A model generated the notes under the pieces. The model worked only from the letters and a program-made list of their open reading frames with translations. It had not been told where the DNA came from and made no database searches. 64,000 nucleotides of DNA. Origin: Selaginella moellendorffii (Eukaryota > Plantae > Lycopodiophyta). The translations under genes were made by a program, and so were the position numbers. The stretch's first letter is position 1; every line of letters begins with the position of its first letter. The stretch spans positions 1,941,374 to 2,005,373 of the forward strand of contig NW_003314282.1 of assembly GCF_000143415.4 (NCBI RefSeq). Direction: 5' to 3'. Of the stretch, positions 1 to 64,000 are shown in pieces.

Positions 1-1443
1 AATGAATCTCTTGCGAGGCTGTAACCTCATTCGCTGCGGCGAAATCGTGTGGCTTTCCCACAGGTATATTTTCGCATGCGAGAAAAGAAAGGATGGCGCT
101 TCTTTGCCAGCTCTTTAGGCTCCTGTGAATTTACCAGCTTTAGTTCCAGAGAAGGAACGAGAAAAACTTACTTTGCATCGAGATGTGCCATGACTTTTCC
201 ACCAGGGAACGCGGCCTGTGTCTTCCGAAATGACTCTCTAATCGCGTCCTTCCAAGTCCCAGTTACGTGTAAGAACAGCTCCTCGTTCGCATTCTTCTTT
301 GTTTCAGCCGATGGTTCGTCCATTGGCAACGAGTAGCCGGACAAAAGATGGCCGACCCAGCTTCCTGTGTTTCTGAAAGCAAGACTTAGAACTATCATCA
401 ACCGGAAAGCTTGCAAAGCTTTACTCGATCACATCCATGTGTCGAGGAACATAGTGACCGCCTCCAAGCCCAAGTAGAACATTCTCGCCGTGATGTGCTC
501 TACAAGAAGTAAACATGCCGAGGTTATGATAAAGCATGCACAAGCTTGAACTTTCGCACCAGAAAGCTTACTCGGTCCATTTGCCGACCTCGGTTCCTCC
601 ATCGAGTCCCAAACCTTGCCAAAAAACCTGAAGAAAGGATTGCATATAGCTGTTGAGGAAATACAAAAGATACAAACTGTTGCAATCGCCTGTGCCGCGT
701 CTAGCCTGCTCCAATATCCATCCGAGCTCCCTTGAAATGTTTCCAAGTAGACAGTCGATGAATGAAACAGGAAATAAAGTGCTTACCGATCTCGACAAAC
801 ATCGCTGGAGCGTCGACCTCAGGCCCATGGTGCGTTGCCTCAAGCGTAATCTGTGGTAGTTCTGCGAAGTTAAAAACTTGTGAGAACACAAGCATAGGTA
901 GCTCGTACCTCAAACTCGGGAACAAGTTCGTGTTTAACAGCAACTTCTTTCAAGAGTCGCAACCAAGGTGCAATTCTGGGACAAGGCGGTGATGCAAATC
1001 CCGGCTTTCCGCCTGCTAGAGGTTTCTCGCTCGGTAGCATGTGTGGAACACCTTCGAAAAAAGTAACAGTGTTGAGAAACAAAGAGAAAGAACGGTGAAG
1101 TTTTACCAATTGGATGAACTGTTAAGGATGGTTTTCCTGAAACAGCAGCGTGTTTGCTCATGAAGATTATCTCTGTGACGTGCTCGCCAGAGTGTGATTC
1201 CCAACGATGATCGAGATTGTCTTCGCCCACAATTGAGCCTGTCAATTGCAGCAGTCTCACATTTCCCATAGCGAAGTTCTTAAAGCCCTGGACAAAAAAT
1301 TCTCAGCAAAGAGAAAAGCGACTTGGGTTGGATACCTGCAATGGGCGGCCTTGCGTCCATGAGTTTGGCGCAAAGGAGAGCAAAGCGGAGGCTGGATTGA
1401 TCGAGGCGGGATCAGTTGTCGTCGCCACAAGCAAAGTCACCAT
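1..1443 (-). CDS. GEK1: D-aminoacyl-tRNA deacylase (GEK1/DTD2 family), multi-exon, last codons beyond window start
   Basis: Spliced translation: MVTLLVATTTDPASINPA..., IFMSKHAAVSGKPSLTVHPIG, ITLEATHHGP, APAMFVEIG, VLLGLGGGHY, WVGHLLSGYSLPM, SLKSWQRSAILSFLACENIPVGKPHDF. ATG at 1443-1441. Confidence 0.9.
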
Positions 1444-1526
1444 TCTTTTCATTCAAATGCCCTGATTCGCAGAACAAAAAGAAGGAGAGAAAGACTTAAA
1501 ACAAGGGTGGCATTCAAGTAAAAGAG

Positions 1527-2922
1527 TTACTCGATAGCTTCCCGATTGACACTCGATCTGTATGCGGTCTCGTCTTGAATAATATGAGGAATTGTCCAGC
1601 ATCCAAGAAGGTGTTTCGAGTTGCTTCCACCTTTGAAAAAGAAAAGAGTCAAAACTACGCTAGCGCAAAAAATTTCTGTGTTACCTTCTTTTACCGCTTC
1701 TTCGCAGCGCTTCTGGTAGCGAGCCGCCAGCCCTGGTTCAAGCTGCTTCACCAGATTCTCGTACTCTCGCTCGACCTCAGATATCAAACTTGCCTGGCGG
1801 AAACAAGTTAGAAAATCTTTTTAAAAGAATGAGAAAAGGAAATCTCACAAGCTTTGCTGGAGCTGTCTTTGCACCATACAAGCTGACAAACATTCGCAGA
1901 ATGTTGAAGCTGTTGTCAACAACGTCTTCCTGAGAAATGCTGTGTTCAAACTAAGTCTTCTAAAAGCACACTTTTTACCTCGTAGTCGTATCTGTTCGTC
2001 CAGCAAACAAACACAGTGAGGCCAAGCGAACTTAATATCCAGAGCAAGCTTACATACAGGTCGTCTGAAATTTCCACGAGCAATTCCGATGTTTTCAGAA
2101 AGTTGAAATGGACTTCGTTTACCTGAAGAGGAGAAAAGGCTATCTAGTGAAGACGAAGGAAGTCGACTATCTTACCTCTTCGTCTCTTAGCCGGTAGAGC
2201 AAAAGATTCAAAACGCGATAGTCGAAAGACTTGAGGCGCACAGCTCGCAAAACATCTGAAGCTGAAATCTAGGAGAGGCTGCCGTGTCAGTAGCAAAAAT
2301 ATCCACGAAAAACAAACGCAAACAACCTCGGAAGAGGAGCTCGAAGAGAGCGCCTTGCAAAGAGTGCGCTCCAACAGCCAGTACTCAACTCCATCTTCCA
2401 ACTCCTTCTCAATCCTAGAAAAGAAAAGGAAAAAAAAAAAACGCTACAAATCTCGCATCTGTTTTTCCTTCGTACAAACCTCTCAGTAAGAAGATTTTTG
2501 TTCATGAGAACTTGTCGCAATGCCAGGAAAGGATCAGCTCCTAAAGCACCATCACCTGATACTGAGAACTTGCTTAGGAATCTTAGAAGAGGAAGCTAAA
2601 CTGCGTTACTCACATTGGATCGCATTCTCATTCTGATCGTCCAGCTGCAATAGATAGATCTTAGAACCAGAGCAAGGAGATTCACAAGAAGACGAGGAAA
2701 GAACTAAAATACCTGGTAAATAAAAGCCTCGACAAACATAAGAATTGGCAAGTGCTTGAAAACATGGCGCTCGTCCAATCCATGGAACATGAAATAAGAT
2801 CTGCACTGTAAGAGACAAGATTCCAGCGTTTGCTCATAGGATTCAAGCTGCGCACTTACAAAATCTTCCAGTGTGGAACGAGCGCGCTCCATCGCTCCAA
2901 GGGATACCTGGGCCATTTGCAT
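1527..2922 (-). CDS. Conserved plant protein of unknown function with aspartate-rich DDLYDYEEDV motif, multi-exon
   Basis: Exons encode TLEDF, SYFMFHGLD..VFKHLPILMFVEAFIYQ, GVEYWLLERTLC, VHFNFLKTSELLVEISDDL/YDYE/EDVVDNSFNILRMF and WTIPHIIQDE, with canonical GT-AG introns. Start codon uncertain (2922 or 2916). Confidence 0.7.
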
Positions 2923-3097
2923 AAAACCCTAGACTATGAAGAAGAAGATGAAGTGGAAGCACCGCTCAAGTTGTTAATGCTTTATCTCTTGAATTGCGTT
3001 CTTCCGGCTTCAAGCGAAGGTGTTTCCATTTGTTTGGGATCCTTTCCTTCCCTCACTTAGAAATGAAGAGCGCGAATGTTTTTTGAAAATTTCCTAT

Positions 3098-3606
3098 TGA
3101 CTGACTCTATTGTCGAAGACGATCTCGACCATCTTTGAAAGTCACACTGTGGCGAGCGTGAGACGACGGAGATTGTCTTTATGAGCAAACACACTGCTGT
3201 TTCAGTCAAACTATCTCTAACAGTTCATCCAGTTGGTAAGCTTCACTTTTCTTGCTCGTTAGTCTCAAAAGCTTAACTTTTTTCGAAGACGACCGAGCGA
3301 AAAGCCTCTTGTTGCCGTCAAGCATGCTAATATTTCTCGTTAAGTTTCAGAAATACAGAAAAAGATTACGCTTGAAGGCCGGAAATTGGGAGTTTGTATC
3401 TCGTCTATTTGGTCAACAATTTTCTGTTTTTTTTTTTTTCCACGTATTTTGGGACTGAAGGAAGGAAGCTTTCTGGTGCGAACATCCAAACTTGTGCAAT
3501 TCTTATCATAATTTTAGCAATTTCCTGGTCTCACAAGAGCTTGCAAAGAAGTGTCAGCCTTTCTTTAATCGCAACGAAAATATCTGTTGGGAAGCCACAC
3601 GATTAA
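3098..3606 (+). pseudogene. Inverted, internally deleted GEK1 duplicate, copy A
   Basis: 3098-3240 mirrors GEK1 exon 2 (GATCTCGACCAT...TTTATGAGCAAACAC...ACAGTTCATCCAGTTGGTAAG). 3365 ATTACGCTTGA matches the ITLE exon. 3535-3606 encodes KSLQRS...ISVGKPHD*, matching the last exon. Contains stops and deletions. Confidence 0.8.
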
Positions 3607-4478
3607 AAGTCTCTAGGAGCCATTTCAGTCAAACCCACTGCTGTGAGAGATTTTACGATTATACGTGGAAGGTGGCACACCTCGCAGAGGAGATTTAATT
3701 CGCGTAAGCTTATCCATTCCAGAAAACGGTGTTTCACGTACATATCCCAGATTACGGGGAGACGCAGCCTTAGGATAAATACTCGTGTTTCACCATAAGA
3801 GAGTAGCTTCTTCTTCTTCTTTCTTGCTTGATCCATCCCAACGATGAGGATGATCCTTCGATTGAACTGCAGTCTCCTTACTTTTGGTTGAGAGCCAGAA
3901 ACAGAAGGGGACCCCAAGAAGATCTCAGCCCCCTTATAAGTAAGTTTTTTTGATCTGTAATTCCTTGCCCTCTTTGTTGTGCTGGAATTTTGCCATATCT
4001 CTCTAATGATACAACTCGTTTTCAGTGTGGTCCTGACTCCTGACGATCCAATCGACGAAGAAATGCACAGTTTTGTGAAAAATACACCGGTGCTGTTGAA
4101 TGGGTTTTTTGGTGCTTTTATAAGTTCCATAGCTAGCTCTCTTGATACAACAACTTACTTTCTGTTTTTCTTTTCCTCTTTCGTTGACGACTTATGGAGT
4201 TCTGGGCAGCACTTTTCTGGAAGCTCTACACAGTCCAACTCTCAGCTCGATCAAGAAGTGAAAACAAACATGAAACCAACTCTTCAACTTTCTCACGAAA
4301 ATCTGTTTGCTTTGTCTTCCAGGACCAAAACTGTAGCTCTTTACAGATCCATGTGCCAGAATTGGTCAGCAGGATTCTCACAAACGTGGAGTGGCACCTT
4401 GTCTTCACAAAAATATGATTCATATTGTCTATTTGGATGAAATTTGTTTAAATGAGCATTGTTTATTTGCTTGAGCTT
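3300..4478 (+). repeat. Segmental duplication block A (paralogous to 12250-14826)
   Basis: Long near-identical tracts: 3600-3856 with 12540-12795, 3858-4400 with 13507-14545, and 4426-4478 with 14774-14826. Confidence 0.9.
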
Positions 4479-4559
4479 CAGTTATTATGAATGGTGCTAA
4501 GTTAAATTTTTGACTTTATTTTTGGTATAGATTGGTTGTGGTATAATCATGCCAATGAA

Positions 4560-7500
4560 GTTTTTCCTTTTTGTCTTATATTTTTTCCATTCCTCTTACT
4601 TTTGTTCTTTTTCATCCTTTTTTTATACTTTTGTTTCCATCATTTTTGTCTTTTTATTATTTCTTTTATATTTCTATATTACTCTTTTATTCCCTCTTTA
4701 AATCCATCGGATAAATTTTTATTTTGCAATTGTTGATTGGCTCACAAAAGAAGTATTTTAATCTCTTTGAATTCATTTATCGTTTGGGGCCAAGATTACA
4801 ACACATTATCCTATTTCATGTTCAATTAAGGTTCTAGTCACTAAAAGAAATTAAAATTCTAATAAAAAAGATGTTGGTGAAAGGTGTTATTTAAAAGTCA
4901 TAAAGTCTTTAGATATGTCAACTTCATCTTGTTATAAAGCTTGATAGGAATATTTACTTTTGTATTGACTATCGGCTGTTAAATTAATTGACTATCTTAG
5001 ATATATATTTTATTCCTCATACCATTAATCTTCTAGATTGTCTAGAGAAGAAGTATTAATTCACAAAATTAGATCTTGTTTCTAGGTATTAACAAGTGTT
5101 AATAGCTGAGAATGATGTCCTCAATACTATTTTCGTACACTATTAAGTTTGTATAAATTCTTAGTGATACCATTCAAATTAAACAATGTTCTAACAACTT
5201 TTAAGTGGGTGATGAATAAGGTTTTTTGTGATATGCTAGAGATAACTATTAACTTTATTAATAATGTCTTGATGCACTTAGAAGGGATGTGGGAGGAGCA
5301 TATCTATAATGCTCAAAAGGTGTTAAATCCATTATGGGAAGTTAATTTACAGTTAAAGTGGTTGAAATGTGTATTTTAGTCTAAGGACATAACTTATTTT
5401 GCATACTGTATTTCTCATAAGGGTTTGTAAGTTAATCTTGATAAACGTGTAGCTATTTTAAAGTTTCTTACTTCGAAGTATGTGAATGATGTGTAACACT
5501 TTCTGAGCAAGGTGCAATATCTCAATTATTTTGTTGATCATCTTTTTTATCGCATTGCATCATTGTGAGCATTGCTGAAGTCATCAAAATTATCTTTCAT
5601 TTGGTTTAAATACTGTGAATAAGCATTTATAGATCTCAAAAAGCTATTGATAACTCTTCCAATTTTAGTGTGTCTTGACTATATTTGACTATTCATTTTG
5701 CATGTGAATGCTTCAGATATCAATGTTGAGGGTGTCTTAATGGAAGAAAGTACTAATGTGCCTGGTTAACATCACCCCATTGCGTATACTAGCTATACAT
5801 TACAATTAGCAAAGGTGAACTAATCCACAATAGAGGAGTGTTTAGTAGTAATTTAGGGTTTTGATAAGTTTTATATTCTCAAACATTGCTTAAAAGTGAT
5901 CATGTTGCGGTTACTTCATTATGAAAGTAGATGGTTATATTGTTCGGTGGGTTTTGAAACTTTAAATATATAATTTCGAGGTTATTTATCACCTAAGGAG
6001 TTCTATAGTTGATAAAAATACCCTTTTTTGAACTTTTCTTCCTTCTTTGCTCTTTTCTCCTATTCCTAAAAAACTTGTTGTTCTAGCATCTATAAATTCA
6101 ACACAAAGATTCCATGTTATCAAAGGTTATATTTGATATTTAATGTCCATAAGGTGTGGAGTAAGATTTACTTTCTCTTATCGAGGTCTATAAGTTTAAA
6201 AGGTTAAATCGTGGATTTATAGGCTTTGTGAGAGGTTTGAGAATCTTACATTATTTGTTGATGACTTGCCACTTTGGCATATATATTCTTAATACTGCTT
6301 TGAGGTCAACCTTTTTTATTTTGTTGGGACTGATCTTGATGATCATTTATGGTTAGTGGTACCTTTGATATTTATTCCATGTTTTCTCCATATTTATTAT
6401 GACTTTTCTATTCTAGATAGGCATATGGGACATTTATCTGTGACTAATAAACTATGTAGATCTTTCTATTAGCCAAAGATGCAATATGATGTTATTTGAA
6501 ATATGCATAATTATGTTTGGTGCCAAGCCCATCATATTTCTATTTATGCTATGGAAAGATGGTTGGAGTCAATTACAAGTTTTTATCTATTTGAGTTGGT
6601 AACGTTTAATATGATAGAGCCTTTTCTACGGCTGACTATTGATAATGAGTATGTCATTATTGCTTTTGACCACTTAACTCATTAGGTGGAAGTTGATACT
6701 CTTGCTAGTACATTAGTAATTACTATTGAGTATTTCCTCCTCAATTGAATGGTATTTTAACATTCCTATTTGAAACAAATTCCTTCAGATAATGGTCTAG
6801 GAATAATTATGAAATATGTGAACTTTTAGTATTCAGATTGGGATGGTTATTTATTGCCTTACATATGTATATCACAAAGGTATAGAGTTTTATTGGTGCT
6901 TCACCATATAAATTTTTATATGGTGATAATCTGATATTACCAACAAAGTTAAGTTCAAACAATTTGTTTAAACCTTCAAAAGGATGATGGCAAGGTATGT
7001 GAACTTTTAGTATTCGGATTGGGATGGTTATTTACCATCTCTTTAATATACATATGTCAAAGTGGTACAAAGTCTACTAGCGTTTCACTATATAAACTTC
7101 TATATAGGCATGATCTAATATTGGCAATAAAGTTGAGTTTACATTAATGATTACCACAAGTTGCCAATGTTATATCTTGGGATCAATATTTAACAAGCAT
7201 TCTTCCATTTGTCCAAGGAAAGCCTATTAAACACTTAGGTCGTGTACAAGTGGAACAATAACGGTGCTGCAACTCTTATTATCATCCAAATGCAGAATAT
7301 AAAGTAGATGACTTAGTGATAATCTATCTTCCCTATCTTATAGTACATAGTTTGTCTAAGGAGCTCTTTGATCAATAGAAAGAACCATATCAAATATTGC
7401 AACAATAGGCCCATCCTCTAGAAACTATGTATGTGCAATAATTAAAATGCTTTATACAAAGGGATCAAGAACAACTGACACTATTTACAAATCCACCACT

Positions 7501-7710
7501 AATGTTCCTTTAAATCTTAGCCCATTCACTTCCATCCTTCCAAAAAGAGGGGATGATATGAAGTCGCCTATAATATTGTATATTAATAATAGTGTAATGG
7601 GATTTTGATAGCTATTTAGTTGGTTTGAATTTAGACCACTCACTCTTGAATATAAGTTAGGGTTTTTGGGCTAATGAATATACACATTTCTATATTCCCA
7701 CTCATAATAC
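4560..7710 (+). mobile_element. Heavily decayed Ty3/gypsy LTR retrotransposon (RT-RH-INT, PPT, 3' LTR), same family as 42859-47866
   Basis: Colinear with the intact copy: KLDLvsgy.., YKFLVIPFKLNNV, NEYVIIAFDHLT. PPT-like AAAAAGAGGGGATGA at about 7543. LTR remnant at 7558-7705. Many stops. Integrase segment duplicated at about 6800-6960 and 6975-7140. Confidence 0.85.
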
Positions 7711-7784
7711 TAAAATAAATAATATGTTTAAAATAGTTTATATTAATAAACCCGCTTACTTAATAAGCTAGACACGCAAACACT

Positions 7785-8230
7785 AGCTACCACGAAGATG
7801 GAAGGCCAAATACTCTCCTCCACCATATGTGAGCATGAGGCCCAAGTAAGAAATCACTTGGCTTCCTATTCATTAAATGGCTAGGTGCATCTGCCATCCA
7901 CAAACTTCTTACTAAAGAACTCATCCAAGGAAGCCAATTATGGCCTCTAGGAAATAGCTCTTTGTTGTAGACTCCCACTTGGTGAGTTTATGAGTATGGT
8001 TGATGATGATAACTGGCTTGATGGACTTGAGTTGAGATGGTGCAACCATGCATGAAAGTTGTTTATGATCCCTTAAATCATGTTCAATACTTTCCCATAA
8101 CAATTTAATGCCTTGAGCAAGCTTCCATGATAGAGCTCCCATCACACTTGTGTCCTTCATGAAAGACTAGAGTATACTCTAGATGCACTGTTTGCCATGA
8201 GATGTCAATGATAACCCCACAGAATTTGAG
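7785..8230 (-). pseudogene. Decayed inverted copy of the P-loop ATPase at 9647-10922
   Basis: DTSVMGALSWKLAQGIKLLWESI...KPVIIINHTHKLTKWES aligns with DASVMGVPAGEIAQGIKSFWESI...KPVIIFDEANKLAKWEG. DNA TGGCTTCCTTGGATGAGTTCTT and TTTGGCCTTCCATCTT match the long copy. Confidence 0.8.
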
Positions 8231-8894
8231 TTCCATAGCAACTTTCTTGAATCCAAGAGCATAGTGATTTGTCAAGACATAATGTACTTTATCTATATAT
8301 AGTTTTAAATATAAATATGACTTATGATATATATATATACACACACACATACATGTGTGTACTTTTATTTTATCACCAAGATTAAATACCTATTAAGGTC
8401 TCTTCCATCTGATAGCTATGCATATCATAAGACTTTTTATATTAAATTTATTCAATGTTTTTTAAAAAATAATATAATTTCTTAGAGATAATTTCACAAA
8501 TAAAAGTCTTCTACCTATAGTTGAAAATATTCTGTCTGAACAATATAAACCATCAGTAAAATTATATTGAATTTATAATTTCAAGACTATTATTATAGTT
8601 TTATTATTTAATAAATAAATAGATAAAATATTATAAAAGATAGATTATATTTGGAAGTTTGTATTATTTTTTACATAAGTATTACTAAATTTTTGTTATA
8701 CAAGAGTTATTTTTTTTCTTTAATTATTTTTTTCAGCTATAAATTTATATTAATCTAAAAAATAAAAATTATAATAGGTTAAAAATTATTATAAAAATAA
8801 TAAATTATAATTATAATAAAAATTATAAATTTCTTTTTTACATTCAAAACCTTTTTATAAGGGGTATATCATTGATAAAACCTAGGGACTCTGA

Positions 8895-9545
8895 CTAGAG
8901 GAACCAGTGATTGCACAGCATCTGTGATAAATGGCTCCTCGGGTTAGACACACATAACAGCAATAGCTGTGATCTGGAAGAACAAAAAGATACGTAGCAT
9001 GGATAGAAACGAGAGCTTTGAGAAGTTTTCAAGCCCTACCTATATCAATTTTTCATTGCGAACTGTCTGTTCAGCTTCAAATTGATGATCTCTACCATCT
9101 TGTTCCTGTCCTTGAGCCATGGCAATGCCTGGAAGAAGCCAGAAAATTAGTATTTTGCACGATCAAAGAAGGAAGTCTTGATATTGATTACCTGAGAGAC
9201 GAGAACTGCTCCTGGCAGTCATGTCCACAGGAACACGACCCGCAAGAAGCTCCAGCAGACAATACACATCCGATTTGGTCGTCAAAGTGTCCATGCAGTT
9301 AATGCATACCTGGAAGAAAAATGTGATGGTTTTTGAGAAAAGAACGCAAAGAGATGTTTTTTACATACTCAGGCGCTACGTAGCCTTGAGTTCCCAGGCC
9401 GGCTTTGTCCAAGCCCAGCTTTGCAAGGCCAAAGTCAGAAACTTTGGTGTTAAACTTGTCGGCAAGGAGGATGTTGCTGCTCTTGAAATCTCTGTGAATT
9501 ATGAGAGGGCTTACTATCTCATGCAAGTACTTTAGGCCTCGAGAG
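8895..9545 (-). pseudogene. C-terminal fragment of an RLK/RLCK (PBS1-like) Ser/Thr kinase
   Basis: [42 protein letters not shown] and HLTTKSDVY are present. The activation-loop segment is deleted, the N-lobe is absent, later exons have stops, and introns are retained. Confidence 0.8.
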
Positions 9546-9646
9546 CTACGTGGTCTACCACTGTTTCCTGTAAGATCACCAAAGTTGGAGCTCTAGGATC
9601 ATTTAATTAAAGTAGCATAAACTAAAATGTATAAGGGTTAGTGTAG

Positions 9647-10922
9647 ATGGGGGCTTGTCAATCCGTTACGAGCGCGGAGCTGGGGCAAAGCATCCGAAGT
9701 GTGGCGGGTGCGGTGCAGTCTTCCTACGGCTTCTTCAATCGCAAGGAGGAGCTGGAGAGGTTGGTCAGGATCCTGGATGCTGAGCCTTTACAAATCAATG
9801 TGCTCCTGGGTCCCAAGGATGCGGGAAAGTCGCTGTTACTGACGCATCTGCGTGAGCTCTGGAAAAGTTCCGCGGGCAGGAGCGCTTTGGCTCCGTTGGT
9901 CATCATCGACATGCGCATCAACGATTGCTCGTCTCCGGATGCCATGGCCGCTTTGCTGAGGACAGAATTGGGCGGCTGGCAGAAACAAGTCCGGGATTTA
10001 CTCGGGTCTCTGGGGGATGCGAGCGTGATGGGGGTTCCAGCTGGGGAGATCGCTCAAGGAATCAAATCTTTCTGGGAAAGTATTCAAGGCATCCGAGGGG
10101 CAGGACTTGTGGCGATCCAAGGGATCATCCAGAGATTTTTAGCTCAATACAAGTGCGTCAAGCCGGTTATCATCTTCGACGAGGCTAACAAGCTCGCCAA
10201 GTGGGAAGGCGGTCTACGACAAGGAGCTCGACGACTTGCTCGGTTTCATGGAGGGCATGACCAAGCAGACTGGGAGGGCTCATGTGGTCATGGCTTCCTC
10301 GGACGAGTTCTTCCGGTCGTGGCTGCGTAGGAAGTTCGCGGATGGCAAATTCAAGACAATAGGACTCGGCCTGTTTTGCGAAGATGAAGCCAAGCAGTTT
10401 TTCTCCGAGCACGTCGCACCAACTCTGGGCTTGAAGCTCCCGCAAGACTGGGAGGCGACTGTTTGGCCTTCCATCTTTGAGGCAGCTGGTGGAAGCCCGT
10501 ATCAATTGAAAACGCTGGCGCTCAACGCTTCTCTTGACAATGATGAGGACGCTACCAATCTAGTGGCGCAAGCCCAGGATCTCATAGACGTGGCAAGGGT
10601 GAACTTGGAGATGACTATGGGGCTTGGGGAAGGATGGACTCCAGCAGAGTTGACGGGGATCTTCAAGGCGATTGTGGAGGGTGGTGGTGCCGCGGCGTAC
10701 AGGACGGTGGTAGCCGAAGTTTTTGGTGGGCAGATCCACCACGGCAACAGAGTTGTGCACCAGCAGCTGGTGCGCAGCAATATCATCCATGTTCGCTTGC
10801 TTACCAAGGCTACTAAGTACAGAGACGTGCCTGCGCAGCACACTGCAACGGGTGAGTACCTCATGGCCACCAGTCCTGCGGCATATGCAGCCATGAAGCT
10901 GTGTTGTGATGTTTTAACATAA
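9647..10922 (+). CDS. Intronless P-loop ATPase of archaeal-ATPase/STAND type, with one frameshift near 10203-10210 (pseudogene or sequence error)
   Basis: FFNRKEELERL, Walker A VLLGPKDAGKS, Walker B VIIFDEAN, HVVMASSD and GGSPYQL (GxP-like). ORFs 9647..10330 and 10236..10922 join if 1 nt is removed. Confidence 0.75.
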
Positions 10923-12189
10923 TTGTTCTTTGTTTTCGTGTTCATACTTCCTTTCAACAAGTAATATGATAAGCATTTCTAGTAAGCGTTCCTAAGAGCT
11001 TTTCTAACGAGGAAAGAACTTTTTTTTTTCCCACAGGGTTATAGCAGTGTCAAACCTTGCACGCACTTATACTACGCCTGTGAATATTCCTTAGAATCTA
11101 ATGGCGCCCTACCCATTGTCACAACAAAGTAAAGACTAGAAAAGAAAATTGGCTTCAGGCAAGGCAAGTAAGTTCTTTTAATAATGTGCTCATCTATAGC
11201 TAGTTAATTATTGATCTAGCAAAGTATGTGTTAAAACACGTTTTGGAATGCTAGATTTCTTGATGCCACATGCTGCATTCAAGAGTTTTCCAAAGGATCA
11301 AATACCAGAAGTATGGAAGTTCAACCAATTGTAAGGACCATGGGCTAGGCAAAAATTCTCAACAGCTGTTGAAATAGTTGAAATATAGAGTACCACAACC
11401 AATAAAAACTGCTAGAAGGTTGTATAATTTGGCTTGTATAAACCCATCTTACATTGCCAACATTACCAAAGCTACTAATTGAAGGACCCTCTCATGGATA
11501 TAAAAAATCATGGATATCAATATGAAATCAAGTGGTAAACTCAACACTATATGGCTGTAGTAAAGTAGCAAATTTCACTTGAATGCCAAAATTTCTTTTG
11601 TAACTTTCTCTCAGAGTTTGTCAAAAGGCAAGTTTAAGCTAACTGTTTTGGTGAGCAAAAATGGGCTAGAACTATCCAATGTACACGGTTTATCATGCCA
11701 GGTAGATTGAAATAAGAGCATTATCCTTTCCTTGGTAGGCAATAAATTGTTTTTTATACTTTGCTGCATTAATCCTTTTTTTACACAGCTCCATGAATTC
11801 TTCTCCATAAAGGATTAAGGGTTTCCCAAATGGCATGGTGCTTTAAGGGATTTTACTCAATATATGAAATAGAGAAAGGCTCTAGGCCTATGGTTCTAGC
11901 TAATGGGGTTAAAGCTCACCCATGTGCTTTTGGGCACCAATATAAACCAACTTCCAGCACCAAGCCAAAACAAAAAGGAAAAGATATCAAAGGCAAAGAT
12001 GTAAAGGAGGATAGTTATGTGACTGGTGAAGAGTATCTGGATAAATCACACAGTCCATAAGATTGTGGCTCTTGTTCCTAGATAGATTAAAATTTAATTT
12101 TAAAAATCTATTACTCAATGTTAGTTATTTTAAAAATTGTTAAATTCTTATTATGATATTTAAATGTATTTTTTATGGTGGTTTATCTT

Positions 12190-12552
12190 AACATACTCAT
12201 GAAACTTGTCTGAATGGAAGGTTTGAAACTCATCAAACTCTGCTGTCAAGCATTCTCATGTTTCTTGTTAAGTTTCAGAAATACAGACAAAGATTATGCT
12301 CGAAGGCCGGAAATTGTTGAGATTAGGCCCTTCCTGGAGTTTGTATCTGTCTATTTGGTCAACGGTTTTATGAAACATCCGTTTTCTATTTTTCCAGGTC
12401 TTTTGGGACTGGTGCGAACATCCAAACTTGTGTTTCTTATCATAATGTTAGCAATTTCCTGGTCTCACAGGAGCCTGCAAAGAAGTGCCATCCTTTCTTT
12501 AATCGCAACAAAAATATATCTGTTGGGAAGCCACACGATTAAAAGTCTCTAG
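12190..12552 (+). pseudogene. Inverted, internally deleted GEK1 duplicate, copy B
   Basis: Same mosaic as copy A. Ends TCACAGGAGCCTGCAAAGAAGTGCCATCCTTTCTTT...GGGAAGCCACACGATT, matching the GEK1 last exon. Confidence 0.75.
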
Positions 12553-12781
12553 AAGCCATTTCGGTCAAGCCCACTGCTATGAGAGAACGGATTTTATGAT
12601 TATACGTGGAAGGTGGCACAACCTCGCAGAGGAGATTTAATTCGCTTAAGCTTATACATTCCAAAAACCGGTGTTTCACGTACGTATCCCAGATTACGGG
12701 GCGATGCAGCCTTAGGATAAATACTCGTGTTTCACCATAAGAGAGAGTAGCTTCTTCTTCTTTTTTCTTGCTCGATCCACG

Positions 12782-13226
12782 ATGAGGATGATCCTAGAGG
12801 AAGCATTGCGCAAGCTGTTCATTCTGCATCTCTTGATCTCCGTTCTTCCGGCTTCCAGCGATTCAGGTAAGTTTCATTTGTTTTGGATCCTTTTCTTTCG
12901 TTTCTTCCTCACTCCATTTGTTTTCTTCCATTTGTGTAGACCGGCCCATGAGGAACATTGAGATCAGCCAGGTGGATACCGGCGATGTGCTCGAGTTCGA
13001 AGTGGTGATCATGAACGAGGGCGAGCGCAGTGTGTGCGGGATTCACGTCGATTGCGGCAAATTCGCGTCCTACAAGCTCGTCGATCCGGGGGTTTTCCAC
13101 CGCCTCTCGCCAGGTGATTGTCTCGTTCTGGATGGCGGACCTCTTGAACCGCGAAGGGAGGTTCGGTTCGTCTACATGAGCGATCGCAAGTTTCCCATGC
13201 ACCGCAGGGATGCCACCTTTTGCTAG
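12782..13226 (+). CDS. TAPETUM DETERMINANT 1 (TPD1)-like secreted cysteine-rich peptide, 2 exons, 123 aa
   Basis: Exon 1 (12782-12866) encodes a signal-peptide-like LFILHLLISVLPASS. Phase-1 GT-AG intron. Exon 2 (12940-13226): IEISQ..FEVVIMN..IHVDCGKFASYKLVDPGVFHRL..DCLVLDGGPL..VRFVY..C*, matching the TPD1 pattern CGxFxSxxLxxPxxFxR..DCLV..GxPL. Confidence 0.8.
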
Positions 13227-13299
13227 TCTGCGAGTAGCGGTTTGATTTCCATACTAAGCTCACATTTATGCACATTTGCTTTGGCCAAGCCTTCGGGCG

Positions 13300-14235
13300 C
13301 GATCACTGATCAAGGTCTACGAGTTCCCGAGTTCCTGCTTTCGCAGATTTCAATCTTTACGTGAACACTGCTGTTTTCCTTTGATTTTCTGGTTTGTGTA
13401 GTCCCAATCGAGGAAGGAATGCACGAGCATGGTAGTATCTCTGACGATGATTTGAGCCGTGACGAGGTACATTGATCAAGTTTTTATGTACATCTTCTAT
13501 GTTTCTCGATTGAACTGCAGTCTCCTTACTTTTGGTTGAGAGCCAGAAACAGAAGGGGACCTCAAGAAGAACTCAGCCCCCTTATAAGTAAGTTTGTTTG
13601 ATCTGTAATTCCTTGTCTGCTTTGTTGTGATGGAATTTTGCCATATCTCTCTAATGATACAACTTGTCTTCTCTTTTGCTTTTCCTCTGTCATTTTCAGT
13701 GTGGTCCTGACTCCTGACGACCCAATCAACGAAGAAATGGACAGTTTTGTGAAAGGTACACCGGTGCTAGACCTTGATCGCTGATCAAGGTCTACGAGTT
13801 CCTGAGTTCCTGCTTTCGCAGATTTCAATCTTTACGTGAACACTGCTGTTTTCCTTTGATTTTCTGGTTTGTGTAGTCCTGGCTCCTGACGATCCAATCG
13901 AGGAAGAAATGCACGAGCATGGTGGGATGGTGAAAGTATCTCTGACGATGATTCTAGCTGTGACGAGGTACATTGACCAATTTTATGTACATCTTCTATG
14001 CTTCTCAATTGAACTGCAGTCTCCTTACTTTTGGTTGAGAGCTAGAAGATCTCAGCCCCCTTATAAGTAAGTTTGTTTGATCTGTAATTCCTTGCCCGCT
14101 TTGTTGTGCTGGAATTTGCCATAATGACACAACTTGTTTTCTCTTTTGCTTTTCCTCTGTCGTTTTCAGTGTGGTCCTGACTCCTGACGATCCAATCGAC
14201 GAAGAAATTCACAGTTTTGTGAAAAATACACCGGT
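13300..14235 (+). repeat. Tandem direct repeat, two copies of about 470 bp containing exon/intron-like pieces
   Basis: GATC(A/G)CTGATCAAGGTCTACGAGTTCC.. starts at about 13301 and about 13776. Both units end ..CAGTTTTGTGAAA..ACACCGGTGCT. Confidence 0.85.
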
Positions 14236-15148
14236 GCTGTTGAATGGGTTTTTTGGTGGTTTTATAAGTTCCATAGCTAGCTCTCTTGATGCAGCAACTT
14301 ACTTTCTCTTTTTCTTTTCTTCTTTCGTTGACGACTTATGGAGTTCTGGGCAGCGCTTTTCTGGAAGCTCTAGACAGTCCAACTCTCAGCTCGATCAAGA
14401 AGCGAAAACAAACATGAAACCAGCTCTTTAACTTTCTCACGAAAATCTGTTCCATACTTTGTCTTCCAAGACCAAAACTATAGCGCTTTACAGATCCGTG
14501 TGCCAGAATTGCCCAGCAGGATTCTCACAAACGTGGAGTGGTACCTTGTCGTCACGAGTTTCCTAAATGGCCGTGCTCCCCCGCCACGAACGTTCTTAAC
14601 GCTCCGGGAATCATCAGACTTGCATTTTGCGGCCACAATCTAGTGGTTTAAGTTGTCAAAATAATCGTTTTTATTTTTCCTTTGTTTTCTTTCAGCTACA
14701 TGGCCAAAAATTCTTTGTGGAGCCAGAAGAATGAGGAGCTTAGAAAATTCTCAAATAAAAATCTGATTCGCATTGTTTGTTTGGATGAAACTTGCTTAAA
14801 TGAGCATTGTTTGCTTGCTTAAACTTTGCAGTGAAGGCGGCCAGAGAAAAAGAAACACCCACAAGCGGCCCTTGTCGCAAAAATGTGAGGAAGATAGTGT
14901 TGCCACCCCGGCTTTTCCAAGTAGTTCACGTCGGTGTAGAGCGCCAATGAAAACAACAATGTCGTTGCAACTACGTATCTATAATACCAACAGAATCAAA
15001 GACTAGAATGCTTTGCGGCACCAAACTAAAATCTTCCAGGAAACCTTCATGGAAACTGGAAAGGGTTTGGCTGGACGAAGATCCAACTCGATGAAAAAAC
15101 TCCGAAAGACTTACAAGCTCAGACCACTCTCACTTAAGATGCCCACTT

Positions 15149-15845
15149 TCACTTGCTGCTTGACGACATCATGTGGGAAATGCCGGTTTCTTTGGCTTTC
15201 TCAACCATGGTGTCCTGGAAAAACAATGGCATTAAAAGGGAGAAAAAGAAAGAACAGAGAAAAGGCTAGAGACAAGTTAATGCGTGCCTGAGCAGAAATG
15301 ACTCGAGCCACGGATTTTTTGCTCGACTCCTGTAGCTCTCCCGACAGCAGTACCTCGTCCAGGATATAATACGCCTGCATACACACACAAAAACGAAAAG
15401 AAAAAGAAAAATAAAAAACCACACCAAGTATTGACGTTGCTCTCAAAACTTAAAGTCGCTGGCTGACCTTGTGGAAATTAAAAACCAAGTCGAGCTCGCA
15501 AACCTGGATTCCAGAGCGAGAGAAAACAAACATATAAGTAAAGTCTATAGAAGAAGAAGCGAAAGAAAAAAAACGCTTACGTTGCCAAAGTAGCGGTCTA
15601 GAACTTCCACAAAGAGGTGTATGACTTCCAAGCAGTCGAGCTCGTTGTCGTCGGCATCAACGCACATACAAAAATACAAGCTCGCATATCTAGAACAAGA
15701 ACAAAACCTCAAGCGCGTAGAGAGAAAGGATTTGAGCTTCTTACCGCTTGTAGATGACTTTCAAATCCTTCCATTCAATGAAATTGCAAAGCCTGGTTCC
15801 TCTGGACAGAATGATGCTCGTGATTTCTCTGATCGCCTGCATTGG

Positions 15846-15881
<36 letters not shown>

Positions 15882-16055
15882 AAGAGGAAATCAGAGAAAA
15901 TGTAGGCGCTTACTTTAGGCCGATCTTTCCCTGGATAAGCAGTATACCATTTCTGGAGCCGCACTTTCCCTTGGCGGCTCACGAGGAACACGGCTTGGAT
16001 CTGCAAGAGCACAAAAGCGTCGCGATCGAATCGATAGGTCGATCGATCAAACCAT
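15149..16055 (-). CDS. AP1S: AP-1 adaptor complex subunit sigma (clathrin assembly small chain)
   Basis: ATG-only first coding exon, then [45 protein letters not shown] and [20 protein letters not shown]. Confidence 0.9.
15849..15878. repeat. (GA)n microsatellite in an AP-1 sigma intron
   Basis: About 15 GA units seen directly. Confidence 0.9.
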
Positions 16056-16188
16056 TCCCGGAGCCTTCCAAATCCCTTTTTAGGGCTCTTCGCATCGCTA
16101 GAAATTTCAAATTTAAAACGACCAGTGTGTGAGGAGTGTTTGTTCGCGAAAAACAAAGAAAACAAAGAAGAGAAAAATGTGGCGCTCT

Positions 16189-18176
16189 TCATTTCTTGGC
16201 TTTCTTGAGTGGTGGAGCTCCATCTTCATCGTCGTCGCCATCGTCGTCCTCTTCATCCTCACCTCCATCGGCTCCTTCGCCATCGTCCTCCACTCCACCG
16301 TCTTGATCGCTCTCTTCTTCTTCCTCGTCGAATCCAGGAGCACCATCAACACTGGCGATGGCATTGTTGTTTCTTGCAGCAGCAGCGGCAGCGGCAGCAG
16401 TAGGAGCAGCGTTTGATCCAACCCCCTGTTGCTGCTCGCCATCTTCCTCCTCTTCTTCTCCATCCTCCTCTTCCTCTTCCTCCTCCTCCTCGCCTTCTTC
16501 CTCCTCTTCGTTGCCACCATGGTCGGGATCATCGCTGTCACCTTCGTCTCCACCGCTCTCACCACCACCGTCCTCCTCCTCTTCCTCGTTTTCTACTTCA
16601 TCTTCGTCGCTCACTTTCTTTTTCGGAGTCCCGGCTCTCACAGCACCACCGGTGTTAGCCTCGCTGCCTCTGCCTCTTGCTGCTGTGAGGACCAGCGCTG
16701 ACAAATCCTCCCCATTCACAGTCTTCTCGGGATCTTGCAGTGCATTGTCTGCAACACTGGCTTTACATCGGCCATTCTACAAAAAAGCGTATATAAGTTC
16801 AGTCTTGTCAAGAATGTAGTCCCTACCGTTTTCTCTTCTACAAGACTAGATATGAGCTGCGGCATCCGTAGTACGCTAGCGTTTCTGGAGAAGCAAACAA
16901 ATCAGCGAGGGAGAAATTCACTTTAGAATAAAACTTTTCGTATACCTCAGGCAACCATCGCCTTGACCATTAAGCTCCTGTCAAACAAAAGAAATTACGT
17001 GTGAAAAAACTTGACAAAAAGAGAGAAATAAAAAGAGTACCGTTGCGAGAGCAGAACAAAAAGCTGTAATCTGCTCCAGGAACTGCTTATCACTCTCAAG
17101 TACTGCGGCTTTCTGCAATTCAGCATTTCTCCATCAGATGAAATCGCTGGATCAACGTATCAACGACCACAAAATGAGACGACAGAAAGAAAACGAAACT
17201 AAATGTAATTGCAAACACTGCAAGGAAACAGCAATAAACAAGAGCAAAGTTCGTACCTGTTCGAATTCTGGAGCAGCCAGGCATGCCGCTGCATATAAAG
17301 AAACATTGATACTGTCAGCGTCGTGGCAATTTTTCCAAAGAGAGTTCTCACATGTTAAAGGATTTTTGTCAAACAGATATCCGTACAACACCTTCAACAG
17401 CTCAATACCACGAGTTCCTCCTGCGAAGAAGTGAGAAGAATGATGTCAAACGAAAGCTTGAGCAGATTACCTTCTGAGATACTCTTGGCAAGCTGATGTA
17501 TCCTGTCGAGCACGCAACATCTGGATACACAAGCGAATGTTACGAAAACCATACATCAGACGAGAGCGAACTCGTACCTTGTGTCTCCATACACAAAGTA
17601 CTTGCTGGCCAAACAATCTAGGGGAGTGGCAATAGTGCCTTTGCTCTCAATCTGCACAGCATACGAGTTGTTAGAGATGCATAGAAGCTAGAAATTGAAA
17701 TAGGCTTACCAGAGAGCACAAAATCTTCGCAAAGAGATGAGTTTCAAACCTTCCAGCCTCCGTTCGGACAAGCTTCACGAGTATGTTAAGAGCCATCCTC
17801 TGCCAAAGTCGAGGATAAAACAACACGTCGTCAGTTCTCAAAGACTAGCCCATCAAAATCTTACCAACAGATCTCAAAGCTCTCTGGAATCCTAAGCTAA
17901 AACGGAAAAAGCACGACTACTAGAACTAGAAAGGAAAGAAATGCTTACTTGTGCCGCTGGAGGTACTCCTGACTTGTTCAGCAGCTCCAGCAAGCCATCC
18001 CTGGCTTTGCTCTTGGAACACTCAGCTGCACCATTTGCTGCCTCGTCCTTGTTCCATGGGGCTTTTGCCTCTGCAGTGCTTACGAACACTCCTGCTGCCT
18101 CATCAACACAGCCATTCTGTACGACTGTTGTCAAGCCAGCAGCCATTGCCAAAGTAGTCTCCCCCTCACTCAGCAT
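16189..18176 (-). CDS. Multi-exon protein with a NOC4 N-terminal-like region and a long D/E acidic tail ending in a basic NLS
   Basis: RMALNILVKLVRTEAGRFETHLFAKILCSL/IESKGTIATPLDCLASKYFVYGDTR resembles plant NOC4 N-terminal helices (from recall). About 130-aa acidic tail, C-terminal PPLKKAKK. The gene itself is well supported; the family call is tentative. Confidence 0.5.
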
Positions 18177-18788
18177 TTCTCCTCCTCCAACAGTAAAAGA
18201 AAAAAAAAAATTTTAAAGGACCGCTACCAGGAAACTAAAATCTCCACCTCCCTCACGAAAAACCAGCAGCTGAAGAGACAGAGCTCAGTTCCAAAACTCC
18301 ATGAGCACTTCCAAACCAGACTGAACCACCATCATCCAAAGCACATCCGCCCCTCCAAACAAAATCTACAGCCGCCGCCGACTCTCTCACTCTCTCTCCT
18401 TCAGTGGGATGCCATTCCACGGGAGAAATAGACGATGATCCAACGGCACTCAGCCATCCAGAACGCATATCCCCTGTATATCCTCCACATGTGACGGGTG
18501 GGCCTGTTGCCCGAGTCTGCTGTTTTGACTTGAACTTAAGCCACCTCCAAATCCCAAAGATAAGAAAACCACCCGTCCCTGCTTTCCTGCCCGGACATTA
18601 AATCTCGGCCTCGTAGGACTGTGTGCTGGATATTCTGCTGCAAACACCGCGTCTTTGTCTAACTTTGCCTTCCTGAAATCCTTCCACCCTCCACAAATGA
18701 GTAGAAAAAAAAGAAAAAAAAAAAAAAGTCCGCCCGAGAGAGCCTCCGAAATACCTGCGTAGTGTCCCAATCCTGTCCGACTGACTGA

Positions 18789-20255
18789 CTAGCCGTTCCT
18801 CGTTCCATCTACCACCATCTGACCCACGGATCGCACTGGACCTCCTCCAAATCCCATTGCTGTTTGATACTGCCCGACAAAGCCTGCCAAAGCGCTTCGC
18901 ACGCTCTCCCCGTAAACGTCTGGATCCCCGTCCACCACCGCCGGCTCCCGCTGCTCCAGCTCCTCCTCCACCTCGGGCATCGCCTCCCCGTTGTCGATGA
19001 GGAAGTTCTGGAGCACGCACGACGCCGCCACGATGAACGGCAGCAGCTCGATGCTGTCCACCCGCTGCGTCGTCTTGAGCAGCTGCCACTGCTCCTTGAG
19101 CATCCCGAAAGCTCGACGCAGCGGCCGCATTGCATGCCTGTGTGCCTTGTTGAAGAGAGCAGTCAGATCGAAGCTCGAGTCCTCGGGCTGGGAGTATGGA
19201 GTGATGAGCCACGGCTGCAAGTTGTAGGAGCGGTCTCCGAGAACGTAGCGAGGAATGAAAATGCCACCACCGAGGTCCAGCGGAGGTCCTTGGAGAAGTT
19301 CATGGCTCTCTCGAACTCGCGAGTAGAACCTCGTCTTGAGAAGGATGGCGGCGGGAGGGATGCATCCCGGCCAGCCCACTGAGATGTCGAGAAACCGCGA
19401 GCGAGAGTCCACCACCCCTTGCATCACGACGCTGTAGTTCCTGGTGTGATCGAAGTAGTCGATCCCCATTTCTCCCGGCGGCCTCTCCACGGCAAAGTTG
19501 GTGCAGCCAAGAGCTCCACAGCAGTGTGGCAATCCTACAGCGGCGAACTCGCCGGAGATGCTCGTCAATCTCTCGCTCGACGTCGGGAAATCGAACAGGT
19601 GGCCCAGCTTCTCCTCCAATCCCTTGCAAACGTCGTAGAAGGCCTTGGAGCAGCTGCCAGTGCTGATTCCAAACTTGCGAGCTACGACTTTGATGGTCGC
19701 GCCGTGAGCCAAGCGGTAGAGCGTCGCGGCCAGCTTTCGATCGGCGGGGATGTCAGCGGGCTCTTGTCTCTCGAGAACCGGGCCTAAAATCTCCAGCAGC
19801 CTCGCGAAACTGGCCCGAGACATCCGGAAGCTCGCCTTCCAGTGGACATCGTCACCGCTTTGGAAAACATCGTGAAACCGAGGAGGAGCGATCGTATCCC
19901 CCATCGCATGGACGGCCTTTCTCAGGCTCGACGAGGAAGAATGGAGCTGGTGATCATCGTCGCTGGCGATGGCCGGATCAGCAGCGGCGGCCGCGGCATC
20001 GCTCGCCGCCGTGAGCGAGAACATAGTCTGGAGCTTCGCGAGCGCGCTGCTGGTAGCCTGCATTGACGATTCCAGGGCGGCCGCAGCATTGCCGGGGAGA
20101 AGCACAAGCAAGCTGTGCTCATCCACGAATCGCTGGACAAGAACCACTGCCGTTGCCACTGCTGCTAGCACTACTGCTACCTCTTCGCGGCAGAGCTTGC
20201 CCTTGAGCCGTCGCGGGGCATCGCCAGAGCCATCGCCAGCGCCATCGCCGGCCAT
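18789..20255 (-). CDS. ALP1/HARBI1-like Harbinger transposase-derived protein, intronless
   Basis: FRMSRASFARL, KLAATLYRLAHG (HTH), CCGALGCTNF, YSVVMQGVVDSRSRFLDISVGWPG, VLGDRSYNLQPWLITPY, FNKAH..RRAFGMLKEQWQLL, ASCVLQNFL. No TIRs noticed. Confidence 0.85.
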   Translation of the reverse strand: MAGDGAGDGSGDAPRRLKGKLCREEVAVVLAAVATAVVLVQRFVDEHSLLVLLPGNAAAALESSMQATSSALAKLQTMFSLTAASDAAAAAADPAIASDDDHQLHSSSSSLRKAVHAMGDTIAPPRFHDVFQSGDDVHWKASFRMSRASFARLLEILGPVLERQEPADIPADRKLAATLYRLAHGATIKVVARKFGISTGSCSKAFYDVCKGLEEKLGHLFDFPTSSERLTSISGEFAAVGLPHCCGALGCTNFAVERPPGEMGIDYFDHTRNYSVVMQGVVDSRSRFLDISVGWPGCIPPAAILLKTRFYSRVRESHELLQGPPLDLGGGIFIPRYVLGDRSYNLQPWLITPYSQPEDSSFDLTALFNKAHRHAMRPLRRAFGMLKEQWQLLKTTQRVDSIELLPFIVAASCVLQNFLIDNGEAMPEVEEELEQREPAVVDGDPDVYGESVRSALAGFVGQYQTAMGFGGGPVRSVGQMVVDGTRNG

Positions 20256-20390
20256 CACTCCCTCCAGCCCTAAAATGTTTCTCTAAAAGGTTTTCTACAA
20301 ATCTATCTATCGCAAAACGAAACTTATTAACCTTGTCAAACAAAGAAGAAAGAGTGTGAGAGAGATAGCGAAGAAAAACCATACCGGCGA

Positions 20391-22436
20391 TCAGATCACT
20401 CCAAGGGAGAACAAGCTGCGCTGGTGGAGATCACAGACTTCGATCACTCGCGAGCTCGACGATTCACCGTAGCACTCGATGGTGTTGACGAAGTGATGCT
20501 TCTTGTCCAGCCCCGCCACCACGCAAATGGATCCGTCCACCACCGCCGCAGCACCGTGAGCTCTCGACCCAGCCAGTGGCTTGATCGTCTCCCACTTCCC
20601 AGCGCGAGGATCAAAGCGCTCCACACTCGCCAAGTAGTCGCAACCATCGTGGCCCCCGAGCACGTAGACTTTGTTGTTCCAGGCAGCCGACTGGAACCAC
20701 AGCCGCTTGGAGCTCATCGGCGGAAGGCTCCTCCAGATGCCCTCGCGTGGATCAAACCGCTCGGCCGAGTCGAGGTAGAGGTTCCCGTCTGTTCCACCGA
20801 AAGCGTAGATCGATCCCTCCACCACCACCGGAGAGAATGCGCCTCGTCTCTCCATCATTGGGACCGAAGCCATCCATCCCACCTCCTGATCGAATGACTC
20901 CGTCTCCGAGAGGAAGGCAGTGTCGTTTCTACCACCGAGAGCAAAGATCCTGCTTCCAACCACGGCTCCTCCGTGGTATGCGCGAGCTTTGACCATCGGC
21001 TTGCTCAACACACTCCAGACGTTTCCTTCCGGATCATACTGCTCGGTCGAGGTCACGTTGGTCTCTCCAATGGTGCCTCCAAACACGTAGATCTTCCCAC
21101 TCAAAACTCCGGCCGCGGAACACGATCGTGGTGCTAGCAGAGGCGCTGCCTGCCAGAGCTCGCCGCCACGCAGCACGAACTTGTCCACAGAGCGATCTTT
21201 CCCTTCGCCACTGGAGCCACCGATGAGATACAACGCCTGAAAGGTGGCCAAGCGCTTCACCGCCGCCACCTCGGCCTTGAGCTCTTGGAGTTGCCCCGAC
21301 AAGCTGATGCTCACGTTGGCAAGCTCCAAGTTCTTGGCTCGGACAGCATCCAGCTCCTTGAGACACTCCCCTTTCACTCTCAGCTCCTCCATCGTCTTGC
21401 CCAGCCGGATCTCGGTCTCACGCATCTCCGCCACAGCGTCGGAGCACAGCCGCAAGCTTTTATCCACCGCTTTCGCGACGGAAGGATCAAACTGCCCTCC
21501 GGAAGCTAGCATCAAGCTCCCCATGTCGGTAGGCATCGCGGCGCCAAAGATGATCTCTTGAGACGACGAGGAAGCCGAGACATTCTTGTCCTCGGGAGGA
21601 TCGACAACCTTGAGCTTCTCGAGGATACGATCCAGCACTGTCGAATTGTCCTCGGACTGGAGAGCCTCCTGGACCATGAGTTGTGCTGTAGGAACTGCCG
21701 GAACAATGTACTCTTGATCTGCATCACTGGAAGGTGGTGACGGCGCTCGAGGACCCGGAGGAGGAGGCGGCAAGTTCTCGGACTTCACAGCTGCTGGCGG
21801 TGGCGGTGGTGGCGGCGCCGCTTGAGGAAGAACAGCCGGAGGAGGAGCTGCTACCACTTGCTTCCACGCCGTGGGAGCTTTGTTGCTTGGCGGCGGAGGA
21901 AGAGGAGGAGGAGCCACCACAGGGCTCTTCGAAGAAGATGCTACCTTTCCCTTGGTGAAGAGTCCCACAAGCTCGTGCATTTGCTTCCTGGTAAGCTCGA
22001 ACATGAATCGCCCCGCGGAGACGTAGTTCTCCTTGATCACTCTCGAGAAAACCTTCTCCGGCAGTGGAGCGCACTGGATTTCCAGCCGGACACGAACCTG
22101 GCAGGGGTACTTCGTCGGCGCGCTACCGTTGGGGCTCCAAGCGTGAGGATCGATCGAGAGAGCGCCCTTGCCGGTGGCCGCGAAGACGCCGTGGAGCGAT
22201 CGATCGTCGTAGTTGAACAAGAAGAGGGGCATCCCTGCGTCGATGTGCTGGACGTAGGCGATGTGTGGCCGTGGCAGTCCGAAAAGATTCTTCCTCAGGC
22301 ACTCCTCCATCGTCTCGCCGTTGCAAACGAAGATCACCGCGCCAAGATCGCGCGGATGGAGGCCGCGGTGATGGAATGCTGCGCCATTCCATGTCGTATC
22401 GACGAGGACCGTGTGAGTGTGGCGACCGGCGCCCAT
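20391..22436 (-). CDS. DCD domain / Pro-rich linker / coiled-coil / Kelch-repeat protein, intronless
   Basis: GAVIFVCNGETMEECLRKNLFGLP..LFLFNYDDRSLHGVF (DCD), followed by repeated GG..W Kelch motifs (IYVFGG, IFALGG, IYAFGG, VYVLGG; RFDPREGIW). Confidence 0.9.
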   Translation of the reverse strand: MGAGRHTHTVLVDTTWNGAAFHHRGLHPRDLGAVIFVCNGETMEECLRKNLFGLPRPHIAYVQHIDAGMPLFLFNYDDRSLHGVFAATGKGALSIDPHAWSPNGSAPTKYPCQVRVRLEIQCAPLPEKVFSRVIKENYVSAGRFMFELTRKQMHELVGLFTKGKVASSSKSPVVAPPPLPPPPSNKAPTAWKQVVAAPPPAVLPQAAPPPPPPPAAVKSENLPPPPPGPRAPSPPSSDADQEYIVPAVPTAQLMVQEALQSEDNSTVLDRILEKLKVVDPPEDKNVSASSSSQEIIFGAAMPTDMGSLMLASGGQFDPSVAKAVDKSLRLCSDAVAEMRETEIRLGKTMEELRVKGECLKELDAVRAKNLELANVSISLSGQLQELKAEVAAVKRLATFQALYLIGGSSGEGKDRSVDKFVLRGGELWQAAPLLAPRSCSAAGVLSGKIYVFGGTIGETNVTSTEQYDPEGNVWSVLSKPMVKARAYHGGAVVGSRIFALGGRNDTAFLSETESFDQEVGWMASVPMMERRGAFSPVVVEGSIYAFGGTDGNLYLDSAERFDPREGIWRSLPPMSSKRLWFQSAAWNNKVYVLGGHDGCDYLASVERFDPRAGKWETIKPLAGSRAHGAAAVVDGSICVVAGLDKKHHFVNTIECYGESSSSRVIEVCDLHQRSLFSLGVI

Positions 22437-22542
22437 CCGTGCTCGATTGATCGATCCCTAGCACCTACATTTGCCTAGAATCCCTTACATTCGAAATATT
22501 TCAAACGTCTTTAGGGTTTATAAGGTTTTTGGATGTCGAGCG

Positions 22543-24290
22543 ATGGCGGTCGGAGCTCCACCGTTCGTCTATGCCGGTAATGTCTCCTGCGCGCTCCTCG
22601 GCCGCTGTAGATTCCAGAGAAATCACGGCGCTAGGGCGATGGTGGAACAGCCTGATGCCGCTCCAGAGGAGAAGAAGCCCAGGAAGAAGAATGCGGCCAA
22701 GAAATTGGCTTCCGAGGGCTCTGGGGCTCCCCGCCGGAAGAAATCTTCATCTTCTTCTTCCGAGGTGGCAAGCAGTAGCGTTTCCCGGAGAAGAAATCCT
22801 CTCACAGGTAGTGGTAACGGACAGGATGAGGATTCTTTGATCCAAGAAGGCAAAGAAGATAGATTTCTATCTAGCAGTGGAGCTGTGGAGGTGGAGGTGG
22901 AAGCAGCAGAGTTTGAAGATCCAGAAGAGGTGGAGAAGAGGAAAAGTTTCTTCCGGAACCCAGCGCGAAGGCTATGGAAGAAACAGTTTCCATGGCTGGG
23001 AAGGGAGTTCGAGGAGACTTTCGTGAAGCCTAGGAACGAACCAAATCCTCTGGTTTGCTGCTTTGGCGAGGCGTACAAGGACTTCATTCCTTCCGTCCGG
23101 GTGTGCGTAAAGCAGATGGACGAAGATGCCTACTCTACGTGGAAAGGCTTGCAGTGGATGCCTCCGGAGTTCGCACGAAGCCCAGGGACATCGCCTGCCA
23201 ATGTTGCTATCTCGATTGCTCGTCTCGCTGGGAAGGCAGCCTTCATTGGCAAACTTGGCAATGACGATCTCGGCAAGGAGCTTCTCGAGACTCTACGAGA
23301 AAACAAAGTCGAAACCAAGGGCGTGATAGTCGACCAGCTACGTTCCTCGTCTCTGTCAAGGTGGAAGATTGAACGGCTTGGGAAGCGCAAACTATCCATG
23401 CAATGCCTACGCGAGAGCGCTGAAAACAACCTTGACATGTCCGAGGTTAACATGGACATTCTCAAGGAGGTAAGACATTTGCTTTTGTTCTAGGTGTGAG
23501 ACTCATGTTTTTTCTTGTCTCTCAGGCGAAACTTTTCCATTTCTCATCGATCAGCTTGACAACGGAAAAAATGTGCTCGACACTCATGTCCGCTATCGAT
23601 GCTGCCCGAGGCTTTGGCTCGCTCATATTCTTTGATGTGAACTTCCCTCTTCCATTCTGGATATCACGAGACGCGACGTGGGAAGCTATCGAGAAGGCGT
23701 GGACGAGCTCGGACATTATCAAAATCAACAAGGTGGAGCTTGAGTTCCTGATTGAAGACGAAGGCTTAGCGATGAGGCTTCTTGCTAAGGACTCCATAGC
23801 TTCATCATGGGAAGAATTTCAGGCCCGGAAAAATCAGCGGTTTGAGTACCACTACACCCTTGAGCAGATTGCTCCGATATGGCGTGACAACATCAAAATT
23901 CTCTTCGTCACGGATGGTACGTACAGGATTCATTACTATACTCCAAAGTTTCACGGCGACGTTGTTGGCACGGAAGATGTGATTGTCTCTGCTTTCAGCT
24001 GCGACAGAACAGGGTCTGGTGACACCATCTCTGCCGGTAAGTTATCCGCTCGATGTGTTTGTATAGTTTTTATACTAACTACCATCGTGTTTTCCATTTC
24101 AGCGATTATCAGAAAGCTGGTGGCCCAGCCTGATATTTTCGAAGATCAGGACCGGCTTGAGAGGGCCTTGAGGTTCGTAGTTGCTGCGGGAGTTATATCT
24201 CAGTGGACTATCGGAGCTGTCCGAGGCCTTCCGACTGAAAGTGCAGCACAGAATCTCACAGAGCAGATGTTTCCGCTCACCCAGATTTAG
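22543..24290 (+). CDS. FLN1: Fructokinase-like protein FLN1-type (plastid PEP-associated, pfkB fold), 3 exons
   Basis: Transit-peptide-like N-terminus; PLVCCFG, LQWMPPEFARSPG, FFDVNFPLPFW, LFVTDGT.RIHYY, CDRTGSGD, QWTIGAVRGLPTESA. Introns at about 23470-23526 and 24038-24102. Confidence 0.85.
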
Positions 24291-24303
24291 GACCATCGCC
24301 GGC

Positions 24304-25548
24304 TCACGTGTGCAGCAGCAAAGGTCGCAGCCAAGCCTCCACCCGTATCATGTCCGGTCTCTGCATGGGATCTCTCTGAATACACTTGAGAGCTGTCTGC
24401 TGGATCGTTCGTGCCTGACTCCCGTTGTACGACTTCTCCAACTTGGGATCCATAAATCGTTTCAGCTTTTGCTTCAGCAAGGCCACGGGATTCAATGCCG
24501 CGACGTCCGTTTGTCCGGAGAGCAGCACGCAGAGTACAACTCCGAAGCTATACACTTCGCTTTTGGTCGTCAAGGCCCCTCCAGAGGACACTTCTGGTGC
24601 AGCATAGCCTCGAGTATTTGTGATCATCTCGTCGGGGCGGAAAATCGGCATGGAAGTGAGCTTCACAAATCCGGTGTCCGCAATATAGGGGGTGCATGTC
24701 GGGGGTGAATCGTCAGTGGCTTCTTCCAGCAGGAGATGGACGTTTTCGGACCGGATATTCCCATGGAGAACCGCCGTCACCACGCTGCTTGCTGGCCCAT
24801 TACTCGTCGCCGCTGCTTCTCTCGAGTAGTGAAGCCTGGATAGGCCTCTCGCAACCAAGGCGGCAACTCGGCAGCGACAGCTCCAACTCAGGCTGGAATT
24901 TCTGAGCACGTCAGTGAGGCTCCTCAACTTCGGCATGAACAGTAGCAGATATGAGTGAGTGAGGCTGAAGCCCAGGAGCGGCAGGACGTTGCATCTCCGA
25001 AGAGATCCAAGGTTGACAGTTTCCTGCCGGATTTCCGCGGATTCTAGGTGTGTAAGCAGGTCAACGGCCTTGGTGAGCTCCAGTTTCCGTATCGACACCT
25101 CCTGCATACTGTCGGGGCCAAGCCGCAAGCAGCCATGGAAGCTCACTCTACCGGGCTCCTGGAGCTCGAGGAGATTCACAGCGACGTCCTCCATTGCGAA
25201 CTCCTGGAATTGGAACCACCATAGCTGTTGCTGCGCCTGGATCTCCAGCTCAAGAGCGGCGGCCGCGTCTTCTTCGTCGTCAGACTGACCGGGACTACCG
25301 CGTCTGGTAGTAAGTCGAGAAAGGAACAAACTTACCAGGACTGGTGGCACCAAGATTATGGATCCCAGTATGCTCACCGAAGCTGCCAGGTTCTTTGCGC
25401 CGCTGTGAGCAATTGTGGTCATGGCTACTGCGAAGGCTGCCACAAAGGAGACGAAGCAAGTTGCTATCATAGCCGCATCCTTGAGCCTGGTGGTGTTGCT
25501 GCTGCTGGTACTCGTGCTGCTACCTCGCCTGACGCAACACCAGGGCAT
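24304..25548 (-). CDS. Intronless receptor-like pseudokinase with two N-terminal TM segments
   Basis: Two hydrophobic stretches precede an RLK-type kinase (NVLPLLGF, RGYAAPE, LTTKSEVYSFGVVL, RPDM). It lacks the Gly loop and has HGN for HRD and DTG for DFG. Confidence 0.75.
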   Translation of the reverse strand: MPWCCVRRGSSTSTSSSNTTRLKDAAMIATCFVSFVAAFAVAMTTIAHSGAKNLAASVSILGSIILVPPVLVSLFLSRLTTRRGSPGQSDDEEDAAAALELEIQAQQQLWWFQFQEFAMEDVAVNLLELQEPGRVSFHGCLRLGPDSMQEVSIRKLELTKAVDLLTHLESAEIRQETVNLGSLRRCNVLPLLGFSLTHSYLLLFMPKLRSLTDVLRNSSLSWSCRCRVAALVARGLSRLHYSREAAATSNGPASSVVTAVLHGNIRSENVHLLLEEATDDSPPTCTPYIADTGFVKLTSMPIFRPDEMITNTRGYAAPEVSSGGALTTKSEVYSFGVVLCVLLSGQTDVAALNPVALLKQKLKRFMDPKLEKSYNGSQARTIQQTALKCIQRDPMQRPDMIRVEAWLRPLLLHT

Positions 25549-27822
25549 CCTTGATGGCAAAAGTGGTGAATTATTACCATATGATCCAGCTGCGCTTCTT
25601 CCTCAACTTGGAACCGGATGACTGCACACCCCCTTGCTCAGAGCTCTTCAAGAACAAGGGAATGAGGAGCTTTTGCAGCACGAAAAGCAGCCGCAGCAGT
25701 AGCAGCAGCAACAGCAGCGGTTGTGGCGAGCAGCAGGGAATTATGTGCAGATTGAGACATGAAAACAAACGCTGGTGACTTTCCTTGGGGAAGGGAAAAC
25801 GATTTGTGGGGGAGCAGAGGGTATCTACGAGCTACAAAACAACTTGAATCAGTCAATCTGATAAGAGGTCGGCACACGGAAAATAAGAGGTTTTGGGGAA
25901 AGCAGGCAGGAAAGAAAAAGAGGCGCTCAGAAAGGACTGACTTTAGAGGACATCTATGCAATGCGGGGGCCAAGAATATGGTAATGCACGCAACACTGTT
26001 GAGCCTCACTCGGCCTTTTCCGTGTTGCTGGAGCGCGACCTCTTCTCTGGAAGAATCTCAAGCATTTCCAAGGTACGCTTTTTCTTTTGCCATTTGTCGG
26101 CGGTAAGCGCGAGGTTAACCAGTTTTCTTGGTTTCTTTTCCATTCGCTAGAGTTAGTCAGCTGCTCTCAAGTTTTTAAACTTCGTATCCTGCTTCTAACT
26201 CTTTCGCTATTCCTGCGCAGCTTGGTCAAAAGGCGCAAAGGTGGCAGGCATAAACTCCTCACGATCGATTATCCTGGCTCCACGTTCGCCGATTGCGACA
26301 TGCCACCATTCTGCGCTTTGCGGTTGCGTTTGCGATTGCTGATGCAAACAAACAAAATACCGTAAGTTATAAGTTCCCAGACGTAACTTTGGTGGCCTGC
26401 GAACTAACTTATCTGCTTTTGTCTCGTCAGCTGATGAAGCGCTATATGCCTATGGCTTGCGCTGTTGTCAATATCGCACACCAACGCAGAGGTGTGGAGG
26501 CTCGAGGTTTGAAATCTTCGTCACTGTTCAAGCGATGGGGGCCGATGTGGAAAATCTCAAACCTCGATCTTCCGCGCCCCATTGTACAAAGACTTCGGTT
26601 AGCTACGGTAAGAGATTTTGAGTCCTCGAGATCGTGTCATTGGCTTTTTTTTTTTCCAGATTCTTTGCGAGAAAAAAAAAAGAGAAGAAAGTCGTATGTA
26701 AAGCGGGACACACATGTACCCGAGAAGGAACGGATGAGTACGTCCTCGCCTTCTGAATTGGAGGTGAGCTGTTCACCGCTTATAGAAAAATCATAATCGA
26801 AGTCAAGATATATAATCTGGGCTACAGGGAAGATTTTTGTTCTTGTCATCGTCCGTCGAGACACGCTCGTGGAAAAAAATTAACAGAACAGGGCCGACGT
26901 GGCGGCTACGTCATGGTACGGAGAAACGCATCTTAGCCGTTGGCATCCTACGGCGTCGATCACGCCGTACCACAGATTTGAATGGAGAGGGGGATATTCG
27001 CCTCTATCATCCCTGTCCCATGGATGCGAATGGGAATTTGGAATGTCTTACAAATGGGAAGCTCGATTGTGTGATTTTGGAGGAAGAATCCATCGCATTT
27101 TATCAGCGCTCATCGATTCGAGGCCGAGAGAGAGAGAGAGTGGGAGCGCCCTTTTTTGGCATGGAGCTAATAAATCGCAGCGTAGCGATAATTTTGTTAA
27201 TTCCTGCTGTTTCGAGCCAGCGGACTGACACAACACACGCTCTCCTTTTACTGCTGCTGCTCTGCCCCTTCCAACAAGAAACAAAAATTCGCAGGCAGCA
27301 GCAACAAAAGTGAGAGATGAAAAAGGAGAAAAAAAGCAAAGCAAAGCATTCGAAAGAGCATGAGAAGCCCGAGAGAGCTCTCACTCTTTTCCCTTTTCCA
27401 TTCCCTGTCTCGCTCGCTCGCCCAAGCGCAATTCGACTACGAAGATCGGGGAAGAATCACCGAATTTGGTGCGGGAATTTGAGTAAGCATTTAGCTGTAG
27501 GCTAGGCAGCCGCTCCAATCCCGATAGAAAACAGGGGAGCTCGATTCTCGAAACTCGAGCTCCAATTCCGATGGATTCGAGGGTCGCAGAGATGAGGGTA
27601 GGAATGCCGCTAGGCCCAACTGGTTGATTTGAGAGGATTTGGATGGAATCCCAGCGTTTGGGCCAAAACAAGAAGCTGGCAAGAACAGCACCTCAAATTG
27701 ATCGAGGCTAGCTAGATTCAGAAAAATGCGGCATGGTGGTTGATGCGTGCCAGTGGAATCATTAATTCCCATCCAGAAGGTTAGATAGATTTAGATCCAG
27801 CAGTGGATCGGGTGGAAAGAAA

Positions 27823-28641
27823 ATGGGATCCTCTTTGGGTGCTCTTGGGATCGGGCTGAGTGTAGTTTTCGTGGGATTCGTGCTCGTTTTGGTCGGCGAG
27901 CTCTACTATCTGGTTTGCTGGAAGAAGAGGAAGAATGTAGCTCACAGGATCATGGATAGGAGCAGCAATCAGCAGCAGGAAACATCGCTTCTCGAGGCAC
28001 ACAGCCAAGAACAGCGGGATCATCCACAAGAGCTGAATGAGCTCGATCGCCCTGACGAGGAACTGGAGCTGCGAGAGGTGAGCGTGATCGCCAATCGCCA
28101 CCAATCCTTCCCGGGCGAGCTCGCGTCCACCAAGCTCTTCCCCGCCGTCGGCGACTACCTCATGGGTCCTCCTCGCTTCCTCTTCACAATCCGCGAGGAG
28201 ACCAAGGAGGAGATCGAATCCGAGACGGTGACGATGCGATCCAGCCGCAATGCATCCTTGGATTTCGCCCTCATCCAGGGATTGGAGCAGCAGCAGCCAC
28301 CGGGGACGCCATCGCCCATCGCCACACCCTTCGTGACACCGCCCTCGTCGCCATCGCTCTTCTCCACGCCGCCCGCCACGCCATCGCCGACGCCATCGCC
28401 GGGCATCAAAGCCCTAGCGCGAGAACCGCCAATGCACTGCACGATCTTCATCCCCTCGCCCCAGGGCAACAAGCTGAGCCGCCGGCTGCACGCCACGTCA
28501 CCTGCCACGTCGGCGTCGCGGACGACCATGATGATGCTGCTGCTCAACACTTCGCCACCCGGTACGCCGCCGGCGACACCGCCCGGCTCCGCGGTGTACC
28601 GCACGCCACCCACACACCTGTACTCCCCGCGATTCTTCTAG
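27823..28641 (+). CDS. Single-pass membrane, Pro/Ser/Thr-rich plant protein
   Basis: N-terminal TM GIGLSVVFVGFVLVLVGELYYLVCWKKRK. Conserved-looking GPPRFLFTIREETKEE and TPFVTPPSSP motifs. 272-aa intronless ORF. Confidence 0.75.
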   Translation: MGSSLGALGIGLSVVFVGFVLVLVGELYYLVCWKKRKNVAHRIMDRSSNQQQETSLLEAHSQEQRDHPQELNELDRPDEELELREVSVIANRHQSFPGELASTKLFPAVGDYLMGPPRFLFTIREETKEEIESETVTMRSSRNASLDFALIQGLEQQQPPGTPSPIATPFVTPPSSPSLFSTPPATPSPTPSPGIKALAREPPMHCTIFIPSPQGNKLSRRLHATSPATSASRTTMMMLLLNTSPPGTPPATPPGSAVYRTPPTHLYSPRFF

Positions 28642-28755
28642 CGTCCACCTTTGCCCTAATTAGGGTAGTGTACAGCTGGCTTTATCCCGATAACGTGATC
28701 CACGTGTTCTAGGAATTCTATCCCTTCCAGTGGCTGCTCTATTGATCGCGCAGCT

Positions 28756-30469
28756 ATGGCGATGTGCGTGTGGCGGCCTCTTAGGTTAGAATATTGCGCC
28801 TCCTCCTCCTCCTCCTCCTCCTCGTTCAAGCTCCAGCGCCTGGATCCGGCTGGCTGTGCCGATGGATCGCAGCAGCTCAGGGCAGTGCCGCGGAAGAAAT
28901 GTAGGTTATCGATGCAATGCCGAGCGCAATGCGGTCCTGGCGAGGTGAGTAACGATCCATCGTTGTCAATCGCATTCTCATTTCGTTCTTTCTCTCGAAT
29001 GACAGGGAGATGGCGATGGATTGTTGATGAAAGCTTTCCAAAAGTATGCCGTGTGTGTGGCACTGGCTGCTACGTTTGCGCTGCCCTTGAGGCCTCAGGA
29101 GGTCCATGCCTTTGTGAGAGGTCCTGCCGTGTCGGATGTGGCCGCTCTCATATCGGGTCCTCCGATCAAGGATCCTTCGGCGCTTTTGAGGTATGGACTG
29201 CCGATCGATAACAAGCCGATCAGGGAGGTCCAAAGATCTCTCGAGGACATAACCGAGAACTTGAAAGTTCCTGGGCCGAGAGCTCTTGACAGCGTTGGAA
29301 AGGTTTGTTTTTTGTTTCTCATTCTGTTTGCGTTCTAATGAGAATTCTGTGTGGCATAGAATGTCAGGCAAGCTGCTCGCGTCTTGAGCCAGAGCAAAGA
29401 GAAAATTCTTGCGGATGTTGCCGAAGCGAAGAAGAGCCATGCTGAGGGGCTACTAAGTTCTCTTGTCACGGGGCTCCAGGACTTTCAGACCGTGACAGAC
29501 AAGGAGAGTGTGGCACCAAAGCAAACGGAACTTCTCAACATTGTCGGAAAGTAAGTGTCTGGCTGCGTGATATTGTTAGTGTCTCATGAGGAATACTTCT
29601 GGTATTGAATGCAGCTGGCGTTGGATTTCTGCAGTGTAGAGGAGGACATGGTGGCACAGTTTCCGTTTGAGGTCCCGGAGGAGTATGCCAGCAGACCACT
29701 CCTGAAGGGAAGAGCTACAGTGGAGATGAAAGTTAACGTGAAGGACAATCCCAACGTACAAAGTGTGGTGTTCCGGATAGTTGCCGATGGATACAACGCG
29801 CCGGTAACAGCGGGAAACTTCCTTGACTTGGTCGAGAGGCATTTCTACGATGGAATGGAAATCCAGCGAGGTATGACGTGATTGATCTTTTAAAAAGCAT
29901 TGACTTCACTCCTTGTTTATTGTAGCGGATGGATTTGTTGTCCAGACGGGAGATCCTGCCGGACCAGCTGAAGGTTTTGTCGACCCAGGCACGGGAAAAG
30001 TAAGAACCATTCCTTTGGAAATTATGGTCGACGGAGACAAGGCTCCAATCTACGGAGCCACACTGGAGGTACACTTGCTGTTATTTTCAATGCCTTTAGC
30101 ACCACTGTTTGTGTGTTTCTAGGAACTTGGGCGATACAAAGCCAAAACAAAGCTGCCATTCAACGCGTTTGGCACGCTAGCCATGGCTCGCGACGTAAGA
30201 AAAACGGCCTCTTTATGTCTATTGAAGATTTTCTTTGTTTGCAGGAGTTTGAGAACGACTCGGCTTCCAGCCAGATATTTTGGCTATTGAAAGAAAGCGA
30301 GCTCACTCCGAGCAATGCCAACATACTAGACGGCCGCTACTCGGTCTTCGGCTACGTTGTCCAAAACCAAGAATATCTTGCAGACCTCAAAGTCGGTGAT
30401 ACAATCGAATCTATGAGAGTGACTTCCGGCATAGAGAACCTGGTGAATCCAAGCTACAAAGCCTTGTAA
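28756..30469 (+). CDS. CYP38: Thylakoid lumen cyclophilin CYP38/TLP40
   Basis: [89 protein letters not shown]. Confidence 0.92.
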
Positions 30470-30592
30470 ACATGTAAGCTTTTCTTCATCGATCTCAAGC
30501 CAGCAGCTTCTTCTTGTCTGTGTTTTTCGCTTCCAGACCTCTCTCAAACTTGGGGGACTTCAAAAAATAATCTTTTGCGAGCTTGAGCGAAG

Positions 30593-33500
30593 CTAATTGT
30601 TGTCTACCTCTGGGTCAACCCAGCGGCCGTGATCCTTGATGAGTTGAATAAGAGCATCGGTTGCTTGATCCTTGGCAATACCACGCTTGACAACTTGCTG
30701 TAAAGAACGATGATTTAAACCAATGCTCCCACTATCCCTGGAGAAAATCACGTACCTTTCCTACGTATAAGTCAATCTTTCCAGGAGCACCTCCTACATA
30801 GCCGAAATCAGCGTCGGCCATCTCTCCAGGACCATTTACGATGCATCCCATGATCGCAATCTACAGCAAGAAAAGATTGTTATATCATCGACAAGGAGTG
30901 TGTGTGACTTACTGAAACTCCGGGTAAATGCGAAGTTTTCTCACGGATCTCTGCGCTCACGTCTTGAAGATCAAACAGAGTTCTTCCACAAGATGGACAG
31001 GACACATATTCCTGGAGGAGATGAAAGATATGAGAAAAACCAGGACTTCAAGCTCATACTTACAGTTTTTGTGTTCCTCATTCGGCAGCCTTGAAGAAGT
31101 CCAAACGAAGTAGAACGAACAAAGTCAAAGTCTTGGTCGGCTGCATCCAGGAGTATTCCATCGCCCAGACCATCCACTAGCAAAGCTCCTGCTTCGCTTC
31201 CAGCCTTGATCACGAAATCATCCCTGAGAAAAAAGAATGCCATTAGGAATAAGGAAACAATAAAGAAAGAAACTTGTGTCGTACCTGCGAAGGCCTTGCT
31301 TGAATTCCAAGTTGTGGATAACTGGAAAGCTTAGAGAATTCGACTGGAGATACTCAAGCAACCTGCAAAAGGGCTTTCACGTTAAGAAGAAGTTTAGTGC
31401 CGACTTGAAAATAAACCTTCGTGCGTTGTGGACATGGCTGACTGTCTCTTCATGTGGCGAGTTAAGTAGCAGCATTACCGCATCCACCGTTTTGAGCAGC
31501 TCCAGCAATTCCGATGGCTCATTTCCATGCACAATCACAGCAATACGGCTTCCTGAGCGAAAAAAAGAAACTTCATCAAAGAAAGAAAACAAACCAAAGG
31601 AAAACAAACCTTGAGGAAGCTGGTTGTGAGCACCGGACGCAAGTTCTTCGAGTGTGACGAGAGCTATGGCGTGAGGAAGTGGTCTTTCAAGCTGCTGTGA
31701 CAATGGAGTCAGTATTCCCATGCTTATGTCCACCAGTCTTTTGAGTGTAAGCCTCTGCAAAGATCAAGTTAGCGGTCACTGGCTGCAAGCTCAAAAACTT
31801 TTACGAACCGATGCCTTGTCGTCTAAAGCTGGAAGCTCCTTGAGCAGGATCGAATCAACAGTAGCAACGTCCTGTTTTGATCAATAACTTTCAGCGAGAA
31901 ACTCCACATGAATAGCAAGTAATCCAGTACCTTGTAAGGCATTCCTATGATAAGTTTCGTTGCGAGAGACCTGTAAAACTGCTCCGCATTCTGCCAAGAC
32001 GATTGATATTGTGTCAGATAGAGCATAGAAAGTAAAGATTTTATATCAAACCTTGAGTTGATCCAGAGACACGGACATGAGAACAGATCCATCGCGATGC
32101 AACACGCCACGGTAGTCGACACTTTCTCCCTAAAGAGAGCCATCAAAACGTAGAACAATAAATACATAAGCTTGAATAGACCAACCTCCTTTTGAAGCGG
32201 TAGCTGTCCACTTCTTCTCTGGAAATCAAAGTAGCGACGATGTTTCTCCTCGAATTGCTCCTGGAAAATGGAGTTGAGAAGCAAAGTAGCAACAAGGAAA
32301 AGCTTCGTACTGGTGCTCCGAGTTGCAAAGACGATGCACGCATTCCCAGATTTGCAAGCCTTGTGCAGGGATCGATTTCTTCTTCCGGTGGCTCCGTGAG
32401 CGAGACACGAATAGTGTCACCAAGCCCGTCTTGTAGAAGAGCTCCAATTCCAATCGCGGATTTCATGCGGCCGTCTTCACCCTCGCCAGCTTCAGTGACT
32501 CCCAAGTGCAGTGGATAGTTCCATCCGTTTACGTACATTTCAGCCACCAGCAAACGATACGCTTGAACCATCACCACCGGATTGCTTGCTTTCATCGAGA
32601 AGAGGAAGTTGTGAAAGTCGAGCTTTCGACAAATCCGTGCAAACTCAAACGCTGATTCCACCTACAATGCAAACGAAGAGAAGATCAGTTATGAGAAAAG
32701 AAAAAGAAACTGAAGAATTACCATTCCTCTTGGTGAGTCGCCGTAGTAGCTCATGGTGCGGTCGGACAAGCTGCCGTGGTTCGTGCCAATTCTTATCGCT
32801 CGGCCATACTTCTTGCATTTCTCGACGAGAGGAGTAAAAACCTGCGGTCGGTTTTTACATAGCGATGTAAATTTCAATCGACAAGAACATATATGATTCA
32901 CATACTGCTTCGATGTGTTCTAGCTCTTTCTGGTAATCGTCTTCCGTGTACTCAAGCGTCTCAAACTGTGCTCTTCGATCGGCTGGAAGATCGTCAAATG
33001 GTCATAAAGCCTTGTGTACACTCAAACAAGAAACTCACCAAAGTTTCCGGGGTTGATGCGGATTTTATCGAAGCATTCGGCAACTCTGAGCGCAACCGAT
33101 GGAGCAAAATGGATATCTGCAACCAAGGGAATAGAATATCTGCAAAGAAAAACAAAGATCATCACCAAAAACCGAACGAGCTAGAGAATCGGAAGTAAGT
33201 TTTCATACCCTTTCTTGACAAGAGTGTTTTTAATCTCGTAGCAACAGTCTGCTTCCTTTTTCCCTTGCACAGTGATTCTCACAATATCTGCGCCTCTATC
33301 AGCTATCTTCATAACCTGGATGAAAGAAAGATGTGAAAAGCTCGAAACTTTCTTTTTGTTCTTTACCTGATCAACAGTTCCTAGAACATCTTTGGTATCA
33401 GTAGTGGTCATCGTTTGGACGCGAATTGGATGCTCGCTACCAACAGCGACGTTTCCAACCATCACAGTGCTAGTTTGTCGACGGATCGTTTTATGGACGG

Positions 33501-33875
33501 ACTCACAGTACTTTTGCCTCGGCACTGAACGAAATAATCCATCCAAAACAGTCAGGAAAGAAAAGAAAGAAAAGAAGAAGAAGAAGAAGAAGAAGAAGAA
33601 GGAGAATGCTAGCTAGCTTGTTCTTTGTTCTAACTTTCAGCTAGAATCTTAATCTCACCTAGAAGAGGACTGTTCTGCGATGCCGGCTCCATCTCCACGA
33701 CATCCTGAGCCATGCTCCGGGTGGTAATCCGACCTCGCCTTCTCAATCGGGCAGCGCTACCTCCCACTTTTGTGGGCGATGGCTTGAGGCAGCTGGGAGC
33801 CGATTCCATGCTCTTGAGGCCGCTCAGAGACGCTGGGATCGTGGTGGCCTGCCCCATTGCAGCTGTGGACGCCAT
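30593..33875 (-). CDS. HDS: 4-hydroxy-3-methylbut-2-enyl diphosphate synthase (MEP pathway), multi-exon
   Basis: [106 protein letters not shown]. Confidence 0.95.
33569..33601. repeat. (AAG)n microsatellite in the first HDS intron
   Basis: About 10 AAG units seen directly. Confidence 0.85.
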
Positions 33876-34786
33876 ATCCCCGCCAATTCGCCCCAATGCG
33901 AGCTCGGATTCGATGAGCGCTAACGACCCAAATGCTCACGGGATGGATTGATCGATGGAAGTGATGAATATCAATACCCCTTTCGCTCGCTCTCACCTCC
34001 CAGCATTTGTGTCAACAGTTTGGGTTTAATTTGACTAACAAAAGGAGACCGTCGGATACCCGCCCCGCTCCAAACGGTCAAGATGCGCCAAATCGGTTTA
34101 TCTACATCTCCGCCGTTGGCAGTCTCGGGACAGCGGCTCAGATGGCACGGGAATCAAAGGCTTGCATGGTCGTCGAGTTCTCGTATTTGTCGTCTTCGAA
34201 TGGTTGTTACCGAGAAGAAAATTTCGTTGGCACAAAAGAATTGATCAAACTAAAGAGAACACATCAACGAAATTCTTCGAGCACCGAGGAAGCATCGAAG
34301 ACACCACTATATGCTGGTGGTGAAAGAATAGGAGACAAGGATTGCTCGAATCACCAGTGAGACAATCTTTCGCTTGCTCCAATCCCCCGGAACCCAAGAG
34401 TGTAAGATCAAGAAAGCCTTACACAAGTTAATAGCTAACCAAAATAATCTTTCGAGACACATCCAGTGATTCACCTGTATAAAAGAAACTCCCAGTTTGT
34501 GATCTTCACTCTGGCATCTAGAATGAAAGAAACAAGACTCATCAGCTTTTTAAGTTTGAAGGAAAAGGGAACGTAAAGAATAAATTGAATCTGCTTATTG
34601 TGAATGATACATTTACCGGTTTGCAAACTTCGCTGGAGGGACAAGGCGCCGTTTGGTGTCTCTCCAGCTATAAGCTAAAAAGTAGCAAGGTGTTGAGCAG
34701 ACGAGATAGACGATCATCAAAGTGCCGATCATTGTACATTTCCTAAGCTTGTAGACGTTGTAGCAGTAGTGGTACACGGAGTGCTT

Positions 34787-37707
34787 TCACGCCCGGACTT
34801 GCATGACTTTGTTCTGGAGCTCGAGCGTGTCGGTGTGGTGTGGATCCACAGACAAGGCGGCCCGGCAGTCGCGGAGTGCTGCCGCAACATCACCCACGCA
34901 TTCGTAAAAAGCTCCACGCAAGTGTAGTAACTGAAGGTCGGCCTTGAAGGCAATGGCTTTTGAAAGTTCTGCTATAGCTTCCTGTTCTCTGTGGTTATCC
35001 ATCAACACTGCACAGGTGGAACTGAAATACTGAGAAACCAAAGCCTGTGCGAAAAAGATGAGGCTAACCTGCGGCTCGATATCTGTATGGATAGGTACGA
35101 AGCGGATCAATTTTCGTCACCATATTCAAGTCTGAAATGCCAATGTCCCGTTCGCAGTACTCGGAGCGTTTCTCATAAGCCGAGGCCTTGTTGCATGCTT
35201 TTTCTATCAGCTTCGTCATCTCATCGTAGGCGGACTTCCTGTCACCTTGGAGGAAGTGCACTCGTGCGAGGCCCTGATGTGCTCGTGTGTGACGGATCTT
35301 GAGGGCACTTACGTAGCAATCAGCAGCCAAGTCGAACTTGCCACAATCGACGTAGACACTTCCCAAGTTGTTTAACGCCTGAAAAAGTTTGAAGAGTGAG
35401 CAAGCTTTCACGAGCTAAACATGGAAGGAGATAAGATATTACCTGACCCTTCCGGAGTCCATCTGATGGACATCTCAATGCTTCTTCTAAAAGGTTTATA
35501 ACCTTGGTTGACGATTCTGGATCCAGGCTAGTATCTGCCAACGCATAAGCTTTCAGGAAAAAGGCCTCAAACGACCGGTGAATGCTGATGGATTCTTCTG
35601 CTTTTTGCAAGGCTTCCTGCCGATGGCCGGTATCATATAAAATCCAGCCCTCGTACACTAGTCTTTCAGGAACGCTCGTCGTATGCTCCCGCGCAAGTCT
35701 CAAGCTCCGCATTGCAGCTTTCGGACAGCTTAATCTGTGCAACAGGCAGAGGGTGTGAGTCCCATAGAGCACAAGAAACATCGATAAAAATTACCTGAGC
35801 AGGAGAAGTGATTGCCTGAAGTAAAGAAGGCCTTTTCCAGGATCCGTTTCCAGCATTTGATGAACAACCGCAAGCGAGCCAATATCATCGACAGAAGACC
35901 ACCTGTCATATAGCTGCATCCAGCAGTCTGCCTTTGTCCATTGGTCGACATGCTCGCTCAAGAGCACCAAAAGTTGCGCTGCGCTAACACGACCAGTGTA
36001 CATCATATAAGCTGGATCGAGAGTCAAAAGAGCTCGAATATCTCGCACTGCTCCGTCGTAGTCTTGCAGTGCAAGGCAGAAATAAATTCGTAGCTCTAAG
36101 CAATCAGGAGTCACCTTGAAGCATAAAACCCGATTGATCTCTGCTATAGCTTCCACCACTTTGTGATCGTCCATCAAGGCAGCAGCTCGGTACTTGTAAG
36201 GATATGTCAGTGTCGGATCGAGGTCGGTTGCCTTGTCGAGATCGGCCATCTTCATTTTCCCGCTGCCGTATAGAGATCTTTCCTGGTACATCCAGCCACA
36301 AGCCTTGTAGCAAGTTATCAAGCAGGTAGTCTCTTTGAAAGCAGCCTGTTTGTCCCCACACTTCAACTTTACTCTGGCGATCCCAGCGCAAGAGTAGGCA
36401 TGGCCTTCTTCAGCAGCCGCTTGGAAGAACTCGAGTGCTTCCTTGTATTGTTTCCTGGCCAGCATCACGCAGCCTTGCTGGTGATACACTAGAGCTCTCT
36501 GCCGAAATGACGACGCACAATCCCTGAGCTGACAGAGAAGGCTGGCGGAGAGTTGAGAGCTGATATCGTCTTCCATAGCCACCTGGCTCAGTAGAGCGTA
36601 CAACGCAAAAGACGAGTGCCCCACTGCGATAAATCTCTTCCTAGACTCCGCGTTGCAGAAATGTTTCGAGACGTTCGGATTCCGCAAAGATAAAGGCAGC
36701 TCCCTTAGAAAAACTTGCAAGCATGTAGCAACAAGTACCTGTGCAGTTTCCTCCAATCCATAGTCGACGAACGCTATAGCATCGTCCAGGTTGTGTATAA
36801 GAGCTGCTAAGCTTTGGTCGCAAGCAACTTTCATCCTCTCGCAAAAAAACCTGTTTGAAAACGACAGAACTTCCAAAATAATCTTAGGCGGCAGTCGACC
36901 CAGCGTCCCTGTCTTGCTGAAAGTATCCACCACTTTCATCCCCGCAACCGAAATGCCATTCTCGGAAAACTGAATGGCACGAGTCTGAGATTCCGTGAAG
37001 CAGCCATTTAGCATTGCGTAAAACGGGGCTGATAACGCTGCAATCTTTTGCCTGTTGCAGTGGACCCGCTCTGATCCGAAGAGAAAAACGATATCGTCGT
37101 CATCTGAGCCAGACGTTGAGCAAGCTTGCAGCAGATCATCCGCACCCTCCAGTTGTGGAAGATCTAGCTTGCCAACGCCGCAGCAGTCGGCTGACTTGCT
37201 ATCCAGCTCTTCCTCTCGCCTTTCATACTTTAACCATGACGCGTACACAAGCTTCTCGTGAGTTGACGTCGCGTGCTGCCAGGCTGATCGGAGGCTTCGC
37301 CGGAGCAGTTTGAGCTCACCCAAGCCTCTGAAAACAAACGACTGCTCCAAGTAGAGTCTGGACTTGTCATGGTCGGGCGAAACTTCTAGCTCTTGGTGGA
37401 CTTGGCCGAGAGTGTCGACGTAGTCTACGGGCTTGTAATACGGTTGAATGGGAGGATCCGCTAACTGAGAAACGGACAGTCTGGAAAACGAAAAAAGAAT
37501 CAGATAGGCAGAACAAGCAAGGGAAAATTCTATCTTTTTTTTTTTCCTTAGTGCGTTGCTTGCTTACCCGCTATATGAACAGGACTCTCCATCCGCCTTA
37601 GAGCCGGCCTTGAGAGGCAATCTGGGGTCGAATGTGGCCTTATCCACGCAAACATCCGCATGGACCTGGCTGCTCCGGCAGGAATCCATAATACCCAGGG
37701 ATCTCAT
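34787..37707 (-). CDS. EOL1: ETO1/EOL-like BTB-TPR protein (ACC synthase-targeting adaptor family)
   Basis: MRSLGIMDSCRSSQVHA, PPIQPYYKPVDYV, WLKYERREEEL, BTB CNRQKIAALSAPFYAMLNGCF, DCWMQLYDRWSSVDDIGSLAVVHQML, ALNNLGSVYVD. Confidence 0.88.
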
Positions 37708-38262
37708 CACTCAGCGAAACACTACATTTCTCTTCGCTATGGTTTCTTCCAAGCGCGGGCGATTAGCGAGAATATCAATCGCCTGCGCACTCACACCAAA
37801 ATCCAGCGCATTCCCCTGCGAATTACCTCACAATCGCGCGCGCGCTCGATTTCATTGCTCTAATTGCTGGCGGTGCCAGAACCCGGTGATCTGTGACGCG
37901 CTGCCGGCGCTCCGCGATCTAGTCGATCGATCAGCGCCACAGAAAACCCTAGAAACCAAACGGACAGCAACAGCGTAACCTAGTCTACAAATTTACTGCA
38001 ACGGGTCAAACAATGATGGACACACCCAGATATCACCACTTGTCTGACACGATTCGAACCATGGACAGGAGGAGGACTATCCCAAACGATTCTATTTTTC
38101 GTGAGATCACGATCATCTAATATCCTATCTTCTCACGCGGAGAAACAAACTTATTCTTTCGCTCCATTTAGTTTTGTTTGAGTTTTAAGCAGAGTTCTAT
38201 GCTGCCATTGGAAAATCTTTCATTTTCCTTGTTTTTTTTTTTCCTTTTGTTCTTCTTTAAGT

Positions 38263-40623
38263 TTATGATGATCTTCTCAAGTAGACGATAAGGCCGACAC
38301 CAACAACAGCGGCCGAGCAAGCTAATATTGCCGCTGTTGCTGTGTGATTTCCACTCCATACAGTTTCTAGCTTCATTTGTTGCGATGGACTTCCCTCGAG
38401 AATCCGTTCCAAGTTCCTTGGAGTAGTAGCGTTCGCCCGTTCGTCTGGGTAGTCTACGTGAAGCTTGAGACCCTGGAGTCGAGGACGATTTAACACGAAG
38501 GTTTTCCAGCTTCGAATCTTCTTCTTACCTTCAAGCCAGTTGCCTTCGCAAAATTGACAGCCGCAACAAGGTCGCCGTCGCTAGACAGAAGCACCCGATC
38601 CCGTTCATCGTCCTCGTACTGGAAAAAGGCACTAAACGGTTTATGCTTGCTGTTTTAGCTAGAAAGAAAAGTACCAGGATTTGAGGAGGCTTGTTCCGAT
38701 CTATATCATCTCCAAGACGTTGGACTACCGCAGATACAAGCTCCGTAAGGCTCTCCGTACCTAAAGTTTACAGCCAATAGTCAAACAGCTTAATAAATCC
38801 GGACGCTCGCAAAACGTACCGCAGTTGAATCTATGGACCCGCCCGTTCCTGTCCTTAAGTTTAAAGCCAAAGACGTTACCGGGTCCACCGGATGGATATC
38901 CCAGCCTTCCAACTTCGGTGTGGAATGCTTCCGACGTAAGCGTTGCAGATAGATTACTGACCCCAAGCTTCTCGTTAGACAACAAACGGAAGCCAAATGG
39001 AAATGAGACCTTTGCGTGTCGTCGTCGTCTTCTGGTGCGTCCAGCGCGAATGCCGAATCCCAAAACTTTTGCATCATTGTGCTTCCGGTTTCACTTGGTG
39101 TGCCACCTCCAACGTTTCCAACCTTGAGAAAATGGTTAGATTGAAATCCATCAAACTAGAGTTCCTAGACGACATACCGTAGCCACAGCACCGTGAGTAA
39201 GTTGAAGCACATCGAGGCATGCAACAATGCAGTTTTCTTATCTCAAAACAAACAAAAATCAGAATGTATGTGAAAACCGGAGATTCGTAACGTACCCTGA
39301 TCTACCACTGGAAGGTGAAGAAACTTCCCGTCGTGCATGGTATGGAGTGCATCTACAATGGTTGTTTCCAGTGTAACGCATTCAGGATTTGGAGTCATGA
39401 CCTGAAATCCAGTAAAACTGAAGTACAGGCTTTCGTTGAAGATTATAAGAGATTACCTTATCGACTGTGGTCGAATCGGGAGCAAGATTTGACGCAACAA
39501 CACGCATGAGAACATCCTTCGAGCTAAGAAAAGTAGAGGAGGTTAGAGATCCGTAAGGAAAAGACATTTTACTTACGTCAAGATCCCCTGCGGCTTATTG
39601 TTGATCGTGATGATTACAGAGTTCACGCGAAACTCGCGCATCTTTCTAGTTGCTGTCAACACGGTGTCGGAAGGAGACACAGTAGCTACTCTGGACATTC
39701 ATAGCAAATAAATAAGACGAAAACAAATCGCAGATATACTGACTTCGTGTTCTCGTTAATCAGCGTTGACAACGTTGGCCGAAACATTCTTTCGCGCAGT
39801 GTATCTATGAAAGTTGAAGAGCCTGCCGAGAATCCACCGCGTCAATAGGATAAAACACAAGAAAAAAGAAAAGAAAAACCTCAGACTTACTATTGAGCGT
39901 GTTTCCCCACTGTCGTTCAACGTCCTGGACAGCCGCAGCTATCGCATTTCCTTTCTCTGCTGCTTTCTCCATTCTCGCAATCGCATCATACAAGCATTTT
40001 GTTATATCCAGCAGTGCAATGACTTCGCCATTCTCCACGACTGGAAGGTGTCTAAATTTCCCTGCAGAGAAATGGAGGTTTGGGAATCTCACGAAGGCTT
40101 TCAAAGTTGTAGAATACCTTGGACCATCTTTTGCAAAGCGTCCACAGCAAGCGCGTCGCTCATGACAAAGACGGGATTTTTAGTCATGACTTTCGAAACC
40201 AGTGTTTCATCGGGCCTAAGGTTCTCAGCTATCACTCTAGTGGCTACATCCTGCCGATGTCAAAAGAGAAAAACTATAAAAAGAGAAAAAGAAGAGACAC
40301 CACTTACTTTGTCCGTGATAATCCCGCAAAGCATTGCAGTGGAATCCGTGAGCAACGCAGCATCCACTCGCCTGGTGACCATCCGCCGGCAAGCATCGGC
40401 TACAGTGGTTCCATCGGGAATAGTCAGGGCTTTGGAAAGCCTCAGCTTCTTGACGGTTCTCTCGCCTCCGGAGCTGGTGGATTCCTATAACTGAAGAGAG
40501 TTTGAGAGAAAAGGACGAGAACTTACGATTTCGTCTTCCGAAGGCTCCCATTCTCCGAGATTGGCTTCTTCTTCGCAGCCGGTGGGCGCTTGGAGGATTT
40601 ACTGCCAGCTCCTGCCGATCCAT
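38263..40623 (-). CDS. CBS-domain / PB1 / C-terminal TM protein (CBSCBSPB family)
   Basis: ERTVKKLRLSKALTIP, GKFRHLPVVENGEVIALLDITKCLYDAI, MMQKFWDSA, FGFKLKDRNGRVHRFNC, YEDDERDRVLLSSD, and a C-terminal TM. Confidence 0.9.
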
Positions 40624-41049
40624 GGCTGCTCATCCTGGGATTTCGACCGGCTCGATCTAGGCGCCGCGACGCAAGTCAACAAGGCGCATGACCTAAAACC
40701 CAAAACCAGCGGAGTATTGAGAAATACTGAGAGGTGGATAAACGTAGCTCTGGCCACAAGATTCCGGAATCACGCGCGATGATTCGTGGCCACGTCGCGA
40801 CATGCAACCACTCATTCTCAAACCATACGACTTGACCGTTGACTACTATGTCAAATGGTGAGATTCTAATAAACCTTTTCAAATAATAATGTTATCAAAT
40901 ATTTCTTCATATTCAATTATAATGCAAATTCAAATTTAAAAACATTCAAAATTAAATCTATAAATGCTCTTGTGTTTAAGACTTTAGTATTTTAAAATAT
41001 TATTTTTAATGTGGCAAAAATGAAAGCTCTAAGAGATGGTGTGGCAAAG

Positions 41050-42320
41050 TAGTCAAATAATAGAGCCATAGACAGCTTTAGTACAAATTATGAATAAATG
41101 GAACTTAAAGTTTACGGTGGGATAAAATAAAAGAGAGGATAATGGTGTCTTCAAGTAAAGGAGGAAATTAACTCAAGAAATGAATATCAAAGTTCTAAAG
41201 TATGATGGTTATATTGATAGAGGCTGAGACTACTCTAGAATGAGTAGTAAAATTGAGATAGAGAAGTGTCTCTAATAAGTTTAATGAGAACTAAATGAAC
41301 AAAGAGAACCACCATATGTGATTTAATGAGACTTTATGTTAGAGAGATTATGCTCTTTAAAGAATGGGCAAAACATGGTGAGCCTTTAGTGTCAAACCAT
41401 TAACGAATATTAACTTGGTGCTAAGGATGAAAATGGTAATTTATGATGAGGTTACTTTATAAAATAGTTTGTTATTCAATAAAGATATTAAACGTCATTT
41501 ATGGGTGGTGGAATTATAAGACACAAATCCCTAAGCCTCAAAGTGGAGCCACACATGGAAGTAGTTGAAACAAATGTTTAACATATGTAACACATTTGAA
41601 CTAAAAGTTTTAATTCAGAAAGTTGAGAGTGAAGGTTCCAAAAGTACAATATAGAAAGTGTGGGGGTTAGATATGTTGTCAAAGATTCCATTGCATTGGG
41701 GAAGGATTATTTGATGTGGCCAATTTTGCATGCCACATCATGGCCATGTAATCAAAGCAAATCCATTGAGAAGAACATCTTGGGAAATCTTTCATTAAGC
41801 AATCCTAGCAAGAATATATATTGAAATAGTTATTGAAGGATTACAAACTCAAACAGGAATGTAATCCAGTGTAATAATTTGGTTATTCCACAATAAGGAA
41901 TGTTCTTGTTAGGAACTCCCTAGTTCAATGGATTGCTTTGAGCTATTGGATTAAGGATTTGGTAGAATATGCCTTCTCAATCCAATTGTTGTATATACCA
42001 TGCATAAGATGGCCAAATATCTTATAAAAGTTGTACTGGCCCAAAAGAAAAAATATGAGAGATTGTACTAAATATTTTTCATTCCATATTCATTCTTAAT
42101 TTTATATATGTGATGATGTAGTGAGATTTGGAAATATTGTCATTATAAATCCTTAATTTTAAGGAATAAACGGTCAAATAATTACCCTCTTTTTTGTAGT
42201 TAGCTTAAAAAGAGAGAGTTGGAGTGCATTTCAAAAAGTAAGTAATATGCAAATATTCAAAGGGATAATTACAAAGTATATGAACTTTCAGCATTCAGAT
42301 TAGGATGGTTATTTGCCATC
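41050..42320 (+). mobile_element. Very decayed retrotransposon-like remnant, including a short integrase fragment of the local gypsy family at about 42255-42320
   Basis: AT-rich with no ORFs. 42256-42320 TTCAAAGGGATAATTACAAAGTATATGAACTTTCAGCATTCAGATTAGGATGGTTATTTGCC matches FKGMIVKYVNFQHSDWDGYLP of the intact element. The rest is only suggestive. Confidence 0.45.
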
Positions 42321-42858
42321 AGCTCACATGCAACTATATAGTGAGTGGCACTGTAAGTAATTACCATACATGAGAGAGAGATAAATAAGGGGGATAAACC
42401 TCAAAATCATATTTAGTATAATTGTATTGCAACTAAACTAAAGATGAGGTGAAAATTTTAATTTACCACTATATATAATAATTAAAGCTCAATCTTAAAA
42501 TCACACACAATTAGATCTTATACATGCATATGTATAGTCATTGTTATAGAGAATTAAAATTGGCTTTGCTATATAACACAAACATGGATGGCAATGTGTG
42601 GTACACTAAGCAATAAAAGACAAATTCAAACTTATATCAACAAATAGAAAAGGGATATTTTGGTATAAAAATGAGTTTAGAAAGGGTTATTTATTATAAT
42701 TTTCTTTTATTTAGTCTGAGTCCCAATAAATTTAAAATTCTCCAATCCTATGTTACATATTATTAAAAAAATCTCTCTTAATTTAATTAGAATTGATAAT
42801 ACTTAATTGGATTTTATTATTGTTTTAGTTTAAATATAGACCTGAAAAAAATATAATT

Positions 42859-45800
42859 TGTGAGTGCATGGAATATGGAAAGAGAATACAAAAATGTGCA
42901 TATCAATTAGCCCAGAAACCCTAGCTTATATACAGGAGCGAGTGGTCCAGATTAAAACTAATCCGACGGCTACCAAAATCCCACTACGCTAATATTAGTA
43001 TACAGCATCGTAGCCATACACTTGGCCCTCACATCATCCCCTCCTCTCGGAATAATGGAAGGCCGTCAGGGTTCTCTTGTAGATGGGCCGGGATATGGAG
43101 GAACGTCAAGAGGAGGCATCGGTGGATCTGTAAATGGTATTAACTGCTCCTGATCCCTTTGTATGAAGCGTTTTAACCACTGCACATGCACAATCTCCGG
43201 AGGATCGGCCTGCTGAACGTCATGCCGAACCTCATAAACTTGTGGTCCAACATGCCGCAACACCCGATACGGTCCTTTCCACTGCGCAAGGAGCCCCTTA
43301 GATAAACCACATACCGTAAGATGGGGAAAACAGACTAACACCAAATCATCCACTTTGTACTCTGCAGGTGGACGATGATGGGAATTGTAGTGCCGTTGTT
43401 GTCCCACTTGTACGCGGCCTAAGTGTTCAGCAGACTCTGCTCGGACAAGTGGAAGAATGCTTGTCAAATATTGATCCCATGACCTAACATCAGGAGCTCG
43501 TGGCAATCGCGAAGGTAAACCCAGCTCCATTGGTAATATTGGATCATGACCATATAAAAGTTTATATGGTGAAGCACCAACAGAACTCTGCACCCCTGTG
43601 ACATAGGCATACCGAAGAGACGGCAAATAACCATCCCAATCTGAATGCTGAAAGTTCACATACTTCACAATCATCCCTTTGAATGTCCGAACGAGCCGTT
43701 CCACCAGACCGTCTGATTGTGGATGATAAGCACTCGTAAAAGTGTGGCGTATCCCCAACCGAGATGTCAAAACATGAAATACCTCAACCATAAATGCAGG
43801 ACCATTATCCGAAAGAATCTGCTCTAGACAAGAATGCTAGAACACCACTCGATTGAGGAGGAAATATCCAACAGCAGTTGCAAAGGCACTAGCAAGAGCA
43901 CCAACTTCCACCCAACGAGTCAAGTAGTCAGAAGCAATAATAACATACTCATTGCCAGCAGTCGATCGTGGAAAAGGTCCCATAAGATCAAACGCCACCA
44001 ACTCAAATGGACGGGAAACTGCAATTGACTCCAACCGTCCTTCCGCAGCACAAGGGGGAGTATTACGAGTTTGGCACCAAATGCAGCTACGCACATACCA
44101 GATAATATCACGTCGCATCTCTAGCCAATAGAAAGACCTGTGCAGCTTCTCGGTGACACGACGGTGTCCCATATGCCCACCTAAAACAGGAGAATCATGG
44201 TAGGCATGGAGAAACCGCGGAATAAACACCGAAGGCACCACCAGCCGTAAATGATCATCAGGATCCGTCCCTACAAAATAAAGGTCATCTTCAAGGCAAT
44301 ATTGAGAATGTAAATGCCGGAAAGGCAAGTCATCAGCAAGTGATCCAGGATTCTCAAACCCATCTCGAAGCCTTCGAATCCACGGCTCAATCTTTTGAGC
44401 CTCGCGAACCTCATCAAGAGAAGGTAGATCTTGCTCTGTGCCCTGTGGACACTGAACGTCAAGGACAGCAACTGCCGACGGCACAAAATCCTCATCTGGA
44501 AAATCCACAGATGTTGGAACAACAGGTTCGTCAGAAACATGAGAAGTGAGTGGAGAAGGAAGAGGAACTCGAGAAAGGGCATCAGCATCAGCCATAGAAC
44601 TCCCTGGGCGATGAACAACATCAAAATCATATATCTAAAGCTTCAAAGCCCATCGAGCCGTACGACCAACCAGGTTCTTCTGCTTCAATAATGAAGTAAC
44701 AACAGCATGGTCACCTTCAAGTAACGTCCGAGAACCATGTAGATATGCATAAAGTTTCTCGAAACCCCAGACTGCTGCTAAACACTCCTTCTCTATCGTG
44801 GAGTAGTTCATCTCCGTTGGTTGTAATGTACAGCTTATGTATGCAATGGGATGGCACTGACCAGGCACACTCGAGCTCTCTTGCATCAATACACCTCCAA
44901 GACCAATGTCAGAAGCATCCACGCGCAAAATAAAAGGTCAAGTGTAGTCAGGATATGCCAAAATTGGAGGAGTCGTTAATAGCTCTTTGAGATTCATGAA
45001 TGCCCGCTCACAATCCGGAGACCAGATGAAAGATGACGTTGATGACTTTAGCAACGCTCACAATGGTGTAGTGCGATCGGAAAGATGATCCACAAAACAA
45101 CCGAGATACTGCACCTTACCCAAAAAACGCTGCACATCATTCACACACTTCGGAGTAGGGAACTTTAGAACAGCCACAAGTTTGTCAGGATCAACTTGCA
45201 AACCCTCACGAGAAATACGGTACCCAAGATAAGTTGTGTCCTTGGACCTAAACACGCACTTTGACCGCTTCAGCTTTAAACCAACGTCGCGTAGCTGATC
45301 CAACACTTTACAAACATCACGAACATGCTCCTCCCACGTCCCCTCCGAGTGGATCAAGACATCATCAATGAAGTCAGCCGTCACCTCTGACATATCGCAA
45401 AGAACCTCGTCCATCATCCGCTGAAAAGTTGCTGGAGCATTGTTCAAACCAAACGGCATCACCAAGAACTCGTACAAACCAAATGGTGTACGAAAAGCAG
45501 TCTTAGAAATATCTTCTTCGGCCATCGGTACTTGCCAATACCCAGAAGCAAGATCTAGCTTGGTGAACCAACGACTTCGCCCCAGACGATCCAAGAGATC
45601 AGCAGTGTGAGGAAGAGGGTACACGTCCGGGATCGTCACTTCATTTAATGGACGATAGTCGATGTAGAAACGAATACTCCCATCAGGCTTCGTCACAAGA
45701 TGAGGTTCACATGCCCAAGGACTCCGCGATTTCCGAATAACACCCTTCTCCAACATCTCCTTGACGTTTGCACGTAAAATCTTGATCTCCTTGGGTGACT

Positions 45801-47866
45801 GACGACGAACAGGAACCATGATTGGATGAGCATCCCCGGTTGGAATGGGATGACGTGTGGCAATCTTGGCCCCAGACGATAGGTCAAAGTCAAAGAGATC
45901 AGAATACTCCTTCATGAGCTGGTCAACAGCTACAACACAAAGATCATCGGAGGGATCGGAAAAGGGAAGAGCAGAACAAGATGGAGACACAAGAGGAAAT
46001 AGTGGGGGAACAAAAGTAATGGAAGCAGAGGTAAAAGTAGAGGGACAAAGAGGTACGGAAGTGAGAGGAATGGATGAAACATAAGGAAGTATGAGACAAG
46101 GGGGAGAAGCCTCAAAGTCACACTTGGCATGATTGCGCTGCAACCAATCTATACCAAAAATGAGGTCAAAAGCTTGACTCGGCACCACCCGCAACAACTA
46201 CATCTCAAGCTCGAAATCGCCCACATGCACAACCAGGTCTACCTCATCTCGTGCACATGCATGTGTACGGCCGTTGCCATAAAGAATGAAAACTGGATCC
46301 GCCGCACGACGCAAATGTAGACGACAACATGTGGCAACAGGTCGAGCAATAGAAGATAAACTCGAACCTGTATCAACCAACACGGAGAGAAGAATAGGAG
46401 ACCTCTTGTTATAAAAACGAGCTTGGAGAGTAAACATTGGATGAACCGGTGCCGAGTGAACCCTTGATGATACTCCCAAAAGAAAGATAGAGGGGTCACT
46501 AACTTATTCGCGCAAGGTCCCTCCATTACTCGCGCGACTCCTCATTTCCCGAATGCACCTCGGTATCAAAACCTTCCACCGCAGCAGCACCAACGGGACG
46601 TTGCTGACGCCAAGGTCTCCACCCAGGAAATGGAGGTCGCCAATCCGGAAAGCACCGACAACGCCGATAAGTATGACCAACTTCATCACACGCCCAGCAA
46701 CGAACATCACGGCCATGACCACGTCCTCGCCCTTGTCCTTGGACTCGAGTAGCAGCAGCATCAACCTCCATGGGAACAGGACCATCACTCATAGGAAGTG
46801 GAGCTGAAGGACCTGTAGCAAGAAGTGGAAGAGGCGACGTCTCATAACGTTGTGCCAAATGAAGAGCATCGTCAAGAGTGGCAGGAGCAAGTGCATGCAC
46901 AAGTTCGACAAGATCTTGACGAAGTGCTGGCCACAACATTCCTAGCTTGATCCGCTCCGACATATTTGGCTCCACACGAAGCAAAAGATTTCGGAAACGA
47001 ATGCCAAATTGCATCACCGACTCAGATGGCCCTTGGCGAAGACGATGCAATTGTTGGAAGGCATCATCACAATCGTCAGCGTGTCCGAAGGCGCGTTTGA
47101 AGACATCCGGAAGAACACTCCAATCGCCACGAGTGGCTGCGCTCAATCCATTGTACCACTGCAATGCCATCCCTTGGAGACATGTGGGGAACTCACGCAA
47201 ACGTCGAGCATCATCCCAAGAATGATATGTGGCAATCACTGTGAAGTGATCGAACCAATGGTACACATCATCCCCAGGATTCCCACGAAAGAACTCCGGC
47301 CGAACACGAGGATTGGCACCAAGAGCAGAAGGAGTTGTACCATGTGCCGTGAACGCCGCCATCAACTGAGTTTAGTTGTTCAATTGCAAGCGCATAGCAT
47401 CAAGCAATTGAACCAACTGCTGCTCTAAAGTCAAAGGAGGAGATTGCGGATCGGCCATGAAGATGAATGAAAAAGAAAGAGCAAAAGAAGAGAAATGACA
47501 AAAAGCTGGAAAGAAATGGTAAATCTAGATAATGCAAAAAGCTAGATCTAAACCAAAATCCTGAAAGGAAAGAACAAAAGAAAGGAAATGGAAAAAGCTA
47601 GATCTAAACAATGCAAAAGCTAGATCTAAACCGAAATCCCAAATCCAAGCACTCCCCAGGGACAATCAAAGGTGCCCCTCATCTCCACCAATGTGAGTGC
47701 ATGGAATATGGAAAGAGAATACAGAAATGTGCATATCAATTAGCCCAGAAACCTTAACTTATATACAGGAGCGAGTGGTCCAGATTGAAACCAATCCGAC
47801 GGCTACCAAAATCCCACTACGCTAATATTAGTATACGGCATCGTAGCCGTACACTTGGCCTTCACA
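42859..47866 (-). mobile_element. Near full-length Ty3/gypsy LTR retrotransposon, 5008 bp (gag, PR, RT, RH, INT; no chromodomain seen; several stops and frameshifts)
   Basis: 175-bp TG..CA LTRs at 42859-43033 and 47692-47866, AATT on both flanks, PBS TGGTGGAGATGAGGGG, PPT GAGAGGAGGGGATGA. Gag CWACDEVGHTYRRC, PR VDTGS, RT KLDLASGYWQ..FIDD, RH VDASD, INT AYHPQSDGLVER, GPY module WKGPYRV. Confidence 0.95.
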
Positions 47867-50495
47867 AATTGAATTTTCAATTCACTACTTCAAAAAAGTT
47901 TATATAATTACTTATAGTATGAAATCCTTATGGTTATTTATATACACACCACAAATGTAGAGTATTTGGGAAATCTATCTTTGGGAACATATTTTTCCAA
48001 TAATTTCTATGGCTCATTCTAGGTTATTAGTCTTTTGCTCTTATCTTTTAATTATTGCACCAAACAATATAAAATCATTACCTCCATCCTTGATGTATCA
48101 TTTCAGTTCCATAGCAAAAGCTGTGTTTTGCTAAGTCCAAAGGGTATTCACCCTTAGTAAGTGTCTTGAATATTTTCTACTAGGGGTTTTATTCATAACC
48201 CAACCTTGCGACCCTTAAATAAGTCTTTCTTTTGAGATTACTTTATTAAACTCATGACATCTATAATGAGGTGCTAAAGGTGCAATATGTCATCAAAGGT
48301 TTGAGCTTAGTAGATGTGCAGTAGAAGATCAAGAAGGATTTTTCAACAACATTGACTAATGATATCACTAGGGCTCAGATCTTTTCACCTAAACTATCAA
48401 TCAACTTAGTCAACTATATTCAACAAGATGGTCTATAAGGTAGTCAATATAATGATCAGCCTACCAATACTTCATATTTAGGGACAAAACAATTATTGTT
48501 TTGTCATGGCTTGAAGAGTGGAGATGGCAATGAGGCCAAAAGAAATCATTTGGACCAATGAGAGAAGGATAAGGTAGAGGACAATTGTTTTCATTGTCAT
48601 AAGGCTAAATATCATGACAAAGATTGTCCTTTTATGAAGGGATCAAAGAATGCTAAAGTGAATGTGGTAGAATCCATCGTGGATACAATTGTTGTTCCAT
48701 CGTGGCTCAAAGAGTGGAGATAACTATGAGGCCAAAAGAAATCATTTGAACTAGCAAGAGAAGGATAAAGTGGAGGGTAATTGTTTTTGTTATCACAAGG
48801 TTGGATATCATAACAAAGATTGTCCTCTTGTGAAGAGATAAAAAAATGCTAAAGTAAATATGGTGGAATCTAAAGTGGATATAGCTCAGGCATCTATTGT
48901 GGTGGCTTTTCTACACCATGCGACAAAAGTTTAAGAATCTAAGTTTTAAGTTTATATCAACTCTATAAAGCTTAATAAATATATTTGTAGCTTTTGATAT
49001 AGATTTTCAAGTTTTGCACCGCAGTGTGATTCCAAAAGAAGCTACTTATGAAGGCCAAAAAGGACATTCAGGGTAGTGCTATTAGTATTCTTTTCAATCT
49101 AGATGCTATACATAGCTTTTTTGATAAAGCAATTTGGTTCGCTTATGGAAAAGAGTTTCCATCTATTATAACCACTTTATAGATTACTACATAGCATTTG
49201 TGTTTATAGTGAATGGGCTCTTAGTGTTCCTTTGACTGTTCAAGGGAATTTCAACCATCCTTTATTCCATGTTATGGATCTTGGTCGTGTAAATGTTATT
49301 CTTGGGAAGGAATGGTTTTATGACAAGAAGCCAGGGATTGATTAAGAGTGTAATGTTCTATGTATCGAAGTTGATGATATTGTAAAAGAGATTGTCAGGA
49401 TAAACAATAATGATATTTTTGTGGTGTATCCATTCTTTTTTAATATGATCATGTTTGATTTGGCATATGTTCATGGGCATAGGGCTTGGGTGGATTGCAT
49501 TCAAGAGGAGTTTTGTGACATATTTTCAAATGAGTTGCCTAATGGTTTGCTTCTGAACATGGAATTCAACATGAGATTGACTTAGTTCCTAGAGCTACCC
49601 CTTATTAGTGACAACTGACTTGTATTACTCCTGCTGAAGATGAGGAGATTAATAGGCATCTTGATGAGTACCTTCGAAAAGGGTGGTTACAAATCAACAA
49701 GTTTTTTTAGGTTACTCCAGTGGTGATGGTCAAGAAGAAATATAGTACATAGCATCTTTACATGAAGTACAAAGGATTGAATGATAAAATGGTGAAGAAT
49801 GTGTTCCCAATCCTTCATATCAATGATTTGCTCAATCATCTTTGTGGTGCTTGATATTTTTCAAAGATTGATTTGAGGTAAAAATATCATCAGATTTATG
49901 TTAAGTTGGAGGATGTTCCAAAAACTACATTCCAAATAAGGATGGGTCACTACAAGTTTTTGGTGATGCCATTTGGTTTCACAAATGCTCCTACAGCTTT
50001 ATAGAGATTAATGAATCAAATTCTACAACCTTATTTGGGAAATTTTGCAATTTATTATTTTGATGATATTCTAGTATTCAACTCTTCAATATAGAAACAT
50101 GAGATGCATGTGTAAAATGTTTTGCAACTTTTGAGGGATAACAAGCTCTGCTCAAAGGTATCTAAGTGTGAGTTTTTCTTGGAAGAGATTGAATTTTCGA
50201 CCATTTGATTTTAATATGTAGAGTGAGAGTTGATCCTGCAAAGATCCAAGTCATGGTTAATTAGCCTATACCTTTGACACTGCATGATCTTCGTAATTTC
50301 CTTGGTATGGCTAAAGTTTTTTTATGATTTATGAAGGACTTTTAGAGATAGTGGCTTCTTTGATTGATCTTCTCTAAAACATATTAAAACATGTTACTAT
50401 TCATGATTAGGATGAGAAGTGTCAAGTGGCATTTCAATGTTTGAAGTAGTCTTATGCCTTTGCTTTTGTGTTGAAGATTTTTTTATTCTGAGAAG

Positions 50496-50783
50496 ATGCT
50501 TTATTTTGTTAAAGTGGAATTTATTCAGTAAAGTGGGACATTAATTAGCATGTGTCCACATGCCATTTCCTAGTACTTAATTAATATTTATTAATATTTC
50601 TATCAGTTTTTTAATTTATTTTTTTATATTTCACAATATTATAACACAAAATCATATGAAAAGTTTTTAATTTATAAATTATAAAGCTAAAACTTCAATT
50701 TTTTATTGTTGTTATAAAAATGGCATGTGGCCACACACCATAAGTGGGATAATGAAAAGTTCCACTTTAACAAAATAAAGCAT
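50496..50783. mobile_element. 288-bp MITE with 24-bp perfect TIRs nested in the RNase H region
   Basis: ATGCTTTATTTTGTTAAAGTGGAA ... TTCCACTTTAACAAAATAAAGCAT, flanked by GAAG on both sides. Inner inverted repeat CCACATGCCATTT/AAATGGCATGTGG. Confidence 0.85.
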
Positions 50784-51391
50784 GAAGCTTCTTATGGTTA
50801 AGATAAATGCAAGTGACATTGCCATTAGAGCAATTTTGCTTCAAGTTAGGCATCCTCTTGCATATATGAGCCACAAATTTGATGTTACACAACAAAATTG
50901 GCCTACTCGAGACAAAGAGTTATATCCTGTGATTGTTATTGTGAAGGAATGGCAACAATATTTGTATAGATTGGACTTCCAGATGGATTTAGACCATCAG
51001 TCTTTCCAATATTTTAGTCGATAAAAGGACTTTTAAGGCTACCTTACTTGTTGGCAAGAGTTTCTGCAGGAAATGTCTATTAAAATTTGATACAAATATA
51101 AAGGTGATAATAAAGTAGCTAATGCATTATCTAAGATGGTAGATTCTATTTTGTTCATAAAGCTATTTAGTGATCTCTTGGATGAGCTTAAGGAGTTTGT
51201 TGACTTTGACTCCTTTATCATTGATATTTGCATGAAGGTTTTATTGAAAGGTGCCTTTGCAAATTTAAAGGATGACAAATTTGTGTCATTTAAGATACAA
51301 GATGGAATCCTGGTGAAGAAGGGACGTATGGTGGTTACTCATATTAACAAAATCATCAAACGAAAATTGGTTGAGTGTCATGATATGCGAA

Positions 51392-51603
51392 TGTAAGCTC
51401 CTAAGTTAAATAAGCTCTTAAGTTTTAACTTTCTGGGAAGTCACTCAGCCCAGTACTATTCAAACCCAAGGACGTTTAACTTCAAATATCCCAAGATCCT
51501 TAACCAATTGAAAAAAAAGGTGCACTCTTATTCATGGGCCCTTTCCCTCTATATTTGAACCCCTATGGATAGTCTCTCAAATCGTTCTTTTTAGTTGCTT
51601 ACA
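51392..51603. mobile_element. 212-bp solo LTR nested in the integrase zinc finger
   Basis: TGTAAGC...GCTTACA termini with flanks GCGAA/GCCAA (5-bp TSD, 1 mismatch). It interrupts ECHD...AHLG. Confidence 0.75.
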
Positions 51604-53394
51604 GCCAAGTGTTGCACATCTAGGGGTACTGAGAATGCATATATTAGTGAAGAGGCACTTCTTTTGGCCTAGGATGAAGTTAGATGTTGAGAAGTATATA
51701 CATGGTTGTTTGACCTACCAAGCAGCCAAAGTTGATCATTAAAAGCTTGTTAACCACTATCAACCTCTACGTGTACTTGAGAATAAGTAGGATAGCATCT
51801 CAATAGACTTTATCACTGGTTTGTCCAAGACATTTCAAAGAAATAATGTTATTTAGATTGTTGTGGATCATTTAACAAAGATGGCTCATTTCTTCTACAT
51901 AAAGATAACAATTAAAGCTTTTGAATTTGTTGAGTTGTTTGTAGATCAATTATTCAGTCTCTATAGTTTCTCGAGTGACATTGTGAGTGATCAGGATCCC
52001 AAGTTCACTTCCAAGTTTTGGCAAATAATCTTTAAGAAGCTAGAGATTAAGCTAAGCATTAGTAGTGGTGAGCATCCACAATCAGATAAGCAAACATAGA
52101 GCATGAATCAATTATTGGAAGATATGTTCAAGTCTTTTGTAGGAAACTTGACTCAATAGAGAGTATGGGTGAAGTATTTGCCTTTACTTCAATTTGCTCT
52201 CATTAGTGCTCATTAATCAACTATTGGTATGTCTCCATTTATAGCAATATATAGCTATGAGCCTAGGTCTTTCATGAATTTGAGTTTGGCTTTAGTTTTG
52301 GTACTTCATGCTTGTGATTTCTTAGAGGATATGCAAAACAAGCTTGAGTTGGCAATGTTGAACATGAGGCAAGCTCAAGATCGAAACAAACAATTGGTTG
52401 ATAAACATCATTATTATCAAGAATACAAAGTTGGTGACAAAGTTTTCTTTAAACTATCAAATGCACAATAGTCTCTAAAAGAAGGTGGTATTGCTAAATT
52501 GTCTTTATGGTATTGTGGGCCTTGGACAATTTTACAACACGTAGAGGATCTTGTATATACTTTGGACTTGCCAGCTAGTTCAAAAATTCATCCAAATTCC
52601 ATATAACCAAACTTAAAGCATGTTTGCACTTTAGTGATGTTGTGGATCAAGCCATCATCTAAGTCCCAAAGATTGATGTTGAGAAGGCTAGTCCAGCTAA
52701 TATTTTTACTCAAAGATTGGTGAAAACACGCTAGAAGATAACTAAAGAGTTGTTAGTTCAGTGAAATAATTATTCCATAAACAAAGTTATATGGGAAACT
52801 AAAGATGATGTGAAGAGAGTGTTTTTGAGTTTTAATTATGACTTGGATGACATTCCTAAGGAAGGGGAGAATTGAGTTTTATAGCCATATTATTATATGA
52901 TTTGAGCCATTTATTTTATTCTCATTCTCTTGTTTCTATGGCAGTATTGTCATATAAGAAAGTTATATTACTTTCTTTCTTTCTTTCATTGCTATTTGTC
53001 ATAATGTTGGTATTGCCGTTTGCACATCTTTTCTCATAGCCATATTGCATTAGACTCCCTTCATATGAGGTTTATTTAGCTTCTTAGTATTGCCATCTGT
53101 GGTTGGGTCATTAGGGAGGGGAGATTAACACAAACCATAAGAATATTCTAAAAATATTTCATTGCCTATGGGATTCAAGGCTGGAAGGTTGGCCTAGGGT
53201 TTACTCTTTATTCATTTTCTTATTGTTTAGATTGTTCACACTCCTCAACTGCAAACATTCAAAAACCCATCTTAGCATGTTCCAACTCCTCCAAGACAAT
53301 GACGCCCACACCCTCCCCCATCACAAACCCATCTCGGCCCTGCAAAACCATTGCTATATAGTAAAAACTCTACCACTGTACACAAGTGCATGCA

Positions 53395-53760
53395 ACTCAT
53401 CTCATCCCACGGGCAAGAAGCTCTTGATGGTTCGTTGTTGCACTAAGACAATGCCTTATAGGCAACAAATCCTCCAATGCCTATAGTGGATGAAGTTGAG
53501 TAGTCAATTCATGCAGCAATGCTGGACATGTAGTATCCAAAATGATATACCGATAGGAATGATTGTTGCATCAAATCCACCAGCAAGTATCACATCTTGT
53601 GCAGAAAGGCTTTCTATAATTGTGTCAAAGAGATTATAACTTGATCAAATCTCTCGTTACCACTTTGCCTTTGACAATGTGATTGGTGGCACTGAACATA
53701 CAATAGTTACTAGTTGCACAAGCTGTCAAGAGGTTGCATCTCTTAGCCCTTGAACCTTGG
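53395..53760 (-). pseudogene. 3-ketoacyl-ACP synthase (KAS I/II) gene fragment
   Basis: LTACATSNYCMFSATNHIVKG, DVILAGGFDATIIPI and GIGGFVAYKALS*CNNEPSRASCPWD, with retained introns and stops. Confidence 0.75.
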
Positions 53761-54329
53761 GAAGAAAAATTGTGAGATTTCAATTTACCAACACTAGAAT
53801 CTATAGACATTTATGTGTATTTCCCTTTTTTTGAATGAGAGTGCAAGTAAAGATTCATAAATTCTAAATAGTATGCTATAACAAACCCCTTAAAAATATA
53901 TTTTAGAAAAGAACCAAGTCTCTTTTTTATATGCAACAAGCTTACATCAACGGTTGTTTTTTTTTTTCTTTTCAAATGGTTATATGGCCTTATATAGAAT
54001 TTTAATTCAAATTTGATAATTTTTAAATTCTGACAAACCTGATATTTACTAGCTAGAAAGCACATAGTACAAATTTAAGAAAGTGACAAGAATACTTTTT
54101 CTGCAAATATTTTATTTTATGTTCTAACAAACAAATTATTAGAACAAGAAGTGTTCTTTAGAACATTTTTATCTATATAATATTTAGACAATTGTGAAAT
54201 TATTAGGTTTGCTATAACTTTAATATTTTAAAGTTTATAATGTTTATACTAAATTACAATTGAAAATTGAGCTTAACTCGTGAGCTCAACTTTTCAGCTT
54301 GTGAGCTCAAGTATAGTTTATGCTCACCC

Positions 54330-55130
54330 CTAGGACCTGTTGTCTCTCAAGTCGAGAAATTTGAGGTTGGATCCACTAGCGATGGCCAAAGCTAGTGCCA
54401 CCCTAACTCTAGGTGATGAGAAGCAAAAGTTCTCAAGCTAGACAACCTTCTTGATGAGCCTGGCAAGAGATCTAGCTCCTTGGTCACCGATCATGTTGTT
54501 ATGGAAGTGGAAGAGCTTGAGAGAGCTGGTGGTGGTGATGATCTCGCATACAGCATGATGCAAATCCCATTGTTCATGAAAAAGAGCTTCTTGAGCAATT
54601 CCTGGGACTTTAGCAGTGGCATAAAGGCCATCACAACCTTCTTATTGTCCAAGAGGTTTAGAACATCTGCACAAGCATACACATCACCTCTAGTGGCTCC
54701 TCCTCTAGCCGCCCAGTAACAATGTCCAAGAATTGATTTCACCTTCGGGAGAAATCTGCTAAAGCTCTTGTCTCTAAGGAAAATATTGGAGTAGCATGAC
54801 ATTCCTAGTGGCAGAGGAAAGCTCTTTGCCCGGCTGAAATTGTTCATCTTTCCAATTCAGATTTCCCTAGTGCTTCTAGCATCATTTGGCTTGCCTCTCA
54901 AGAATAAATCTTCACCACTGCCACAGGATTGCTGCTAGTGCAGCCTAGAAAGTGGCTTGGATCCCACAGCAGTGACAAATGGTTACCTTTTAGTGATTGC
55001 TAATGGTAGGCTCAATCAAATGTGTATGGAGGCCTGCTTATGAGACTTGTTTTTTTCAAAGAAACCATTGAAGGCTAGAGGTTTTTCTGCTTGATATAGA
55101 TTTGTGACATGGTTGCTGTATGAATGTGAC
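54330..55130 (-). pseudogene. RanGAP (LRR region) pseudogene fragment
   Basis: YSNIFLRDKSF, AFMPLLKSQELLKKLFFMNNGI, then frameshifted KLFHFHNNMIGDQGARSLA..LENFCFSSPRV..NLKFLDLRDN. 5' boundary approximate. Confidence 0.7.
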
Positions 55131-56169
55131 CTTGTCCTTAACAACATAAATTTTATGTTCTTTAAGGATTTGCAAAAACCTTGACAAAACACATATTAAA
55201 TTGAAGAAGTAATGAAAATAGATTCAAAATCCACTTTTTAACTACAAATCAGTGGTATTGGCATCCCATGTTCATCTTCCACTATTAAACTACAGTTCTG
55301 CAATAGAAATGTTGGACAAGATATACACCTCACAATCATGGGAATCTATTTCCACTTCAAAACCATCCTCTTGCCTTGAAGTCTAAACTTTGTGTTATAA
55401 CCCATACACAACAAAGATATATATCAATTGTCAACTGTGTAATGTATTGCGTATCTTCACAAATCTCTCACACTTGCTATCACATATATCTCAACTATTA
55501 AATCTTGGCATATACCTAGAATAAGAATCCCTAGCATATACTATTATTATACTGACTTTTTTGTTTAAATATATGAGTATGATAACTATGAGTACAGCAC
55601 ATGTGTGTCGGTTAAGGGGAGAGTGATAGAGTGTGTTACATATATGGTGTCAACAGTTACTAAGCTTGATGTTTAGTATTTACAAAACATAAAGTTAGAT
55701 TTACTTTTTCTAGATAAAATTCATGACGCTCAAAAGGTTAATATATGGATTCAAAAACTTTGTTATAGGTTTGAGAATTTTGAATCACTTATTAATAATT
55801 TTTTATTTTAACATTTACATGATTTGGATATATTATCATTATAGATCTTTGGAACCTTAAGGGATAAATAGGGATAAAATAAAGGCTCTTTCATCAAACA
55901 ATTGCCTCTTTTTATATTGGCTTAGAGGAGAGATATAGAGTGTATTACAAATAGGGCTTTTTCCACAATCAATTGTTTATAATAAGTATATCATTATTAA
56001 CTATTTATTGGTTGGAAGTTAATGTTCTTATTACTACGTTTACAACTAATGTTAGATACTTTCTCCCCAATTAAGTGCTTGTTTAGAGTGAATTTTTTCA
56101 GACAATAGTCTTACTGTTTACAGTTAAAGTATTTTATATATTAATGTATTGACTAAGGATACCCACATT

Positions 56170-56870
56170 TTGTATATGCTTATTATCCATAAATAGATAG
56201 TTTGATGGAAGGGCTCATTCACACCTTCAAAGGGATGATCATGAAGTTTATTGATATTTAACTATATAAAATCTTATATAGTCATAAATTTATATTGCTA
56301 ATAAAGCTAAGTTTACCTTCACAATTGTTATATGTTGTTGATGCTACATTCTTGGATCAATATTTGACAAACATTATTCCACTAATTTAAATAGAGTCTC
56401 CTGAACACTTGGGTTGCATATTAGTGGATTAGTATTGATACATCCACACATAAAGTGGATGACTTAGTATTAGTTCATTTTCTTAATCTTATAATATATA
56501 GTTTGTTTAAGATCCTTACTTAGTGGAATATATTTAGTTGCAACAAATTAGGCTACAAGTCTATAAAATTTAATATAACATTGAACAAACCAATTCTTTA
56601 AATTATGTATATGCAATGGTTAAAATGTTTTGTACAAAAGGACCAAGAACAAATTGCACTACTTATGGATTCACTAATGCCTTTTTCTGATGTTTTTATG
56701 TATTTTAACTATACTAACACTTAATTGTTTTCCATCCTTTGATGATCTAAGGTGTTAGTGGATATCTATAAATTATTAATGTAGTGGGATTTTGATACTC
56801 ATCAGATTAAAGACATTTGCTTCTGTATATAGGTTAAGTGCATATTTTTGTATTCCATGTATTCATATAG
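56170..56870 (+). mobile_element. Third, very decayed 3' fragment (INT + LTR) of the 42859-47866 gypsy family
   Basis: CACACCTTCAAAGGGATGATCATGAAGT, TTGGATCAATATTTGACAA and CAAAAGGACCAAGAACAA match the integrase. LTR remnant GTAGTGGGATTTTG..GTGCATATTTTTGTATTCCATG. Confidence 0.75.
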
Positions 56871-58642
56871 CAAATTTTGAGGCTTTTATAAAAAAGTTAT
56901 AATCCTCTCAAAACTTTTTTGTGTTTTAAAATTTAATTTTTATCATTATTACAATATAAAATTTATAATACACTTTAGCATTATAATTTATCTAGATTAA
57001 TCTTGTTTTTATAACTTATATACTCTCTTAAACACTTTCTAGTATATTTTAATTTATTCTACCATCTAACAATTAATATACACTTAAAATGGTGATTTTT
57101 CATAATCATATAAAAAGCTCTATTATGGAATTTATGGAATTTGGAATTTCCATTTTTGCAATACCAACTTAATATACATAACATTGCTCTCATCAGCAAC
57201 AGATTAGGCTCCATTTCATCTACAATTATGGATTTAGTGGACTACATCTAAAATTATGAATTTAATGATTCTAATAGCACCAAAACAGTTTTATCATTTT
57301 AAATATGATGTAAGTGAATGAAAAGATTAGGCAGAACCACACTTTAAAGCTTATGTAGGCTAAAAAAATCTTGTAAAATGAGAACAAAAGAAAAAAAAAA
57401 TCCTAACTAATAAGGAAATCAAATTTTGTTGTTTGGAACGCACAATAATTTATTGAGAGCAATTTAAATCAAACAAACCAAGAGCTTGAGCATAATCATG
57501 AAAAACTTTATACCATTCATAAGTGAACAATGGACATTCTTCTCTTAAAAAGCTGAAGACTTGCTGAATCGAGGGTTGGGGGTGGCTGCTCAATATCTTC
57601 CAGGCAGCAAAGATGGGAGTTGAAGCCAATGACATTCAGTTTTGTTTCCCAGAGTGGCAGATTTTGAAAATTTGGGAGGGGCTTTTGGAATGGACCTAGT
57701 GCTGGCTGTCATGAAGACTCGGTAAAGACCTTGTGAAAGATGCCATTCAGCTTCTCACCCTGGAATTATGCATAAAGATTAAACAGAGCTTTGGTATTAT
57801 TACAGCCTTGCTAGCAGCTTCTTCTCACTCACTCATCGCTCGCTTACACGAAAGAGTGCTCAGGCTATGCACAAGAGGTTTTCGAGGTACATGCTCCTGG
57901 TTTCTGGAAAGTGACCAGATTTACCACAGTCACAACTTGCCATGCCCGGCCATAATGTACTTTGCCAGTGCCAGAAAAGGCATCTAAAAGACTTCATGGT
58001 ACGTAGCAAGCCAACTTGCTTCAGGGACACTCCATCCGCTGCATCCACAATCAGAACCCAAAGATGGTGGGCGGGGGACAATCTGGTTCGTTTTATGAAA
58101 TTCAGCAACACGAACGGCCCTGACCTTAAAAATTTAAGCTCAGAAAACATCACACTGACCATGAGAGTGAGTATATAGGCTGACCATCGATCCTGCACGA
58201 GAAATATTTTAACCGGGATCATGTTTCACTGGTATCATGTGCTGCATACCAGAATTTGAAACTGTTGGAGCTTCTGGTCGAATGCGATTATAAGCTCTAG
58301 CAACGGTTGTCCGCTTGCTCCCACCCACAGTGCCCAGGACCTCGTTTACAATGCCTCGCTCACGATTGCGAAGAAATAAATTGTGATTTTATCTATAGCT
58401 ATCCATAACTAGAACGGAAACAAACTCTAGTGTTGGTAAAGTATCTCAAACAGTTCGTTGCAGGCGTTGTAGGACCGCGAGCAGGAATGCTTTTCTGCAA
58501 TATCACACTGAAAGCTTTCAACGGTATAGGAGATTCTGATAGGTTCCTTGCTCGATTGAATTTGTCAAGTCAGTGCTTATACTAGATTTCTAGGTGGCTA
58601 TAATCGAATGCTTGTTTTGCACAAGAGCGACTACATGTTCTT

Positions 58643-59572
<930 letters not shown>

Positions 59573-59831
59573 TGCAGCGCAGAGAAGAGAGCTCCCGGGG
59601 AGGTCCAAACAAACCGCGGCAAGAAAGAACAGCTAGGGTACCAGGAGCGCATAATCTTGGAATTATACGCGGCATTTTCCGTCCCGGTATAACCGTTTCT
59701 TTCTACTCGACCATTTTGGACGGTGGAGATTGGGTCCGATCCGACGGTGCAATTTGAACCGGAATATCTCCGTGGGTGTTCCAATAAAAGCCCTAATGTA
59801 AGATCTGTGCGGGCATTTCGAGTGTGAAACG

Positions 59832-64000
<4,169 letters not shown>

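Follow-up and report, generated by a model that had tools for sequence, protein, structure and literature searches.

PF01637 (ATPase_2) is described as an ATPase domain "predominantly from Archaea". Its two solved members, PABY2304 of Pyrococcus abyssi (PDB 2qen) and SSO1545 of Sulfolobus solfataricus (2fna), have the same order of parts, namely a core, a lid and a winged helix. We know of no function for the archaeal proteins, so resemblance to them says little about the role of the Selaginella ATPase considered here. A second described system is Yme2/RNA12 (PF10443), the fungal "mitochondrial escape protein 2" of the mitochondrial inner membrane. The arrangement of an AAA+-type NTPase with a helical domain and a winged helix also recurs in ORC/Cdc6, CED-4 and the NB-ARC NLRs. 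In Arabidopsis, SPD1 (SEEDLING PLASTID DEVELOPMENT1) may carry a PF01637 domain. A literature search found no study of the eukaryotic PF01637 family.

The window, that is, the whole stretch of 64,000 nucleotides analysed from Selaginella moellendorffii (contig NW_003314282.1), carries on its plus strand, at 9647–10922, a GC-rich, intronless open reading frame (ORF) of about 424 codons that is split by a single extra G. An initial annotation had described a GC-rich intronless island in AT-rich flanks, and both the GC profile (0.53–0.58 within the ORF vs 0.11–0.45 in the flanks) and the open frames bear this out. The two open frames overlap (9647–10330 and 10236–10922, plus strand). Joined as 9647–10204 and 10212–10919, they read through as one homolog of the paralog at locus L001, whose 404-aa ORF is intact. 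The motifs listed in that annotation (FFNR..EL, Walker A and B, GGSP) and a C-terminal region of winged-helix size can all be read in the sequence. The parts of the gene are as follows.

9647–10204, plus strand: first 186 codons of the ATPase ORF (N-terminal piece), with the lipidation motif, FFNR..EL, Walker A and Walker B; 70% identical to L001.
9647–9664, plus strand: MGACQS start, with Gly2 and Ser6 (N-myristoylation pattern) and Cys4 (possible S-acylation).
9809–9832, plus strand: Walker A, GPKDAGKS; G, P, G and K near-invariant in the family alignment.
10166–10183, plus strand: Walker B, VIIFDE, with the canonical Asp-Glu; of 58 family members, 55 have the D and 46 the E.
10211–10212, plus strand: extra G, a +1 frameshift right after Walker B (GGCGG vs GGCG in L001 and in L003, the locus on the second haplotype).
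10212–10922, plus strand: remaining 236 codons (C-terminal piece, second frame), ending in TAA at 10920–10922; 73% identical to L001.
Within the C-terminal piece, plus strand: sensor region HVVMASSD, helical lid with GGSP (10488–10499) and winged helix from about 10635.

The N-terminal frame reads FFNRKEEL and the second frame HVVMASSDEFF. GPKDAGKS and VIIFDE conform to the patterns GxxxxGK[ST] and hhhhDE for Walker A and Walker B, respectively.

The reading favored here, to which a probability of roughly 0.8 is given, is that 9647–10922 is one haplotype's allele of SELMODRAFT_413847, which would encode a PF01637 ATPase of about 424 residues inherited within the green lineage. The copy would be a segmental duplicate of an L001-like locus and would now be decaying.

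Assignment to PF01637 was assessed with Pfam. The broken pieces each fall below the cut-off of 33.2 bits when taken singly (N piece, 33.1 bits, E 6e-8, profile positions 1–43; C piece, 16.4 bits, positions 133–225), yet they match the profile in the correct order. The intact paralog scores 64.9 bits against the same cut-off, and 56 of 58 relatives match. Pfam found no TIR, CC, LRR, WD40, TPR or other repeats, the only matches being PF01637 and generic AAA models. There was no match to the NB-ARC, Cdc6 or ORC models, nSTAND1 reached 21.4 bits (cut-off 27.1), and NACHT matches were confined to 4 of the 58 relatives and were sub-threshold. NCBIfam returned chance ABC-transporter P-loop matches only, and searching PDB sequences with the family profile was uninformative.

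The fold was tested on an AlphaFold model of the intact paralog, calculated from a 58-row alignment, and not on the broken window protein. The model (pLDDT 92.1, pTM 0.89) forms a winged helix, with its strands and helices, over residues 312–403. Its top PDB matches were 2qen and 2fna (TM 0.59/0.67 and 0.55/0.62, respectively), followed at lower TM and high rmsd by ORC/Cdc6, CED-4 and the NB-ARC modules of plant NLRs. Shape comparison with the ESM Atlas yielded bacterial and archaeal PF01637 clusters (TM 0.75–0.80), a basidiomycete PF01637 cluster and fungal Yme2/RNA12. As modeled, the gene product is a stand-alone PF01637 AAA+ ATPase in which a P-loop core is followed by a helical lid and, at the C-terminus, a winged helix. 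Pfam and the paralog model thus agree with the proposed archaeal-type P-loop ATPase that ends in a winged helix and is free of effector and repeat domains, and the structure prediction that had been recommended gives the PF01637 fold. The protein had also been called distinct from NB-ARC, which agrees with the Pfam result. Membership of the STAND class (NB-ARC/NACHT) did not hold up, since these profiles were not matched above cut-off and there are no fused effector or sensor-repeat domains.

The Selaginella protein nevertheless differs from each of the described systems. Compared with 2qen and 2fna it is eukaryotic, is 15–17% identical, and has a Met-Gly lipidation-type start that prokaryotic members could not use. 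Its subfamily is spread across eukaryotes and has motifs of its own, HVVLASSDxFFxxWL, VCGG and SPAxxAM. The paralog passes the PF10443 cut-off (30.4 bits vs 27, profile positions 139–229 of 429), 21 of the 58 relatives match this model, and the Yme2 cluster resembles the paralog model by shape (TM 0.67 by query). However, only the ATPase core is shared. At 404–424 aa (Yme2 cluster, about 830 aa), the Selaginella protein has no RRM, transmembrane segment or presequence, starts with Met-Gly and lacks the full RNA12 architecture. For ORC/Cdc6, CED-4 and the NB-ARC NLRs, a Foldseek probability of 1.0 goes with TM values of 0.38–0.53 and an rmsd of 7–15 Å; in contrast to these proteins there is no Pfam match to their models and there are no fused domains. 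The predicted likeness to Orc/Cdc6 and STAND modules is one of architecture only.

Whole-gene alignment with L001 (82.6% nucleotide identity) showed one extra G at 10211/10212 to be the sole frame-breaking difference. A single extra base had been predicted, and the alignments with L001 and L003 confirm it; its position had been placed at 10203–10210, a few bases to the left of the true site. The frameshifted allele is predicted to give 186 native and 41 out-of-frame residues, with the ORF ending at 10330. In this truncated product the P-loop and Walker B would be retained and the sensor region, the lid and the winged helix would be absent; it is most likely non-functional.

Word-index search identified SELMODRAFT_413847 (P0001) of S. 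moellendorffii as 100% identical to the gene. In this 372-aa model, residue 120 is joined straight to the second frame and Walker B is dropped. Because the model jumps into the second frame, the frameshift is concealed by a false intron. False introns were observed in three annotated Selaginella models (window 9647–10922, L001 6001–7215 and L003 8001–10533). P0004 (457 aa) bridges frameshifts and reads through beyond a lost stop, and P0002 (353 aa) omits part of an ORF that is actually open over 404 codons. These results are of use for annotation, as SELMODRAFT_413847, 419458 and 425636 bridge frameshifts or skip an open frame by way of false introns, and two of the three models are haplotype alleles of one pseudogene.

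The second allele, P0004 (SELMODRAFT_425636), lies on the other assembled haplotype at L003 (GL377640.1). Its flanks are 96.3% identical to the window over 8.3 kb, and the gene is 93.5% identical. In the L003 allele the ATG and MGACQS are preserved and the extra G is absent; three other lesions are present.

After window 9703: insertion of 7 nt.
After window 10316: tandem duplication of 8 nt.
At the 3' end of the gene: deletion of 23 nt that removes the stop codon.

As assembled, both alleles of the reference plant are broken, independently of each other. A GC-rich run at 9700–9718, GTGGCGGGTGCGGTGCAG, is an indel hot spot, with 7 nt added on the other haplotype and 12 nt missing from a third allele.

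Sequencing runs were examined as assembled contigs, not as raw reads. Run X1 contains a 714-nt contig with no differences from the window and with the extra G present; X1 probably consists of Sanger data from the genome project and is therefore not independent. The extra G is missing (one base left out at 10211) from contigs of X2 (DNA, 2024), X8 and X9. The last two are small runs, guessed to be RNA, and if they are, the locus is transcribed. Contigs of the L003-type allele occur in X8 and X9 (depth 5–11); the +8 insertion is present in both runs and the +7 in X9. X2 represents the third allele, in which the only change of length in the covered parts is an in-frame deletion of 12 nt at 9706. 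Since X2 lacks both the extra G and any frame-breaking change where covered, a working allele may exist in the species, and null alleles may be segregating at this locus. The recommended check of reads and of the other haplotype thus had a divided outcome, with the extra G seen in X1 and not in X2, X8, X9 or L003, and with L003 broken in other ways (+7, +8, −23).

These contigs bear on an alternative in which the gene is functional, the extra base reflects an error of sequencing or assembly or else a rare private null, and working alleles of a membrane-tethered ATPase occur in the species. The absence of the G from X2, X8 and X9 and the lack of frame-breaking changes in the covered parts of the X2 allele point in that direction, as does the retention of Walker A, Walker B and all family motifs by the window allele. 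Nevertheless, the G recurs in X1 (a run that probably stems from the sample that was assembled), the second reference haplotype has been broken three times independently, with its +8 insertion carried by X8 and X9, and the allelic substitutions look neutral. A functional gene is accordingly considered unlikely.

The neutral appearance is drawn from the substitution pattern. The window and L003 alleles differ by 31 substitutions, distributed 7/11/13 over codon positions 1, 2 and 3, with a dN/dS of 0.63. Polarized with L001, the allelic changes comprise 17 nonsynonymous and 6 synonymous ones, which is near the neutral expectation. Against L001, dN/dS is 0.64–0.72. Values of 0.6–0.7 could also mean diversifying selection instead of decay. 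At the paralog locus (L001 on GL377607.1), the uninterrupted 404-aa ORF is found on one haplotype only, the other (L002) having lost the N-terminal half of the gene. Walker B of L001 reads DH and not DE, so that the glutamate found in most relatives has been lost.

Decay remains the preferred reading, and the copy at 9647–10922 looks dead in the reference plant. As the window allele has canonical Walker A and B and no stops other than those due to the frameshift, its loss appears to be recent. The initial annotation had named dead and unexpressed copies throughout the genome as speaking against its proposal; this holds to a large extent, both alleles of this gene being broken in the reference plant. 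The copy is unsuitable for functional study.

Relatives were sought by two routes. Word-index protein searches returned Selaginella proteins only, among the candidates listed, with nothing added by an alignment-based one over at most 8000 candidates, and an exhaustive HMM profile search returned 342 proteins at E <= 1e-3. Taxon names were available for about 30 of the 150 relatives listed, so that the range of green-clade taxa is incompletely sampled. The best non-self relatives are proteins of the ferns Adiantum nelumboides (P0005, E 3e-52, full length) and Ceratopteris richardii. Next are proteins of green algae (Coccomyxa, Trebouxia, Myrmecia, Tetradesmus and Nannochloris) and of the glaucophyte Gloeochaete, and a further fern protein comes from Adiantum capillus-veneris. 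More distant relatives occur in the chytrid Borealophlyctis and the sponge Amphimedon. Selaginella itself has three further subfamilies (P0012/P0158, P0028/P0162 and P0111/P0163), each with two haplotype copies. The lineage expansion that had been suggested is borne out in part, with at least four Selaginella subfamilies found.

A maximum-likelihood tree of 77 rows was calculated by quick search, with SH-aLRT support, midpoint rooting and an X at the break of the window copy; several of its branches are long. The window copy groups with L001 (99), then with the Adiantum protein (96), and then with P0006 and Selaginella P0012 (99). These groups are nested in a clade of 40 rows (99) in which every named row is from Viridiplantae, and the tree's other clade holds the chytrid and sponge sequences. 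The Adiantum gene spans exactly 464 codons and a stop and is thus intronless too, which makes the lack of introns a family trait.

The descent of the gene had been thought to be possibly horizontal, and a landing in Selaginella from prokaryotes, fungi, oomycetes or a virus was weighed against these results. The Pfam label of the family, the absence of introns and the GC-rich ORF in AT-rich flanks could each be taken to indicate such an event, as could the bacterial and archaeal clusters that are nearest by language-model features and the lack of a seed-plant protein among the named top matches. The label, the missing introns and the GC island are, however, insufficient on their own to indicate gene transfer. 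The fern ortholog is likewise intronless, and high GC is common to the ORF of the paralog (GC3 0.64–0.67). Top hits in fungi, algae, oomycetes or prokaryotes had been named as supporting transfer; those obtained are from the ferns Adiantum and Ceratopteris and from Coccomyxa, Trebouxia, Myrmecia and Tetradesmus. In the tree the gene lies among named Viridiplantae with a fern as sister, and several old Selaginella subfamilies have fern counterparts. The green relatives and the tree position are in keeping with inheritance in the green lineage with old duplications, not with transfer into Selaginella. Horizontal acquisition is not supported by the sequences and is judged very improbable. Vertically inherited orthologs across land plants had also been named beforehand as adverse to the proposal; this too holds in large part, orthologs being found in ferns. 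No seed-plant protein occurs among the roughly 30 named relatives, and this partly named list suggests loss or strong divergence of the family in seed plants. As a conserved and uncharacterised family it extends over green algae, ferns and lycophytes and, through more distant members, to a chytrid and a sponge.

Inheritance within the green lineage would have been followed by duplication in seed-free vascular plants, and the surroundings of the gene point to how this copy arose. Window 9713–10898 matches L001 6025–7188 (the ATPase) and window 8897–9543 matches L001 7997–8682, the 3' part of a minus-strand kinase gene called in L001 at 7870–9505. The orientation of the two segments has been kept and their order swapped relative to L001. 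Two relics lie upstream of the gene.

8892–9594, minus strand: truncated and decayed 3' part of a kinase gene, 80.6% identical to L001 7997–8682 (Pkinase, E 9e-12).
7781–8160, minus strand: decayed inverted ATPase fragment covering approximately residues 122–282, with internal deletions; 39% identity over 66 residues (tblastn).

In the kinase fragment, the subdomain after SDVY is shortened. Placement of the ATPase inside a kinase intron was considered and rejected, as no kinase 5' exons were found on the minus strand downstream of the ATPase; the kinase piece is therefore a truncated copy. The ATPase relic contains an ORF at 7921–8160, forms inverted repeats (I1 and I2) with 10015–10087 and 10451–10491, and has an allelic counterpart in L003. 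Between the two relics, at 8400–8850, lies an extremely AT-rich stretch (GC 0.11–0.17). Window 4408–9037 gave no blastn match in the 18.5 kb fetched from the other haplotype. A short ATPase fragment (C-piece residues 40–95, about 80% nucleotide identity) was also observed about 1 kb upstream of the paralog, at L001 4798–4970 and L002 5684–5851.

The window locus and L001 have no flank in common except the kinase piece, and no common transposon. Because a piece of the kinase gene was copied along with the ATPase, the event resembles an ordinary segmental duplication. Judged from its layout, the locus is the footprint of a rearranged segmental duplication older than the haplotype split. Under the preferred reading, the copy would have arisen from an L001-like locus, taking the neighboring kinase piece with it, and would since have decayed by the +1 frameshift after Walker B here and by three different indels on the other haplotype.

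The gene had also been regarded as possibly mobile, and as cargo or part of a mobile element it would account for scattered fragments and copies. Relic fragments do occur near both paralog loci, and an ORF for a PIF/Harbinger-type transposase lies about 8 kb away. Both haplotypes carry that ORF as alleles, however, and the L001 locus does not have it. No terminal repeats were found to bracket the ATPase gene, its fern and algal homologs are ordinary annotated protein-coding genes, and the kinase piece carried along, the only flank that the loci have in common, fits segmental duplication instead. Carriage by a mobile element is regarded as highly unlikely.

The transposase ORF itself, at 18789–20258 (minus strand, 489 aa), has DDE_Tnp_4 and HTH_Tnp_4 domains; its allele in L003 is at 16936–18402.

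The N-terminus of the protein was compared with known lipidation signals. N-Myristoyltransferase prefers Gly2, a small or uncharged residue 3 and Ser/Thr6, and a nearby Cys allows S-acylation. MGACQS, with Gly2, a small residue 3, Cys4 and Ser6, fits the pattern, in agreement with the lipid anchor originally proposed, and the Met-Gly start is common to the nearest relatives. It is found in the L003 allele (MGACQS), L001 (MGSVAK, without Ser6), the fern protein P0005 (MGGAVS) and P0006 (MGAEAS), with Ser at position 6 (MGxxxS) in three of these four N-termini. The sister Selaginella subfamily P0012 has no Met-Gly start. The algal and opisthokont relatives have long N-terminal extensions that, by eye, look like organelle presequences. 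Since the Met-Gly start is common to the closest relatives, a lipid-anchored vascular-plant clade is plausible, and the Met-Gly-starting clade is a reasonable target for a first functional study.

In the favored scheme the intact ancestral protein would have been N-myristoylated at Gly2 and S-acylated at Cys4, and so held at a membrane. It would have bound and hydrolysed ATP, with the lid and winged helix serving nucleotide-dependent assembly or partner binding. Such a protein, tethered to a membrane, might have served as an ATP-dependent switch or as an oligomeriser, in the manner of Orc/Cdc6 and the archaeal ATPases. The immune role once suggested found no support, PADLOC giving no defense-system match for the paralog and only sub-significant P-loop matches for the pieces. 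A bolder and rather doubtful extension is that lycophytes and ferns have kept a PF01637 clade in which the organelle-type N-terminus seen in algal and opisthokont relatives was swapped for a myristoyl/palmitoyl anchor. Its members would be membrane-tethered nucleotide switches undergoing NLR-like birth and death with segregating nulls, and this locus would be one polymorphic null.

Other features were observed elsewhere in the window. In a second GC-rich island, 12918–13226 (plus strand) is an ORF with TPD1_C (Tapetum determinant 1, C-terminal; E 4e-21), also called in the other haplotype at L003 10929–11359. A repeat of about 470–500 bp follows in two tandem copies at 13301–14238 (80–98% identity by segment), with related copies at several places in L003. 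On the minus strand, 20391–22436 is an intronless ORF of 681 aa with a DCD (development and cell death) domain and Kelch repeats, and 45058–46197 is a reverse transcriptase ORF (RVT_1, E 5e-35) of a retroelement. Also on the minus strand, 24304–25560 is an open frame of 418 codons that encodes a divergent protein kinase domain (E 2e-12 to Pkinase); over 42 nt it matches the kinase gene beside the ATPase paralog in L001 and L002.
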